NCBI GenBank assembly: GCA_024401365.1
Contig: JAKSLE010000009.1
Location: 61,818 to 125,817, forward strand
Source of the DNA: Bacteroidales bacterium
GTDB taxonomy: Bacteria > Bacteroidota > Bacteroidia > Bacteroidales > Marinilabiliaceae
Direction: 5' to 3'
DNA: 64,000 nucleotides
Shown here: one piece after another, positions 1 through 64,000 of the stretch
Numbering within the stretch: the first letter of the stretch is position 1
How the letters are laid out: each line of letters begins with the position of its first letter
Translations under genes and position numbers: made by a program
The notes under the pieces: model-generated
What the model saw: only the letters and a program-made list of their open reading frames with translations
What the model was told of the DNA's origin: nothing
Database searches by the model: none

Positions 1-1
1 C

Positions 2-586
2 GACATAGTGCTATTAGGAGGAGATTATCAAGAAGGATGTGAGTATGTGCTACCTATGGTAGAAGCCTGTACGGCGTGGAAAGCGCCGTTAGGCATGGCG
101 GGAGTGATGGGGAACAACGATTATGAGCGCTGTACGGAAGAGATAAGAAGTTGTTTTGAGGCACATGGGGTACGTATCCTTGAGGGAGAAAATATGGCGG
201 TAACTCGAGGCAATTCAGAGATAATTATTGCTGGGGCCAAGAATACATTCAAATCGCGCGAGAGCGAAATATCCCCCACGCTTACGCTATCGGACAGCAG
301 TTATGTTATTTTATTGACGCATACGCCAGACTATGCAGAAGACGTTGATATTTCGAACACAGACCTTGTTTTAGCAGGGCACACTCATGGGGGGCAAGTC
401 ACACTATTTGGTGCCATAGCACCGGTAAATCCCTCGCATTATGGGAGGCGTTTTCTGAGAGGTATCTGTAAGAACAGTAAGGGGGTACCTATGATTGTCA
501 GTACGGGGATAGGGACATCTAGGAGAGCCATACGAATGTTTGCCCCTGCGGAGATAATTGTATTGACGCTGCATATTTGCAAATAA
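2..586 (+). CDS. Metallophosphoesterase (calcineurin-like), N-terminus cut by window edge
   Basis: Frame is open to position 2. GNNDYE and AGHTHGGQ phosphoesterase motifs are present in the track ORF. Confidence 0.75.
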   Translation, partial: DIVLLGGDYQEGCEYVLPMVEACTAWKAPLGMAGVMGNNDYERCTEEIRSCFEAHGVRILEGENMAVTRGNSEIIIAGAKNTFKSRESEISPTLTLSDSSYVILLTHTPDYAEDVDISNTDLVLAGHTHGGQVTLFGAIAPVNPSHYGRRFLRGICKNSKGVPMIVSTGIGTSRRAIRMFAPAEIIVLTLHICK

Positions 587-748
587 ATGCCCCTTTGTCA
601 CTGTTGCGCGCCGTATGCCCCATTAATTTGAAGAGGCGTATAGAAGTTAGTAAATTTACAATGCTTAAATCTAAAAGGATCGTAACCTGCATATTAATTA
701 ACCGCCGTCGGTGTTGATATTCGCGAGTTGGCACCGACAAAATATAAT

Positions 749-790
749 GAGGGCTTCTTGGCTTAGGGAACCAAGAAGCCCTCAGTTTTT
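749..790. terminator. Hairpin terminator between convergent genes
   Basis: Perfect 13-bp stem GAGGGCTTCTTGG / CCAAGAAGCCCTC (749-761 / 771-783), followed by a T-run at 785-790. Confidence 0.6.
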
Positions 791-807
791 ATATATAAGA
801 GATTTAT

Positions 808-2181
808 TTACAAATCTACTTTAGGCATAGAAGCCCAACCCTTTTGGATATCCTCATCTGTAGGGATATAATCGCCCATTTCGCCATCATTGTACTTCTG
901 ATAAGCTACGAGGTCGAAGTATCCTGTACCTGTCAATCCGAAGAGGATCTTCTTCTTTTCGCCGGTCTTCTTGCACTTAAGAGCCTCGTCTATTGCTACG
1001 CGGATTGCGTGTGAGCTCTCAGGAGCTGGGAGCAAGCCCTCGACGCGGGCGAACATTGTAGCAGCCTCGAATACGCTTGTCTGCTCAACAGCTACAGCCT
1101 CCATCATGCCCTGATCGTAAAGTTCTGACAATGTTGGGCACATACCGTGGAAGCGCAAGCCGCCTGCGTGGCTAGCAGAAGGGATGAATCCTGAGCCCAA
1201 AGTATACATCTTAGCCAATGGGCAGATTTTACCTGTATCGCAGAAGTCGTATGCGTATTTGCCGCGAGTAAAGCTAGGACAAGAAGCAGGCTCTACGGCT
1301 ATGATACGGTAATCGTTTTCGCCGCGCAACTTTTCGCGCATAAATGGAGCGATAAGACCGCCGAGGTTAGAACCGCCACCTGCGCAACCGATGATCATAT
1401 CAGGCTTGATGCCGTACTTATCGAGAGCGGCCTTAGCCTCGAGTCCGATAACGCTCTGGTGGAGCAAAACCTGGTTGAGCACTGAGCCCAATACGTATCG
1501 GTATCCCTCGGTAGAAGTTGCCACCTCCACGGCTTCGGATATTGCGCAGCCAAGTGAACCTGTAGTGCCTGGGAACTCTGCCAATATCTTACGGCCTATC
1601 TCTGTGGTATTTGATGGCGAAGGGGTAACTGTAGCGCCGTAAGTTCTCATAACCTCGCGGCGGAATGGCTTCTGTTCGTATGAGCACTTAACCATGTATA
1701 CCTTACAATCGAGGCCGAGGTAAGCTGAAGCCATAGAGAGGGCGGTACCCCACTGGCCTGCGCCGGTTTCGGTTGTGACACCCTTAAGACCCTGTTTTTT
1801 AGCGTAGTAAGCCTGTGCGATAGCAGAATTAAGCTTATGGCTACCAGAAGTATTGTTACCCTCGAACTTATAATAGATCTCTGCTGGTGTATCGAGATAT
1901 TTCTCGAGGCAGTAAGCGCGAACTACTGGTGAAGGGCGGTACATTTTGTAGAAATTGCGGATTTCCTCTGGGATATCTACAAATGCTGTATTTTCGTCCA
2001 ACTCCTGTTCTACAAGTTCCTTGCAGAAGACTACGCTAAGTTCCTCGGCTGTAAGAGGCTTTAAAGTTGCTGGATTTACTAGTGGTGCTGGCTTCTTCTT
2101 CATGTCAGCACGAAGATTATACCATTGGGTAGGAATCTCATCCTCCGACAGGTATATTTTGTAAGGGATCTCCTGACTCAT
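808..2181 (-). CDS. TrpB-like PLP-dependent enzyme (tryptophan synthase beta chain 2 family)
   Basis: 457 aa. N-terminal extension typical of the TrpB2 class, PLP-lysine region GSHKLNSA, and GGGSN glycine loop. Confidence 0.8.
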   Translation of the reverse strand: MSQEIPYKIYLSEDEIPTQWYNLRADMKKKPAPLVNPATLKPLTAEELSVVFCKELVEQELDENTAFVDIPEEIRNFYKMYRPSPVVRAYCLEKYLDTPAEIYYKFEGNNTSGSHKLNSAIAQAYYAKKQGLKGVTTETGAGQWGTALSMASAYLGLDCKVYMVKCSYEQKPFRREVMRTYGATVTPSPSNTTEIGRKILAEFPGTTGSLGCAISEAVEVATSTEGYRYVLGSVLNQVLLHQSVIGLEAKAALDKYGIKPDMIIGCAGGGSNLGGLIAPFMREKLRGENDYRIIAVEPASCPSFTRGKYAYDFCDTGKICPLAKMYTLGSGFIPSASHAGGLRFHGMCPTLSELYDQGMMEAVAVEQTSVFEAATMFARVEGLLPAPESSHAIRVAIDEALKCKKTGEKKKILFGLTGTGYFDLVAYQKYNDGEMGDYIPTDEDIQKGWASMPKVDL

Positions 2182-2343
2182 ATATTGACGATGTTATGTT
2201 ATTAATTCTATTGATGCAAATTTAATATTTATTTGCAATCTCTACAACCGAATTGTAAATGTGGAGTACATAGGTGTTTCAAATTTTATGTAGATTTGCG
2301 GAAAGAAGCATCATTTGTTACATGAAACAATAATTAATAGAAT

Positions 2344-2508
2344 ATGGTTTGTCCACACAATCCCCAAATTGCATGTACCTGTCCTAAGGATTGTCCTAGG
2401 CATGGTCATTGTTGTGCCTGTGTAGCGCATCACAGAGAACATGGTAAGTTGCCCCACTGTTTGAGAGAGAAAGAAACTGCTCCGGCGCAGCAGGCGGATA
2501 AGAAGTGA
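2344..2508 (+). CDS. Small (54 aa) Cys/His-rich protein, probable metal-binding; below the ORF-track cutoff
   Basis: Hand translation: MVCPHNPQIACTCPKDCPRHGHCCACVAHHREHGKLPHCLREKETAPAQQADKK. ATG at 2344, TGA at 2506-2508, ending 4 nt before the next gene. Confidence 0.55.
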   Translation: MVCPHNPQIACTCPKDCPRHGHCCACVAHHREHGKLPHCLREKETAPAQQADKK

Positions 2509-2512
2509 GGGT

Positions 2513-3163
2513 ATGATAGCGATAGTCATAGGTGCCACGGGTGCGACAGGTAAGGATTTGGTACAGATGCTGTTGTCCGATTCGGATTTCAGCGAGGTAA
2601 ATATCTTTGTTCGCAGAGAGGTTGATATTACATCGCCTAAACTTCGTACGCATATTGTAGATTTCAATGAAGTTGACTCATGGAAAGATGAGCTCAAGGG
2701 CGATGTCCTTTTTTCTATGATGGGAACAACCCGAAGTCAGGCTGGAGGCAAGAAGAATCAATGGGTAGTAGACTATGACTATCAGTATAATGTCGCTAAG
2801 GCTGCTGCTGAAAATGGTGTAGAGGCAATAGAGTTGATGTCTTCTATAGGCGCTAACGAGAAGAGCGTGTTTTTCTATTCCAAGATGAAGGGAGAATTAG
2901 AAAAAGCTCTAGCTAAGCTCCGGTTCAAGAAGGTGGTAATCACTAGACCTCCGTCATTAATACGTAAGAATAGTGACAGGGTGGGAGAGAAAGTATCGTT
3001 GTCGGTACTCAAAGTCTTCAACAAGTTAGGTATGCTTAAGAAATTGGCTCCTATGCCGACTGAGCAAGTTGCTCGCGCTATGATAAATACGGCGAAGGAC
3101 AATATATCTGGAATTAGAATTATTGAATCAGACCAGATAAGGGTGTTGTCCTCAGCTATATGA
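2513..3163 (+). CDS. NAD(P)-binding Rossmann-fold protein (NmrA/HTATIP2-like)
   Basis: N-terminal VIGATGATG dinucleotide-binding motif; 216 aa. Confidence 0.65.
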   Translation: MIAIVIGATGATGKDLVQMLLSDSDFSEVNIFVRREVDITSPKLRTHIVDFNEVDSWKDELKGDVLFSMMGTTRSQAGGKKNQWVVDYDYQYNVAKAAAENGVEAIELMSSIGANEKSVFFYSKMKGELEKALAKLRFKKVVITRPPSLIRKNSDRVGEKVSLSVLKVFNKLGMLKKLAPMPTEQVARAMINTAKDNISGIRIIESDQIRVLSSAI

Positions 3164-3213
3164 TTCGGTATATTGACTGTGTTTGGAATTATTGGGTTGA
3201 GAATTATTAAGGC

Positions 3214-4176
3214 ATGAAACTAATTACAATAGAAGATATTAGGGACATTTATATAAAGTTTCAACAAAGGGGACTTGCTTTTTTGCTGAGCAAACTACAT
3301 GTGTCGGCAACAGCTAAAACTAAAAGTAGTTTCAATGACACGACTATTGATGTGTCGTATTGGAACCAACATCCTATGGTGCGCAGGCGATGGAATGAAT
3401 TCATAACGGGAGATAAAGATCTTCGGTATGAAGAGTACCTTTCGCAAAAATATTTTAGGGGCAAACGATTAAAGATTCTTGGTATTGGTTCTGGTGTTTG
3501 CAGCCATGAATTGTTTATCGCTCAGTTGAATCCCAACTGCGAGGTGACGTGTATTGATTTTTCGGACAAACTATTAGGAGAAGCGAAGCAGACAGCTGAA
3601 GAGAAGAAAATTACAAATATAAAGTTCGTAGCTGAGGACATCTATAAAGTTAGTTTGCCGCAAAATTATTATGATGTTGTATTTTTTCATTCATCCTTGC
3701 ATCATTTTGACGATTTATTCTCTTTTTTGCGGATGGTAAAAGAGGTATTGGTTGAAAATGGACTATTGGTAATTAATGAATATGTTGGACCGACGAGGTT
3801 GCAGTACAGCAAAGAGCAGATTGACGCAATAAACAGTGGATTAAAAACATTGCCAGATAGTTATAAAAAGATATACAAATCGAACTTAATAAAAAAGCAC
3901 TATTATGGATCGGGTGTTTTACGTATGTACTTATCAGATCCATCGGAGTGCGTTGACTCAAGTAATATTTTGCCAGCTGCAAGACATTACTTTCGAGCGT
4001 TAGAAGAAAAAAGGATAGGAGGGAATATATTAATGCCACTACTAAAAGATATAGTACACAATTTTTCTAACCCGGAAGGAGATATGCTTCTAGAGCGTTT
4101 ATTTGAGTATGAGGATAAGTATTTAGAGTCGCATGAAAGTGATTTTGTTTTTGGCGTTTATAAGAAATGCCTTTAA
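3214..4176 (+). CDS. Class I SAM-dependent methyltransferase
   Basis: Motif I ILGIGSGVCSHE and the downstream acidic loop CIDFSD. Confidence 0.65.
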   Translation: MKLITIEDIRDIYIKFQQRGLAFLLSKLHVSATAKTKSSFNDTTIDVSYWNQHPMVRRRWNEFITGDKDLRYEEYLSQKYFRGKRLKILGIGSGVCSHELFIAQLNPNCEVTCIDFSDKLLGEAKQTAEEKKITNIKFVAEDIYKVSLPQNYYDVVFFHSSLHHFDDLFSFLRMVKEVLVENGLLVINEYVGPTRLQYSKEQIDAINSGLKTLPDSYKKIYKSNLIKKHYYGSGVLRMYLSDPSECVDSSNILPAARHYFRALEEKRIGGNILMPLLKDIVHNFSNPEGDMLLERLFEYEDKYLESHESDFVFGVYKKCL

Positions 4177-4299
4177 ATATTTATGCGATGATTGATTAAT
4201 CCTCTTCCCCTCGCTTATTTTGGTACATCCGTGCCAAGGGTTCCAGTCGGCGTATATCTTCAGGGAATCAGGTATTTAATATGGATTAACTGCACTGAA

Positions 4300-4716
4300 T
4301 TATTGTTCGATTTCGTAATTATTTGAAGTCCAAGCCAGGTATCCGCCATTGAGGTCGTAGACTTTAAAGCCCAGTTTTTGGGACAAATAGATACCGGCGG
4401 CATTGCTTCGGCGGCCGCTGCGGCAGTAAATGTAGAGGGTTTTGCCGTTAAGTTTTTTAGCGGCTTCGGCGAATTCTGTCTCGTTGCCCCAGGTAACCAG
4501 TATGGCGTTTTTTAGGTGACCTGCCGAAAACTCATCTGGGCGGCGCACGTCGACCAGTACTACGCCCTTGTGGGAGATGCTATCTCGGAATACCTCTGGG
4601 GACAGAACGGTATAAGTCTGCTCGGCATTGGGATTTGACTGTGGGAATTTTTCGTTACAAGACATAGATATCATTGCGACTAATGGGAATATTAAAAATG
4701 CTAGTATGTTGTTCAT
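4300..4716 (-). CDS. Rhodanese-like domain lipoprotein
   Basis: Signal peptide with Cys, plus the active-site loop YCRSGRRS. Confidence 0.75.
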   Translation of the reverse strand: MNNILAFLIFPLVAMISMSCNEKFPQSNPNAEQTYTVLSPEVFRDSISHKGVVLVDVRRPDEFSAGHLKNAILVTWGNETEFAEAAKKLNGKTLYIYCRSGRRSNAAGIYLSQKLGFKVYDLNGGYLAWTSNNYEIEQ

Positions 4717-4756
4717 ATTATTGGGGTATTTTTGTTTGTATTGGATGGAAGTTCCT

Positions 4757-5638
4757 TTATACGATATAATAAGTTCCTGAGATTGTCATTTTGGAAGTGC
4801 CTCCAAACATAACTTTACCCTGCTGTATTTGCAAGTTGACGGCATTGTAGAGCATATTGATATTGCCCTGCTCGATGAGGATGGGTGTACCGGGCCACCA
4901 GTGGAGCCAGTGGGCGTAGTAGCCGAAAGCTGAGTTGGACGAGCCCGTAGCAGGGTCCTCGAGGTAGCCGAACCTTGGGGCGAATACTCGTGTATGAGCA
5001 AACGCTTTAGGTGAAGCCGTTTCTTTGCTGAATATCAGAACATTATCGAAGTCGTGCTCTATAGCAAAACTCTTTAGGTTTTGCTCGTTTGGGAAGATGG
5101 CAATCTCCTCTTCTAGTGTTTTGATAGGTACTATGAGGGTTCGGAGGCCACTTTCTACCATTTGGATAGGCATAGATGTATCTATATCTTCTATCTCTAT
5201 TTCAAGTGCTTTGGCTATTTTATCTATAGTGATATTCATGGTCATCATCTTGCCCTCGGGAGCTGTTATTAGGACAGTATCATCCCTATCGACATTATTG
5301 ATTACATCAAGGCATCCTTTGCGGTTGGTCTCTATTTTTACGACAGGCTTTATTTTGAGCCAAGGTTTATGAGAGATCAGTTGGTGCATGGTTGCTATAG
5401 TGCCATGGCCGCAGAAATCCACCTCGCATTCAGACGAGTAGTATGTAAGTTTGACATCAGCCTTATCCGACTTAGTTACGAAAACAAATTCTGACACGAA
5501 ACCCTTATGCTCCTTAGCGACTGCGAGCATCTCTGCCTCGGTCAGTTGTTCCTCCCCCAGTTCCAAGAATGCGGCGGGGTTACCAAGGGAGCCGTTCCAT
5601 GTGAAGGCGTTGACTTTCGTGTAATTGTAATTTCTCAT
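4757..5638 (-). CDS. PhzF-family isomerase
   Basis: VNAFT...GNPAAF N-terminus and the DPATGS motif. Start moved to the internal ATG (MRNYNY...). Confidence 0.75.
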   Translation of the reverse strand: MRNYNYTKVNAFTWNGSLGNPAAFLELGEEQLTEAEMLAVAKEHKGFVSEFVFVTKSDKADVKLTYYSSECEVDFCGHGTIATMHQLISHKPWLKIKPVVKIETNRKGCLDVINNVDRDDTVLITAPEGKMMTMNITIDKIAKALEIEIEDIDTSMPIQMVESGLRTLIVPIKTLEEEIAIFPNEQNLKSFAIEHDFDNVLIFSKETASPKAFAHTRVFAPRFGYLEDPATGSSNSAFGYYAHWLHWWPGTPILIEQGNINMLYNAVNLQIQQGKVMFGGTSKMTISGTYYIV

Positions 5639-5843
5639 GGTTTTGAATATTGTATTTCTGCAATTATAGCAAATATTCAGCACTTTTCAAATTGCGTGGT
5701 AGGCAGAGAGACGGTAGTGCTTATAAAATTCGCTTATAACAAGTTGCTACTATTTGATTAACCACTTGATATGCAAAGAGTTGATAGTCGGTACTTTCGC
5801 ATCACAGACAATTAGATTATTTACTATTCTAAATCACTGTAAC

Positions 5844-6407
5844 ATGAGAAGTATTGCAAAAATTGAGCTACAGTATGCTCACCGTTTCTATGGCTTCCAA
5901 GGCGAGGCCATGTATCTACATGGTCACACAGGCATTCTTACCATTGAGGTAGAAGACGATGTGACACCCAAGGTCAACATGGTATATCCCTGTAATGAGA
6001 TCAAGAAGATAGCGTGGGATGTGCTACGCAATTTTGACCATGCCCTTGTACTCAGGGAAGATGATCCATTGCTTCCGGCGGTTCTAGATGTGTATGACAA
6101 GCAAGGTATTCGTAAAGGGCACCCGCTTAACACTATGAGAGGAGAAGCCTTTGCTACCCCTTTGGCAACAGCCTACCCCAATTGCCGACTAGTAGTCACG
6201 AAAGAATCCATGACCGTTGAGGGTATGATAAAGATAGTCTATGAGTTGCTCAAAGAGAAGTTGCCCATAGCGAAACTCACCTTTTCGAGTGGAGTCAATA
6301 AAGCCACACAATGCTACGATACCTGTGAGCATTTTGAAAGATGTCCTATATGTGGAGTAGCGCTAGATGAGAGCGGCAGGTGTCCAAAATGTGGGTGGAA
6401 GAAGTAG
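5844..6407 (+). CDS. 6-pyruvoyl-tetrahydropterin/6-carboxytetrahydropterin synthase family protein with C-terminal zinc ribbon
   Basis: AHRF...LHGHTG and FDHALVL motifs. C-terminal CPICG...CPKCG. Start placed at the ATG at 5844. Confidence 0.65.
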   Translation: MRSIAKIELQYAHRFYGFQGEAMYLHGHTGILTIEVEDDVTPKVNMVYPCNEIKKIAWDVLRNFDHALVLREDDPLLPAVLDVYDKQGIRKGHPLNTMRGEAFATPLATAYPNCRLVVTKESMTVEGMIKIVYELLKEKLPIAKLTFSSGVNKATQCYDTCEHFERCPICGVALDESGRCPKCGWKK

Positions 6408-6438
6408 ATTTTCTATTTACATTTCCGCTTACAAAATG

Positions 6439-6482
6439 AGAGCAGATAACATCACGTTACCTGCTCTTTTTCAATCTGTTTC
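6439..6482 (+). terminator. Putative intrinsic terminator
   Basis: 7-bp stem AGAGCAG/CTGCTCT followed by TTTT. Confidence 0.45.
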
Positions 6483-6509
6483 TATTGTTGAATTATGAAG
6501 CTATTTGTG

Positions 6510-6902
6510 TTAAAGACTTATGATGTTTGTTTTCCATAAACCATGGATGTTGCAGTAAGCATAAGCTGCGATTGGTGTACCCAGGTTACTGAATGTAGCG
6601 TACGGCTCCTGCTCAGGTTCGAGGTAACGTATACACCCTCCGCGTTGGGTTTCCAGGTATATAAACTCAATATGGTGATTGGCCAAAGAAGGGTGTAGTT
6701 TTGTTCCGACTGACACCTTGACGTTGTATACGTCAACCCTGATGACTACAGGCAGATGAGATTCGGCCTTATCGGGATCTTCTTTTGTGTGAGGTATTAG
6801 TTCCTCCATCTCCTTTCCGCAACACGAGGGAGAGACACCGCTGTCGACCATCTTCATTATAACATTGCCACATATTGGGCAGAAATAGAATTTTGTTTCC
6901 AT
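6510..6902 (-). CDS. Desulfoferrodoxin (superoxide reductase)
   Basis: N-terminal desulforedoxin-type CPICG...CCG, plus a C-terminal neelaredoxin-like His-rich domain. Confidence 0.8.
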   Translation of the reverse strand: METKFYFCPICGNVIMKMVDSGVSPSCCGKEMEELIPHTKEDPDKAESHLPVVIRVDVYNVKVSVGTKLHPSLANHHIEFIYLETQRGGCIRYLEPEQEPYATFSNLGTPIAAYAYCNIHGLWKTNIISL

Positions 6903-7016
6903 ATCATCATTGTTTTAAGTTGATATGGCAAAGCTATCGCAGAAGGTTGTCATGGGCAATCATCTGTAATTAAATGATGATGCTATTATTATAAGATAAT
7001 CTTATAAGTAGAGTAG

Positions 7017-7922
7017 TTAACTGAACGATAGTAACATTTTAGCTTTAGGTATGGCGATTTCCCTAAACATCTGCAGCAGTTTTTCGGCTGCCAGTTTTCT
7101 ATAGGTATCACCTGCGAAAAAGACATACGACTTGATAGGAGAAGAAAGCTCCTCGATGTCGATAGACTTTAGAAACGGTCGGGATATTATAGACTGCGCT
7201 GTAAGGATAGAAATCATATCAGACTCCTGGAGCAAGTTCAGTATGGCGTTAATATCATTGATAGTTACGGCGACGTCCAGTTTTCCTGTGTTGATGCCTA
7301 CGAAATGTTCAAGGCCATTACGCTCCTTCACGTCACTCTCGGGCAAGACAAGCCTTTGAGCTCTCAGGTCATCAAAAGAGAGTCTATCCCTATTAGCTAG
7401 AGGGTGGCAAGTGCGCATTATAGCGCTCAGTTTATAATCGAGCAGATACTCATAATCGATACCCTCCATATTACCAGACGGCATTACAGAGAAGACCATA
7501 TCAAGTTCGTGAGCGCGTAGCTTCTGCATCAGATTATCTATAGTAGAGTAGCAGACGGAAGTTCTGATATCCCTATAAGCTCTAAGGAATTCGATACCAG
7601 TCTCGCGAATGAAAGACTCATGAGAAGCTGTGAGGCCTATCCGAAGATCTCCGCAATGAAGTCCATTTATGTCATTCATTCGGGCAGTACATTCGTCAAG
7701 AGACTGGATAGCTGCTCTAGCGTATTTCAGCAAATGCTGACCGCTCTCGGTAAGGATTACGTTATGAGTTGTCCTGACAAACAACTGCGTTCCCAGTTCA
7801 TTCTCCAGGGCTTTTATCTGTTGAGACAAAGCGCTTTGAGACAAGAAATGGCGACGTCCAGCCTCTGAGAAACTTAATGTTTCCGCTGTTGTTACGAAAT
7901 ATCTTAACTGCCGTGCTTCCAT
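7017..7922 (-). CDS. LysR-family transcriptional regulator
   Basis: N-terminal HTH MEARQLRYFVTTAETLSFSEAGRRHFLSQSALSQQIKALE. Confidence 0.85.
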   Translation of the reverse strand: MEARQLRYFVTTAETLSFSEAGRRHFLSQSALSQQIKALENELGTQLFVRTTHNVILTESGQHLLKYARAAIQSLDECTARMNDINGLHCGDLRIGLTASHESFIRETGIEFLRAYRDIRTSVCYSTIDNLMQKLRAHELDMVFSVMPSGNMEGIDYEYLLDYKLSAIMRTCHPLANRDRLSFDDLRAQRLVLPESDVKERNGLEHFVGINTGKLDVAVTINDINAILNLLQESDMISILTAQSIISRPFLKSIDIEELSSPIKSYVFFAGDTYRKLAAEKLLQMFREIAIPKAKMLLSFS

Positions 7923-8082
7923 ACTAGAAAGAATTAAGAGGAGTATTATAGTTGATTTAATTATAGTATCTGTCGTACAGAGATATAATACAGTACAAAT
8001 ATATATTCTTTCGCACTAAGTTGATATCTAAAAGAGGGTAGAGAGGTATGGGGAGAGGGGTAAGAATATAGTTTATGTGTAC

Positions 8083-8122
8083 GGGCTATATATAGAGCAT
8101 ACGAGTTGGTCGCAGTTTTTTT
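8083..8122 (+). repeat. Dispersed motif copy A (GGGCTATATATAGAGCATACGAGTTGGTCGCAGTTTTTTT)
   Basis: Near-identical to 9826-9867. The core TTGnTCGCAGTTTTT is shared with three more copies. Confidence 0.7.
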
Positions 8123-8744
8123 AATTTGTCAGCTGTCCTGCCTGCTGTTTTTTTTCTTTATAAGGAAACGTTGCCTCGTATGCCTCGAAGTCATCTTTAT
8201 TTTCAAAAGCTACATAATACCCCTTAGGAGTGTGGTAGGTTCCTTCAATGCCATTGAGGTATCCTGGAATAAGTTCCTGAGCGAGGAAGTATGGAACCTC
8301 CGCCTCTTTTGGTTCGGCATGGTAATGGATATTCAAGGAACTTGCCAATACGAATCCTGCGTGTTTGTAGAAATCGATGTTGCCCTCCATACATATAACG
8401 CCGACGCCCATTTCGCGGGCTTTGCCAAGGGCATATTGTAGAAGTTTCAATCCGTATCCTTTACGCTTGTATTCGGGAAGGATACTAATGGGACCGAAAG
8501 TCCAAGCAGGGAAGACAGAGCCATCCTCCTTTATGATCTCTGCCTTTGAGAACATGACATGACCTATGATTCTACCGTCCTCTTCAAGAACAAAGTCAAG
8601 TTCTTTGATGAAATCAGGATTACTCCTGTATTGATTGAGCACATAATGCTCCACGCACCCTGGAGCATATACATTCCAGAAAGCCTCGCGTGTAAGATTC
8701 TCTACCTCGCGGTAGTCTGAAGGTTGTTCTAATCGTATGACCAT
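8121..8744 (-). CDS. GNAT-family N-acetyltransferase
   Basis: Acetyl-CoA binding segment RKGYGLKLL. Confidence 0.75.
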   Translation of the reverse strand: MVIRLEQPSDYREVENLTREAFWNVYAPGCVEHYVLNQYRSNPDFIKELDFVLEEDGRIIGHVMFSKAEIIKEDGSVFPAWTFGPISILPEYKRKGYGLKLLQYALGKAREMGVGVICMEGNIDFYKHAGFVLASSLNIHYHAEPKEAEVPYFLAQELIPGYLNGIEGTYHTPKGYYVAFENKDDFEAYEATFPYKEKKQQAGQLTN

Positions 8745-8888
8745 TGTATTTAATTATTTTACGGAAATTCCGATCATTACGGTTTCTTCATTGCTATTTA
8801 TGATTTGACCTATTTCACCAAACAAATGCTTTGCAAGAAAATTGACGTGATATGGAGGTGTTATAAATTGATCCATAATATTCATTTA

Positions 8889-9476
8889 TTATGCAAACTT
8901 CCTATTCTTTAGCGTTATAAGTTCTGCGTCTGCGCCATCCTTACCGTATTCGCTTACGAGGATGAACTGTTCGCAGCATGCGATGCCATAGCAACGAGAA
9001 TCATCTTTGATGACCTGATTGCCCCAATATGTAGCGTTATCATCAAGAAGCTTTACCATATTTCCATTAATGTTGTAGGGCTGATTGATGAACGAACCCT
9101 GCAAGACGTAGAGGTTGTCGACATGAAGGTTAGGTAATCCGAGGGCATTCACCTCCTCAATAAAGAGTTTCTTCAGAGGGTGGTTGGCGTGAGGCAGGTT
9201 TGCATCGTCGCCATTCCAGCGCTTAAGAGTAGGGAAGAACTTCAACAATTCCTCTTTATACTCACAAGCAGAGAGTTTTTTGCCAGTATTCTTATTATAT
9301 TCCTCCACGAACATTGAGCAATATTCGGCCATCTGTTCCATAGTGAAGTCGCCCGTGAAGGCTCCATCTTTAAAGCAGTAGATGCAATACTCAGAGTTTT
9401 TTGACCCATCGGCATTAGTGCCGAGTATTTCTTCAGCGAGCGGCATTCCGCAGCTCTGGCAAAATTTCTGTTCCAT
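8889..9476 (-). CDS. Zinc-ribbon domain protein of unknown function
   Basis: N-terminal CQSCGMP...CIYC zinc-ribbon pattern. Confidence 0.55.
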   Translation of the reverse strand: MEQKFCQSCGMPLAEEILGTNADGSKNSEYCIYCFKDGAFTGDFTMEQMAEYCSMFVEEYNKNTGKKLSACEYKEELLKFFPTLKRWNGDDANLPHANHPLKKLFIEEVNALGLPNLHVDNLYVLQGSFINQPYNINGNMVKLLDDNATYWGNQVIKDDSRCYGIACCEQFILVSEYGKDGADAELITLKNRKFA

Positions 9477-9825
9477 ATCTTCTTGTTTGTATTTGATATT
9501 TTATTTGCTCAATCCCAACGATTGCGGGTGCAGAAAACTAATCCCACCAAAACGATGCAAATATTGGTATGCCTGACGATTGGACAGTCTAAAACGCTCA
9601 GAGAATGCCCCCACGCAAAGCACTACGTAATCTATTATGTCCTTATTAGCCTTTGTCATATACAGATGCTATCTACGCAAATATAAATATATTGGCAATA
9701 TACACCAAACAGCATTGTAATTATTTCAGGTTAAGAGGAAGAGAAGAGGGCGATAGGATTTTCGGGCATGAGTCGGGAGGGGAAGAGATAACTGCCGGGT
9801 ATGGGGATAGGTAAGGGATAGGTAA

Positions 9826-9867
9826 GGGCTATATAGAGAGAGCATACGAGTTGCTCGCAGTTTTTTT
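9826..9867 (+). repeat. Dispersed motif copy B (GGGCTATATAGAGAGAGCATACGAGTTGCTCGCAGTTTTTTT)
   Basis: Direct comparison with 8083-8122. Confidence 0.7.
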
Positions 9868-9885
9868 ATTTTGGAGGGATGTTGT

Positions 9886-9893
9886 TATCTTTG
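9886..9893 (+). promoter_or_regulatory. Candidate Bacteroidetes -7 box TATCTTTG
   Basis: Matches TAnnTTTG, 19 nt upstream of the ORF start at 9912. Confidence 0.35.
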
Positions 9894-9911
9894 TAGGCAA
9901 AAAAGAAGAAG

Positions 9912-10562
9912 ATGGGAAAGATGAGAGATATATTCTTGAAGATGACGGCATTTATCCGACAATATGTGGGGCATATTTGCTGGGCATTATTCTGTGTGAC
10001 GATTATGCAGCAATGTATGATATCGTCGTTAAGGAGTGAGTTGCTCAAGGCGAAAGCGGGAGAGATAGGCGACGTTTCGGGAGCGGTGGAGAGCTATGTT
10101 GATCCAGTGGTTACGGCAAACGATACAAACAATTCAAATATGGGGACAATACTAGTTGTTTTAGGAATATTAATTCTGTTGTCGTTAGCCATAGTCTATG
10201 TGCTATACAGGCTAGGCAAGATAAAGTTACCCTTTGTAGTTTCCGTCACAGGCAAGATGTGGCAAGACCTACAAGGCAGGGTAGTATACACGTTGACTGT
10301 GAAGAACAGCACCAGGAAGCAAGTAGAGATTTCGGATGCCATGGTAGAATTCATGGACACCAAGAAGAGGAGAAAGTTCAGGATGCCTGTTAAGGATTTA
10401 CCTATGACGTTACAAAAAGGGACCAGTCACAGCATGACGGTATCGCTTATGAACCTATTCATGAACAATCCAGACCTCAGAGCGATGAAAGCCCTGAGAG
10501 TACTTGTAAAGGTTGACGGCAAAGAGAAGCACACTTTACCGCAGCCATACAAAATGCAGTAG
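9912..10562 (+). CDS. Hypothetical membrane protein
   Basis: One clear hydrophobic helix (ILVVLGILILLSLAIVYVLY). No recognisable motif; start uncertain. Confidence 0.4.
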   Translation: MGKMRDIFLKMTAFIRQYVGHICWALFCVTIMQQCMISSLRSELLKAKAGEIGDVSGAVESYVDPVVTANDTNNSNMGTILVVLGILILLSLAIVYVLYRLGKIKLPFVVSVTGKMWQDLQGRVVYTLTVKNSTRKQVEISDAMVEFMDTKKRRKFRMPVKDLPMTLQKGTSHSMTVSLMNLFMNNPDLRAMKALRVLVKVDGKEKHTLPQPYKMQ

Positions 10563-10564
10563 GT

Positions 10565-11188
10565 ATGATTTCGCTTAAGAAAGCTTGGGCGACATATAAG
10601 AACAGGAAGACACGGCTAGGCATAGTAATAGACTTCTGCCTAGTCGCGTTACTTATTTTTATCACCATACCAGACCTAAGGATGAGGCTGATGGTAAACA
10701 CCATCAGGTTGACGCTCAGGCAGCCGCAAGTAATACAAGACGAGAACTACTATTTGACCCCTGGGGAGTTGAGGGCCTATACCTCGGAAGGCGAGTTATA
10801 TGAGTGGCCAGACACATTAGAGAAGCCCTTACTCATAAACTTTGGTGCGTTGTGGAGTGCGCAGAACAGGGCTGAGTTGAAGAGTCTCAATGTATTTTGG
10901 GAGAAATACAAAGAGAAGATAGACGTGTTGTATGTAACATTTGATTCGGCCGATGAGGTAGAAGAATATATGGAAGCGAGGAGCTATGGTTTTAAGAGGC
11001 TATATATCAGAGAAGACGAGATGAGTATGTTAGAGCGAGAAGAAGACGGCATGATAGTAGACCTAATATACAGCATACCGAGCAGTGTACTTTTGGACAC
11101 AGACAGCAAGGTAGTGATAAAGAAGTTTGGTGCAGCCAAGTGGAGAGGCGGGAGAGTAGATGATATAATGCTGAGCATAGAGAAGTAA
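10565..11188 (+). CDS. Hypothetical membrane-anchored protein (possibly thioredoxin-like fold, no CXXC)
   Basis: N-terminal TM helix. The PLLINFGALWSAQN segment sits where TlpA-like proteins carry WCxxC. Confidence 0.35.
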   Translation: MISLKKAWATYKNRKTRLGIVIDFCLVALLIFITIPDLRMRLMVNTIRLTLRQPQVIQDENYYLTPGELRAYTSEGELYEWPDTLEKPLLINFGALWSAQNRAELKSLNVFWEKYKEKIDVLYVTFDSADEVEEYMEARSYGFKRLYIREDEMSMLEREEDGMIVDLIYSIPSSVLLDTDSKVVIKKFGAAKWRGGRVDDIMLSIEK

Positions 11189-11192
11189 CGGG

Positions 11193-11207
11193 TTGCTCGC
11201 AGTTTTT
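11193..11207 (+). repeat. Dispersed motif copy C (core TTGCTCGCAGTTTTT)
   Basis: Exact core match, 5 nt after the stop of the preceding gene. Confidence 0.6.
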
Positions 11208-11299
11208 ATAATTATACCACCCGCAATGTAGTTAATAGATGTTAAATCCGTACAAAAGGGTGTATTCTGTATTATTTTTGCCACAATTTTCGGTAGATT

Positions 11300-12178
11300 A
11301 TGTCCAAACAAAGCAATAAAGCGACTTCTAGGAAGTTACGCAGTTCGTACTTCACCACGACAATAAGTATCACGATGGTACTATTCCTATTAGGGATGGT
11401 AGGTCTTTTGATGCTCAATGCCAACAGGTTGTCGATGTATGTGAAGGAGAATCTCGGGTTGATGGTCATGTTGAACAATGATGCCAGAGATGCTGAGGTA
11501 AAGATGATAGAAAAATCGTTGCAATCGTCGGCGCTTGTCAAGTCCGCCGTCTACATAGACAAAGAGAAAGCCGCAGAGAAGCTCAAGGACGAATTAGGAG
11601 AAGACTTTGTAGAATTTTTGGGATACAATCCGCTATTGTCATCGATAGAAGTCAAGGTATTTGCTGAGTATGCCAATCCAGAAGGGTTGGGCATGGTAGA
11701 GAACATTATCAAAGGTTTTCCTGAGGTAAAGGAGGTCAGATATCAGAAAGACATTGTCAATTTGATACATGAGAATGTGAGCAAGATAAGCATGGTACTA
11801 TTATGCTTCACCATTTTAATGGCAACCGTAGCTATGACACTGATAAACAACACGGTACGTTTGATGGTCTACTCCAAGAGATTTTTGATAAGGACGATGC
11901 AATTAGTAGGAGCTACCAATGGATTTATCCGACGTCCGTTTGTATGGCAGAGTGTATTGCAAGGGCTTATAGGAGCGATACTAGCCAATATCATGTTGGC
12001 AGGAGTCATATACCTATCGGCCAGAGAGCTAGAAGGAGTAATAGGCTTTGACAGCATACAGACGGTACTGATACTCTTTGTATCGGTATTGATATTAGGT
12101 ATACTACTCACGTTTGCGAGTACGATTTGGGCTGTGAACAGATATTTGAATGTAAGGACAGCAGATCTTTACGTGTAA
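11300..12178 (+). CDS. ftsX: Cell-division protein FtsX-like permease
   Basis: 292 aa with the FtsX topology: one TM helix, a periplasmic domain, then three C-terminal TM helices. Conserved neighbourhood. Confidence 0.75.
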   Translation: MSKQSNKATSRKLRSSYFTTTISITMVLFLLGMVGLLMLNANRLSMYVKENLGLMVMLNNDARDAEVKMIEKSLQSSALVKSAVYIDKEKAAEKLKDELGEDFVEFLGYNPLLSSIEVKVFAEYANPEGLGMVENIIKGFPEVKEVRYQKDIVNLIHENVSKISMVLLCFTILMATVAMTLINNTVRLMVYSKRFLIRTMQLVGATNGFIRRPFVWQSVLQGLIGAILANIMLAGVIYLSARELEGVIGFDSIQTVLILFVSVLILGILLTFASTIWAVNRYLNVRTADLYV

Positions 12179-12209
12179 TTGATTGACAGGTAACAATAGA
12201 TATAGAGAT

Positions 12210-12464
12210 ATGGCTAATCAGAAGAAGAATGTTAAGACGGATGAGGTAACAGACAAAGACTTTGCGTTGACGAAGAAGAACTTTGTACTGTTGGCCATTG
12301 GTGCGGCTATTATCATGTTAGGATTTATCCTTATGGCTGAGGCACCGACAGCAGACGACAGTGTATTCAAGGAAGAGATATATGGTTTCAGGTGCATTAC
12401 GCTAGCTCCGATGATTGTGCTAGCCGGCTTTGTATTTGAGATTTATGCCATAATGAGAAAATAA
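12210..12464 (+). CDS. DUF3098-like small membrane protein
   Basis: Small two-TM protein between ftsX and uppP, as in other Bacteroidales. Start placed at the ATG at 12210. Confidence 0.55.
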   Translation: MANQKKNVKTDEVTDKDFALTKKNFVLLAIGAAIIMLGFILMAEAPTADDSVFKEEIYGFRCITLAPMIVLAGFVFEIYAIMRK

Positions 12465-12473
12465 TACTTGGCG

Positions 12474-13280
12474 ATGGGAGAATTAGAAGCGCTCGTATTA
12501 GGATTATTGCAAGGCCTTACAGAATATCTACCTGTATCGTCGAGTGGGCATTTAGCCATAGGGTCGTATCTATTTGGTGTTGATGGGGAAGAGAATCTCA
12601 CATTTACCATTGTGGTACACGTTGCGACGGTACTCAGCACGTTGGTTGTGCTATGGAGAGAGATATGGCAATTGTTGCAAGGCGCCTTGAAGTTCAAGTG
12701 GAATGCGGAGATGAGGTATGTGGTGAACATCCTTATTTCGATGATACCGATAGGCATAGTAGGGCTCTTTTTCAAGGACACCATAGAAGAAGTTTTTGGC
12801 AGTGGGTTGTTGATAGTAGGGTTGATGCTACTGTTGACAGCGGCGTTATTAGCCTTCTCGTATTATGCCAAGCCGAGGATAAAAGAGAATATTTCGCCAT
12901 TGCATGCCTTTATTATAGGTATAGCGCAAGCCTGTGCTGTGATGCCAGGACTCTCGCGTTCCGGTTCGACTATAGCCACAGGACTTTTATTAGGCAACAA
13001 GAAAGAGTCGATGGCTCAGTTTTCGTTTCTCATGGTAATACCTCCCATACTTGGAGAAGCGTTACTAGACTTCAAGCATTTGTTTGAAGCAGAGGCAGAT
13101 GCGGCGGCCTCGGCGGGCAGTATATCGCTTACGGCGCTGATCATAGGCTTTTTGGCCGCCTTTGTAGCCGGATGTGCTGCATGCAAGTGGATGGTAAGCA
13201 TAGTTAGGAAAGGAAAGCTAATATACTTTGCTATATACTGTGCTATTGTTGGTATTATCACGCTATTCTGCAGTTTGTAA
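12474..13280 (+). CDS. uppP: Undecaprenyl-diphosphate phosphatase
   Basis: [14 protein letters not shown] and [10 protein letters not shown] motifs. Confidence 0.9.
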
Positions 13281-14005
13281 TGGACTTTTTAGCAGGAGAG
13301 GTACTTATAATAGACAAGCCTTTGAAGTGGACGTCGTTTGACGTTGTGAACAAGGTAAGATTGATGCTCAAGCAAGTTATGGGCATCAAGAAGATAAAAG
13401 TAGGGCATGCTGGCACGCTTGACCCCCTTGCCACGGGAGTAGTAGTACTCTGTACGGGCAAGGCCACCAAGCAGATAGAGCAATTGATGGATCATGACAA
13501 GGAGTACACAGCCACGATAAGGCTAGGAGCTACCACGCCATGTTTTGACTTAGAGAAAGAGATAGATGCTACCTATCCATACGAGCACATTACGAGGGAG
13601 ATGGTAGAGACGGTACTCAAGGAGCAATTTACCGGAGAGATAATGCAAGTACCGCCCATATTCTCGGCCATCAGCATCAATGGCAAGAGAGCGTATGAGT
13701 TGGCCCGCAAGGGAGCCTCGGAAGAAGAGAGTGGGTTGAAGCCTAGGCAAGTAACCATTGAAAGCATTGAGGTGCAACAATTTAACCTACCTTACGTAGA
13801 GGTAAAGATTAAGTGTTCGAAGGGCACATATATACGTTCTATAGCCAGAGATTTAGGTTATGCGTTGCAAAGTGGGGGGCATTTAGTATCATTGAGGCGC
13901 ACCAGGGTAGGCGATTTCAAGGTTGAAGATGCTCTCAATATGGAACAAGTCAAAGCGTTGCTAGAAGTTGAAGCGCAGCGACAAGCAAAAGAAGAAAACA
14001 ATTAA
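13280..14005 (+). CDS. truB: tRNA pseudouridine(55) synthase
   Basis: [16 protein letters not shown] catalytic Asp motif. ATG overlaps the uppP stop. Confidence 0.9.
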
Positions 14006-14022
14006 ACGATAGATATACGGAT

Positions 14023-15108
14023 ATGAAACTATCAGAATTTGGGTATAGCGTACCATACACAGTAAATGAGGAAGGTGAGAAGGTGTACGACACAATCGTA
14101 GCACAGAACGCTCCTGAGAATCGTGATGAGGCTCGCTTGATGGTACTGCACAAGAAGACAGGTGAGATAGAGCACAAGGTATTTAAGGACGTCTTGTCGT
14201 ATTTTGATGAGAAAGACGTTTTGGTATTCAATGACACTAAAGTTTTTCCTGCCCGTCTATACGGTAACAAAGAGAAGACAGGAGCTGTCATTGAGGTATT
14301 CCTTTTGAGAGAGCTCAACAGGGATTTGCACTTGTGGGATGTATTAGTAGATCCTGCGAGAAAGATACGTATTGGCAATAAGTTGTATTTTGGCGAAGAC
14401 AACTCGCTTGTTGCGGAAGTTATAGACAATACCACTTCGCGAGGAAGAACATTGAGATTCCTATATGACGGAACACCAGAAGAGTTCAAAGAGACGCTCT
14501 ATTCACTTGGTGAGACTCCGCTACCAGACTGTATACAAAGAAAGCCAATTCCAGAAGATGAGGCTGCGTATCAGACCATATATGCTAAGAACGAGGGTGC
14601 TGTAGCTGCTCCAGCTGCTGGCTTGCACTTCAGTCGTGAGTTGATGAAGCGTCTTGAGATTAAGGGAGTTGACTTTGCCTTCCTTACCCTTCATGCTGGA
14701 CTTGGCAACTTCAGGAGTGTAGAAGTTGAAGATTTGACCAAGCACAAGATGGACTCAGAAGAGTTGCACCTTAGTGAGAAGGCATGTGATATTATCAACA
14801 AAGCCAAGGACACCAAGAGAAAGGTATGTGCTGTAGGCACTACGGTAGTACGTTCGCTAGAGACAGCTGTTTCCACATTTGGTCATGTGACGCCATTTGA
14901 CGGTTGGACCAACAAATTTATCTTCCCACCATACGAGATAAAGGTTCCAAATGCCATGATTACCAACTTCCATGAGCCATACTCTACGCTATTGATGATG
15001 GTTTGTGCGGTAGGAGGCTATAAGAATGTGATGAAGGCTTACGATGTAGCTGTAAAAGAAGGCTATAAGTTTGGCCCTTATGGAGATGCGATGTTGATTA
15101 TTGACTAA
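14023..15108 (+). CDS. queA: S-adenosylmethionine:tRNA ribosyltransferase-isomerase
   Basis: 361 aa with family-typical segments [15 protein letters not shown] and [10 protein letters not shown]. Confidence 0.9.
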
Positions 15109-15130
15109 GTTAAGCAATTGACATAAAAAG

Positions 15131-15158
15131 AAGGCGAGCAAAGAGTTCGCCTTTTTTT
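15131..15158 (+). terminator. Intrinsic terminator after queA
   Basis: Stem AAGGCGA/TCGCCTT followed by T7. Confidence 0.6.
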
Positions 15159-17742
15159 ATTCCGACTGGAGGATAACGGTAGATTTGAAGTCAGTTGTTT
15201 TCCCGGCGGTCTGCCAAGCAGATATGTGTATAATATAAGTACCTGGAGGTTGCAATTGTCCCGACGAGTCGCGGCCATCCCAAGTCAGTTCCCCTGATGT
15301 AGGCAGCAACGTATTATTGTACAAAGTAGTGATGAGGTGGCCATTGGGGGCGTATATCTGGAATGTTGCGTACCAAGAGCCGTCGGTAAAGAGAGTAGAT
15401 ATTACTGCGCGATCCGGTTTTGTAGCCGAATAAGGGGTAAATATTTTCGTTGTCACCTCTATTTCTCCCTTAGAAGGGGTAGTAGGGGCATGATATTGAG
15501 AGTTGCGCGCTGTTGGGGAAGCGTACCCAGCCAATTCAGAAGCAGAAGACCAGTTAGACAACTCCGAAGACGGCGAGAAAGGGTGTATACGTTCCAAGCT
15601 TACGTTAGGCAAGCCCTTAGAGAGAGGAGAATGCATACTATTGTTGTAAATACAGAGGTCGATTATAGAACCACTGCGATTAGATATTCCCACGGCTCCC
15701 TCGGCGGGGAGGGCGGGGAATTTGGGGCTATTGATTACAGCCTGTGGATTCTCGGGAGAGAAAAACTCTATGACACCCAAAGAATCTTTAGTAACCACCA
15801 AGTACTCGTTAGGGAACAAGATACGGTGGTATGAGAGGACTGGGGACAAAGACTTTATAGAATTATCGTCATTTAGGGAAGCGACGCAAAGAGAATACAA
15901 GTCGATATTTTTATTAGAGCGGTTGTACAGCTCCAGGTAATCCATAGAAGCAGGGGAAGCTTTAGACATTATTTCGTTTATGACCACATCGTTGTACTCC
16001 AGGGAGTCGGCATATCCCACGTTTACCCATTCAGGCACCATATTATTACCAGCCAGGTCGTGGAAATCGGCGACGGACACCGAATAGTAAGTATCATGCT
16101 CCATGATACGGTTGACCCTGATATCCAGCCAAGACAGGGTGTATCTATCAGCCTGGGATAACGAACAACCGACACTTTTATTGTTGATGTCTATAGACGA
16201 AGGGAGATTAACAGTATCCATTGGCTCCGAGAAATACAAGCGGATCGTATTAGGGTTATCCTCCGACATCAAGGCGTACAAGCAATGAGGAAGAGCAGTA
16301 TCGACGTTGACAGAATATACGCTATTGGTATATCCAGGGGTAGCGCCCAGGTTGTCGTTCAGCGAAAAGCTCCAATTACTCATTGAGCCATTCTGGTTAT
16401 AAGGGTCGATACGTTCGAGAGACCATCCCCCATTAGCCTTATAATCGTCCTTGAAATAGCTATTGTAGTAGTAGACATAATCGATTATTCTACCGTGATT
16501 ATCAGACAAGTACAAGCATTTGGCTGTATTATTGAGAGTAGGCCAAGAAGAGGTAGGGTAAACTTGGCACTCAGCATATTCGGACAACTCATCGGCATAT
16601 TTTTTGGCGCACAAGATAATAAACCCATGAGGTTCGATAAAAGAAGGGGGTATAATAGCAGAAGAAGTCCACTGCCATTGGGACAAGTTGATGACAGTAT
16701 CGGTAGTATTATACAGTTCCACCCACTCTATTTCCGGGAGGTCCAGGTCGGAAGAAGGGTGGTACATTATTTCGTTTATCACTATATCGCCGCGTTTGCA
16801 GATATAATCAGCTGGGGCAGGCACAGGTTGTGGTTCCGGCTCTGGTGAGGGTTCGGGGGTAGGTCCCGGAGTAGGTTCAGGTTCCGGAGTAGGTTCAGGG
16901 GTAGGCTCCGGCGTAGGTTGTGGCTCCGGTTCCGGTTCGGGAAGAGGTATGATTTCGGGTTCAGGTTCAGGCTCAGGTTGTGGTTGAGGTTCAGGTACAG
17001 GCTCCGGTTCGGGAATAGGTTCAGGAATAGGTTCAGGGATGGGGATAATCTCTGGGGCAGAGCTCTCCGCCAAGAAGTCGCATATTAAAGTTTTACCGCT
17101 AGCGTACGTTTTAGTAAAAGTTATCTCTATGGCTGTAGTAGTATGGCTAGAGAAATAGTCGGCAGGCACAGATTTATCAGAAGTTTCGCATACCAATTCA
17201 CTTGGGCCATTGATATCGCAGAAAATTGAGAATGAGTACTCGGGGTTATTGGGGTCATTATTGGTTGCTTTGCGGTAGATATCTACGGAAAAAGGGACAT
17301 TAGGGCGGAGGGTATTTTTAGGGCTTTCGCACAAGATCTGTTTATTCCCGTTGGCATTGACGAGAGCCAAGGAGACAGTTTTGTTGTTTGTACCCCCCAT
17401 TCGGACGCACAATCCCTCGGCTACGGAGCCATCGCTATTAAGAGAAGCTGCGAGGTAGAGCGAGAGATAATTATATGCGGTAAAAGCCCCCATCATAGAA
17501 AAGTGGAGGTGCCAGTGGGTAACATTAGCGGGGATGATGCTATTATTGGACAAAGTTGCTGGAGAAGTATTCTCCTCGGCCAGGAGGAATACAGAAGAAT
17601 TGTCGGCAGCGCCGTCGAACTGGTTTTTAGTATCCTGCCATACGTAAGCGGTATCTGCTGTTCCGAAGGTTACCTGAGCTGTAAGGCTATTTGGAATCAG
17701 GCAGAGAACCAACAAAGGCAAGAGCTTGGTAATGGTTTTCAT
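15157..17742 (-). CDS. Secreted lamin-tail-domain (LTD) protein with Pro/Glu-rich linker and FlgD-Ig-like C-terminus
   Basis: Signal peptide, two (V/I)VINEIM...ELYN LTD signatures, and C-terminal [17 protein letters not shown]. Confidence 0.7.
16812..17060 (-). repeat. Coding low-complexity PEP/PTPE repeat (about 80 aa linker)
   Basis: DNA is a degenerate GGTTC(A/C)GG periodic tract. It encodes [28 protein letters not shown]... Confidence 0.85.
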
Positions 17743-17812
17743 GACTAGTTAATTAATATTTGATGGCAAAGATAGTATAATAGTTTAACTCTGTATACAC
17801 ACAGTATCCTTT

Positions 17813-17827
17813 TTGCTCGCAGTTTTT
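17813..17827 (+). repeat. Dispersed motif copy D (core TTGCTCGCAGTTTTT)
   Basis: Exact core match in the LTD/queD divergent intergenic region. Confidence 0.6.
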
Positions 17828-17971
17828 TAATAAACGAGAAGAAGAGGTCGAGAGAAGAGTCGCAAATTGAAATTATTGCAATATTCGTAGAAGAGTATAG
17901 TTATTATATCATGATATGGAGTTAGTTTAGAGAATAATGGTTATCTTCGCGGTGTCTAAATTGGGCATATT

Positions 17972-18412
17972 ATGATAATACGCATTACCAAAGAGTTTAA
18001 TTTCGAGATGGCTCATTTACTGAGCAATTATGATGGGCTTTGCAAGAATGTCCATGGGCACTCGTATAGACTGATGGTAACTGTGAAGGGGGGTATATCG
18101 CAAGATGTTACTTCACCTAAGCATGGGATGGTTATGGATTTCAGTGTATTGAAAGGCATTGTCAAGCAAGAGATAGTTGACAAGTTGGACCATGCGCTGA
18201 TGGTATATGAGAAAGCACCACAAGCTGGGGTAGTCAAGAGTCTAGCGGAGAGAGTATATACGGTACCATACGAGCCGACGTGTGAGAATATGGTTGCCAG
18301 TTTTGCGAAAGCCATCATGGACAAATTGCCAAGCGGCATAGAATTAGTAGGTGTAAGGCTCTATGAGACAGCCACCAGTTATGCTGAATGGTTGGCAGAA
18401 GACAATAAGTAG
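17972..18412 (+). CDS. queD: 6-carboxy-5,6,7,8-tetrahydropterin synthase
   Basis: FEMAHLL...CKNVHGHSY and LDHALM motifs; 146 aa. Confidence 0.8.
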   Translation: MIIRITKEFNFEMAHLLSNYDGLCKNVHGHSYRLMVTVKGGISQDVTSPKHGMVMDFSVLKGIVKQEIVDKLDHALMVYEKAPQAGVVKSLAERVYTVPYEPTCENMVASFAKAIMDKLPSGIELVGVRLYETATSYAEWLAEDNK

Positions 18413-18418
18413 CAAGTG

Positions 18419-19387
18419 ATGATAGACGAGATACGTAAGCCGATATTGAAGCACATGGAGGACTTTGAGCCCTTCTTTCGTGAGCAATTGCACTCGCCGA
18501 ACAAGTTATTGGCGATAGTTACGCACTATATACTCAGGAGAGGTGGCAAGAAGATGCGTCCGATGTTGGTATTTCTCTCAGCGTTACAATCTGGGGGTGT
18601 AACCAAGAGTTCGAATATTGCGGCTGCGCTTATTGAGTTATTGCATACGGCCACATTGGTACATGACGATGTAGTAGACGAGTCGGAAGAGAGGCGAGGG
18701 CAGAAGAGTGTCAATGCGTTATGGAATTCGAAGGTTGCGGTATTGGTAGGTGATTTCTTTTTAGCGCGAGGACTACAGATGGCCACGGAAAATGGGGAGT
18801 TGGCCATATTGAAGACAGTCTCGGACGCTGTACAAGAGATAAGTGAAGGAGAGATAGAGCAGATGGAGCATGCGCGGAAGTTGGACATCAAAGAAGAGAC
18901 CTACTACGAAGTCATCCGTAAGAAGACGGCGACACTGATAGCTGCCTGCACCAAGTGTGGGGCCATATCGGCGGGAGCCAGAGAAGAGACGATACAAGCT
19001 ATGTATGAGTACGGATTGAACTTAGGCATAGCCTTTCAGATAAAAGACGACATATTTGATTATCAGAAATCATCGTTATTGGGCAAGCCTACAGGTAACG
19101 ACATCAAGGAGAGGAAGTTGACCCTTCCATTGCTCTACGCATTAAGGACGGCTCCGAAAGATAAGAGCAAAGAGATGATGAAGATGATACGCAGCAAATA
19201 CAAAGAGAGCAAGACCGCCAAGGAAGCTACGGAATTTGTTCAACAGTATGGCGGCATAGAGTATTCGGTGAAGAAGATGAAAGAATATGGCAATATGGCG
19301 GTAGAGGCATTGCACAGGCTACCTATCAACGAAGCCACGCCATGTTTGGAGAAATTGATATTATTCAACGAGCAAAGAAAGAAATAG
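18419..19387 (+). CDS. Polyprenyl diphosphate synthase (IspB-like)
   Basis: First DDxxD (LVHDDVVDES) and second DDxxD (QIKDDIFD) motifs. Confidence 0.85.
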   Translation: MIDEIRKPILKHMEDFEPFFREQLHSPNKLLAIVTHYILRRGGKKMRPMLVFLSALQSGGVTKSSNIAAALIELLHTATLVHDDVVDESEERRGQKSVNALWNSKVAVLVGDFFLARGLQMATENGELAILKTVSDAVQEISEGEIEQMEHARKLDIKEETYYEVIRKKTATLIAACTKCGAISAGAREETIQAMYEYGLNLGIAFQIKDDIFDYQKSSLLGKPTGNDIKERKLTLPLLYALRTAPKDKSKEMMKMIRSKYKESKTAKEATEFVQQYGGIEYSVKKMKEYGNMAVEALHRLPINEATPCLEKLILFNEQRKK

Positions 19388-19411
19388 ACTACGTAATATA
19401 TAACAAAGTAG

Positions 19412-22400
19412 ATGAAACAATACAATTTATGGAATAATGTATGTGGGTGGGTAGCATTTCTAGTTTCCGCCATTACGTACATATTGACCACAGAAGACTC
19501 AGCCAGTTTCTGGGACTGTGGTGAGTTCATAGCCACTGCAAACAATCTTTTGGTAGGCCATCCTCCAGGAGCGCCATTTTTCATGATTATAGGCAGGTTA
19601 TTTTCTATCATGGCACCAGACGTGACGCTCATTGCCAAGAGTGTGAACATCATGTCGGCGTTGTGTTCGGCCTTTACTATACTGTTCCTATTCTGGACCA
19701 TCACCCATTTAGCCCGTAAGGTATTTGTAGACGACTACAAAGAGAGTGATGGTACGGTAGCCATGTGGCGTGTCATTTCCGTTATGGGTGCTGGTATGGT
19801 AGGTGCGTTGGCCTATACATTCTCAGACACCTTCTGGTTCTCGGCAGTAGAAGGAGAAGTATATGCCATGTCCAGTCTGTTTACTGCTGTAGTATTCTGG
19901 GCCATATTGAAGTGGGAAGTTGTAGCAGATCAGCCAAATGCCAACAGATGGTTGATATTGATATCGTACCTTATAGGTCTTTCGATAGGTGTGCACTTGC
20001 TCAATCTTCTTGCCATACCAGCCATTGGTCTTGTTTACTATTACAAGAAGTATGAGAATCCAGATGCTAAGGGTACATTGATAGCGCTTATTGTTTCGGC
20101 TATTGTACTTGGAGTTATACTATATGGTATTATTCCTGGAGTAGTAAAGATAGCATCGTTGTTTGAGTTGTTCTTTGTCAACGAGCTTGGGCTACACTAC
20201 AACAGCGGTGCGATATTCTATGCGTTACTACTTGTAGGTCTTTTGATCTATGGTATTTGGTGGGCATATCAGAAGAAGCATGTTTTGGCGCACACTATAC
20301 TCACTGCGGTATTGGTAATTATCATTGGCTATTCGAGCTTTGCTATGATAGTTATCCGTTCGGTAAGTAATCCTACTATGGATGAGAACTCGCCAGAAGA
20401 CGTTTTCTCGTTGATGGACTATTTGAACCGTGAGCAATATGGTAACAGGCCATTGTTTTTTGGAGAGACATTTGCTTCGCCTATAGACTATAATGACAGA
20501 GATGAGGGTACACCTATATATATACAGAAGAATGGCAGATATGAGGTTATGACTTATCGTCCTGTCAACAAGTATCAAGCCAATGTTCTATTCCCAAGAA
20601 TGTACAGTCAGTCGAGTGACCGTCACATCAGGGAGTACAAGGCGTGGACGAACTTCAAGGGAAGAGCGGTAAGGGTACAGAACAGAGAAGGAGGTTGGTA
20701 CAACGTTCAGATACCTACGTTCTGGGAGAACATGCAATTCTTCATCAAGTATCAATGTAACTTTATGTACTGGAGATACTTTATGTGGAACTTCTCGGGC
20801 AGGCAGAATGACATACAAAGTCATGGTGAGTTGACCCATGGCAACTGGATTACCGGTATACCATTCATAGACAATATGATGTTGGGAGACCAAGACCTTC
20901 TGCCAGACTCGTTAAAAGAGAACAAGGGTAACAACAAGTACTATATGTTGCCATTCCTCCTTGGATTGGTAGGCTTATTCTGGCAAGTGAAGAGAGGCGA
21001 GAAAGGCAAGCAAGGCTTTTTCATTGTCTTGATGTTGTTCTTCCTTACAGGATTAGCCATTGTTCTATACCTCAACCAGACGCCATTACAGCCAAGAGAG
21101 CGTGACTATGCGTATGCTGGATCGTTTTATGCGTTTGCCATTTGGATAGGACTTGGAGTATTAGGCATAGTTGAGGCCTTGAAGAATATTAAGGTACCAG
21201 CGATGCCTGCGGCTGCTGTAGCTTCGGTATTATCGTTATTATGTGTACCATGTCTTATGGCGCAGCAGAACTGGGATGATCATGACAGATCTGGTTCAAC
21301 TATTGCTAGAGATATAGCGTATAACTACCTCAATTCCTGCGATGAGAATGCTATTATCTTCACTAATGGTGACAATGATACATTCCCATTGTGGTATGCG
21401 CAAGAGGTAGAGCACTGCAGGCCAGACGTAAGAGTATGTAACCTCTCGTACTTGCAGACAGCGTGGTACTGTGACCAGATGAAGAGGAAGGCATACGACA
21501 GTGATCCGCTACCTATTTCGTTTACACATGACCAGTATACAGGAGACAGAGATGTAGTATATATTCTAGACCGAGTAGGAGGTAAGAGTATAGAGTTGGA
21601 TTTGGCCATGAGTTTTATTGCCTCGGACGATCCGAAGACCAAGCACTTACCAGAGTTGACGCCAGACAGGCTCTGTTACTTACCAGCATCGATGCTACAT
21701 ATGTATGTAGACAAAGAGGCGGTAGCTGAGAAGAAATTGGCATGTAATGTAGACTCGATGGTAATTCCTATCAACAGGTCGATGCTTATCAAGAATGACC
21801 TTTTGGTATTAGATATGCTCAATACTACAGAATGGGAGAGACCTATGTACTTTGCAGTTACAGTAGGCACAGAGAACTATGTAAATCTGCAGAAGTATTT
21901 CCGTCTTGAAGGATTAGCATACAGGATTGCTCCGTATGTAGACAAGGCGCCAAAAGACTTGAAAGACAAGAGAAATACAATGTCGCAAGTACAAGTAGGC
22001 ACTGTAGCGACAGACAAGATGTATGACATAGTAATGAACAAGTTCCGTTGGGGCTTCTTCAACAAAGAAGGGTTGTACATTGACGAGACCAAGGCCAGGA
22101 TGGCTTATACTACGCGCAGTGAGTTAGGACGTCTGGCAGAAGCCCTTATAGAAGAGGCAGAATATGCTGAGAAGTACAACAAGTTTATTGTTGGCAATGA
22201 AGAGCTTGACCTTGAGACATTCATATCCAGAGCACCTGAGTCGGCCAAAGAGCGAGAACCACAAGACTACATCAAGTCGTACGCAGCCAATAGGAGGATG
22301 ATGGCGTCGAAGGTAATGGAGAAGGTAGAGTTGGAGATTCCTACCAATGTAGCGGCACACAACTTCTACAGTCTCTCGATGGCGGCAAACCATTACCGCA

Positions 22401-22654
22401 TTGGTGAGAATGAGAAGGGAGACGATATTTTGAGGTCGTACGCTAGAGAGAACTGGCAAGAGCTCAATTATTATCTTTCGCTTGATGAGAGCAGGCTCAT
22501 AGCATCGCTCAGTGAGATGCAGATGAATGGCACTATATACTATCACCTGATGAGTATTGCCAAGCAATATGGCAGGACCGGTCTGATGGATGAGCTAGCA
22601 GTGATGTATGATGACAACATGCAGAAAGTTGAGTTCCTTATGGGAGAAGACTAG
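19412..22654 (+). CDS. DUF2723-family large membrane protein (putative glycosyltransferase)
   Basis: SFWDCGEFIA N-terminal signature, many TM helices, 1080 aa. Confidence 0.7.
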   Translation: MKQYNLWNNVCGWVAFLVSAITYILTTEDSASFWDCGEFIATANNLLVGHPPGAPFFMIIGRLFSIMAPDVTLIAKSVNIMSALCSAFTILFLFWTITHLARKVFVDDYKESDGTVAMWRVISVMGAGMVGALAYTFSDTFWFSAVEGEVYAMSSLFTAVVFWAILKWEVVADQPNANRWLILISYLIGLSIGVHLLNLLAIPAIGLVYYYKKYENPDAKGTLIALIVSAIVLGVILYGIIPGVVKIASLFELFFVNELGLHYNSGAIFYALLLVGLLIYGIWWAYQKKHVLAHTILTAVLVIIIGYSSFAMIVIRSVSNPTMDENSPEDVFSLMDYLNREQYGNRPLFFGETFASPIDYNDRDEGTPIYIQKNGRYEVMTYRPVNKYQANVLFPRMYSQSSDRHIREYKAWTNFKGRAVRVQNREGGWYNVQIPTFWENMQFFIKYQCNFMYWRYFMWNFSGRQNDIQSHGELTHGNWITGIPFIDNMMLGDQDLLPDSLKENKGNNKYYMLPFLLGLVGLFWQVKRGEKGKQGFFIVLMLFFLTGLAIVLYLNQTPLQPRERDYAYAGSFYAFAIWIGLGVLGIVEALKNIKVPAMPAAAVASVLSLLCVPCLMAQQNWDDHDRSGSTIARDIAYNYLNSCDENAIIFTNGDNDTFPLWYAQEVEHCRPDVRVCNLSYLQTAWYCDQMKRKAYDSDPLPISFTHDQYTGDRDVVYILDRVGGKSIELDLAMSFIASDDPKTKHLPELTPDRLCYLPASMLHMYVDKEAVAEKKLACNVDSMVIPINRSMLIKNDLLVLDMLNTTEWERPMYFAVTVGTENYVNLQKYFRLEGLAYRIAPYVDKAPKDLKDKRNTMSQVQVGTVATDKMYDIVMNKFRWGFFNKEGLYIDETKARMAYTTRSELGRLAEALIEEAEYAEKYNKFIVGNEELDLETFISRAPESAKEREPQDYIKSYAANRRMMASKVMEKVELEIPTNVAAHNFYSLSMAANHYRIGENEKGDDILRSYARENWQELNYYLSLDESRLIASLSEMQMNGTIYYHLMSIAKQYGRTGLMDELAVMYDDNMQKVEFLMGED

Positions 22655-22658
22655 AGAT

Positions 22659-23342
22659 ATGTCGTTCATTATACAACCATACGATATAGTAAGAAAACCC
22701 TATAGGCAATCCATTTGGAGGATGCCTGTAGGGTTTCCTTCTGATAGGCCCTCCTTGGCGTTGACCTTTGATGACGGACCTATACCAGAGCAGACGCCAT
22801 GGGTATTAGACATGCTGGACAAGTATGGGGTCAAGGCTACGTTTTTCTGTGTTGGAGACAATATCAGGAAGTATCCGGAAGTATTCAAGGAAGTTGTTTT
22901 AAGAGGGCATGCTGTAGGGAATCATACATTTCACCATGTACAACTGCTAAAGACCACTTGGAGAGATTATGTTGAAGAGATAAAGCTCTGCAAAGAAGAG
23001 GCGCTGCAGGTCTGTGGTGAGGTGCGTATGAATCTGTTCAGGGCTCCGCATGGGCAGATGACCCCCTGGAGATGTAGGGAACTTGTGGAAGGCAGTTCGG
23101 AAATTACCAAGCAATTGGGTATAGATAAACTAGTTTTTTGGGACGTTATGCCCAAGGATTATGACAAGAGACTGACGCCGCAAGAAGTACTAAAGAACGT
23201 GAAAGATTATGTGAGAGACGGGTCGGTAATAGTGATGCATGACAGTGTGAAGAGTGGGGAGAGGATGAGGTATGCGCTAGAAGGGACGTTAGAATGGGCT
23301 GTAGAGAATGGGTGGGAGATAGGTACTATTTCAAAATACTAG
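22659..23342 (+). CDS. Polysaccharide deacetylase (NodB homology domain), copy 1
   Basis: LTFDDGP and HAVGNHTFHH NodB motifs. Start placed at the ATG at 22659. Confidence 0.8.
   Translation: MSFIIQPYDIVRKPYRQSIWRMPVGFPSDRPSLALTFDDGPIPEQTPWVLDMLDKYGVKATFFCVGDNIRKYPEVFKEVVLRGHAVGNHTFHHVQLLKTTWRDYVEEIKLCKEEALQVCGEVRMNLFRAPHGQMTPWRCRELVEGSSEITKQLGIDKLVFWDVMPKDYDKRLTPQEVLKNVKDYVRDGSVIVMHDSVKSGERMRYALEGTLEWAVENGWEIGTISKY
22749..23342 (+). repeat. Left copy of 2327-bp-period direct duplication
   Basis: 22749-23111 is identical by eye to 25076-25438; the remainder is clearly diverged. Confidence 0.85.
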
Positions 23343-23743
23343 CAAGAGAATGGGAGATGTGGGCGGTAGCGCGAAGGCTTGTTTTGGGAGATTTTTACCC
23401 ATGTAGGGGGTAAAATATCGGATAATTATACCTGTAGAGGGGGTAAAATCTCCGAATGTTGTATGATTAGCATATTATAAGGACACATTATGGAGCAGAG
23501 CGAAGTTATGTATAAAGAGAAAAATGTTGCAAGGTTATGAATGCGTATCCAGAGATAAATATATAGGGTTAGAGTGAGCTCCGCTTACGGAGGAAACGGT
23601 ATGGGTATTAGAGAATGGTATGGAGTAGTAACAGAGGAAACTATATGCTACGTACCGTAATTTCTTCAGAGATGTCAAAGGAGTGCAAGGGTAGTTGGCT
23701 GAGGAAGAGGTTGTGACTGATTTTTGCTAATTCGAAATAATGC

Positions 23744-23751
23744 TATATTTG
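23744..23751 (+). promoter_or_regulatory. Candidate -7 box TATATTTG with TTTG at 23723-23726
   Basis: Matches TAnnTTTG, 25 nt upstream of the start codon at 23776. Confidence 0.45.
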
Positions 23752-23775
23752 TAAAAAATATAAACACGTTAATAT

Positions 23776-24915
23776 ATGAAATACATTGCACTTTTAGCTC
23801 TTATGATGGTATTGTCATGTGTTTGCTTTGCCCAAGGCGTATTCAAGATGAAAGGCACTTTAGATGGTGTGAAAAACGACTCGCTAGTAGTCGAATACAG
23901 GCAATACGAGCCAGTAGACTCGTTGTATATCAAGACGATAGCTGTAAGGAACGGCAAATTCAAATACAAGGCAAAAACTCAATTCGCATGTCTGGCAGTT
24001 ATGCACCTCAAGTCGAAGCCACGCGTGGAGCTGACTTTTTATGTCGTTCCGGGAGAAGAGGCTATTTTCAGCGGCAAATTAATCGATGAAGAAGCACACT
24101 GGGACGGCACAGAATTCTTTAAGCAATACCAAAGGCTTGAAGACCAGTTAAATCCGCTCAGAATGGAATATGATGTCATCCGGAAAGAGAAAAGAGAGGC
24201 ATTAGAAGCCGGCGTAGATATGGCAACAGCGGACAGCATAATGAGGACAAAGAATTTTGTGGTGGCCGATAAATGGATGAACATACTTCTGAAGCGTATC
24301 GAAGAGCATCCGGACGAAGATGCGACAGCAACGGACTTGTTTGCGTTGGGAATAGACTTCGACCTTGACACTATAGTGACTAAATTCACTCCGGAAGTAA
24401 GAAACGGCAGAATGAGACTGGTTATTGACAAGGCTATAGCAAATACAAAAAAACTCAAAACACAAATAGCTGCACACAAAGCAGTAGGCAACGACACAAT
24501 AGCGTTTGGCGATCTTGCACCAGAACTTGGGCTCAAGAACCCACATGGCGACACGCTGAAACTCGCATCGCTAAGAGGCAAATACGTCATACTCGACTTC
24601 TGGGGTTCGTGGTGTACGTGGTGCATCAAGGGATTTCCGAAACTGAAAGAGTATTACACAACACATAGAGACCGCATAGAGATAGTAGGTATCGACTGCA
24701 ACGACACGAAAGAGAAATGGGAGGCAGCCATCGAGAAGCATGAGATACCATGGCTGAACGTCAGAAGTGAAGATGCAACGACCGAAATGAGATATAATGT
24801 CAAAGGATATCCTTTCAAGGTCATTATATCGCCTAAGGGAGAAAAACTCAAGTCATTTCTTGGCGACGACGATGAAATTTTCACCTATCTGGACGAACTG
24901 CTCGCGACTAAGTGA
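23776..24915 (+). CDS. TlpA-family thiol:disulfide oxidoreductase lipoprotein
   Basis: Signal peptide with Cys, and the thioredoxin motif FWGSWCTWC. Confidence 0.8.
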   Translation: MKYIALLALMMVLSCVCFAQGVFKMKGTLDGVKNDSLVVEYRQYEPVDSLYIKTIAVRNGKFKYKAKTQFACLAVMHLKSKPRVELTFYVVPGEEAIFSGKLIDEEAHWDGTEFFKQYQRLEDQLNPLRMEYDVIRKEKREALEAGVDMATADSIMRTKNFVVADKWMNILLKRIEEHPDEDATATDLFALGIDFDLDTIVTKFTPEVRNGRMRLVIDKAIANTKKLKTQIAAHKAVGNDTIAFGDLAPELGLKNPHGDTLKLASLRGKYVILDFWGSWCTWCIKGFPKLKEYYTTHRDRIEIVGIDCNDTKEKWEAAIEKHEIPWLNVRSEDATTEMRYNVKGYPFKVIISPKGEKLKSFLGDDDEIFTYLDELLATK

Positions 24916-25075
24916 TTTCGTTGGTATCAGTGAAAAAAGAGTCATTATAAAGAAAAACGAAGCAACCTTCGCCCAAAGATTGCTTCGCCTTCACATTGAG
25001 AGAAACTTGTTGAAAACCTATTCCATACAGTTTCTACTATGACTACAGAGGATAGTTCTCTGTGTCGTAAAGCAC

Positions 25076-25669
25076 CCCTCCTTGGCGTTGACCTTTGATG
25101 ACGGACCTATACCAGAGCAGACGCCATGGGTATTAGACATGCTGGACAAGTATGGGGTCAAGGCTACGTTTTTCTGTGTTGGAGACAATATCAGGAAGTA
25201 TCCGGAAGTATTCAAGGAAGTTGTTTTAAGAGGGCATGCTGTAGGGAATCATACATTTCACCATGTACAACTGCTAAAGACCACTTGGAGAGATTATGTT
25301 GAAGAGATAAAGCTCTGCAAAGAAGAGGCGCTGCAGGTCTGTGGTGAGGTGCGTATGAATCTGTTCAGGGCTCCGCATGGGCAGATGACCCCCTGGAGAT
25401 GTAGGGAACTTGTGGAAGGCAGTTCGGAAATTACCAAGGGGTTGGATATAGAGAAATTGGTTTTTTGGGATGTAATGCCCAAGGACTATGACGGGAGATT
25501 AACGCCTAAAGAAGTTTTTGGCAATATAAAAAAGTATGTGAGGGATGGGTCGGTAATAGTTTTGCATGACAGTGTGAAGAGTGGGGAGAGGATGAGGTAT
25601 GCGTTAGAAGGGACGTTAGAATGGGCGATGGAGAATGGGTGGAAGGTGAGAGCGATTCCCAATACATAG
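25076..25669 (+). repeat. Right copy of the direct duplication
   Basis: See 22749-23342. Confidence 0.85.
25082..25669 (+). CDS. Polysaccharide deacetylase paralog, copy 2, lacking the N-terminal 32 aa of copy 1 (TTG start only; possibly a pseudogene)
   Basis: In-frame stop at 25040-25042 and no ATG before the TFDDGP motif. NodB motifs are intact. Confidence 0.5.
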   Translation: MALTFDDGPIPEQTPWVLDMLDKYGVKATFFCVGDNIRKYPEVFKEVVLRGHAVGNHTFHHVQLLKTTWRDYVEEIKLCKEEALQVCGEVRMNLFRAPHGQMTPWRCRELVEGSSEITKGLDIEKLVFWDVMPKDYDGRLTPKEVFGNIKKYVRDGSVIVLHDSVKSGERMRYALEGTLEWAMENGWKVRAIPNT

Positions 25670-25703
25670 CATACACCTATGCTGATACTATACAGCATAC
25701 TTG

Positions 25704-25718
25704 TTCATCGCAGTTTTT
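25704..25718 (+). repeat. Dispersed motif copy E (TTCATCGCAGTTTTT; about 25/30 match to copy A when extended upstream)
   Basis: Hand alignment of TATACAGCATACTTGTTCATCGCAGTTTTT against TATAGAGCATACGAGTTGGTCGCAGTTTTT. Confidence 0.5.
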
Positions 25719-25896
25719 GTTAGGGGTATTTGAGATAAAGAGGAACTATAGGAATATACAAGATTTTATTTGACCCATTAGCTCTAATATTATTAGTATA
25801 CGCAATGAACTTTTTGTAAAACAATTGCGTGAAATTATATCAATCATGTCAAATGTGCTTGTATTTTGACTGAAATGATATATATTTACGTCCGGT

Positions 25897-26652
25897 ATGA
25901 CAACATCTGAATTGATTATCAATTACGCAAATCTGCATAATGGTTCCTTTTCTCGAAGAGAACTGATGCAAAAACTAGCAGGTAGAGAAACAGGCATTAG
26001 CGAACATACACTAAGCCTTCAGCTCAATCGGCTCGTTTCTTCGCGTCTGTTAAGCAGAACAAGCAGAGGGCAGTATTCTCTGCCAACAGGCAGTTTGCCA
26101 GAGTTTCTTTATGAGCCATCGGAATGGGAATGTAATGTGTACAGGACTTTAAAGATAGATTATCCTTTGTTGGATTTCTGCATCTGGAGTCCGAGGTTGT
26201 TAAGTTCGTTCATGCTTCATGTCCCCAACATTGGTTATACCTTCGTAGATGTAGAGAAAGTGGGGATGGAGAGTGTCTTTTACTCCTTGCAACAGATTAT
26301 TACTGATAGGAACGTGCTGCTAGCCCCGTCAGCCGATGATTGCAATCGATACCTGACAGGCAGCAATGCTATAGTCGTTAGACAGTTGATAGGTCAGTCT
26401 CCTTTGACGATGGTGAACAACTGTAATGTGCCGAGGATTGAGAAGGTTTTGGTTGATGCTATCGGAGATAATGAACTTTTGTTCGCTGGAGGATCGGAGA
26501 TCTATAATATCTTCGAATACGCCTTTGAGCGCAATCAGGTAAATCGAAGCAAACTTCTCAGATATGCATCGAGACGAAATCGAAAAGAACAGGTAGAACA
26601 TATTATAAGCGTCATAACTCAAGATGATAAGTCCAAAAAGCAGATCGATTGA
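25897..26652 (+). CDS. AbiEi-like antitoxin / transcriptional regulator (type IV TA)
   Basis: N-terminal wHTH-like segment (FSRRELMQKL...SRGQYSL). Overlaps the downstream AbiEii-like gene by 29 nt. Confidence 0.55.
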   Translation: MTTSELIINYANLHNGSFSRRELMQKLAGRETGISEHTLSLQLNRLVSSRLLSRTSRGQYSLPTGSLPEFLYEPSEWECNVYRTLKIDYPLLDFCIWSPRLLSSFMLHVPNIGYTFVDVEKVGMESVFYSLQQIITDRNVLLAPSADDCNRYLTGSNAIVVRQLIGQSPLTMVNNCNVPRIEKVLVDAIGDNELLFAGGSEIYNIFEYAFERNQVNRSKLLRYASRRNRKEQVEHIISVITQDDKSKKQID

Positions 26653-27700
26653 ATGGATAAAAGAATGTTCTGGTCGTATAGGGGTGCATGATATTGCCTT
26701 AGTTGAAAAAACAATAAGAGCATTCTCTTTGCTTGAAGCGTTGGCTCGTTCTGGGTGTCCTTTCCTGTTCAAGGGAGGCAGTTCGTTGATGCTACACTTA
26801 AATACAAGCCGACGCCTTAGTATCGATATAGATATAATTTGTCCTCCTGGGACAAAGATTGAGGAATATCTGTCGGTATATTCAGCGGAGTATGGATTTG
26901 GACAAGTGGAGTTAGTAGAACGTGTGTCCCGAACCGATATTCAGAAGCAACATGCCAAGTTTTACTACGAAGTGTCATATCCAGGCAATGGTGGTCGTGA
27001 TAAGATTCTACTAGATGTTCTTTTTGAAGAGATACATTATAAAAACGTTGAAACGCTGCAAATTGAAAGTCCGCTTCTGATTAATACGGGGTCTCCTGTT
27101 TTGGTAAGTCTCCCGAGCAAAGAAGACTTGCTTGGTGATAAATTGACAGCCTTCGCCCCGCATACTACAGGTATTCCCTATTTCAAGGGGGAGAAGAAAT
27201 GCACGATGGAGATTATCAAACAGCTCTTCGATATTGCTTCGCTTTTCGACTTGGTGCAAGACCTCACGATTACTCGGCAGACTTTCCAGAAATTTGCGAC
27301 TGTAGAGCTTCAGTACCGTCATCTTGACCATTTGGATTTGAAACAAGTTCTGGATGACATTTACAATACGTCTCTTTGTCTCTGTCTTCGTGGAGTTCAG
27401 GATAAAGAAGAATTTATGCTATTACAGGATGGCGTTTCGCGAATCGGCAATTTCATTCATAGTGAAAAATACAACATTGAGTCAGCTATTGTCAATGCGT
27501 CAAAAGTTGCATATCTCAGTAAACTGATTGAATACGGAATTGAAGAAGTCAAACACTTTGACAAATCCATGTTAGAATCTGTGATTTCTGAGACACTGCA
27601 ACTACCAATGCATACCAAACTGAATAAACTGAAGAAGACTCTTGGAGAGGCATTTTTTTACTGGCTGGAAATACAGAAGATTGTAAAAGGGTGCGGTTAA
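26624..27700 (+). CDS. Nucleotidyltransferase AbiEii/AbiGii-family toxin
   Basis: FKGGSSLMLHL...RLSIDIDI matches the KGGTAL...S.DLD nucleotidyltransferase signature of the family. Confidence 0.7.
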   Translation: MISPKSRSIEWIKECSGRIGVHDIALVEKTIRAFSLLEALARSGCPFLFKGGSSLMLHLNTSRRLSIDIDIICPPGTKIEEYLSVYSAEYGFGQVELVERVSRTDIQKQHAKFYYEVSYPGNGGRDKILLDVLFEEIHYKNVETLQIESPLLINTGSPVLVSLPSKEDLLGDKLTAFAPHTTGIPYFKGEKKCTMEIIKQLFDIASLFDLVQDLTITRQTFQKFATVELQYRHLDHLDLKQVLDDIYNTSLCLCLRGVQDKEEFMLLQDGVSRIGNFIHSEKYNIESAIVNASKVAYLSKLIEYGIEEVKHFDKSMLESVISETLQLPMHTKLNKLKKTLGEAFFYWLEIQKIVKGCG

Positions 27701-27819
27701 GATTATTGGTATACACTATGAACTCTACTTTACAGGGAAAAAGTTTTATTTGGTTGCGAAAATACAGTTCGTAGGTGGTTTCTAGATTTGTGCCGTTATA
27801 AATTAATTGATTGACCATT

Positions 27820-28263
27820 ATGGCGAGAGTAGAAATCAGGTATAAATGTGTTATGGTTGCGCGAGAGGCGGCGAGGAGAGGCTCGAGGGCAAGAGAGACT
27901 GGGAGGAGTGTGTTTATTAAGCGCTACTATGGGAGTTACAGGTTATTAGAGGTAGAAGTCAGTGAGAAGCAGAGGAGTTGCAGGGATTTGTTTGCTGAGG
28001 CGCAGAAATTGGCTTCGAAAGAGATGAAGAAATGGAACAAGAAGCGGCATTGGGAGAGAAAGGCGAAGAAGTGTGGGGTGAAGGGAGCGCATAGGATGGC
28101 GGTGAGGGAGTTTTACAAGATGTTGAAAGAAGGTGGAGAGATGGTAGAAATCAAGCCTTTGAAAGAAAGAGAGAAGTTGTTGCAAGAGAAGAATACGTTC
28201 TATTTGGCAAGGTTTGACAGCGTTGAAAAGTACGGAGAAGAGCTGATGAGGCTGTGCGGGTAG
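27820..28263 (+). CDS. Small highly basic hypothetical protein
   Basis: 147-aa Arg/Lys-rich ORF on purine-rich DNA. No recognisable motif; coding status uncertain. Confidence 0.3.
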   Translation: MARVEIRYKCVMVAREAARRGSRARETGRSVFIKRYYGSYRLLEVEVSEKQRSCRDLFAEAQKLASKEMKKWNKKRHWERKAKKCGVKGAHRMAVREFYKMLKEGGEMVEIKPLKEREKLLQEKNTFYLARFDSVEKYGEELMRLCG

Positions 28264-28461
28264 AGGAGGATGAGTAGTGGGTCTAGTATGGCTAGGAGGA
28301 GCTAGGGGCTGTGGAGGGGAAGAGAGGTTGTGTGATTTCGGGGCAGATTGAGAAGGTTATGGGAGAGGGATGAAGGGGAAGAACAATTATAGGAATAGTC
28401 CGTATACGAACATAGAGTTCGGACGCGATATACAAATTTGCGTCGTTAATAAGAGAATACT

Positions 28462-29529
28462 ATGCCGGTAAATAAGAATGCGATGACTCGTTATCAGGTA
28501 CTAGACGAGTTATTGTCGAACAGGTACCATGATTATACGATTGACGACATGACCAGTATAGTCAATGAGCGATTGAAAGAGATGGGTATTAGTCCTGTTA
28601 CTCGTCGTTGTATAGAGAAGGATATTCATTATCTAGAGTATGATGGGCCGTACATGGCTGAGATAGAGCGTAATGATATGCCGTATTACAATGCTGAGAA
28701 AGAGAAGACTGTAATAAGGAGATATTTGAAGTATTCCGATCCATCGTATTCGATATTCAAGAAAGAGATGTCGAGCGATGAGAAATACCTTCTATCGCAG
28801 GCATTAGACTTGCTAGGTCAATTTGACGGACTACCTACATTTGAGGCGTTGCAGCAATTCAAAGAAGGGTTGCGAGTAGGGGATCACAGGCAGATTGTGT
28901 CGTTCACCAAGAATCCGTTGGAGAACAGCAATCTGTTTGGCGAGTTGTTTATTGCCATTTCGCAAAAGCAAGTCATAAGAGTACATTATCATAAGTTTGG
29001 CGAAGAAGACGTTGATTTGACGGCAGACCTTCATCCCTATTTTCTAAAAGAATATAACAGGAGGTGGTATATTTTTGGGCAGTTGGTAGAAGAAGACATG
29101 ATGATATGCTTTGCGCTAGACAGGATGAACGGCTTTGATCCATTGCCCGGGAAGCAATACAAAGAATTTGAGGGCGATATAAACGACTGGTTTGAGGATA
29201 TCATAGGGGTAACGAGGTATCCGGGCAAGCCGGTAGAGCATATTGTGTTTTGGGTCAGTGACAAGTCGAAGAGTTATGTAGTCACGAAGCCGATACATGA
29301 GTCGCAGAAGATGTACAAGGGGGAGAAAGAAGCTGCGATGAGGAGTAGGTATCCGATGCTTGAGGGGGGAATGTTTTTTTCGATAGACTGTATGGAGAAT
29401 TATGAGTTGTACAGTGTGATGCTGTCGTTTGGTGCGGAGCTGGTGGTGCTGGAGCCGGTGGGGGTGAGAGATGAGTTGCGTAAGAGGGTAGAGAAGATGA
29501 TGGAGGTTTATGATGGAGTGCAAAGATAG
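28462..29529 (+). CDS. WYL-domain transcriptional regulator (HTH-WYL-WCX architecture)
   Basis: N-terminal MPVNKNAMTRYQVLDELL HTH-type start, central YNRRWYIFG WYL signature, 355 aa. Confidence 0.7.
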   Translation: MPVNKNAMTRYQVLDELLSNRYHDYTIDDMTSIVNERLKEMGISPVTRRCIEKDIHYLEYDGPYMAEIERNDMPYYNAEKEKTVIRRYLKYSDPSYSIFKKEMSSDEKYLLSQALDLLGQFDGLPTFEALQQFKEGLRVGDHRQIVSFTKNPLENSNLFGELFIAISQKQVIRVHYHKFGEEDVDLTADLHPYFLKEYNRRWYIFGQLVEEDMMICFALDRMNGFDPLPGKQYKEFEGDINDWFEDIIGVTRYPGKPVEHIVFWVSDKSKSYVVTKPIHESQKMYKGEKEAAMRSRYPMLEGGMFFSIDCMENYELYSVMLSFGAELVVLEPVGVRDELRKRVEKMMEVYDGVQR

Positions 29530-29573
29530 AGTTTTTGGTGAGTGAGAATGGTAATGTGTGATACGATGATTAA

Positions 29574-30290
29574 ATGGACAAATTTCAGAATACATATAGA
29601 ATACCATCAGCGCGTGCCGATTGGCATGGGTATGGTAAAGGCGTGTATTTCGTAACGATATGTACGCAGAATAGAGAACATTATTTTGGGGAAATTATGA
29701 GAGAATGTTATGGTGATGGTGTGAGATATAGGGGGATGCAAACGAAAATGACGGAACCGCAAATGCATTTGTCAGAAATCGGGCAATATGCCCAAGAACA
29801 ATTTATGAATGTTGAAGTACACTATCCGTATGCCAGAATACCATTGTTTGTTGTGATGCCAAATCATGTTCATGCGATTGTGATAATTGATGGAGATAAA
29901 TCCATTGAAAATGATATTCAAGAGTCGAATGGGCGTGCGAATGGAGACGGTGCGAGGCGTGGCGGTGTTGTGGGGTATGGAGACGTTGTGGGGTATGGAG
30001 ACGTTGTGGGGTATGGAGACGTTGCGCGCAACGTCTCTACAGTGAGGGATTGTCCATCGAAAAATTTGACAATGGCGGATATATCGCCTCAGAAAAAATC
30101 GTTGGCGGTGGTAATACGAGGTATAAAATCATCTATTACCAAATTTGCCAACCAAAACGATATACAATTTGCGTGGCAGTCGCGTTTTCATGACCGTATA
30201 GTGCGTGGTCGCTATGAATTGGAATGCATAGCGGACTATATAGAAAGCAACGTTGCCAATTGGCAAAACGATGATTTAAACAAATTGTAA
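29574..30290 (+). CDS. RAYT-like / IS200-family HUH (Y1) transposase
   Basis: HUH motif MPNHVHAIV and C-terminal catalytic-Tyr region RFHDRIVR...ADYIESNVANW. Confidence 0.7.
   Translation: MDKFQNTYRIPSARADWHGYGKGVYFVTICTQNREHYFGEIMRECYGDGVRYRGMQTKMTEPQMHLSEIGQYAQEQFMNVEVHYPYARIPLFVVMPNHVHAIVIIDGDKSIENDIQESNGRANGDGARRGGVVGYGDVVGYGDVVGYGDVARNVSTVRDCPSKNLTMADISPQKKSLAVVIRGIKSSITKFANQNDIQFAWQSRFHDRIVRGRYELECIADYIESNVANWQNDDLNKL
29967..30020 (+). repeat. Perfect 18-bp x3 tandem repeat inside the RAYT ORF
   Basis: GTTGTGGGGTATGGAGAC at 29967, 29985 and 30003; encodes (VVGYGD)x3. Confidence 0.9.
30016..30037. repeat. Perfect 22-bp palindrome GAGACGTTGCGCGCAACGTCTC
   Basis: Reverse complement verified by hand. 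Overlaps the last tandem unit. Confidence 0.9.
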
Positions 30291-30419
30291 ATTACTTATT
30301 AGATGGAGGTGATAAATGCGGACTGCTTTGGGGTATTGGAGAGGGGCTAGATATTATAGATGGGCTAGATGGTATTTTGGGGATGAAGGTTTATGGTGGG
30401 GTTAGTACGGAGCTAAGAG

Positions 30420-30508
30420 TTTTATGTGCCAGTTTGTATCTAATTTTGGGTACTTTTATGTGCCAATTTGTATCTAGTTTCTATTGATTTTATGTGCCAG
30501 TTTGTATA
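30420..30508 (+). repeat. Three direct repeats TTTTATGTGCCA(G/A)TTTGTAT(C)TA at an exact 34-bp period (iteron/operator-like)
   Basis: Copies start at 30420, 30454 and 30488. Confidence 0.85.
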
Positions 30509-30727
30509 GTATAAGAAAAACATATGTGGTGCGAAGATAGGGTTCGGAGAATGATTATATCTTTGTGATGTAAATATAAATATCGACACTTATGGTATAT
30601 CAATATTTTTATTGTCAAATGAATAAAATAGCCTTGAAGTGGAATGAAAAATTGAGTTAAATTGAAGAGATAATCAGTTTTCGGAGAGATTGTCTAATAA
30701 AAAAGGTATTATGTCGTTTATTCGTGT

Positions 30728-30735
30728 TACATTTG
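30728..30735 (+). promoter_or_regulatory. Candidate -7 box TACATTTG for the ssp-like operon, embedded in overlapping palindromes
   Basis: Matches TAnnTTTG, about 40 nt upstream of the first ORF. GTTACATTTGTAAC and ATTTGTAACAAAT palindromes lie at 30726-30743. Confidence 0.35.
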
Positions 30736-30777
30736 TAACAAATACAATATACATAACGAGTATATGCGTAATTGTTT

Positions 30778-31635
30778 ATGATACAGATAAATAGTACTAA
30801 ATATACATTCTCTGGACACGAGACTTTTCAGTGTAAGGGGCTATGGTTGAAGAAGGGATTTGATTTTGTAAAAGCCGAGAAATCTTTCAATGATGAATCT
30901 GCTGTTATTGAGTTAGGTGTGGGAAAGAATATGGTGTCCTCCATACGCTACTGGATGAAAGCGTTCTATATACTAGACTATGAGGGCAATATTACAGATA
31001 ATGGTGAATTTGTTTTTGGAGAAAAAGGGGTAGATCCTTTCCTGGAAGATGTAAACACACTGTGGTTATTGCATTATTGGCTAGTTTCTACTAGATATGC
31101 GACACTTTATTATGAGTTGTTCGCTAAGTATCACAAAGACAAACTAAACTTTACCAAGGAGAATGTCTTCAATTATATCAAACGCGAGTCGGATGATAAA
31201 AAGTTTAAGGGATTTTTGTTTAACGAAAACACTGTAAATAAAGATATAGCTACTCTATTGAAGATGTATGTAACTCCTGAAGGGAAAAATGTTGATGATT
31301 ACTCGGCACTTTTATTAGGGCTTAATCTCATAAAGAAAATTGAAAAGGATAAGTATGAGTTTAATACAAAGACAAGAGCAGATATTCATCCGCTAATTTT
31401 TTTGTACGCTATTATTGATGTTGCAGATGGAAGTCATGTGGTAGAGTACGACAGATTACTGTTTTTGTCTAGGGTTTTCTGTTTGACACAGTCAGAAATG
31501 ATTGATTTTTTTCAGAAGATTCATATGATATACCCTAATGTCAGCTATGATAATGCAGCTGGAGAGCAACTGTTTACTATTAACGAGGATTTGACTAAGT
31601 CTCAAGTCCTAGAGAAATATTACAGTCAGAAATAA
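30778..31635 (+). CDS. sspB: DUF4007-family protein, SspB-like (phosphorothioation nickase component)
   Basis: FSGHETFQCKGLWLKKGFDF N-terminal signature, about 285 aa, positioned before the ATPase and PAPS-reductase genes. The TTG at 30772 is an alternative start. Confidence 0.7.
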   Translation: MIQINSTKYTFSGHETFQCKGLWLKKGFDFVKAEKSFNDESAVIELGVGKNMVSSIRYWMKAFYILDYEGNITDNGEFVFGEKGVDPFLEDVNTLWLLHYWLVSTRYATLYYELFAKYHKDKLNFTKENVFNYIKRESDDKKFKGFLFNENTVNKDIATLLKMYVTPEGKNVDDYSALLLGLNLIKKIEKDKYEFNTKTRADIHPLIFLYAIIDVADGSHVVEYDRLLFLSRVFCLTQSEMIDFFQKIHMIYPNVSYDNAAGEQLFTINEDLTKSQVLEKYYSQK

Positions 31636-31640
31636 GTATT

Positions 31641-34600
31641 ATGAAGAAGTTTTCTACTTCCGTAAATATAGAACGAGATCAAAACAAGTCGCTTGATTAC
31701 ATTGTTACAGCCAATGCAAAACAGGCGATTGGGAAGATAGTCAATTCGTTCCAGGCAGGTATCCACTCATTCTGTCTTATTGGCTCTTATGGTACTGGTA
31801 AGTCTAGTTTCATAATAGCTCTTGAACAATGTTTGTCTGAGAAGAAGAGTAAGTCAAAGCAACTTATCAAGAATGAAGGTCAATTCAATGGGTTGACAGA
31901 TTTTGAATTTCTCAATATCGTAGGAGATTATTCTACGCTAGGGTCTTTACTGCAGGATAAACTTGATATTTCGTCTGAGAAGAATATTTTTTCAGCTTTA
32001 TCAAAGTTCTATGAGAAACTAGAAACGGCGAAAAAGTGCTTGGTAATTGTTGTTGATGAGTTCGGAAAAGTTTTGGAACATGCAGCTAAGAATGAGCCAG
32101 AAAAAGAAATGTACTTTTTACAGAAGTTCTGCGAGTTCGTGAACGATACGTCCAAGAATATACTCTTTATATCTACTCTACACCAAAGTTTCAATGCTTA
32201 TGCTAAAGATTTACAGCTAGAGCAAAAACAAGAATGGACAAAAGTCAAAGGTCGTATTCAAGATATAGTATTCAAGGAACCTGTTGAGCAATTGCTCAAT
32301 TTAGCGGCTAGCAAAATATCTGGGCAAAGTGACACCTGTATAAATACAGCAGAGAGCCTGTATGACCTTGCTCTATCAAAAAAGTTCGTATCACCTTCGT
32401 TGGATAAAAAGGTAGTAGCTTCATTGTATCCTATGGATGTATTGGCAGCTACGATACTAACTCTAGCCAACCAAAGATACGGACAGAATGAGCGAACTCT
32501 TTTCACTTTTCTAGAATCACAGGGAGAAGATTCGTTAAGTGATTTTATTGTTAATGGGAATAGACTATATAATATTGCAATAGTCCACGACTATATTACA
32601 TACAATTTCCACACTGTACTGAGCGAGGCTAATCAAGACTCTGCTAATTGGACAGCGATTCGTGTAGCTATTGAGCGAGTTGAAGGATTGAACTTACCTA
32701 CAGAGACTATCAACGTGGCAATAGCGTTAGTAAAGGTTATAGGACTTCTCAATATATTCGCAACCTCTTCTGCTAGTATTGATAATCAATTGCTGGACAC
32801 CTATGGTAAACTAGCGATGGATATTGACAATGTTAAGGAAGTGTTGAGACAGTTAGAGCAGTTCAAGATTGTAAGATTTGCGAAATATAAGAATAGATAT
32901 ATTCTCTTTGAAGGGACGGATATCAACATAGAGGAAGGTCTGTACAAAGCTTCTGTTGAATGTAAAAGGACTGAAGATATTGTCGACAAACTTAAGTCAA
33001 ACTTTAGCTTCAAACTTTCTTTAGCGAATGCTCATTACTACGAGACCGGAACTGCTCGTTTCTTCGAGTATAGCATATCCAGCACTCCTATTATAAAAAT
33101 AAACGTGGGAGAAATTGATGGATGTGTGAATCTTTTGTTCGCTCCCAAAGATGACTATGAAGCGGTCAAGACGCAATGTTTATCGCAGCACGATATCCCG
33201 GTTATATACTGCTTATTCAGGAATGTAGCTAAAGTTAGTGACCACATATTTGAGATGGATAAACTTGAATATGTACGAGACTATTATATAGCAGATGAGC
33301 ACGACAAAGTAGCAATGAGGGAGATTGAAAATCTTCTGAATTACGAGAAGACGCTGCTCAATAGAGAGGTGTATGATAGCCTATACACAAACAATGTAGA
33401 GTGGATTTTTAATGGGTTGATTATTGAAGGGATTAGTAGCGCTAAGTACTTTACTAAGTTTTTGTCAAAAGTTTGCAGTACAGTATATAGCAAGACTCCA
33501 ATATTCAAAAATGAGCTCATAAATAAGCATAAGCCGAGTGGTACAATTTCCTTCGCTAGACAGAACTATTTGCAAGCATTGCTGGATAATAGCGAAAAGG
33601 AAGACTTAGGGTTCGATAAGGATAAATTTCCTCCAGAGAAAGCAATATATCATACTCTTTTGAAGAACACAGGTATACATGCTATTGATGGTGCTTTATA
33701 TTCTCTCAATCCACCTACTGAGTCTTCTTTTAAGATTCTCTGGGATGCGTGTGAAGACTTTTTGATTTCGGCGAAAACAAGACAACGGAAAGTTGGAGAG
33801 TTGTATAAGATTCTCTCTGAACCTCCATATGGACTTAAACAGGGCTTGATAGATTGCTGGGTGCCATCATTCTTAGTTATTAGAAAGGATGATTTTGCAC
33901 TATATACTGGCAATCAATATGTACCTCAAATAAACAAAGAGGTTCTTGATTTATTGTTCAAGAACCCAAATGCCTTCTCCATCAAAACATTTGATGTGAC
34001 AGGTGTTAAGCAAAAGTTCTTTGACAAATATAGAGAAGCCATAAATCTCAAAGAAACGAGTTTGAATACAGATTCGTTTATTGAGACCATCAAACCTTTC
34101 TTGACTTTCTATCGTCAATTAAATGACTATGCAAAGACAACTAAGGATATTACTCCAAATGCAATTAAATTCCGTGACATAATATCAAAGGCAACTGACC
34201 CAGAAGAGACATTTTTTGAGACTCTTCCTGAGCAGCTAGGATTCAAGGAGGTTGTAATATCGCAGAATCCAGATGCTATAGATAGTTTCGTGTCAGTTTT
34301 GCACGATGCAATTAGAGATATCAGAAGTTGTTATGGAGAGTATTTGAAATATGTTGAGAAGAGTCTTCTTGAAATCCTTAGTATAGATTCTACAGACTAT
34401 GCAGAATACAAGCCTATCATTGACAAAAGATACAAGGCTGTTAAATCTGAGTATATGCCAGATGATATCAAGAATTTTTATTCTCGTCTTACAAGCAAAT
34501 TTGCGGATAAGAAAACTTGGCTGGAGTCGGTCTGCTTTGCCATATTAAAGAAGCCACTTGAAAAAATTAAGGATTCTGAAAAGGCTTACTTGCGCACAGC

Positions 34601-34847
34601 TATACAAGATAAGTTATATCAATTAGATGACTATGTAGAAATGCATAAGTCCTCTGAAGAAGAAATTGTGCGCTTGCATATTACACAGAACAATGCACAG
34701 CCGAAGACGAAACAAGTAGTCATTCCAAAGGCAAAACAGAAAGATGTAGAAAAACTAGCGAATAATATAGAAGAGTTATTGTCTAGTGATTCTTCTGTGA
34801 ATATAGCTGCTCTAATTAGATTGATAAATAAGTTTGATGGCAAATAA
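31641..34847 (+). CDS. sspC: Large P-loop ATPase, SspC-like
   Basis: Walker A GSYGTGKSS and Walker B LVIVVDEFGK; 1068 aa; operon position. Confidence 0.6.
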   Translation: MKKFSTSVNIERDQNKSLDYIVTANAKQAIGKIVNSFQAGIHSFCLIGSYGTGKSSFIIALEQCLSEKKSKSKQLIKNEGQFNGLTDFEFLNIVGDYSTLGSLLQDKLDISSEKNIFSALSKFYEKLETAKKCLVIVVDEFGKVLEHAAKNEPEKEMYFLQKFCEFVNDTSKNILFISTLHQSFNAYAKDLQLEQKQEWTKVKGRIQDIVFKEPVEQLLNLAASKISGQSDTCINTAESLYDLALSKKFVSPSLDKKVVASLYPMDVLAATILTLANQRYGQNERTLFTFLESQGEDSLSDFIVNGNRLYNIAIVHDYITYNFHTVLSEANQDSANWTAIRVAIERVEGLNLPTETINVAIALVKVIGLLNIFATSSASIDNQLLDTYGKLAMDIDNVKEVLRQLEQFKIVRFAKYKNRYILFEGTDINIEEGLYKASVECKRTEDIVDKLKSNFSFKLSLANAHYYETGTARFFEYSISSTPIIKINVGEIDGCVNLLFAPKDDYEAVKTQCLSQHDIPVIYCLFRNVAKVSDHIFEMDKLEYVRDYYIADEHDKVAMREIENLLNYEKTLLNREVYDSLYTNNVEWIFNGLIIEGISSAKYFTKFLSKVCSTVYSKTPIFKNELINKHKPSGTISFARQNYLQALLDNSEKEDLGFDKDKFPPEKAIYHTLLKNTGIHAIDGALYSLNPPTESSFKILWDACEDFLISAKTRQRKVGELYKILSEPPYGLKQGLIDCWVPSFLVIRKDDFALYTGNQYVPQINKEVLDLLFKNPNAFSIKTFDVTGVKQKFFDKYREAINLKETSLNTDSFIETIKPFLTFYRQLNDYAKTTKDITPNAIKFRDIISKATDPEETFFETLPEQLGFKEVVISQNPDAIDSFVSVLHDAIRDIRSCYGEYLKYVEKSLLEILSIDSTDYAEYKPIIDKRYKAVKSEYMPDDIKNFYSRLTSKFADKKTWLESVCFAILKKPLEKIKDSEKAYLRTAIQDKLYQLDDYVEMHKSSEEEIVRLHITQNNAQPKTKQVVIPKAKQKDVEKLANNIEELLSSDSSVNIAALIRLINKFDGK

Positions 34848-35946
34848 GATAAGACATTTACTAGGTATCTCAGGAGGCAAGGACAGCGCTGCCCTTGCTA
34901 TCTATCTCAAGGATAAATATCCAGACCTTGGGATAGAGTTCTATACTTGTGATACTAAATGCGAGTTGGCAGAAACAGAACAGCTTGTCAATAACCTGCG
35001 CTCTTATCTAGGCAACATAAAGACATTGTGCGCTGCACAAGGAAGTCCAGAGCCTACACCGTTTGACCATTTTTTGAAGATATATGGTGGTTACCTCCCC
35101 TCAGTACAATCTCGTTGGTGTACTAACAAGATGAAGTTATCAGAGTTTGAGAAATACGTAGGTGATGAACCTGTCATTTCATACGTAGGCATTAGAGGTG
35201 ATGAGGATAGAGAGGGATATGTATCGACAAAGCCTAATATACAGTCAATATTTCCTTTCAGAAAGAACATCTGGAGTATTGACGTGGTAAATGAAGTTCT
35301 CAAAGATGCTAGTATAGAAAAGTTCACAGAGTGCTATAGAGAAGTAGCTTCAGATGAGGATTTTGCAGAAGCAGAGAAGTTTTTGCAGGCAAAGCTTACA
35401 AAAACATTCTTCTATACCAAGAAGTTGAATTCTCTCCTTGATGTCAATGTAAAGACATTCAATCATGCGGTGTTCTCATATCTCAAGAAGTATACACAAC
35501 TACCTGTGAGCAAACTTGATGAATTTCCATTAGTAGATAATGATGAAATATTAGTCAAAGCAGATATTTTCCGAATTCTAGAAGAGTCCGGTGTAGGTGT
35601 TCCTGCGTACTATAATCTTATTGACTTTGAGGTAGATGGCAAAAAGGGGCAGTACTGTCGCAGCCGCTCTGGTTGCTATTTCTGCTTCTTTCAACAAAAG
35701 ATAGAGTGGATATGGCTATATGAGCAACATCCTGATCTCTTTGCTAAGGCAATGGAGTATGAGAAGGATGGCTATACATGGATAGAAAGTGAGCGTTTGG
35801 AAGACTTAATTCAACCAGAACGCATTCGCCAGATAAAGCTAGACCAAATTAAGAAAGCTGAAGATGCCGCAAAGAAGTCAAAGAGCACCTTGCTCATTGA
35901 TATGTTTGAGGATGATGATATTAACTGTGCTAATTGTTTTATATAA
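34837..35946 (+). CDS. sspD: PAPS-reductase/PP-loop ATP pyrophosphatase, SspD/DndC-like
   Basis: PP-loop LGISGGKDSAA and C-terminal Cys clusters CRSRSGCYFC and CANC. Overlaps the upstream gene by 11 nt. Confidence 0.75.
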   Translation: MANKIRHLLGISGGKDSAALAIYLKDKYPDLGIEFYTCDTKCELAETEQLVNNLRSYLGNIKTLCAAQGSPEPTPFDHFLKIYGGYLPSVQSRWCTNKMKLSEFEKYVGDEPVISYVGIRGDEDREGYVSTKPNIQSIFPFRKNIWSIDVVNEVLKDASIEKFTECYREVASDEDFAEAEKFLQAKLTKTFFYTKKLNSLLDVNVKTFNHAVFSYLKKYTQLPVSKLDEFPLVDNDEILVKADIFRILEESGVGVPAYYNLIDFEVDGKKGQYCRSRSGCYFCFFQQKIEWIWLYEQHPDLFAKAMEYEKDGYTWIESERLEDLIQPERIRQIKLDQIKKAEDAAKKSKSTLLIDMFEDDDINCANCFI

Positions 35947-36509
35947 TGACGGTACCTGCATTTCTTCAGTATGAGGCAGATAAGGACTATATAGTTCAAT
36001 TTTATCTTCCTTCTGGAAATTATAGGTTGCAAGATGGGACGTCGTATGTTTCCTATAATATACATAGCCCTATTTTAGAGGAAAGGCATTGGTCAAAGGA
36101 AATAAAATATATGAACCCGGAAAATACAGAAGTATCAAATGAAATTAAGCAGATTCCTAATAAATCTGGCGGGTTGTATGTTTTTTATCTCAAAGGCTCT
36201 GGCCTCCCTTTTATGGAAAGATATATTTTGTATATAGGTAGGGTGCAATATACAAAAGGTATGAACATTAGGAAGAGGGCTTTGGAATATTACAAAGAGT
36301 ATAAGAAAAATAAAAATTCTAGATTGGGAATAAGGTATATGTTTGAGCACTGGAGTAAGCATTTGTATTATAGATATTATACAGATGTTGACAATCCTAG
36401 TATTGTCGCTTTAGAAGAGTCATTAATAAAAACATTATTGCCTCCATTTAATACAGATATACCAAATAAACAGAAACCTAAAACAAATGTAGCGGCTTTT
36501 AAACTATGA
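35946..36509 (+). CDS. Small GIY-YIG-like putative nuclease
   Basis: GLYVFY...(17 aa)...YIGR...RKRALEYY...LEESLIKTLLPPFN gives the ordered GIY / YIG / R / E / N pattern. The start ATG shares one nt with the sspD stop (TAATG). Confidence 0.45.
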   Translation: MTVPAFLQYEADKDYIVQFYLPSGNYRLQDGTSYVSYNIHSPILEERHWSKEIKYMNPENTEVSNEIKQIPNKSGGLYVFYLKGSGLPFMERYILYIGRVQYTKGMNIRKRALEYYKEYKKNKNSRLGIRYMFEHWSKHLYYRYYTDVDNPSIVALEESLIKTLLPPFNTDIPNKQKPKTNVAAFKL

Positions 36510-37783
36510 CTAATAAATCCTTTATAGTTCCTGCAATGAAGGGGACTGTCGGAAATAATACATATTATGTTACAAATCTTACTTTTGAACAAATAAGTTC
36601 TCATGTTGGAAATGTAAATAAAGAGGTGTTTTCTCACGAGTCATTAAATGACCTTCTACAACGGTCGTTAACTAACAACTATTTAAGAATTAGAGATTAT
36701 ATACTTAACCAAGAAGAGCATTTTTTTAATGGGATAGTATTGGCCGTATATAATGATTATCCCCAATGGACAGAAATAGATCTTGAGATACACGGTAATG
36801 AATACCACAATGTTGGTTTATTGACGTTCGCGGGGGATGAAATAATATTCCCAGTGGATGGGCAACATAGGGTAAAAGGAATAAAGGCAGCTTTGGAGAA
36901 GAATCCTGATTTAAGTTCTGAAACCATAAGTGTGTTATTCATTGGGCACATTAATACAGTGGAAGGTAAAAAACGGACAAGGCGAATATTCTCTACGCTA
37001 AACCGATATGCTAAACCTGTTCAAAAAGGAGACATTATATGCTTAGATGAAGATGATGTAGTCGCAATAGCAACCCGTGAATTACTGGAGTCATACGAAT
37101 TGTTTTCAGGGTCGAAGATGAAAGCTAGTAATAGCAAATCTTTGCAGAAAAATGATTTTTCGTCATTTACTTCCTTAATTACTCTCTATGAAGTACATTT
37201 TGAACTTTTTAAAAGTTTCTTTTATCAAAAAAAAGGCAAACCTGTCAATGCGAGTTTTGTGAAAAAATACTTGAAACAAAGACCGGATGATGACATTACA
37301 AATGATTTCATTAATTATTTAAAAGTATTTTGGTCATACATGGTACAAGTATTTAGCTGCTTGAGTTTATATGAAATAGATACTAATGAAGATGCAGCAA
37401 AACCATATAGATCAAATACTACTGGTGGAAATTTATTGTTTAGACCGGCTGGATTATTGTCATTTGCAAAAGCAATTGTGAGAGTGCTGACGTGTAGTTC
37501 AAATAAATTGTCCTTGCAATGTTTGCTAGAAAAGGCTAATTCTATTCCTTTGGATCTGTCGCAACGTCCCTGGGTTAATATATTATGGAATCCTATAAAG
37601 TGTAGTATGATTACGACTAATAACAAGTTGGTAGAATCATTGTTCATATGGTTCTTAGCCTCCCCCGTTTTGTCTAAAAAAGAAATTGAAACGATGATAA
37701 AGGATTATGCTACTGTTTTTTCAATAAGGATTGAAGATGCTAAAACTCAAATAGAAGAATTTGCTAACCAAAATAGAGAATAA
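36506..37783 (+). CDS. DGQHR-domain protein (DndB-like)
   Basis: FPVDGQHRVKGI and FSTLNRYAKPV motifs. ATGA start/stop overlap with the upstream gene. Confidence 0.7.
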   Translation: MTNKSFIVPAMKGTVGNNTYYVTNLTFEQISSHVGNVNKEVFSHESLNDLLQRSLTNNYLRIRDYILNQEEHFFNGIVLAVYNDYPQWTEIDLEIHGNEYHNVGLLTFAGDEIIFPVDGQHRVKGIKAALEKNPDLSSETISVLFIGHINTVEGKKRTRRIFSTLNRYAKPVQKGDIICLDEDDVVAIATRELLESYELFSGSKMKASNSKSLQKNDFSSFTSLITLYEVHFELFKSFFYQKKGKPVNASFVKKYLKQRPDDDITNDFINYLKVFWSYMVQVFSCLSLYEIDTNEDAAKPYRSNTTGGNLLFRPAGLLSFAKAIVRVLTCSSNKLSLQCLLEKANSIPLDLSQRPWVNILWNPIKCSMITTNNKLVESLFIWFLASPVLSKKEIETMIKDYATVFSIRIEDAKTQIEEFANQNRE

Positions 37784-37786
37784 ATT

Positions 37787-40060
37787 ATGCTTAACGTAGA
37801 AACATCATTCCTTACAGAAAATCGCAGTGTGTACGATTTTCTTAACCAGCCTGGTCAGGGATTGTATATTCCTTTGTATCAGCGTGATTATAGTTGGGAT
37901 TCAGATAATATAGAGCAGTTGCTTGAGGATATATCTAGAGGTATACAGAGAATCGCCAATGGCGAAGTAACTGATGATAATAAGGAGATACGTTTCCTTG
38001 GAACGATTATTACTGTTATCGAAAATAATCGCCAGAATATATATCCTGTGGACCCGCAGGCTGTACCTTCTAAGATTGAAAAGATTATTGATGGACAACA
38101 GCGTGTTTCTACTATTACGTTAATGTCAACTATTCTTCTAAAACGATTGCTAGACATCAAAGCAAGAGTAAAGGAGAATAACCCTTTGCATAATGAAATA
38201 TGTGAGATTTGTGATATTTGGGATGCTAAGTTAAAACCTCTTTTCTGCTTTGACTTGCAGCGAGGAACGCCTAAATTAAAGCCAAAGGTAATACGAGGAG
38301 CCATTGATTATTGGACTCGAGATAGAGGTGTTGACGAAGCCTATAAGTCTCCATTGTCAAACTACTTGGGGAATTTCATTAAAGCATATTGTGATGGTAC
38401 GGCTCTTCCAATAGTACCCAAGCAGAGCGAGGGGAATAACTTGCTACATAAAAATGCCAAACAGATTAAAAACTGGCTTGAGAATGATGTAGCAAAAGCT
38501 CATATTAACGATAATGATGATAATTTCTCAAGAGCAGAAATGATTCTTGAACATCTATCTCAAGATATGATTTGGGAGTATGATAGGCCAGAGTTGGTGG
38601 ATATCATAAGACAAGCAGACTTTAGTTCAAATAAAAAAGATTCATATATTCTCAGTGAGCTAGTTCAGACAATTGCAGTTTGTCACTATCTCTTGGACCG
38701 TTGCTGTTTTACAATAATTCAACCAACGGATGACGATTGGGCATTCGATATGTTCCAGTCATTGAATGCGACTGGAACACCATTGACTGCTATAGAGACA
38801 TTTAAGCCTACTGTTGTTAATACAACAGATAATGAGCCCGGATACCAATTCAAGGATTCTGAGTGTGAGAAGTATTTCAAAAAAGTTGAGGATTTCTTAT
38901 CGAAGGCACCAAATGCTCAACAAAAGAATAAATGGACGAATGATTTCTTGACCTCTTTCTTTGTCGCATATGATGGTAGAACCATGTCTACTCATTTTAG
39001 CTATCAAAGGAAGGCTCTTGATGCGGCGTACAATGAGCTTCCTTCATTTGCCCAGAAAGAGCAGTTCGTTAAGACATTTGGCAACTATGCAGAATTCTAC
39101 TCTACGTGGATGAGCTATACAGGAGTTGATGGCGCACTGTTCCCTAGAATCGTTGGACTTGATGCTGATATCGCTTCGATGATTATTCTAATGCTCAAGG
39201 AGTCTAATCATAAGATGGCTATCACAGTACTAGGAAAGATGTATGAGCCTGTTATTAATGGCGAATTGCAAGCTGTTGATAGATTTGTGCACTCAGTCAA
39301 GTTGATAGGTTCTTATTTCTTCTTATGGAGGTCAGCTTGGCCCAATTCAGGATTGGATACTTCTTACCGTGAGTTTTTTAAATATCTAAAGAACAATGGC
39401 AAGTCAGTTGATATTTATGAAATTAAACGATTCATAAAGGAGTCTCTTGCTAAGAAAGGTATTACTGATTATGCTTCATGGAGATCTTTGGCATTATCAT
39501 ATTTGAGATATGCTAATGCGAATAATACTATTGTTCGTTTGGCTTTGTTAGCAGCAGCTCATGATACACAACCAGACAATGGTTCAATAAAAGAGGGTAG
39601 AGACGGCATATCTCCATATTTGACACTTGAGAAATGGATATCCCCAGATCTAAGAACTATAGAGCATATTTCGCCGCAGTCCAATGTTAATGACAAGTGG
39701 GATACATCGTTATATACAGATGCCAAAGAGTATCAAACGCTCGGTAATCTCACGCTTTTGCCACAGGATATTAATTCGTCCGCTGGCAATCGCGGATGGG
39801 AAGAAAAACAGTTATACTATGAGTGTGTTTCTCAGACAGATTCTTTAGTTATTGATAGTATTAGAAATAGAGCTTTGGCAAAGGGGTTCTCTCTTAATGA
39901 ACAAACACTTGAGTTACTAAAGAATTGTCGGTACAATAAGCACATAGATTCCATTGCGAAGAAACCTGATTCAATAGCGTGGGATTCGGCTCTTGTGAGC
40001 AGAAGAACAGAAGACATTCTGTCTATAGCATGGAAGCGTCTTTCTTTTGCTTTGGACTAG
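37787..40060 (+). CDS. DUF262 (N-terminal) + DUF1524/HNH-like (C-terminal) protein, SspE-like effector
   Basis: LYQRDYSW, IIDGQQRVSTITL and FQSLNATGTPLT (DUF262); TIEHISPQS...LGNLTLLPQDINSSAGN (DUF1524). Confidence 0.75.
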   Translation: MLNVETSFLTENRSVYDFLNQPGQGLYIPLYQRDYSWDSDNIEQLLEDISRGIQRIANGEVTDDNKEIRFLGTIITVIENNRQNIYPVDPQAVPSKIEKIIDGQQRVSTITLMSTILLKRLLDIKARVKENNPLHNEICEICDIWDAKLKPLFCFDLQRGTPKLKPKVIRGAIDYWTRDRGVDEAYKSPLSNYLGNFIKAYCDGTALPIVPKQSEGNNLLHKNAKQIKNWLENDVAKAHINDNDDNFSRAEMILEHLSQDMIWEYDRPELVDIIRQADFSSNKKDSYILSELVQTIAVCHYLLDRCCFTIIQPTDDDWAFDMFQSLNATGTPLTAIETFKPTVVNTTDNEPGYQFKDSECEKYFKKVEDFLSKAPNAQQKNKWTNDFLTSFFVAYDGRTMSTHFSYQRKALDAAYNELPSFAQKEQFVKTFGNYAEFYSTWMSYTGVDGALFPRIVGLDADIASMIILMLKESNHKMAITVLGKMYEPVINGELQAVDRFVHSVKLIGSYFFLWRSAWPNSGLDTSYREFFKYLKNNGKSVDIYEIKRFIKESLAKKGITDYASWRSLALSYLRYANANNTIVRLALLAAAHDTQPDNGSIKEGRDGISPYLTLEKWISPDLRTIEHISPQSNVNDKWDTSLYTDAKEYQTLGNLTLLPQDINSSAGNRGWEEKQLYYECVSQTDSLVIDSIRNRALAKGFSLNEQTLELLKNCRYNKHIDSIAKKPDSIAWDSALVSRRTEDILSIAWKRLSFALD

Positions 40061-40069
40061 TTGATGAAT

Positions 40070-40097
40070 AAGGGCGCGTTTAGCGTGCTCTTATTTT
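40070..40097 (+). terminator. Intrinsic terminator of the ssp-like operon
   Basis: 9-bp stem AAGGGCGCG/CGTGCTCTT (two G-U pairs), loop TTTAG, then ATTTT. Confidence 0.5.
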
Positions 40098-40287
40098 GGC
40101 TTGCATACTAATTACAATAGAAAGAAATAGGTTGTTGCTCACTACGAAGTGCGTGCGTATTTCTTGGTAGATATACCATGTTGGTAAGATTTAGTCCAAG
40201 GTATTGTATGCTTCCCCGAAGTAAGACTAGTTGTGCTAGGGGCTGCAGGGGGATGAGTGTCTTTGTGTTGCAAGGTGTTGTAAAAGA

Positions 40288-40333
40288 CATCGGGCAATCC
40301 GGTCTGTATGGGGTGAGACGGGATTGCCCGATG
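40288..40333 (-). terminator. Long hairpin downstream of lacZ at the right island junction
   Basis: Perfect 13-bp arms CATCGGGCAATCC / GGATTGCCCGATG, extendable by 4 more bp around one mismatch. Confidence 0.5.
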
Positions 40334-40358
40334 GTGGGGTATTAGGGAGGAGGAGTTG

Positions 40359-44377
<4,019 letters not shown>

Positions 44378-44387
44378 GGCATGTGTA

Positions 44388-46106
44388 TTAGTTAGTCTTG
44401 CTATTGCTCATACGTTTGTCGCCTGCGTGGCTTTTAACAGTACCGTTGAGCAACCCCTCGTAGCGAGCCTTATCCTTCAAGACCTTGATCGCCTCGTCGA
44501 CCTCCTTATCGTATCTTAGGCCATGAGCCAAACCGCCGGCGCGGTAATACTTATTGACCATGATTTCAGACTCTACGAGTTCCTTGATTTCGTCTTTGTT
44601 TATTTCGAGATCCTTTTCGAGTTGAGGTTTAAGGCTGGTACGCAACTGATCGAACAAAGCGGTATTCTCGTCGAAATACTTATCGGACTTAGCTGCTTTT
44701 TCGAGAGCCTTTACGGCTTCGAAGGTACGGCTCTTGTACTCGAACTTAGGGTAGTTGGCCACGTACTTACAGAAATCGGCGAATTCCGCATCGGACAAAG
44801 AGAAAGTCTTGTAGTCGGCCACCTGAGGATGTGTGCGTACGTAATCCACTGCGTAGAAGAAAGGGATATTGAAAGCCAAGAGAGATACGCTTATGTTGGA
44901 ATACTTTTCAGGTTCGAGGTAGATATCGGGAGAGATGCCGCCGCCGTCGTATACTGTACGACCGTGGAGGGTCTTGAATTCGGAGATAAGGGAATCTGGG
45001 ACATAACCCACGGCGCCTGATTCGTCGCGGTGAGAATAGTCGAGAGCCTGGATACAGCGGCCAGAAGGGATATAGTACTTAGCCGTTGTAAGTTTAAGGG
45101 CGTTATTGTATTCTATTTCGCGAGTTGTCTGTACGAGGCCCTTACCGTAGGAACGCTGACCTATGATTACGGCGCGGTCCATATCCTGGAGGGAACCGCT
45201 GACGATTTCTGCTGCAGAAGCAGAAGCGCGGTTGACCATCACCACCATAGGTATTATAGTATCCAAAGGATTAGCTGTAGCGGTGTAAGTGCGGTTGTTT
45301 ATCTGCACGCGGCCCTTGGTTGTGAGGATTTTTGAGCCACGAGGGATGAACAAGTTGGCCAATTTCAGAGACTCATCGAGGAGTCCGCCTGGGTTAGCGC
45401 GCAAATCAAGGATAAGTGAAGTAGCGCCCTGCTCCTTGAGAGATTTCACGTTACGAGCCACCTCCTCGGCGCAATTAGTAGTAAAGCTTGTAAGGAGGAT
45501 ATAACCTACGTTGCCATCGAGGACTGTGCTATATGGAACAGCGTTAAGTTGGATTTTCTGGCGATGAGCTACGGTTGATATCTCCTTTCCATCGCGGAGG
45601 AGTTTGATTTTGCAATCTGTATCAGGTTTACCGCGGAGGAGGTCGCTTACGTCAGACACGGACTTATTGCGTACGTCCACGCCAGCCACTTCGATAAATC
45701 GGTCGCCAGGTTTAAGGCCAGCCTTATGAGCGGGCATATCGGGGTATACCTCGCGCACCATTACATACAAAGAAGTATCGCTCAAGGATATAATAGAACC
45801 CACGCCGCCGTACTCGCCTGTAGTTTGGAGTTTGAAATCCTCCATATCCTCGTGAGGGATATAGTTGGTATAAGGATCGAGGCTCTTGAGCATATTATCA
45901 ATAGCCGTCTTGATAAGCTTTTTAGAATCGATGTCGTCGACATAAGACATACTAAGCTCCTTGAAGAGCGAATGGAATATATCTAGGTTTTGTACTACCT
46001 CGAAGTTTTTCTTGTCACCCTTAAAAGCGGTGAAACAAGCACCTAGTGTAAATGCTATGCCGATTATACCAGCGACTTTCAGTATGCGAACTATACTTTT
46101 TCTCAT
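44388..46106 (-). CDS. S41-family carboxy-terminal processing peptidase
   Basis: PDZ segment (GLKPGDRFIEV), NRASASAAEI and SYGKGLVQ catalytic motifs. Confidence 0.85.
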   Translation of the reverse strand: MRKSIVRILKVAGIIGIAFTLGACFTAFKGDKKNFEVVQNLDIFHSLFKELSMSYVDDIDSKKLIKTAIDNMLKSLDPYTNYIPHEDMEDFKLQTTGEYGGVGSIISLSDTSLYVMVREVYPDMPAHKAGLKPGDRFIEVAGVDVRNKSVSDVSDLLRGKPDTDCKIKLLRDGKEISTVAHRQKIQLNAVPYSTVLDGNVGYILLTSFTTNCAEEVARNVKSLKEQGATSLILDLRANPGGLLDESLKLANLFIPRGSKILTTKGRVQINNRTYTATANPLDTIIPMVVMVNRASASAAEIVSGSLQDMDRAVIIGQRSYGKGLVQTTREIEYNNALKLTTAKYYIPSGRCIQALDYSHRDESGAVGYVPDSLISEFKTLHGRTVYDGGGISPDIYLEPEKYSNISVSLLAFNIPFFYAVDYVRTHPQVADYKTFSLSDAEFADFCKYVANYPKFEYKSRTFEAVKALEKAAKSDKYFDENTALFDQLRTSLKPQLEKDLEINKDEIKELVESEIMVNKYYRAGGLAHGLRYDKEVDEAIKVLKDKARYEGLLNGTVKSHAGDKRMSNSKTN

Positions 46107-46192
46107 CAGTTGTCTCTATCTAGATTTCTAATTTTTGCAAATGTAATAAATTCTTAAATAGAGGGGCAATAAATAGGCGACAATTATAAACG

Positions 46193-46225
46193 AAAAAACC
46201 CCTGTCTGATGGACAGAGGTTTAAA
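46193..46225 (-). terminator. Intrinsic terminator after asd
   Basis: On the minus strand, CCTCTGTC/GACAGGGG stem (one G-U pair) followed by TTTTTT. Confidence 0.55.
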
Positions 46226-46246
46226 AATTAGAGCGTATGTAAAGAA

Positions 46247-47254
46247 TTACTTCTTGTTCTTGATGAGCCACTCAGCGATTTGCACTGCGTTGAGAGCTGC
46301 GCCCTTCTTGATCTGGTCGGAAACCAACCAGAATGAGAGGCCGTTAGGATTAGAGAGATCGGCGCGAACGCGACCGATGTGAACAGGGTCCTTACCTGCG
46401 AGGAAGAGAGGCATAGGGTAAACCTTGTTAGCTGGGTCATCCATGAGGACTACGCCCTCAGCCTTAGAGAATGCCTCCTTAGCCTGTGCTGGAGTAACTG
46501 GAGACTCCATCTCGCACCAGATAGCCTCTGAGTGAGAACGCATAACTGGGATACGAACGCAAGTTGCTGAAACCTGAATATCAGAGTGCATAATCTTGCG
46601 AGTCTCGTTGAACATCTTCATCTCCTCCTTTGTGTAGTCGTTATCGAGGAATACGTCGACTTGAGGGATGATGTTCATAGCGAGCTGATACTGGAACTTC
46701 TTAGCCTCGACTGGCTTACCAGCTACTACGTCCTTAACCTGCTGCTCGAGCTCGGCCATACCTGTTGCACCTGCACCAGAAGCGGCCTGATATGTTGCTA
46801 CGTGTACACGCTTGATGTGGCTGATCTGCTCAATAGCCTTGAGAGCTACAACCATCATGATTGTTGTACAGTTAGGGTTAGCGATTACGTTACGAGGTGT
46901 ATTGAGAGCATCTGTAGGGTTAACCTCAGGTACTACCAAAGGTACATCAGTATCCATACGGAAAGCGCTTGAGTTATCGATCATGATAGCACCGTACTTA
47001 GTGATATCCTTTTCGAACTCCTTAGATACACCAGCACCAGCAGAAGCGAGAACGATATCAACGCCTTTGAAATCGTCTGTATCGTGCTTAAGTTCCTTAA
47101 CGGTAAGTTCCTTACCACGGAAAGTGTACTTACGGCCAGCACTGCGCTCTGAGCCGAACAATACCAACTCATCGAGAGGGAAGTTTCTCTCGTCCAATAC
47201 CTTTAGGAACTCCTGTCCTACGGCACCACTTGTACCTACAATAGCTACTTTCAT
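46247..47254 (-). CDS. asd: Aspartate-semialdehyde dehydrogenase
   Basis: [16 protein letters not shown] and active-site NPNCTTI. Start moved to the internal ATG. Confidence 0.9.
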
Positions 47255-47337
47255 TGTTATGTAATTTGCGTTTCTTTTTGTGTGCAAATATAATGCTTGT
47301 TGTTTAATTTTCAACTAGCATTAAGCATATTTAACTG

Positions 47338-48141
47338 TTATACGCCAGAGAAACTTGAGAAACCGCCGTCGACAGGGATGATAGTACCTGTTACGAAGCT
47401 AGCCTCTTCGGAGCAGAGGAATGCTACGATACCGTTAAGTTCGCTGATATCGCCGAAGCGGCGCATAGGAGTTTTAGCTATAACCTTGTGGCTACGTTCT
47501 GTGAGGCTACCATCCTCGTTGATGAGGGCGCGGCGGTTCTGTTCGCCGATGAAGAAACCAGGAGCGATAGCATTGACGCGGATCTTCTCGGAATATTTGA
47601 TAGCCATTTCCTGGGCGAGCCATTTGGTGAGAGCCACAACGCCCTCCTTAGCTACGGCGTATCCCATGACGCGAGTAAGAGCGTCGTAAGCTGCCATAGA
47701 AGATATATTGATGATATTACCGCTCTTCTGCTGAGCCATGATGCGGCCGAAAGCGAGGCAAGGGTAGATAGTACCATAGAGGTTGAGGTCGATTACGCGG
47801 CGTAGGTCCTCATCCTTGATATCGAATACATGCTGGTCGTCCATTACGTTAGCGCCAGCCACGTTACCACCTGCGCAGTTGACGAGGATATCGATATGGC
47901 CATATTTTTTAGACAACTCGATAGCGAGGGCGTCCACTGCGTCCTTGCTAAGTACGTCGCAAGCTGCGCCGTCGACGTTGCCGAGAGATTTCATTTCAGC
48001 GAGGGCTGCATCCACCTTATTTTGGTGAGCGCCTACGATAAATACTTGGGCGCCTGCTGCGAGGAGGCCCTTGCTTATGTTTGAACCAAGTACGCCGCTA
48101 CCACCTGTAACGACAGCTACTTTACCTTCTAACTTCTTCAT
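47338..48141 (-). CDS. uxuB: SDR-family oxidoreductase, probably D-mannonate oxidoreductase
   Basis: TGGSGVLG cofactor motif and the Y...K catalytic pair; adjacent to uxuA. Confidence 0.6.
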   Translation of the reverse strand: MKKLEGKVAVVTGGSGVLGSNISKGLLAAGAQVFIVGAHQNKVDAALAEMKSLGNVDGAACDVLSKDAVDALAIELSKKYGHIDILVNCAGGNVAGANVMDDQHVFDIKDEDLRRVIDLNLYGTIYPCLAFGRIMAQQKSGNIINISSMAAYDALTRVMGYAVAKEGVVALTKWLAQEMAIKYSEKIRVNAIAPGFFIGEQNRRALINEDGSLTERSHKVIAKTPMRRFGDISELNGIVAFLCSEEASFVTGTIIPVDGGFSSFSGV

Positions 48142-48155
48142 TTTATTATAAACTA

Positions 48156-49340
48156 TTACTTATGATCTGTTGTGTGGCCCTGGCGCACCATAGCCATCAT
48201 GCCATCTACCTGAGCGAGAGCGTACATACGGCCGTGGAAAGAGTAGCCAGCATTGTAGCCCTTATCCTCGTCGCCAAGCATCATACGACCATGGTCTACG
48301 CGCATTGGGACATCCGCCTTAGCGTTCTCCTCGAAGAAGCATACGAGATCGGCAACATTAGCACGACCGCCGGTATGGAGAGCCTCGATGAAGTTGCCAT
48401 CAGGGGTAGCCATTGTAGAGCGGAGGTGAATGAAGTGGATGCGGTCGATGAACTCGCGAGCCATAGCTGGCACGTCGTTATGGAGGCCTGCAGAGAGAGA
48501 GCCTGCGCAGAATGTGAGGCCGTTGTGTACGTTAGGCACTGCGTTGAGGAACCAGCGGATATCCTCGGCGCAAGTCACGATACGAGGCAGGCCGAGCAAT
48601 TGGAATGGAGGATCATCAGGGTGCACGCACATATTGATACCCCACTTATCGCAAGTTGGCATGATTTTCTCGAGCCAGTACTTCATATTATTACGCAATG
48701 TATCGCGGTCGATACCCTTATAGAGAGCGAGGAGATCCTTGAATTTCTTAACAGGGTTATTATCCTCCTCGGAGATATTACCATTAACGAAGCCCTGAGT
48801 CTTGATGATGATATTCTCTACGAGTTGCTGGCGGAATTCGTCGGTAGCTGTCTTATGCATAGCATCTACGCGGGCCAATTCGGCTGGGGAGTAGCTATCG
48901 CGTGCGCCCTCACGTTCGAGGATATATATTTCGAAATAAGCGAACTCTGTACGGTTGAAGTACAAAGAAGAAGTACCATCGGGCCAAGGGTGTTCGAGGT
49001 CGGTACGAACCCAGTCGATAACAGGCATGAAGTTGTAGCAAACCGTCTTTACGCCTGCGCGGCCGAGGTTTTCGAGAGAGATGATATACTTTTCGATAAG
49101 TTCGTCGCGGTCAGGGCCACCATATTTGATAGACTCCATAACAGGGAGGCTCTCGACTACGCTCCAGCGGAGACCTGCGCGCTCGATGTAGGTCTTAAGG
49201 TCCATGATATCCTCGTAAGTCCAGATATCGCCGTTCTTGATTTGGTGGAGAGCAGTTACGATACCCTCGACGCCAATCTGACGGAGCATTTGAAGGGAGA
49301 TTTTATCGTTTTTCCCGAACCAACGCCATGTCTTTTCCAT
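48156..49340 (-). CDS. uxuA: Mannonate dehydratase
   Basis: N-terminus MEKTWRWFG and 394-aa length typical of UxuA. Confidence 0.85.
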   Translation of the reverse strand: MEKTWRWFGKNDKISLQMLRQIGVEGIVTALHQIKNGDIWTYEDIMDLKTYIERAGLRWSVVESLPVMESIKYGGPDRDELIEKYIISLENLGRAGVKTVCYNFMPVIDWVRTDLEHPWPDGTSSLYFNRTEFAYFEIYILEREGARDSYSPAELARVDAMHKTATDEFRQQLVENIIIKTQGFVNGNISEEDNNPVKKFKDLLALYKGIDRDTLRNNMKYWLEKIMPTCDKWGINMCVHPDDPPFQLLGLPRIVTCAEDIRWFLNAVPNVHNGLTFCAGSLSAGLHNDVPAMAREFIDRIHFIHLRSTMATPDGNFIEALHTGGRANVADLVCFFEENAKADVPMRVDHGRMMLGDEDKGYNAGYSFHGRMYALAQVDGMMAMVRQGHTTDHK

Positions 49341-49500
49341 AGTATATGATTGTGTTTTAAGATTATTTGTTTTCTAAGGCGCAAAGATAGGGGATAATTC
49401 CCAAAAGCAACTCTCTAATAGACAGATTCTAATGATAATTTGAGTTAAAAATGCAGTAATAAGGTCGAGTTTATATGAAATGTTATGTTTTTTGCTCAAC

Positions 49501-50553
49501 CTATACCCATCGATAGTTCACCTTATGGCATAAAAAGCGGATTATGTGAGCCATCAAAAATGTAGAGACGATAGACAAGACAGTAGTAATAGGGACGAGC
49601 AACTCGGGGCATAATCCCGAGCCCTCCAACAGCTTAGTACAATATACGACTGGGAAAGGGTGGATAACATACGCTAAGAAAGAGTCGCCCGCCATTGCCA
49701 GCCAAAACGGGTTAGGGCGGTTGAAGTAGGCTTTACCTAAGGCGAGCAACAGATATGAGACAGCCACGCAAGAGACAGCCTCCCAGAGAGAATAAGCGAG
49801 AGATACCACATTCAATCCTCCAGACGTACCCTCAACATTAGAGACAGCTACAGATAACATGGTGAGCCATGCTACGAAAGCTATACCCAGCCATAGATAA
49901 CCCCTGCGAAGGCTAAGGGACTCAAGAGTATTAGCTCTAGCCACCATTATGCCCAAAGCGTAGAAGGCTATATACAGTACAAAATTTGCCAAGGTAATAC
50001 CCATGAAAGACTCATTGGTATGTATGAAGATTCTCAAGACGAACGCCAACAGTCCGGAGACAACAGCGAATATTGCCATTGTGGCGTTATTTATGACAGG
50101 AGTTGGGGCATTATGCTTCAGGCCTCGTGTAAGAATATAGGTCAGCTCGAAGAGAATCAAGGTAAAGACGAACCACATAGGGCCCAGTTCGAAATGGTAT
50201 CCGGCATCGGGTCCCCATATATATATGACCAAGGAAGGGTGAATGACGAATACGTATATGAGCAGAGGGACTATGAGACGGAAAAACCTATCCTTCAAGA
50301 AAGCGCCGACACCCTTTCTGTCGAGAGAAGCTGGGGTGAACAACGCCGAGATGAAAAAGAAGAGGCTCATGAAATAAGACTGGTCTATACCCATCTGGAC
50401 AGAATATATCAAGGCAGACAGGTCCACCAGTCTATTCGGTGAGGTATAATACCATCCGCCAGAGGCTCCGAATCCTATAGCTGTGTGGTGAAAGATTACG
50501 ACACAACAGAGGAAGAGACGGATATAGTCGATATAATAAAGACGTAGTTTCAT
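49501..50553 (-). CDS. Acyltransferase family 3 membrane protein
   Basis: About 10 TM helices and an N-terminal conserved His region (VIFHHT). Confidence 0.65.
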   Translation of the reverse strand: MKLRLYYIDYIRLFLCCVVIFHHTAIGFGASGGWYYTSPNRLVDLSALIYSVQMGIDQSYFMSLFFFISALFTPASLDRKGVGAFLKDRFFRLIVPLLIYVFVIHPSLVIYIWGPDAGYHFELGPMWFVFTLILFELTYILTRGLKHNAPTPVINNATMAIFAVVSGLLAFVLRIFIHTNESFMGITLANFVLYIAFYALGIMVARANTLESLSLRRGYLWLGIAFVAWLTMLSVAVSNVEGTSGGLNVVSLAYSLWEAVSCVAVSYLLLALGKAYFNRPNPFWLAMAGDSFLAYVIHPFPVVYCTKLLEGSGLCPELLVPITTVLSIVSTFLMAHIIRFLCHKVNYRWV

Positions 50554-50578
50554 AGATATGGCTGACAGTTGCGCTATA

Positions 50579-51034
50579 TTAGATAACCTCCAATATCTGT
50601 TGAGCGTGCTCTTTGGTTTTGATTTGTTTAGGGGTAAAGATATGGGTTATTATGCCCTGCTCGTTGACTAAGAACGTTGTGCGGAGGGTGCCCATAGAAG
50701 TTTTTCCGCACATTGTCTTTTCGCCCCATGCGCCGAGAGATTGGAGGAGAGTTGTATCGGTATCAGCGATGAGGTTGAAATTCAGGTCCTGTTTTTCGAT
50801 GAACTTCTGGTGAGAAGAAGCTGAGTCCTTGCTTACGCCGAGGATGGTGTATCCTTTAGAAGCCAGAGCCTCCTTATGGTCGCGCAAAGAGCAAGCCTCG
50901 GCGGTGCAGCCGCTTGTATTATCCTTTGGGTAGGTATATAGGACAAGTTTCTGTCCGAGGAAGTCGGAAGCCTTGATTTCGTTTCCGTTCTGATCCTTAC
51001 CCAATATTTCAGGTATTTTGTCTCCGATTTGCAT
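50579..51034 (-). CDS. bcp: Thiol peroxidase Bcp (peroxiredoxin)
   Basis: YPKDNTSGCTAEAC peroxidatic/resolving Cys motif. Confidence 0.85.
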   Translation of the reverse strand: MQIGDKIPEILGKDQNGNEIKASDFLGQKLVLYTYPKDNTSGCTAEACSLRDHKEALASKGYTILGVSKDSASSHQKFIEKQDLNFNLIADTDTTLLQSLGAWGEKTMCGKTSMGTLRTTFLVNEQGIITHIFTPKQIKTKEHAQQILEVI

Positions 51035-51164
51035 AGTATGAATGATTATTGGTTTTTACAAAGGTAGTAAAATGGTTGATTAGTACCTAATGTTTGTATT
51101 TTGTATTTGCAATGTAAGTACAATGTGTTATATTTGTGCTTCACTAATTAATATATTTAAGGAT

Positions 51165-51458
51165 ATGGCACAGACAACATTAACAATGCGAGTTGATGAT
51201 GAACTCAAGAAAGGGTTTGATAGCCTATGTGAAGATTTTGGGCTAACTAGCACAGCTGCGATTACTCTTTTTATGAAGGCGGTTGTGCGAGAATGTCGAA
51301 TACCATTTGAAATTAAGTCACAAACAAGGAAGCAAGCAAATGATGCAGCCTGGGATGCTTTTGTGAAAATGCGAGAGCAAGCAGCTAGGGCAGGCGTACA
51401 GGACATGTCCCTTGAGGAGATAAATGCGATGATCAAAGAAGTACGTGATGCAGAATAA
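51165..51458 (+). CDS. RelB/DinJ-family antitoxin
   Basis: MAQTTLTMRVDDELKKGFDSLCEDFGLT ribbon-helix-helix start. Start placed at the ATG at 51165. Confidence 0.75.
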   Translation: MAQTTLTMRVDDELKKGFDSLCEDFGLTSTAAITLFMKAVVRECRIPFEIKSQTRKQANDAAWDAFVKMREQAARAGVQDMSLEEINAMIKEVRDAE

Positions 51459-51861
51459 GTATTATGCTGTTATTGATACAAATGTCATAGTATCAGCTTT
51501 GATATCAACGTCGATAGAGTCAAATCCTGCAAAGATTATTCATGCGATTACTCAAGAGAGAATTATACCACTCTATAATGCAGAGATAATTAAAGAATAC
51601 TACGATGTACTATCCCGTCCTAAATTTCGCTTGGACAAAAAACTAATTACAACCGTTCTTAACACAATTGAGACTGATGGGTTGGAATTAGATCGCACTC
51701 CTTCTATTGGGATAAATTTTCCAGATCCCAAGGACATTGTTTTTTACGAAATTGCTTTGTCAAAAGAAGAGTCTTTTCTTGTAACAGGAAATATAAAGCA
51801 TTTTCCATCGAAGACGTTCGTAATTACACCGGCAGAAATGGTAGCTATGCTTGGGGCGTAG
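51448..51861 (+). CDS. PIN-domain toxin
   Basis: AVIDTNVIVSAL N-terminal acidic motif. 11-nt overlap with the antitoxin gene. Confidence 0.7.
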   Translation: MQNKYYAVIDTNVIVSALISTSIESNPAKIIHAITQERIIPLYNAEIIKEYYDVLSRPKFRLDKKLITTVLNTIETDGLELDRTPSIGINFPDPKDIVFYEIALSKEESFLVTGNIKHFPSKTFVITPAEMVAMLGA

Positions 51862-51903
51862 TTTTGAAATTTAGGTAATAATTATAGTAAACTTCAATAG
51901 ATT

Positions 51904-52227
51904 ATGACAATAGAAGAGGCTCAGAAGACGGTTGATGCCTGGATAAAAGAGTATGGAGTCAGGTATTTCAATGAGTTGACCAATATGGCTATACTTACAG
52001 AAGAAGTAGGTGAGTTGGCCCGAGTGATGAGCAGGAAATACGGAGAACAAAGTTTCAAGGAAGGAGAGAATCAAGATCCGGCAGAAGAGATGGCGGACGT
52101 GCTGTGGGTGTTGATATGTCTGGCAAATCAGACAGGCGTAGATTTGGCAGAAGCATTAGAGAAGAGTCTGGCGAAGAAGACATTGAGAGATAAGGACAGG
52201 CATAAGAACAATCCGAAGTTGGTGTGA
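51904..52227 (+). CDS. MazG-like nucleotide pyrophosphohydrolase (small single-domain type)
   Basis: EEVGELARV...EEMADVLWVL EExxE/ExxD helix pair. Confidence 0.75.
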   Translation: MTIEEAQKTVDAWIKEYGVRYFNELTNMAILTEEVGELARVMSRKYGEQSFKEGENQDPAEEMADVLWVLICLANQTGVDLAEALEKSLAKKTLRDKDRHKNNPKLV

Positions 52228-52246
52228 GGATTAAATATTTACCATT

Positions 52247-52535
52247 ATGAAGAATTTATTGCTTAGTGCGGCTGTCGGGGATATTGTCGGTAGTGCTTAT
52301 GAGGGGAGAAGTCATAGGACGAAGGAGTATGGCGCAATAAAGCTGCTGACTGTATAAAACTAGCGATATCATTAGGCGGGGATGCAGATACACTTGCGGC
52401 TATATCTGGGCCTATGCGTACTATCGCTCGATGCCAGAGCCACTTGTTTATAAATGCCTGAAGAAGTTGCCAGACTGGATGGTGAAGGTGAACGAAGAGT
52501 TTGATGCGAGGTGCGAGGGGGAATTTATTGCGTAG
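52247..52535 (+). pseudogene. ADP-ribosylglycohydrolase-family remnant (internal deletion plus frameshift)
   Basis: The N-terminal AAVGDIVGSAYEG fragment stops at 52355. The C-terminal fragments SLGGDADTLAAISG and AYYRSMPEPLV...LPDWM lie in two other frames and end at 52535. Confidence 0.6.
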
Positions 52536-52565
52536 TATGAATGTGGTAGACGGAGAGATATTACT

Positions 52566-52629
52566 TTGAAAATCTCAAGTAGCGGTTTGGAATTTCATTG
52601 AAAATCTCAAGTAGCGGTTTGGAATTTCA
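52566..52629 (+). repeat. Perfect 32-bp tandem duplication (TTGAAAATCTCAAGTAGCGGTTTGGAATTTCA x2)
   Basis: Copies at 52566-52597 and 52598-52629, verified base by base. Confidence 0.9.
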
Positions 52630-52678
52630 AGAATATGCATGTATATTTGCTGAGTATAAAACACTAATACAAAGCAGT

Positions 52679-53821
52679 ATGTACAAGCGTATTTATAAGA
52701 TAGAAGATGAGCCAGAAGAGAGTTTGTTTCTATTTGGTGCACGTCAGACAGGGAAAACTACTCTTTTGAAAGAAAGATTTCCCAAAGCAATCTACATCGA
52801 CTTGCTCAATACAGATATTTTGAAACGTCTTCAAAATAACCCTGAACGTCTGCGACAGACATTGGAACACGAAAAACAAGATACGATTGTAGTAATAGAT
52901 GAAATACAGCAACTGCCTATATTGCTGAACGAAGTACATTGGCTTATAACAAATAAAGGTCTTAGATTTATACTAAGCGGGTCGAGTGCGCGAAAACTTA
53001 AAAGAAACGGCACTAACACCTTAGGTGGCCGAGCGTTGCCATGCAATATGTATCCGCTTGTGAGTGCTGAGATAGAGGATTTTGACCTGAACAGGGCATT
53101 GCGATATGGCATGATACCGAAAATATACACGTCAAAAGCGCCCGAAAGATTACTCCAAGCATACGTAGATGTATACTTGAAAGAAGAGATTAAGGCAGAA
53201 GCCCTGGTAAGAAACCTTGCAAATTTTACCAAGTTTCTTGAAATATCAGCATTGACAGATGGCGAGATCGTCAACTACCAAAATATAGCATCTGATTGTG
53301 GGGTAAGTTCGACAACCGTAAAGGAATATTTTGCGATACTAAGTGACACTCTTATTGGCTACATGATACCAGCATATACCCAAACACAGAAACGCAAAAT
53401 GGTTCAGGCACCACGTTTTTACTTTTTTGATATCGGAGTAACAAATTACCTGCTAAACAGGACAAAGCTGGAACACGGATCGCCAGAATATGGTCACGCA
53501 TTTGAGCATTTTGTCATACAGGAGATAATAGCATATATAGGCTATACACATAGCAACAAAGCGCTAAGTTACTGGCGCACGTACACAGGGCAAGAAGTAG
53601 ATGTAATACTTGGAGACGCAGATGTGGCAATCGAGATTAAGTCAACCGACAATATAGAAACACGACACTTAAAGGGAATAAAAGCCTTCAGAGAGGATTT
53701 CCCTCAAAGTCGACTGATGGTTGTATCGTTAGACCCATTCGACAGAAGGACAGAAATGGGAATAGAGATAACAAACATCCACAAATTTCTGAAAATGCTT
53801 TGGGGTGGGGAGATAGTGTGA
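52679..53821 (+). CDS. AAA-type ATPase with DUF4143-like C-terminus
   Basis: Walker A GARQTGKTT and Walker B VVIDEIQ. Start placed at the ATG at 52679. Confidence 0.7.
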   Translation: MYKRIYKIEDEPEESLFLFGARQTGKTTLLKERFPKAIYIDLLNTDILKRLQNNPERLRQTLEHEKQDTIVVIDEIQQLPILLNEVHWLITNKGLRFILSGSSARKLKRNGTNTLGGRALPCNMYPLVSAEIEDFDLNRALRYGMIPKIYTSKAPERLLQAYVDVYLKEEIKAEALVRNLANFTKFLEISALTDGEIVNYQNIASDCGVSSTTVKEYFAILSDTLIGYMIPAYTQTQKRKMVQAPRFYFFDIGVTNYLLNRTKLEHGSPEYGHAFEHFVIQEIIAYIGYTHSNKALSYWRTYTGQEVDVILGDADVAIEIKSTDNIETRHLKGIKAFREDFPQSRLMVVSLDPFDRRTEMGIEITNIHKFLKMLWGGEIV

Positions 53822-53830
53822 AAAAGGCAA

Positions 53831-53855
53831 GAAAAAAGAGACGTGGTACGTCTCT
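53831..53855 (-). terminator. Intrinsic terminator of the lipoprotein gene
   Basis: AGAGACGT-GGT-ACGTCTCT hairpin (53837-53855), followed on the minus strand by TTTTTT. Confidence 0.55.
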
Positions 53856-53863
53856 ACGGAGTA

Positions 53864-54745
53864 TTACAATTCGCGACCTGAGAGGTCGTATTTCTTGTTG
53901 TTGCGGATGATGATGATTTGGCCGTTTTCGATGGTTTTGGTTACCTTGCCGGCATTGTCGGTGTTGATGGACTCGATGGCTGTTGGGGTTGTGTCTGGAC
54001 CATCATAGACTGGGCGGATAGGGAACCCGAGATAACGGAGGCCGTCGCTGCCCCAAGCCACGTGGCCCGAGCCAAAGTCAAAGCGGCACGCGCGGCTGGA
54101 GTTACTCGCACTGAGCAAACACGACCAGTAGAGTCCTTGGTTGCCCACACGATCGAGATTCGTGTCCAAACGGTAGCCCGCAGCAGGGAGAAAAATATGC
54201 GCATCCGTAGCAACGTCATAATCAGGTGAAGGAGTGCTTATTGAAGTTACCTTTTCTCCTTTGTCACTGACTTTCTTAGCCTTATAGACGATGTAACCGT
54301 TTACGCTTACTCTATTATAGGTATTTGTCCATACCCAGTAGCATTCGTCGCGGAGTTCCTCCTGCTGGGCGAATGTTGGGACTACCCAACTGCCACCCCA
54401 TGTCTGTGATGCCACGTCGTCGGCCTTTTCGAGAGTCACCTTGTCGTCATAGAAACTTTCATAGCCATAAGATGAATACGACTGAGGAACGTATTTTGTC
54501 TGCGTATGATCCGAACCTTTACACCACTTGTATGTGCTCCAGTTGTAGTTTTCTTTGGTTTCTGTCTCGCCCCATGCGTAGAAAAAACCAGCCTTTTCCG
54601 GAGCATCTGCACCGACATTACAAGTTGCCCACATTGTGCCGCTTGTGAGGCCGAGGTCGACATATTCGTGACCATTGTGTGTGTTCTGCGCCCATGCGCC
54701 TGTGGCAAGTATAGTAGAAACAAATAAAGTAAAGGCTCTATTCAT
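53864..54745 (-). CDS. Secreted FISUMP/DUF1566-like protein
   Basis: Signal peptide, WATCNVGA...FYAWGE, and LPAAGYR...GNQGLYWS motifs. Confidence 0.55.
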   Translation of the reverse strand: MNRAFTLFVSTILATGAWAQNTHNGHEYVDLGLTSGTMWATCNVGADAPEKAGFFYAWGETETKENYNWSTYKWCKGSDHTQTKYVPQSYSSYGYESFYDDKVTLEKADDVASQTWGGSWVVPTFAQQEELRDECYWVWTNTYNRVSVNGYIVYKAKKVSDKGEKVTSISTPSPDYDVATDAHIFLPAAGYRLDTNLDRVGNQGLYWSCLLSASNSSRACRFDFGSGHVAWGSDGLRYLGFPIRPVYDGPDTTPTAIESINTDNAGKVTKTIENGQIIIIRNNKKYDLSGREL

Positions 54746-54932
54746 ATATAGTTATGATTTATTATTAATTACAATGTACTTTGCAAATATATAAAAATTG
54801 GATTGCTTGGGAGGCGGAAATGAGGAGTTTTTGATGGGAGGGGTGAAGGGAGAGTATCTGGGGAAGGACTATTTTGTGTATTATAATGCATAAAAATAAG
54901 GGCATTTTATGTATTGCGATACATAAAATAAC

Positions 54933-54940
54933 TATCTTTG
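54933..54940 (+). promoter_or_regulatory. Candidate -7 box TATCTTTG
   Basis: Matches TAnnTTTG, 19 nt upstream of the ATG at 54959. Confidence 0.4.
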
Positions 54941-54958
54941 TGGCAAAACACAAATGCC

Positions 54959-56218
54959 ATGGACATAGAATTAATCAAAAAAATCATAGTAACCAACAGA
55001 AATTCAGTGCGTAACATTCGTTTGGTGAAACGCGATTTCTATTTCGATGATTCATTGAACTATGTTCTTGTAGGTGTGCGTCAGGCTGGAAAGTCGTACC
55101 TCCTTTATCAGAAGATTCAGGATATGCTTTTAGAAGGTACTGATATCAATAGTATAGTGTACATCAATTTTGACGATGAGCGCCTAGCCGAGATTACTAC
55201 CCAGGATTTGGATTCCATAATCGATGCCCACTATCAGATGACCGATAATAGGCCTGTTCTCTTTCTCGATGAGATTCAGAATGTGCCATATTGGGAGAAG
55301 TTTGCCCGCAGACTGGCCAATGAGAAATACCGTGTATATATCACTGGAAGCAATGCCAATATGCTCAGTAGCGAGGTAGCGACAACTTTGGGCGGAAGGT
55401 ATATGCAGAAGTATGTATATCCATATACATTCCCGGAATATCTCAATGCTATCGATTTCAAGTTTGTAGATAGCTGGCAATATGATTCCGATTTTCTTAA
55501 CAAGCTGAAACGAGAGTTCAGGGAGTATTTCTATTTTGGAGGATTCCCCGAGTCTGTGGTGACACGCTTAAAGAGGGAATGGTTGTCAGGATTGTTTCAG
55601 AAGATATTTTTGGGCGATATCATCTCACGTTATCACATCAAGAATGAAGATGTGCTTAAGATTCTGCTAAAGAAACTTGCGGAGAGCACCATGCAGCCTA
55701 CATCGTATTCCAGACTTGCCAACCTTATAGTCTCCACCGGTCGCAAGATGCAAACCAGCACCGTTATCGACTATCTGAAATATGCCGAGGATTCGTGGCT
55801 GATATTCTCCGTTCAGAATTTCGGAGCAAAGATTACCGAGCGCGAGAGCGCCAAAAAATACTATTTCCGTGACAATGGCATTCTGAACCTCTTTCTTTTC
55901 GATCCAGAACCCGCTTTGCTGGAAAATCTTGTGGCTGTTCATTTGAAGCGTCTATATAACGACGACCTTTATTTCTATCGCCAGAACATCGAGGTAGATT
56001 TCTATCTGCCTGAAGCAGGGAAACTCATTCAAGTATCCTACAACATGCAAGACGAAAAGACTCTCAATCGAGAGACAGCCTCTTTGATAAAAGCTGCAGA
56101 TTTCCTTAAAGTATCAGACCTCATTATCATCACCTACGACGACAAGGAGCAATTTCTTGAAGTAAAAGGCCACACAATAAGAATTGTCCCATATTGGAAA
56201 TTTGCGCTAGAGGGATGA
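54959..56218 (+). CDS. AAA-type ATPase with DUF4143-like C-terminus (paralog of 52679-53821)
   Basis: Walker A GVRQAGKS and Walker B LFLDEIQ. Confidence 0.7.
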   Translation: MDIELIKKIIVTNRNSVRNIRLVKRDFYFDDSLNYVLVGVRQAGKSYLLYQKIQDMLLEGTDINSIVYINFDDERLAEITTQDLDSIIDAHYQMTDNRPVLFLDEIQNVPYWEKFARRLANEKYRVYITGSNANMLSSEVATTLGGRYMQKYVYPYTFPEYLNAIDFKFVDSWQYDSDFLNKLKREFREYFYFGGFPESVVTRLKREWLSGLFQKIFLGDIISRYHIKNEDVLKILLKKLAESTMQPTSYSRLANLIVSTGRKMQTSTVIDYLKYAEDSWLIFSVQNFGAKITERESAKKYYFRDNGILNLFLFDPEPALLENLVAVHLKRLYNDDLYFYRQNIEVDFYLPEAGKLIQVSYNMQDEKTLNRETASLIKAADFLKVSDLIIITYDDKEQFLEVKGHTIRIVPYWKFALEG

Positions 56219-56388
56219 TAGTCTGGAAATATAACAACTGCCAGGAACTTTATCCTACTCATAACACACATAAACAAACGGAAGAGCCAATATGTGTCGT
56301 TTTTTTGTTTCATTCGAAAAAGTGTGTTCGAATTACACTTTTTCCGCGGAAAAAGTGTGATAAGGAGACATATATTCCGCGGAAAATG

Positions 56389-56396
56389 TATCTTTG
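56389..56396 (+). promoter_or_regulatory. Candidate -7 box TATCTTTG for the thi operon
   Basis: Matches TAnnTTTG, about 12 nt before the riboswitch 5' end. Confidence 0.5.
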
Positions 56397-56407
56397 CACG
56401 GAGAAAT

Positions 56408-56480
56408 AATGGGGTGCTGGTGAGGCTGAGATTATACCCAAGGAACCTGATGCAGGTAATGCTGCCGTAGGGAGTAAGGT
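56408..56480 (+). promoter_or_regulatory. TPP (THI-box) riboswitch
   Basis: GGGGTGC...CTGAGA..ACCC...AACCTGAT..GGTAATGC..CGTAGGGA conserved core, in order, directly upstream of thiG. Confidence 0.85.
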
Positions 56481-56560
56481 CTGGATGTTGGGGACCTTGG
56501 ATATCTTGGATTTTTTGGCATTCCGTTGTTGGTGTTAGAAATAAGAAAAAAATACAAGAT

Positions 56561-59055
<2,495 letters not shown>

Positions 59056-59060
59056 TACTG

Positions 59061-59948
59061 ATGGCATTCGTAGTCAAGATATCCAGCGGACTAGGCAATC
59101 AGATGTCGCAATACGCCTTTGGACAGTTGCTACAGCACCTGTATCCAGAGGCAGACGTGCGTTATCACATTGCCTGTGAAGGCAAGATACACAATGGGTA
59201 TGAGTTAGGTCGCATATTTCCTGACATTCAGATACAAGAAGCCGATGCGAAAGAGCTCAGAGCGTTTGGTATCATTGTTGGTTGGAGGCGGCTCAGTAAG
59301 ATATGTCGCCTCTTCAAACAGCGCACCTATATCCGTCAGGTATATGAAACGCGATACCCTGTGGATGAGCGAGTTTGGAAGCTTGATATAAAGCAAAACT
59401 ACTACTTCCAAGGGACGTGGCACAACTACGATTACAGCGAAATACTTCCAAGGCTACGTCGGATGTTCAAGTTTGACGTCTCTGCACCTATAGAGCACTC
59501 AAGCAGCACCCTGTCTGATCATATAGAAAGTAGTTCTTACTCGCAAAAAATTGAATCTACCAACTCTGTAGCCATACATATAAGGAGAGGAGATTTTGTG
59601 AAGATGGGCTATGCGATATGTGATGACCGATACTACAAGAGAGCTATAGATATGATAGAGTCGAAGGTGGAGAATCCGTTCTATTTCATTTTCTCTGATG
59701 ACACAGAATATGCGGGCAGTTTATTCTCGGGGTTAGCGAACAAAGAGATAGTGACAGGCAATACGGGAGAAAAGAGCTACTTAGACATGTACCTCATGTC
59801 GCTCTGCAAGCACAACATTATGGCCAATTCGACATTCAGCTATTGGGCGGCGTTGCTCAACAAGAATGAAGATAAGATTATCATCAGGCCAAAGATGCAG
59901 ACGCCAGACAGAGAAGCCTGGGAAGCAAAAGGCGTAATAAAGATATGA
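59061..59948 (+). CDS. Glycosyltransferase family 11 (alpha-1,2-fucosyltransferase-like)
   Basis: SGLGNQMSQYAFG, HIRRGDF and STFSYWAA GT11 motifs. Confidence 0.75.
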   Translation: MAFVVKISSGLGNQMSQYAFGQLLQHLYPEADVRYHIACEGKIHNGYELGRIFPDIQIQEADAKELRAFGIIVGWRRLSKICRLFKQRTYIRQVYETRYPVDERVWKLDIKQNYYFQGTWHNYDYSEILPRLRRMFKFDVSAPIEHSSSTLSDHIESSSYSQKIESTNSVAIHIRRGDFVKMGYAICDDRYYKRAIDMIESKVENPFYFIFSDDTEYAGSLFSGLANKEIVTGNTGEKSYLDMYLMSLCKHNIMANSTFSYWAALLNKNEDKIIIRPKMQTPDREAWEAKGVIKI

Positions 59949-60004
59949 AGAAAGGATTTAGATAAAATCCTCTAAAATACAAGAACATAATACATTAGAA
60001 AACG

Positions 60005-61120
60005 ATGTTTTCAGATGAGTTATTAAAGATAGACTGGGAGGAGACAACTGCCAAGATACTATCAAAGACAGACGGCGACGTGCAGAGGGCACTTGCCAAA
60101 CAACACTGTACAGTTGACGATTTCATGGCATTGATATCGCCTGCGGCCGCACCATATCTAGAGCAGATGGCGCAGTTGAGCCGAAAATATACGATGGAGA
60201 GATTCGGTAAGACCATATCGATGTTCATTCCACTGTACATTACAAACAGTTGTACCAACTCGTGCGTTTATTGTGGATTTCACATATCCAATCCGATGCC
60301 ACGTACGATACTGACGATAGAGCAGATAGAGAACGAGTACAAAGCCATTAAAGAACTCGGTCCTTTTGAGAATATTCTGCTTGTTACAGGAGAGAATCCT
60401 GCGAAGGCCAACACAGACTATGTTATTGAAGCTATTAAGTTGGCCCGCAAATACTTCTCGAATGTCAAGATAGAAGTCATGCCTCTCAGCGCGGAAGACT
60501 ACAAGAAATGTGCTGACAACGGTATGAACGGAGTTATCTGTTTTCAGGAGACCTATCACAGAGAGAACTACAAGATATACCATCCGAAAGGGATGAAGAG
60601 CAACTTCGAGTGGAGAGTCAACGGCTTTGACCGAATGGGGCAAGCAGGAGTACACTCGATAGGCATGGGAGTGTTAGTAGGTCTAGAAGACTGGAGAACA
60701 GATATGACTATGATGGCATATCACTTGAGGTATCTGCAGAAAAACTACTGGCAGACAAAGTATTCCGTCAACTTCCCACGTATGCGAGCAGCAGAGAACG
60801 GAGGCTTTCAGCCAAACGTCATAATGAACGACAAAGAGTTGGCCCAGTTGACCTTTGCCTTCAGAATCTTCGACCATGACGTAGATATATCATACTCTAC
60901 ACGTGAGCCGGCGTTTATCAGAAACAATATGGCCTCGTTGGGAGTTACCACTATGTCGGCACAGAGCAGTGTTGAGCCTGGTGGTTACTATACATACAAA
61001 AAACAGGCATTGCCACAATTTGACGTTACAGACGACAGAACAGTGGCAGAAGTAGTAGCGGGGTTGAAAGCTGCAGGAAGAGAGCCGGTGTTTAAGGATT
61101 GGGACGATATTTTTAATTAA
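60005..61120 (+). CDS. thiH: 2-iminoacetate synthase (radical SAM)
   Basis: CTNSCVYCGF radical-SAM cluster motif; thi operon context. Confidence 0.85.
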   Translation: MFSDELLKIDWEETTAKILSKTDGDVQRALAKQHCTVDDFMALISPAAAPYLEQMAQLSRKYTMERFGKTISMFIPLYITNSCTNSCVYCGFHISNPMPRTILTIEQIENEYKAIKELGPFENILLVTGENPAKANTDYVIEAIKLARKYFSNVKIEVMPLSAEDYKKCADNGMNGVICFQETYHRENYKIYHPKGMKSNFEWRVNGFDRMGQAGVHSIGMGVLVGLEDWRTDMTMMAYHLRYLQKNYWQTKYSVNFPRMRAAENGGFQPNVIMNDKELAQLTFAFRIFDHDVDISYSTREPAFIRNNMASLGVTTMSAQSSVEPGGYYTYKKQALPQFDVTDDRTVAEVVAGLKAAGREPVFKDWDDIFN

Positions 61121-61132
61121 AAAACAGCGCGA

Positions 61133-61714
61133 GTGATAGTAATAACTTCACCAGGATATATATCTGACGAAGCAGATAAGATAAACTCACTTTTTGAGGT
61201 AGGTATCAGGCGATTGCATTTGCGAAAGCCTGATGCTACATCAGAAGACGTTGCCAGGCTTGTTGCGCAGATAGACGAGCAATGGTACGACAAGATATCG
61301 GTTCACTATCACTTTGATGTAGCAGAAGCCTTTTCGTTAGGAGGGGTACATCTAAGTGGGCGTACACCTGATGTTCCTAAGAGGTGGATGGGTCTTGTTT
61401 CCGCTTCGTGTCACACATTAGAAGAGATTGAGCAAAAGAAAGAGGGATTAGACTATTGTTTTCTCTCGCCCATCTTTGACAGCATATCCAAGGTAGGGTA
61501 TGGGTCGGCATTTAGTATAGAACAACTTCAGGTTGCGCGAGACAACCAGTTGATAGACAGCAAAGTAATAGCATTAGGAGGTGTGAGTGAAGAGAACCTT
61601 GACACGATAAAGAAGTTAGGCTTTGGAGGTTATGCTATACTAGGTGCGTTGTGGCGCATAGAAGAAAAAGAAAAGATAGCAGAATATGCGAGAAAGATGA
61701 TAAGCAAGTGGTAG
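61133..61714 (+). CDS. thiE: Thiamine-phosphate synthase / TenI-like protein
   Basis: 193 aa with a GTG start. LHLR and ALGG segments typical of the family; operon context. Confidence 0.65.
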   Translation: MIVITSPGYISDEADKINSLFEVGIRRLHLRKPDATSEDVARLVAQIDEQWYDKISVHYHFDVAEAFSLGGVHLSGRTPDVPKRWMGLVSASCHTLEEIEQKKEGLDYCFLSPIFDSISKVGYGSAFSIEQLQVARDNQLIDSKVIALGGVSEENLDTIKKLGFGGYAILGALWRIEEKEKIAEYARKMISKW

Positions 61715-61723
61715 GAGCATTGT

Positions 61724-62353
61724 TCAGAACTCGATGTACAAGCTCAGACCCATTTTGTGAAAATTACCCATTGAGTCGGAATAATGCTTATCCAGATTAG
61801 CCACATTGAACTGGTAATAGAATCTGACGGCAGTACTGAGATCGAAGTTGCCCCATCCCAACAATTTATAATCGATAACGCAAGCCGGGCCATAGGCAAG
61901 AGTACCACTTATACTTCTTTCCTCCTCCTCGTTGCTCATGACAGGTGGCATTAGGTTGGCGCCTACAAAAAACTGAGGGATAACGCGCAGTATCTGGGCA
62001 TTATATATAGTATATCCTGTATGAAACTGGATAGTTTCCAGAGACTGTGTTTCGCCCTTCTCCCAAAGCTCATTATCTTTTTTATACAACAAGTCGCGTT
62101 TACGTTTAGAAAATCCCATATCTGCGTCTACTCCGAAATAGAGATTTTTGTAGCGGCCATCCATAGTAATACCCACTGCGGGCATGACATTCAAGACACG
62201 TTTTAAAGAAGCAGTAGGGATGATGCAACCAGTATTCAAGCTCATGCCGAAGCCCCAATCCTTAGGGTAATCCTCCTCATATACTACCTGTGCCTGAGCA
62301 GAATACTGTGCGAAAGAGCAGAGAAGGACGATTATGACGAGAAACTGTTTCAT
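61724..62353 (-). CDS. Hypothetical outer-membrane beta-barrel protein
   Basis: Signal peptide, alternating hydrophobic pattern, C-terminal Phe. Confidence 0.45.
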   Translation of the reverse strand: MKQFLVIIVLLCSFAQYSAQAQVVYEEDYPKDWGFGMSLNTGCIIPTASLKRVLNVMPAVGITMDGRYKNLYFGVDADMGFSKRKRDLLYKKDNELWEKGETQSLETIQFHTGYTIYNAQILRVIPQFFVGANLMPPVMSNEEEERSISGTLAYGPACVIDYKLLGWGNFDLSTAVRFYYQFNVANLDKHYSDSMGNFHKMGLSLYIEF

Positions 62354-62366
62354 GATAAGTCAAATA

Positions 62367-63311
62367 TTAACACTCGCTATTGCGGAAATTCATCAATACG
62401 CTCTCGACCTCATTGATATCATCTGTCAATGTCAGCAATAGATTCTTGTATTTACCCTTTTTGACCAGATGGTCCAAGATAGAGAATATAGGCATCTCCT
62501 CGGTCCAGAAAGATTTACCCATGAATATCATAGGGCTACTAAATCCGTAGCTCAAGTAATGGTTCTGTGTTATTTCCTGGAATATCTCCTGAGTTGTTCC
62601 TGCGCTACCAGGGGTATAGACTATTCCACCGTAAGCGACAGTTAAGATAGTATCCTCTCGAATGCTGTTATCGAACAACTTAGCTATATGAGTAGCGAAA
62701 GGAGTAGAAGGCTCGTGGCCGTACAGCCAAGTAGGGATACTCAAGCTCCTGTATTCCGATTGAGGGAAGAGGTTGATTACATTAAAAGCCGAAGAGAGCC
62801 AATTAGGATCAGTAAAAGCAGGGGCGACAGACAACATACGCAGAGCCTCCTCCACGTCGTTCATTGATCGGCCAGCAAGCCAAGCGCCCAGGTGAGTTGC
62901 CTCCATTGCGCCAGGGCCGCCGCCACTTATCATAAGGCTGCCAGATTCGGTAAGTTGCTTACTTAATATGACCACGTCGCGGAAAGCGTCACTTGTGCGA
63001 GATATTCCGTGTCCGCCCATTATGCCCACCACTTTACGTTTTTCGTACTGATCGAGGAACTCGCACAGAGCCTGATATATTACGTGGTCGTGCAATACGC
63101 GAGCCAAGGCCTCCTCCTCAGATTCTGCGCGGCCCTTGCCAGTATTCATGTAGTGATCGTAGACCTGGATATCGAAACAAGTAGCCATACTCTCCGGCTC
63201 GCTAGGATTGAATCCGGCGTAGAGAGTCTGTGCTGAGTATAAGCCAGACGGCGCACATGAATATGGGCGATTGGAAAGAGCTGTTCGTAATTGATCAATC
63301 AAGGTTTGCAT
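62367..63311 (-). CDS. LOG-family (TIGR00730-like) nucleotide phosphoribohydrolase
   Basis: GGGPGAMEA and PGSAGTTQE motifs. Start moved to the internal ATG (MQTLIDQ). Confidence 0.65.
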   Translation of the reverse strand: MQTLIDQLRTALSNRPYSCAPSGLYSAQTLYAGFNPSEPESMATCFDIQVYDHYMNTGKGRAESEEEALARVLHDHVIYQALCEFLDQYEKRKVVGIMGGHGISRTSDAFRDVVILSKQLTESGSLMISGGGPGAMEATHLGAWLAGRSMNDVEEALRMLSVAPAFTDPNWLSSAFNVINLFPQSEYRSLSIPTWLYGHEPSTPFATHIAKLFDNSIREDTILTVAYGGIVYTPGSAGTTQEIFQEITQNHYLSYGFSSPMIFMGKSFWTEEMPIFSILDHLVKKGKYKNLLLTLTDDINEVESVLMNFRNSEC

Positions 63312-63348
63312 GACATAGGGACAATTGGTTCCTACCAAAGATATTGTT

Positions 63349-63807
63349 TTATTCCAAAAGTTGCAACAATTCCCCCACTGATTTATTCAAGACCTGATGT
63401 TGCCAATCGGCCCAATACTCCGCCACCGGTTCGAGGGCGAATCTACGCAAGTGCATCAATTTATGAGGGATAGTCAAGCGTTCAGTATCCACCACACGTG
63501 AGTCGCACAACAAGATATCGATATCGATAGTACGAGACTGGTACTGGCGGTTGACCGTTTTATGTTTTCGTCCCATCAAGCGTTCGATACGTTGCAATTC
63601 ATTCAGCAAAGAGATTGGCTCCATATCAGTTTCTATCTCCACAGCCATATTCTTGAAGCGTTCCACGGCATTGAATCCCCAAGGTTCAGATTCGAATATT
63701 GAAGACCTTTTGACGACGCTACATACAGCTGCGATGTGAGATATAGCATCATTCATTGTAGATGCCACATCTCCCAGATTTCCACCGAGTAAAAGGATAT
63801 ACCTCAT
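63349..63807 (-). CDS. folK: 2-amino-4-hydroxy-6-hydroxymethyldihydropteridine diphosphokinase
   Basis: ILLLGGNLGD start, RTIDIDIL and IPH motifs. Confidence 0.85.
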   Translation of the reverse strand: MRYILLLGGNLGDVASTMNDAISHIAAVCSVVKRSSIFESEPWGFNAVERFKNMAVEIETDMEPISLLNELQRIERLMGRKHKTVNRQYQSRTIDIDILLCDSRVVDTERLTIPHKLMHLRRFALEPVAEYWADWQHQVLNKSVGELLQLLE

Positions 63808-63808
63808 G

Positions 63809-64000
63809 TTATACTGTAGCTCTTAATGATTCAGGGTTCAGATGGAATTGGCGTATCTGCAAGTAGACCATTGTACCCGTTGTGAGGACCGACAAGAGGT
63901 CGCTTATTGGCATGCTCATCCAAACGCCATCTACGCCGAACCACATAGGCAAGAATGTCAGCAAAGGCACCAAGAATACCAGTTGTCGTGTGAGGGATAA
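63809..64000 (-). CDS. C-terminal end of a MATE-family efflux transporter (partial, runs off the window)
   Basis: Hand translation of the minus strand: ...FGVDGVWMSMPISDLLSVLTTGTMVYLQIRQFHLNPESLRATV stop (TAA complement at 63809-63811). Confidence 0.55.
   Translation of the reverse strand, partial: LSLTRQLVFLVPLLTFLPMWFGVDGVWMSMPISDLLSVLTTGTMVYLQIRQFHLNPESLRATV

Follow-up and report, generated by a model that had tools for sequence, protein, structure and literature searches.

A predicted GIY-YIG nuclease gene and a DndB-like gene form a recurrent pair beside phosphorothioate writers, as seen in an Ssp-type defense operon of a Bacteroidales bacterium

The characterized SspBCD writers install single-strand phosphorothioate (PT) modifications, such as CpsCA, with sulfur supplied by a cysteine desulfurase, and SspE is a PT-sensing effector in which PT stimulates the ParB-like NTPase domain and the HNH domain nicks invading DNA. 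The locus described herein has the same SspB, SspC, SspD, and SspE, in the same order and on a single strand, as the SspABCD-SspE systems of Vibrio cyclitrophicus FF75, E. coli 3234/A, and Streptomyces yokosukanensis (Xiong et al., 2020), and differs from them in its host, a Bacteroidales MAG, and in the addition of genes for a GIY-YIG nuclease and a DGQHR protein between sspD and sspE. A further module, SspFGH (Wang et al., 2021, PMC8092258), likewise consists of three genes downstream of sspBCD and is able to coexist with sspE. DndB, known from Salmonella enterica Cerro 87 (He et al., 2015, PMC4507180), was experimentally shown to be a non-essential negative regulator of the PT level, and its mechanism is disputed (PMC10853773). 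In gut Bacteroidales other than the present organism that carry sspBCD, with or without sspE, PT has been measured as CpsC (PMC12914056). The SspBCD-SspE operon type seen here is thus already known and standard; what appears to be new is the pair formed by the fourth and fifth genes, of which no published description was found in the searchable literature.

In the ORF list of the 64-kb stretch of DNA that was analyzed (hereafter the window), six coupled ORFs, all on the + strand, spanned positions 30772-40060. The original prediction had described an Ssp-family phosphorothioation defense locus of six same-strand genes, and with ATG starts (30778 for gene 1, 34837 for gene 3, and 35946 for gene 4) all five junction lengths that it gave were reproduced exactly, namely +5, -11, -1 (TAATG), -4 (ATGA), and +3 nt from gene 1 to gene 6. 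The start that it had assigned to gene 1, at 30772, corresponds to a TTG that is in frame with the ATG at 30778 and lies two codons 5' of it, and every motif that it quoted was located in the translation of the gene concerned.

The first three genes correspond to the Ssp writer. Gene 1 (sspB; 30772-31635, ATG at 30778, + strand) matched Pfam DUF4007 over the full-length profile (E = 2.4e-73), PADLOC SspB (4.3e-83), and the solved SspB 6JUF (E = 5.9e-19), and bears the DUF4007 signature FSGHETFQCKGLWLKKGFDF at aa 13. Gene 2 (sspC; 31641-34847, + strand) encodes a large ATPase with Walker A (GSYGTGKSS, aa 48) and Walker B (VIVVDEFGK, aa 135) motifs, which covered positions 2-1038 of the 1039 of the PADLOC SspC profile (1173 bits, E = 0), its match to BrxC being weaker (7e-69). 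Gene 3 (sspD; 34837-35946, + strand), which overlaps gene 2 by 11 nt, encodes a PP-loop ATP pyrophosphatase with SGGKDS at aa 13 and the C-terminal cysteine clusters CRSRSGCYFC and CANC; it matched PADLOC SspD at 4.4e-86 and DndC at 1e-3, with weak NCBIfam matches to PAPS-reductase-like and MnmA families and no Pfam match, PAPS_reduct included, at E ≤ 0.01. In the profile-HMM check that had been set beforehand for these genes, PADLOC placed all three in the SspB, SspC, and SspD families, with Pfam blank on gene 3.

Gene 6 (sspE; 37787-40060, + strand) matched PADLOC SspE over its full length (7.4e-277) and aligned end to end with the solved SspE structures 6JIV (E = 5e-83) and 20YV (7e-92). 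Its product comprises a DUF262/GmrSD_N region (Pfam GmrSD_N, 7e-27), the ParB-like NTPase domain, with QRDYSW at aa 32 and DGQQR at aa 102, and a DUF1524/GmrSD_C region (Pfam GmrSD_C, 9e-11), the HNH-type nuclease domain, with EHISPQS at aa 626 and GNLTLLP at aa 653, in agreement with the predicted DUF262 + DUF1524 architecture. The matches of genes 1, 2, 3, and 6 to SspB, SspC, SspD, and SspE, drawn from PADLOC, Pfam, and PDB searches taken together, bear out the assignment to the Ssp family.

The predicted lack of a linked sspA was likewise borne out within the 64-kb window, where no ORF of 320-460 aa was recognized by Pfam as a cysteine desulfurase and the best tblastn match to a locus-linked SspA query had an E of 0.52; the sulfur-donor enzyme would therefore have to be encoded outside the window. 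In this respect the locus resembles that of E. coli 3234/A, which is also without sspA and for which IscS is the presumed substitute; IscS can indeed replace SspA (PMC8092258).

The G+C content of the locus was 33-38%, versus 42-48% in the flanks, no tRNAs or Rfam families were found in or near the island, and a WYL regulator is carried at the locus. The original prediction ended the operon at a hairpin plus U-run: the hairpin was confirmed by RNA folding (40066-40096, + strand; 14 pairs, -19 kcal/mol, z = -2.75 versus shuffles) as a terminator-like structure after sspE, but the U-run is short, weak, and partly within the stem, and for this reason the hairpin is absent from the consensus terminator scan list. 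At 250-350 nt upstream of sspB lie three tandem 34-bp direct repeats (30420-30521, + strand; core TTTTATGTGCCARTTTGTAT; 3 matches versus 0.03 expected by chance), which may represent an operator or REP-like array and are a candidate part of the system. Since they were not found in 36 related loci (L001-L036) and adjoin a REP-transposase-like ORF, they were given no assignment, and their reading as a DndB-type operator was dropped.

Gene 4 (35946-36509, + strand) encodes a protein of 187 aa that by itself gave no direct match in Pfam, PADLOC, or NCBIfam. Word-indexed homologue searches returned only 2, and then 9, relatives, and its family, amounting to 249 clusters, surfaced only by an exhaustive HMMER search. 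Members of this family matched PF20815 (40/60) or PF01541 (20/60), the family profile matched UvrC 1YD6 (E = 9.4e-5), and the five top Foldseek hits of the AF2 model (pLDDT 84.4) were all UvrC GIY-YIG domains (probability 1.00, target TM 0.68-0.74), in support of the GIY-YIG-like pattern that had been noted in the original prediction. The GIY-YIG domain occupies approximately aa 75-170 and is preceded by a conserved N-terminal extension of ~70 aa with a WSxEIxY motif. G76, Y78, Y96, G98, R111, Y115, E157, and N169 are conserved in the family; among them, Y78, Y96, R111, Y115, E157, and N169 are equivalent to Y19, Y29, R39, Y43, E76, and N88 of Thermotoga UvrC, and all six of these catalytic equivalents are kept across the family, down to ~25% identity. 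Judged from sequence and the structural model, gene 4 is thus a divergent GIY-YIG (URI) nuclease whose catalytic residues are intact. While it shares the fold of the UvrC N-terminal GIY-YIG (URI) domain and of GIY-YIG restriction enzymes such as Hpy188I, it differs from them in its low identity (~16%), its stand-alone size of 187 aa, its WSxEIxY extension, and its DGQHR partner.

This partner, gene 5 (36506-37783, + strand), overlaps gene 4 by 4 nt (ATGA) and encodes a DGQHR-domain, DndB-like protein of 425 aa belonging to the ParB/Srx superfamily. As had been predicted from its VDGQHR motif (aa 117), it scored above the cutoffs of Pfam DndB (3e-28; 99.3 bits versus 29.1) and TIGR03187 DGQHR (105.8 bits versus 58.85); with the DndB equivalog model TIGR03233, however, its 65.2 bits fell far short of the 328 required. 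The QR, DGQHR, and FxxxN motifs (Q52, R53, D118-R122, F162, and N166) were invariant in 38 relatives. With the AF2 model (pLDDT 85), Foldseek gave ParB-N 5K5D as the best, marginal match of the full-length protein (probability 0.90) and nothing for its helical C-terminal half, and a phmmer match of residues 233-306 to a TFIIE-beta winged helix (E = 0.064) was too weak for use. Like DndB, gene 5 has a DGQHR domain with a ParB-like fold and is encoded within a PT-modification operon, and its relatives are the only DndB-like genes in the Dnd-type loci L040 and L056. Unlike DndB, it is ~60 residues longer, has the helical C-terminal half, comes downstream of the writer genes instead of ahead of them, and always has a GIY-YIG gene in front of it; canonical dndBCDE operons lack such a partner.

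The comparative set consisted of 54 non-redundant loci carrying gene 4 relatives. A gene 5 relative directly followed in 48 of them; among the other six, two are adjacent but for ORF-calling artefacts, three are cut by contig ends, and one is an exception. The two genes diverge in step (r = 0.89), and in L001-L036, the first 36 loci, their junction measured between -23 and +17 nt. The neighboring writers were SspBCD in 30 loci, DndC-DndD-(DndE) with DndA in eight, and BrxP-BrxC-PglZ-BrxL (BREX type 4) in six, whereas SspE accompanied the pair in only two, the window and L016. The effector arms otherwise comprised PbeABCD, SspFGH, and arms of no recognized type, such as the effector trio of L005, and in some loci none was seen. 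From the rarity of SspE and the occurrence of the pair with PbeABCD, SspFGH, or other arms and in BREX type 4 and Dnd-type loci, it follows that the pair travels with the writers and not with SspE. On the sequence evidence it is a portable unit found beside all three of the PT-writer classes that were checked, whichever effector is present.

This distribution bears directly on the proposal, made in the original prediction, that genes 4-6 form one expanded effector arm, possibly orthologous to SspFGH. A single dedicated restriction arm, be it SspFGH orthologues or a unit co-evolved with SspE, would be in keeping with the tight coupling of genes 4, 5, and 6 in the window operon (the -4 and +3 nt junctions) and with the recurrence of the same six-gene order in L016, in one other genome. 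The scarcity of SspE beside the pair nonetheless speaks against it. Moreover, genes 4 and 5 matched none of the PADLOC SspF, SspG, or SspH models, the same models that detected a true SspFGH in L054 (SspF, 9e-213; SspG, 1e-179; SspH, 2125 bits, E = 0), where it is directly followed by a separate gene 4-gene 5 pair, so that both modules coexist in one locus. SspF (~600 aa, Walker-A), SspG (~500 aa), and SspH (~1750 aa, FtsK-like) show no homology to genes 4-6. Furthermore, while SspE of the window and L016 are 63% identical, the gene 4 (47%) and gene 5 (~46%) products of the window are no closer to those of L016 than to those of Pbe-type loci. The reading of genes 4-6 as one arm is already contradicted by these comparative data, and we regard it as very improbable.

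A selfish origin was also considered, in which gene 4 would be a free-standing homing endonuclease, or the pair a toxin-antitoxin-like addiction cassette, with no role in PT. GIY-YIG homing endonucleases are mobile and the position of the pair within operons varies, but the strict adjacency of gene 4 to the DGQHR gene and to PT writers is maintained in several phyla and with writers of three classes, even though identity is only 25-50%. In addition, a tblastn search of 50,697 phage and 72,556 plasmid records turned up no relative of gene 4, blastn with the DNA of genes 4 and 5 gave no match in plasmid records, and gene 4 is without the DNA-binding extension that homing endonucleases typically have. 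Both selfish readings, to which we attach very little probability, were rejected because the pair is strictly tied to PT writers.

How the pair might function was considered in the light of its position. In the reading that we favor, at roughly even odds, the window locus would be a horizontally acquired Ssp PT defense operon in which SspB, SspC, and SspD act, by homology, as the writer and SspE as the PT-sensing effector, with a two-gene cassette placed between them, gene 4 being translationally coupled to gene 5. The two products would form a complex on the writer side, in which the DndB-like gene 5 protein, through nucleotide-dependent DNA binding, would govern the placement or amount of PT and gene 4 would provide a nick. 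These systems would thus have in the cassette their equivalent of DndB, and not a component of an SspE restriction arm. The strict adjacency, the concerted divergence (r = 0.89), the three writer contexts, and the varied effectors argue for a writer-side role, as does the embedding of the pair inside the modification block, between SspC and a cysteine desulfurase, in L033 and L035; the pair is likewise placed after DndD or DndE in L056 and L040. On the other hand, many loci already possess dedicated regulators (WYL in the window; HTH_3 or HTH_26 elsewhere), in five loci (L020, L022, L027, L031, and L032) the pair comes after PbeABCD and at a distance from the writer genes, and gene 5 lies far under the DndB equivalog cutoff. 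Canonical Ssp systems, which according to the literature are without genes 4 and 5, write PT nonetheless. A co-evolution (Mantel) test was significant for writer and effector genes alike (partial r = 0.74 versus 0.62), and thus did not separate the two linkages or favor either. Transcriptional repression of the Salmonella DndB type, in our analysis, would not explain the obligate, catalytically intact nuclease partner.

Alternatively, the pair would be an extra PT-dependent restriction effector, a split, two-protein analogue of SspE/GmrSD with gene 5 as sensor and gene 4 as nuclease, a reading that we hold to be plausible at somewhat under even odds. In GmrSD, BrxU, and SspE, a ParB-like DUF262 NTPase is fused to HNH, and genes 5 and 4 share this logic of a ParB/Srx-superfamily NTPase joined with an endonuclease, with the differences that they are two polypeptides, that the nuclease is GIY-YIG and not HNH, and that its gene comes first. 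The N-terminal domain of SspE is homologous to DGQHR domains and has QR, DGQxR, and FxxxN in common with them (PMC4619093), and the retention of all GIY-YIG catalytic residues in the family fits such a role as well. PT effectors stack additively (PMC8092258), and the pair might be stacked with SspE, SspFGH, or PbeABCD as a layered defense and might serve as the sole nuclease in some Dnd-type loci, seeing that L057 and the Dnd-type L038, L040, and L056 contain no other recognized effector in the available sequence. Rakesh et al. moreover proposed that, in modification neighborhoods, restriction is carried out by the nucleases, and that DndB may participate as an NTPase or nuclease co-effector (PMC10853773). 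Several observations weigh against an effector role. Nearly all Ssp and BREX loci whose flanks are long enough have an additional effector, so that the pair is rarely alone, and in L033 and L035 it is embedded among the modification genes. The 150 gene 4 relatives and 120 gene 5 relatives included no fusion of one gene to the other, and the sole experimentally supported function of DndB is control of the PT level (PMC4507180).

Defense-system annotators would report the present locus as SspBCDE accompanied by an isolated DndB, and gene 4 would go altogether unnoticed. No brake on PT writing other than DndB is known to us. A DndB-like protein obligately coupled to an intact nuclease, and found after all three of the writer classes that were checked, offers a tractable genetic handle on PT control. 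Cultured hosts are at hand: Tannerella forsythia ATCC 43037, in which the pair stands between SspBCD and PbeABCD (L030), Alloprevotella tannerae ATCC 51259, and Hoylesella pleuritidis JCM 14110. In Bacteroides salyersiae DSM 18765, the 7-gene brx operon that was reportedly used to validate PT synthesis by BREX type 4 may hold the same gene 4-gene 5 pair, with genes 6 and 7 as the candidates. PT systems modify only ~10-15% of consensus sites, yet discrimination between self and non-self holds (PMC8092258, PMC12914056), a property that has so far gone without explanation. We tentatively suggest that the pair may be an unrecognized, widespread unit of Ssp, Dnd, and BREX type 4 systems, in which a ParB-like switch would read DNA or PT and direct a nuclease, either as a governor that holds PT to a mere fraction of consensus sites or as a universal back-up restriction nuclease.

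ORF calling in the region 30772-40060 gave six + strand ORFs of 287 aa (gene 1, 285 aa from ATG), 1068 aa (gene 2), 370 aa (gene 3, 369 aa from ATG), 191 aa (gene 4, 187 aa from ATG), 425 aa (gene 5), and 757 aa (gene 6). With the ATG starts, their junctions were +5, -11, -1 (TAATG), -4 (ATGA), and +3 nt, and these, like the sequence motifs named in the original prediction, were all found where claimed in genes 1-6. The set had also been described as ending at a hairpin with a U-run; a 14-pair hairpin (40066-40096; -19 kcal/mol, z = -2.75) was indeed located 3' of the gene 6 stop codon, whereas the U-tract was weak and a consensus terminator scan did not include the hairpin in its list.

The proposed identities of four of the genes were well supported by profile and structural comparisons. 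Gene 1 was assigned to SspB (Pfam DUF4007, 2.4e-73; PADLOC, 4e-83; solved SspB 6JUF, 6e-19), gene 2 to SspC (PADLOC, 1173 bits across the entire profile), and gene 3, which carries the PP-loop SGGKDS, to SspD (PADLOC, 4e-86). The Pfam PAPS_reduct model gave no match to gene 3 at E ≤ 0.01, and its tie to the PAPS-reductase-like families consisted of weak NCBIfam matches only. Gene 6 was SspE, matching PADLOC (7e-277) and Pfam GmrSD_N and GmrSD_C and aligning end to end with the solved SspE 6JIV (5e-83). Judging from homology to the characterized systems, SspBCD would write the phosphorothioate (PT), and SspE would sense PT and nick foreign DNA. The predicted lack of a linked cysteine desulfurase gene (sspA) also held, none being encoded in the 64-kb window, and therefore an IscS-type enzyme encoded elsewhere must supply the sulfur, an arrangement documented in other Ssp systems (PMC8092258, PMC12914056).

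The locus has a G+C content of 33-38% vs 42-48% in its surroundings, and is situated in a defence island, 3' of an AbiEi/AbiEii pair (25897-27700; PADLOC, 5e-65 and 2e-127), a WYL+WCX regulator of the BrxR/CapW type (28462-29529) just 5' of the Ssp operon, and a + strand 238-aa ORF resembling REP-associated tyrosine transposases (29574-30290; NCBIfam E = 2.6e-13, under the cutoff), which is broken by a threefold GDVVGY insert. Directly 3' of this ORF, at 30334-30521, lie two 18-bp and three 34-bp tandem direct repeats (3 matches seen vs 0.03 by chance), and this array 5' of sspB could be either REP-like or an operator of the Ssp operon. On the other side of the operon, a GH2 beta-galactosidase gene is found on the opposite strand, and two paralogous AAA_14 + DUF4143 ATPase genes (52598-53821 and 54938-56218) are located less than 3 kb apart.

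Gene 4 gave no direct match in Pfam, PADLOC, or NCBIfam, and a word-indexed search returned one relative; an exhaustive profile search revealed a family that formed 249 clusters at 50% identity, with most proteins 165-190 aa long. Among 60 aligned members, of which 40 matched Pfam GIY_YIG_2 and 20 GIY-YIG, G76, Y78, Y96, G98, R111, Y115, E157, and N169 were invariant or nearly so. The best PDB match of the family profile was the UvrC GIY-YIG domain 1YD6 (E = 9.4e-5), in which R39, Y43, E76, and N88 align with R111, Y115, E157, and N169. Furthermore, a Foldseek search with the AlphaFold model (pLDDT 84.4) placed UvrC GIY-YIG domains in the best five positions (probability 1.00, target TM 0.68-0.74), followed by Hpy188I. 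The earlier guess from motif order proved right: gene 4 is a divergent GIY-YIG nuclease in which all the catalytic residues are in place and an N-terminal extension is conserved. Gene 5 scored above the DGQHR-domain and Pfam DndB thresholds and far under the DndB equivalog cutoff (65 vs 328 bits). The hallmarks of the DGQHR domain, namely QR, DGQHR, and FxxxN (PMC4619093), were invariant in 38 relatives. Its model (pLDDT 85) best matched a ParB N-terminal domain (probability 0.90), and the helical C-terminal half had no match among solved structures.

The sole close relative of gene 4 was found within a BREX type 4 operon (BrxP, a sulfur-binding-domain protein, BrxC, PglZ, and BrxL), again with a DGQHR gene following it. 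A total of 63 loci came from the surroundings of gene 5 relatives, from scanning species-representative genomes, and from a metagenome scan whose queries were the most divergent relatives of gene 4. The two genes were directly adjacent in 48 of the 54 non-redundant loci, with junctions of -23 to +17 nt in the first 36 loci; the other six comprised two ORF-calling artefacts, three loci truncated at a contig end, and one exception (L055), which has only an 81-aa gene 4 fragment. Among the adjoining writers, SspBCD accounted for 30 loci, DndC-DndD(-DndE) with DndA for 8, and BREX type 4 for 6, while no writer was in view in 10 (eight contigs of <3 kb, L053, cut inside gene 5, and L055). The automatic "Ssp" label of one locus, L032, is unconfirmed, since PADLOC there gave an SspA/DndA desulfurase only. 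As a rule, the pair comes after the last of the writer genes; it follows PbeD in five loci and lies between SspC and a cysteine desulfurase in two (L033 and L035). Searches of annotated plasmids and phages gave no relative of gene 4.

Several of these loci showed further features. Between BrxP and BrxC, the BREX type 4 operon of L001 encodes a ScoMcrA-type sulfur-binding-domain protein of 145 aa (2269-2706), and L021 has an unannotated 145-aa ORF in the same position. Between sspC and sspD, L007 and L008 (the latter on the same contig as L024) carry an extra gene for a 376-aa YhcG/DUF1016-type nuclease (~7242-8372), and L010 and L017 carry unannotated ORFs of 390 and 379 aa. Directly 5' of the pair, the Dnd-type locus L040 encodes a fusion of DndE with a HerA/FtsK-like ATPase (8366-9919; Pfam DndE 1.6e-5, AAA_10, DUF87, and HerA_C). 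The Prevotellaceae SspBCD-pair-PbeABCD loci L002-L004 are flanked by genes for a TraG/T4SS coupling protein, a topoisomerase, and DUF3945/DUF4099 proteins, which suggests that an integrative conjugative element carries them; sspB of L003 is split by an IS element (DDE transposase).

The effector beside the pair was variable. PbeABCD accompanied it in 23 loci (PbeA E = 0), including those of Tannerella forsythia ATCC 43037, Alloprevotella tannerae ATCC 51259, and Hoylesella pleuritidis JCM 14110, whereas SspE did so only in the window and L016, and further loci had no recognized effector beside it. In L054 the effector beside the pair is SspFGH. Genes 4-6 had been considered as possible SspFGH orthologues, which they are not. 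Nor do they make up a dedicated three-gene arm: the SspE is an ordinary one, and genes 4-5 constitute a separate, portable module following PT writers. In L005 (11466-15021) and L006, SspBCD and the pair are followed by a trio of 534, 369, and 283 aa, which had no PADLOC match and only a faint Pfam match to BrxC_BrxD, and may represent an undescribed PT-linked effector arm.

In the co-evolution test, genes 4 and 5 co-varied (r = 0.89), and the pair tracked the writer genes (partial r = 0.74) as well as the effector genes (partial r = 0.62). A writer-side role and an effector role have both been raised for DndB (PMC10853773). We favour, at about even confidence, a writer-side accessory complex, because the pair adjoins or sits inside the modification genes and is independent of effector type, and because the sole function tested for DndB is limiting the PT level (PMC4507180). 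The main rival, which we regard as possible though somewhat improbable, is a stackable auxiliary effector that divides the logic of SspE, a ParB-like NTPase plus a nuclease, between two polypeptides; the intact active site of gene 4, an obligate nuclease partner that would be awkward for a repressor, and Dnd-type loci in which no other nuclease could be seen all point in this direction.

Full-text searches, which covered the written text of open-access papers, returned no description of the pair. URI/GIY-YIG proteins are listed among the nucleases in Dnd neighbourhoods without this pairing (PMC10853773), and the pair is absent from the text of a BREX survey (PMC12839542) and a gut PT survey (PMC12914056). 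The 7-gene brx operon reported in Bacteroides salyersiae (PMC12914056), equal in gene number to L001, may include it. The locus is thus an ordinary SspBCD-SspE system joined by an accessory pair that is broadly conserved and apparently undescribed.

Follow-up and report, generated by a model that had tools for sequence, protein, structure and literature searches.

A conserved two-gene cassette of a predicted GIY-YIG nuclease and a DndB-like protein in PT modification systems

Introduction

What do the two genes lying between sspD and sspE in a Bacteroidales phosphorothioate (PT) DNA modification locus encode, and do they serve the PT writer, the PT-sensing nickase SspE or neither? The locus lies in a stretch of 64,000 nt that was analysed as a whole (the window), and the second of the two genes encodes a protein of the DndB family, whose role is debated; transcriptional repression, NTP hydrolysis, nuclease action and, as effectors, nucleotide depletion have all been ascribed to its members. 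The incomplete and uneven occupancy of PT sites, and the way in which cells escape cutting their own DNA, are debated too. The first-pass annotation described the pair as wedged beside sspE and as forming, together with SspE, one sensor/regulator plus dual-nuclease effector. We find instead that the two genes are one autonomous two-gene cassette, which is an optional add-on to PT modification and defence systems of several architectures. A large branch of the DndB family is obligately tied in this way to a nuclease predicted to be catalytically intact, whichever of three unrelated PT-writer architectures and several effector types it accompanies, and this coupling suggests that some function of the DndB family requires a nuclease.

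Layout of the locus

Open reading frames combined with PADLOC and Pfam matches give the operon order sspB-sspC-sspD-[187 aa]-[425 aa DGQHR]-sspE, with the following features (positions in the window):

28462-29529, + strand: regulator with WYL and WCX domains, upstream of the island, context only (Pfam WYL 3.7e-10, WCX 1.4e-8; PADLOC WYL 7.7e-23)
30772-31635, + strand: SspB (DUF4007), PT writer component (Pfam DUF4007 2.4e-73; PADLOC SspB 4.3e-83)
31641-34847, + strand: SspC ATPase, PT writer component (PADLOC SspC E=0, 1173 bits)
34834-35946, + strand: SspD, PAPS-reductase-type sulfurtransferase, PT writer component (PADLOC SspD 4.4e-86)
35946-36509, + strand: predicted 187-aa GIY-YIG (URI) family endonuclease with an N-terminal extension of ~70 aa, first cassette gene
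36506-37783, + strand: 425-aa DGQHR-domain protein (DndB family, ParB/Srx fold predicted), second cassette gene
37787-40060, + strand: SspE (GmrSD_N/DUF262 with DGQQR, and GmrSD_C/DUF1524), PT-sensing nickase (PADLOC SspE 7.4e-277; Pfam GmrSD_N 7e-27, GmrSD_C 9e-11)

The writer is of the Ssp type, with the SspB (DUF4007), SspC ATPase and SspD PAPS-reductase-type genes in one operon; sspA is absent from this sspBCD operon, and a Pfam/PADLOC scan of the window detected neither DndD nor DndE. The coordinates bear out the overlaps that the first-pass annotation had described: the stop codon of the sspD-like gene (TAA, 35944-35946) shares one nucleotide with the start codon of the 187-aa ORF (ATG, 35946-35948; TAATG), and the stop codon of the latter (TGA, 36507-36509) overlaps the start codon of the 425-aa ORF (ATG, 36506-36508; ATGA), which ends at 37783, with the SspE-like ORF starting at 37787. 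We take ATG 35946 as the start of the 187-aa gene, rather than TTG 35934 of the ORF listing, because homologues start at the same aligned position. A sigma-70 promoter/terminator scan of the operon gave a count only ~2 sd above that in shuffled sequences, the model being a sigma-70 one and the host a Bacteroidales MAG with a different promoter type.

The small protein as a predicted GIY-YIG nuclease

The motifs first read in the 187-aa protein, i.e., GLY, YIG, RKRALEYY (109-116), LEESLI (156-161) and PPFN (166-169), do occur in this order, and their residues vary little or not at all within the family:

36171-36179, + strand: GIY motif G76-L77-Y78 (Y78 does not vary among 109 family members, and 83 of 84 locus copies have it)
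36231-36239, + strand: YIG motif Y96-I97-G98 (Y96 and G98 invariant in the 109 members; falls on the UvrC YxG motif in a profile alignment)
36276-36278, + strand: predicted catalytic Arg R111 (found in 83 of 84 copies; opposite the conserved Arg of UvrC's GIY-YIG domain in the profile alignment)
36414-36416, + strand: predicted catalytic metal-binding Glu E157 (invariant in the 109-member alignment, kept by 82 of 84 locus copies; aligned to the Glu of the UvrC 'lE..Li' motif)
36450-36452, + strand: N169, the conserved Asn of PPxN (81 of the 84 locus copies have it)

Between Y78 and Y96 lie 17 residues, a spacer longer than the 10-11 usual in the GIY-YIG superfamily, as had been pointed out; it is a trait of the whole small-protein family. 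The AF2 model (pLDDT 88.1), which has a beta-beta-alpha-alpha-beta-alpha core, accommodates the spacer as a longer beta-hairpin with strands 75-83 and 92-100, and the fold is not lost.

The window's 187-aa protein alone matched no Pfam or PADLOC model, and NCBIfam returned a weak match to the UvrC N-terminus (E=0.012). The family profile searched against PDB sequences identified the UvrC GIY-YIG domain 1yd6 (E=2e-5), and 62 and 33 of the 109 family members match Pfam GIY_YIG_2 and Pfam GIY-YIG, respectively. The structure search that the first-pass annotation had called for retrieved GIY-YIG endonucleases: with the AlphaFold model as query, Foldseek returned R.Eco29kI as the top PDB match (prob 0.98, E=0.08) and phage GIY-YIG endonucleases in BFVD (best E=4.5e-4, prob 1.0). 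The Tyr motifs thus sit on a modelled beta-hairpin, the Arg, Glu and Asn follow in the right order, and the match to known members is significant, so that the fold suspected at first stands: the 187-aa protein is a predicted GIY-YIG-fold nuclease with an intact predicted catalytic set (Y78, Y96, G98, R111, E157 and N169). These active-site residues are kept in 81-84 of 84 copies, suggesting selection on catalysis. RefSeq labels the small protein 'hypothetical protein', and the gene is absent from PADLOC 2.0, Pfam and NCBIfam; it is therefore missed by current defence-system finders.

The DndB-like partner

The 425-aa protein contains VDGQHR at residues 117-122 and FSTLNRYAKPV at 162-172, which had been read as the DndB/DGQHR pattern, and its profile matches agree with that reading: it passes the cut-offs of Pfam DndB (PF14072; 3e-28, 99.3 bits, cut-off 29.1) and of the NCBIfam DGQHR domain TIGR03187 (105.8 bits, cut-off 58.85), and matches PADLOC DndB at 3.8e-20. 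It fails that of the NCBIfam DndB equivalog TIGR03233 (65.2 bits, cut-off 328), and its gene follows sspBCD rather than being the first of a dndBCDE operon. Among its 1812 homologues, 46 were compared for motif residues; Q52-R53 and F162..N166 are invariant in these, as is the following motif:

36857-36871, + strand: DGQHR motif D118-R122, the NTP-binding signature of the family

The AF2 model (pLDDT 83.8) has an N-terminal alpha/beta domain and an alpha-helical C-terminal half. A search of the DndB-like family against PDB sequences found no relative, and Foldseek with the model gave only a weak ParB-N match (E=0.19) and retrieved neither SspE nor DndI, so that structure gives no argument either way on a likeness to SspE. 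Comparing the DndB-like profile with the SspE of the window by hhalign yielded no significant match. Profile matches and motifs assign the 425-aa protein to the DGQHR/DndB family with a predicted ParB/Srx fold. The locus accordingly holds the two ParB-fold proteins that had been proposed, i.e., the DGQHR protein and SspE (DGQQR in GmrSD_N), and two potential nucleases of different folds, the GIY-YIG protein and the HNH-like GmrSD_C domain of SspE. Neither cassette protein matches PADLOC SspF, SspG or SspH, and we rejected an SspFGH identity of the pair.

Pairing of the two genes

The survey of loci was seeded from the DndB-like protein, not from the small protein, and covered GTDB species-representative genomes. 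In 79 of 80 loci, the small gene lies directly upstream of the DndB-like gene, and the sole exception is truncated by the contig end. The tight coupling noted in the window is conserved, with a gap of -4 to +13 nt between the two genes in 83 of 84 pairs. Adjacency is thus obligate, and the genes, judging from their junctions, appear to be translationally coupled. Pairwise identities of the GIY-YIG and DndB-like proteins correlate (r=0.85-0.91) as strongly as those of SspC and SspD; the cross-module correlations of the pair with the writer and of the pair with the Pbe-like module are similar (0.60-0.83) and do not discriminate. No fused GIY-YIG/DndB protein occurs among the homologue matches of either protein, all relatives of the small protein being 216 aa or shorter. 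We found no account of the pairing of a GIY-YIG gene with a DndB-like gene in open-access papers or bioRxiv.

Since GIY-YIG domains are common in homing endonucleases and the RefSeq label is 'hypothetical', the small gene might be read as a selfish, homing-endonuclease-like insertion or as a chance ORF that plays no part in the system. Homologue searches speak against this: a word-indexed search recovered only 2 relatives of the 187-aa protein, and the exhaustive search that was needed recovered 173 representative clusters at E<=1e-3, while none was found among 2.9 million viral contigs. Together with the obligate pairing, the conserved overlap and the co-evolution, these results led us to reject the explanation, to which we give practically no chance.

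Writers and effectors beside the cassette

The scan seeded from the DndB-like protein found ~256 relatives in 185,579 species-representative genomes, spread over several phyla. The co-occurrence survey proposed at the outset places the pair beside Ssp (SspBCD) writers in 66 loci, BREX type 4 writers in 9, and a DndC-DndD-DndE::HerA variant; the small protein thus has conserved homologues in comparable loci in addition to its GIY-YIG similarity. Among 80 loci, the cassette neighbours Pbe-like modules in 40 and an unannotated protein of ~820 aa in 22, and other neighbours are SspFGH or BREX type 4 genes, SspFGH proper adjoining the pair in two loci (L081 and L021).

These counts bear on the model of the first-pass annotation, in which the pair and SspE form one integrated machine of a sensor/regulator and two nucleases. 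The pair and sspE are adjacent, tightly spaced and in one operon in the window and in one further locus (L024), and ParB folds occur in both SspE and the DndB-like protein (PMC4619093). However, SspE is present in only 3 of the 80 loci, sspE preceding the pair in 2 of these 3, the pair occurs with four other effector types, and SspE works alone with SspABCD (PMC9646914, PMC8092258). The promiscuity of effector neighbours and the rarity of SspE indicate that the cassette is not an SspE-specific part, and the integrated model is in our judgement very improbable.

Proposed mechanism

We tentatively favour a machine of two subunits resembling SspE or DndI, in which a ParB-fold NTP switch gates a nickase, and hold this reading at a little short of an even chance. 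The GIY-YIG and DndB-like proteins would form a complex, whose DndB-like subunit would bind DNA together with ATP or GTP and read how that DNA is marked with PT; the GIY-YIG subunit would in turn be gated by the binding and hydrolysis of NTP and would nick DNA lacking the host PT pattern. The logic would be that of SspE/DndI, where a ParB-fold NTPase and a nuclease share one chain, built in trans with a different nuclease fold, and in the window the cassette would be a second effector parallel to SspE, not part of it. That the two proteins form a complex, sense PT, nick DNA and serve in defence is what we infer.

Published precedents exist. In three reports (PMC9646914, PMC11662687, PMC8092258), SspE and DndI are described as ParB-fold NTPase and HNH nickases whose NTPase is stimulated by PT, dndI as sharing a transcript with the large DndFGH module, and the effects of SspE and SspFGH as additive. 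DndB has the ParB domain and the downstream helical domain in common with SspE and GmrSD, with the nuclease missing (PMC12065111), GmrSD is also found as split GmrS and GmrD proteins (PMC4619093), and a DndB-like protein binds ATP and GTP (PMC12704722). Besides these precedents, the predicted intact GIY-YIG active site, the invariant partner motifs, the obligate pairing and the association with PT systems count for the two-subunit model, as does the finding that no other classical nuclease-fold gene was recognised among the core genes of pair-bearing BREX type 4 loci. If the cassette is an effector, it would be a PT-dependent restriction module of new architecture, and in some BREX type 4 loci it would provide the one classical nuclease present. 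Mutable handles are E157 and R111 in the nuclease and R122 in the switch.

Against the two-subunit model, the pair is almost never the sole candidate effector in Ssp loci, a position that SspE often has, although the dndI-dndFGH precedent takes some force from this objection. The searches that did not connect the DndB-like protein with SspE or DndI, and the lack of fusions among the matches, also count against it. To our knowledge, characterised members of the DGQHR family are limited to DndB and DpdB, both of which work on the side of the writer. DndB regulates the PT level negatively, lowering it in Salmonella (PMC4507180), and DpdB is described in PMC12839542, on the basis of earlier work, as a DGQHR-family ATPase helping to insert a modified base.

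Alternative roles

The DndB precedent provides a family prior for a role in governing the PT level, in which the DndB-like protein limits or patterns PT on the writer side, by operon repression or competition for target sites, and the GIY-YIG protein contributes a DNA-processing step. The cassette is optional, as DndB is in about half of Dnd systems (PMC10853773), occurs with every writer type and is indifferent to the effector type. The pair directly follows sspD in 30 of 82 tallied pairs and dndC-D-E in the Dnd variant, and the nearest solved sequence relative of the nuclease is the 3'-incision domain of UvrC. However, canonical DndB needs no nuclease and heads its operon, the cassette protein falls short of the DndB equivalog threshold (65 vs 328 bits), the writer is preceded by dedicated regulators, namely the WYL protein of the window and an HTH_3 protein at loci L002-L004 and L014, and the pair is at the 3' end, or in an effector operon on the strand opposite sspBCD, in 31 of 80 loci. 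We regard PT-level control as the main rival of the two-subunit model, possible but rather less likely.

In a related and improbable version, the DndB-like protein would be a reader directing UvrC-like incision by the GIY-YIG protein beside excess, misplaced or oxidised PT, which repair would then remove. We know of no system with a PT-removal activity, which counts against both control and removal of PT. Either would be a new control layer for a DNA backbone modification; PT editing, if true, would give such a modification its first dedicated enzymatic 'eraser' or repair system and could explain partial, dynamic PT occupancy.

A writer-side nickase is a further alternative: the GIY-YIG protein would make a strand break or give access to DNA for sulfur insertion, delivered by the DndB-like ATPase as DpdB assists DpdA (the aid of DpdB to insertion being described in PMC12839542). 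The pair adjoins the sulfurtransferase gene in many loci. Yet its presence in only ~256 of the 185,579 species genomes suggests that the majority of Ssp, BREX type 4 and Dnd writers probably do without it, and SspBCD and BrxPCZL write PT without the pair in tested strains (PMC12914056, PMC8092258); we give this role very little probability.

The cassette might also be a backup suicide effector, silent while the PT system works, that degrades cellular DNA indiscriminately (abortive infection) once a phage inhibits the PT system or the ParB-fold subunit senses phage-made nucleotides. Such a role has been proposed in a comparative study (PMC10853773) for the URI nucleases that border Dnd gene neighbourhoods, and another effector module nearly always accompanies the pair. 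However, the GIY-YIG protein is no stand-alone border nuclease, being strictly coupled to the DndB-like protein and often encoded mid-operon, as in the sspBCD-pair-Pbe loci and the window, and the tight restriction to PT systems favours a PT-specific input over a generic alarm. The chance of this role seems small.

Comparison with known systems

We note several likenesses and differences between the cassette and its relatives. First, the DndB-like protein shares with DndB of the dndBCDE systems of Salmonella enterica and Streptomyces lividans the Pfam family PF14072, the DGQHR-domain motifs (QR, DGQHR, FxxxN) and an optional occurrence with a PT writer. However, it is encoded 3' of the writer or in an effector operon, whereas canonical DndB is at the operon head; it is always accompanied by a dedicated GIY-YIG protein, for which canonical DndB has no counterpart; and it occurs mainly with Ssp and BREX type 4 writers and fails the equivalog threshold. 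DpdB of the Dpd 7-deazaguanine system is likewise a DGQHR-family ParB-like ATPase encoded with a DNA-modification enzyme, but it has no nuclease partner and serves another modification chemistry; its equivalog model scored 17.7 bits (cut-off 300) on the related protein of locus L090, not on the window's.

Second, SspE/DndI and the GmrSD/BrxU family resemble the cassette in combining a ParB/Srx-fold NTPase with DGQxR, a helical middle domain and a nuclease, and SspE/DndI are encoded beside PT writers and can adjoin a second, larger restriction module (dndI with dndFGH). In contrast to their single chain of DUF262 (DGQQR) and DUF1524/HNH, the cassette nuclease is a separate, upstream-encoded chain of predicted GIY-YIG rather than DUF1524/HNH type, and the putative NTPase belongs to the DGQHR/DndB branch rather than DUF262. 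The split GmrS/GmrD type IV enzyme shares the arrangement of ParB-fold NTPase and nuclease as two adjacent genes, with another nuclease fold and another gene order. GmrSD acts on modified DNA of phages and has no link with PT writers.

Third, the URI nucleases at Dnd neighbourhood borders are also GIY-YIG/URI nucleases near PT writers; strict pairing with a DndB-like gene and occurrence with Ssp or BREX type 4 are not reported in the available part of PMC10853773. The UvrC N-terminal domain, R.Eco29kI and the phage GIY-YIG endonucleases share the predicted catalytic fold and the set of Tyr, Tyr-x-Gly, Arg, Glu and Asn, whereas the cassette hairpin has 17 intervening residues vs ~10, and the window protein has a unique N-terminal extension of ~70 aa, no recognisable DNA-binding domain and scores below the Pfam thresholds. 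A copy of the small protein on a Roseobacter plasmid carries Ser in place of N169.

Operon structure in the window

By ORF reading, the ssp genes and the pair, i.e., the small GIY-YIG ORF and its DGQHR partner, form a single tightly packed operon on the + strand of the window.

Genes of the ssp operon, with positions in the window
30772-31635, + strand: sspB (DUF4007; PADLOC SspB, 4e-83)
31641-34847, + strand: sspC (PADLOC SspC, E=0)
34834-35946, + strand: sspD (PADLOC SspD, 4e-86)
35946-36509, + strand: 187-aa ORF, small GIY-YIG protein
36506-37783, + strand: 425-aa ORF, DGQHR protein
37787-40060, + strand: sspE (PADLOC SspE, 7e-277; Pfam GmrSD_N and GmrSD_C)

The junction of sspD with the 187-aa ORF reads TAATG, that of the two paired ORFs reads ATGA, and a 3-nt gap separates the DGQHR ORF from sspE. 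The motifs that the first-pass annotation had listed for the two ORFs were all found at the positions it gave. A cysteine desulfurase gene (sspA) is absent from the operon (30772-40060), and the system of the window presumably relies on a housekeeping IscS-type enzyme. Elsewhere, about 20 loci have a class-V aminotransferase gene adjoining the effector module or the pair.

Across the island (about 30-40 kb), GC content is 33-39% vs. 40-49% in the flanks, with the minimum (33%) at the pair itself. The low GC of 30000-40000 is consistent with horizontal acquisition. The flanks carry housekeeping genes (beta-galactosidase-like, protease). A regulator with WYL and WCX domains lies at 28462-29529, ~1.2 kb upstream of sspB; regulators of this type are frequent at the head of defence islands, and this one may control the ssp operon. 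Between it and sspB, a 238-aa ORF (29574-30290) shows a weak match to an IS200-like Y1 transposase and an internal peptide repeat, VVGYGD, present three times.

The small protein

Taken alone, the 187-aa protein matches nothing in Pfam or PADLOC, and its only NCBIfam signal is a weak one to the UvrC N-terminus (E=0.012, residues 66-170); an identical protein is recorded as a hypothetical protein of a Bacteroidales MAG. A word-indexed search returned one relative. An exhaustive phmmer search of 1.84 billion representatives returned 173 clusters at E<=1e-3, 61 of them at E<=1e-10, and nearly all of these relatives are 100-216 aa long. In an alignment of 109 members, Y78, Y96, G98 and E157 are invariant, and G76, F80, R111, Y115, R126, L160, P166 and N169 are conserved in at least 90%; together these make up the superfamily's GIY / YxG / Arg / Glu / Asn set. 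The family profile matches crystallised UvrC GIY-YIG domains (1yd6, E=2e-5; 1ycz, E=1e-3), with T4 EndoII and R.Eco29kI ranked lower, and searched singly, 62 of the 109 members match Pfam GIY_YIG_2 and 33 match GIY-YIG.

The AlphaFold2 model (pLDDT 88.1, pTM 0.83) has a beta-beta-alpha-alpha-beta-alpha core at residues 75-164. Foldseek gave R.Eco29kI as the only credible match in the PDB (prob 0.98, E=0.08) and, in BFVD, numerous GIY-YIG endonucleases of phages (best E=4.5e-4, prob 1.0). Four independent lines, i.e., the family profile, the Pfam matches of members, the AlphaFold2 model and Foldseek, thus concur with the earlier assignment, and the protein is a GIY-YIG nuclease by fold. The GIY-to-YIG spacer, previously noted as long, spans 17 residues, is common to the whole family and is modelled as a longer hairpin. 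An N-terminal extension of ~70 residues is specific to the family and has lower model confidence, and the nuclease has no recognisable DNA-binding domain.

The small family is not represented in Pfam, NCBIfam or PADLOC 2.0, copies on RefSeq plasmids are labelled "hypothetical protein", and no relative was found in 2.9 million viral contigs. The copy on Roseobacter litoralis plasmid pROLI83 (homologous locus L091:8456-8986) has Ser for the Asn of PPxN and retains the other catalytic residues.

The DGQHR partner

Pfam DndB gives the 425-aa protein 99 bits and NCBIfam DGQHR gives it 105.8 bits, against a cut-off of 58.85; by these matches it is a DGQHR-domain member of the DndB family. With 65 bits on the DndB equivalog model, below the cut-off of 328, it does not count as a DndB equivalog. 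The three signature motifs of the domain (defined in PMC4619093) are invariant in 46 homologues: Q52-R53, D118-G-Q-H-R122 and F162xxxN166. In the model (pLDDT 83.8), an alpha/beta domain at the N-terminus is followed by a C-terminal half that is helical; no solved structure related by sequence was found, and Foldseek gave a weak ParB-N match only.

The pair as a cassette

The close homologue of the small protein that was found first, at 45% identity, belongs to a BREX type 4 locus with the order BrxP, a stand-alone sulfur-binding-domain gene, BrxC, PglZ, BrxL, the small protein (174 aa) and a DndB-like protein (421 aa). A Prevotellaceae DndB-like protein (417 aa) likewise follows HTH-sspB-sspC-sspD and a 181-aa small protein, and is itself followed by a four-gene module. 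We then scanned one genome per species (185,579 species) with the DndB-like alignment, which yielded 256 relatives, and searched the ORFs of the best 80 loci with the small-family HMM and the proteins of the window and its neighbours.

In 79 of these best 80 loci of 256, the small gene is immediately upstream of the DndB-like gene; in the sole exception, a contig end interrupts the locus. In 83 of 84 pairs, the partner start lies -4 to +13 nt from the small-gene stop, and 81-84 of 84 copies retain the catalytic columns. Measured by pairwise identity, the two proteins correlate (r=0.85) as tightly as SspC and SspD (0.88), whereas either cassette protein correlates more loosely with SspC or SspD (r=0.51-0.59). 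In the 28 loci with all three modules, r is 0.89-0.91 within modules vs. 0.60-0.84 across them. Adjacency, spacing, catalytic conservation and these correlations together show that the pair is a single cassette, a module in its own right.

Writers and effectors beside the pair

Within 10 kb of the pair, among the best 80 of 256 loci, the phosphorothioate (PT) writer is Ssp in 66 and BREX type 4 in 9; the 5 loci with no visible writer are mostly short contigs. A distant clade of the small protein (27% identity), with a partner 35% identical (E=4e-73), occurs in Dnd-type operons that encode DndC, DndD and DndE fused to a HerA/FtsK-like ATPase, with the pair at the end.

Modules associated with the pair (L numbers denote homologous loci)
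L089:1969-9033, L090:1387-8026, L087/L088:4925-10531: Dnd-type operons with DndE::HerA/FtsK-like ATPase (495-528 aa) and the pair
L002:11257-16520 and 39 other loci: PbeA/PbeC-like module (SF2 helicase, 756 aa; 77 aa; ABC/SMC ATPase, 724 aa; 191 aa)
L048:6959-9433: example of the ~820-aa protein
L019, L031-L035, L038, L040, L046, L048, L052, L053, L058, L067, L069-L071, L076, L083, L084: ~820-aa protein, at about 7-9.4 kb in each locus

The four-gene set (PADLOC PbeA, E=0; PbeC, 2e-20) stands beside the pair in 40 of the best 80 loci of 256; half of the loci surveyed thus combine it with Ssp writers. PbeABCD has been described as the partner of Dnd writers in archaea, and the Ssp-Pbe combination seems common in Bacteroidota. 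The unannotated ~820-aa protein occurs in 22 of the same 80 loci, directly upstream of the pair and on the same strand in 19 and nearby in 3; in 18 of the 19 the distance is 1-53 nt. Its residues ~125-190 weakly match HATPase_c_3 (GHKL ATPase); it has no match in PADLOC or NCBIfam and may be a PT-linked effector not yet described, in a three-gene operon with the pair. SspFGH lies beside the pair in Bacillus mesophilum, a Jettenia MAG and a Rhizobium Ti plasmid.

SspE is among the rarest neighbours (3 of the best 80 loci of 256, plus the window). The first-pass annotation had the parts list right, i.e., two ParB-fold proteins and two nucleases. The pair is nevertheless no accessory to SspE: it accompanies PT systems regardless of effector. 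An integrated machine of pair and SspE is a lesser alternative.

Proposed function

The cassette is specific to PT systems and encodes a catalytically constrained nuclease. This nuclease is always coupled to a ParB-fold nucleotide-binding protein, with which it co-evolves. SspE and DndI each combine a ParB-fold NTPase with a fused HNH nickase, and PT-DNA stimulates the NTPase activity (PMC9646914, PMC11662687). DndB, SspE and GmrSD have in common a ParB domain and a following helical domain, and what DndB lacks is the nuclease alone (PMC12065111). A split form of GmrSD, in two proteins, exists as well (PMC4619093), and binding of ATP and GTP is documented for a DndB-like protein (PMC12704722). 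The pair would thus rebuild the SspE/DndI architecture in trans: whereas the nuclease of SspE and DndI is HNH and fused, that of the pair has a displaced fold (GIY-YIG) and is a separate chain. By this analogy, we tentatively suggest, at somewhat below an even chance, that the pair acts as a PT-status-gated nickase running parallel to SspE. Among known effectors, SspE and SspFGH are additive, and dndI is co-transcribed with the large DndFGH module (PMC11662687, PMC8092258).

As the main alternative, the pair could govern or edit PT on the writer side, in line with experiments in which DndB limits the PT level (PMC4507180). In favour of this, a sulfurtransferase gene directly precedes the pair in many loci, and in Ssp loci the pair is almost never the only candidate effector. 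Against it, the catalytic residues are strictly retained, dedicated WYL or HTH regulators are found upstream of the writer, and the pair is often part of the effector operon, encoded on the other strand than sspBCD (convergent with the writer in 31 of the best 80 of 256 loci, on the same strand in some). We consider such a role less likely than the gated nickase. A writer nickase function of the GIY-YIG protein carries less weight, as does a suicide backup, which section 17 of PMC10853773 proposes for URI nucleases near Dnd genes.

No description of a GIY-YIG/DndB-like pairing was found in open-access papers or bioRxiv. The nearest statement, in PMC10853773, is one sentence on URI nucleases bordering Dnd neighbourhoods. 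GIY-YIG or URI nucleases are absent from the recent surveys on BREX type 4 and on PT systems of the gut microbiome, and neither brings up DndB for BREX type 4 or Ssp loci. The pair would represent a module of the DndB-family or SspE-like kind whose dedicated GIY-YIG subunit is supplied in trans.

Additional genes in the homologous loci

A ~145-aa stand-alone gene between brxP and brxC (L001:2269-2706; also in BREX type 4 loci L012, L033, L043, L044, L055, L064 and L074) weakly matches the ScoMcrA sulfur-binding domain and may, given this match, be a free-standing reader of PT in BREX type 4. Between the pair and sspD, 7-9 loci carry a gene of ~130 aa that resembles nucleoside 2-deoxyribosyltransferase and a gene of unknown function of ~232 aa (e.g., L031:11336-11746 and L059:10087-10818, with 7 further loci).
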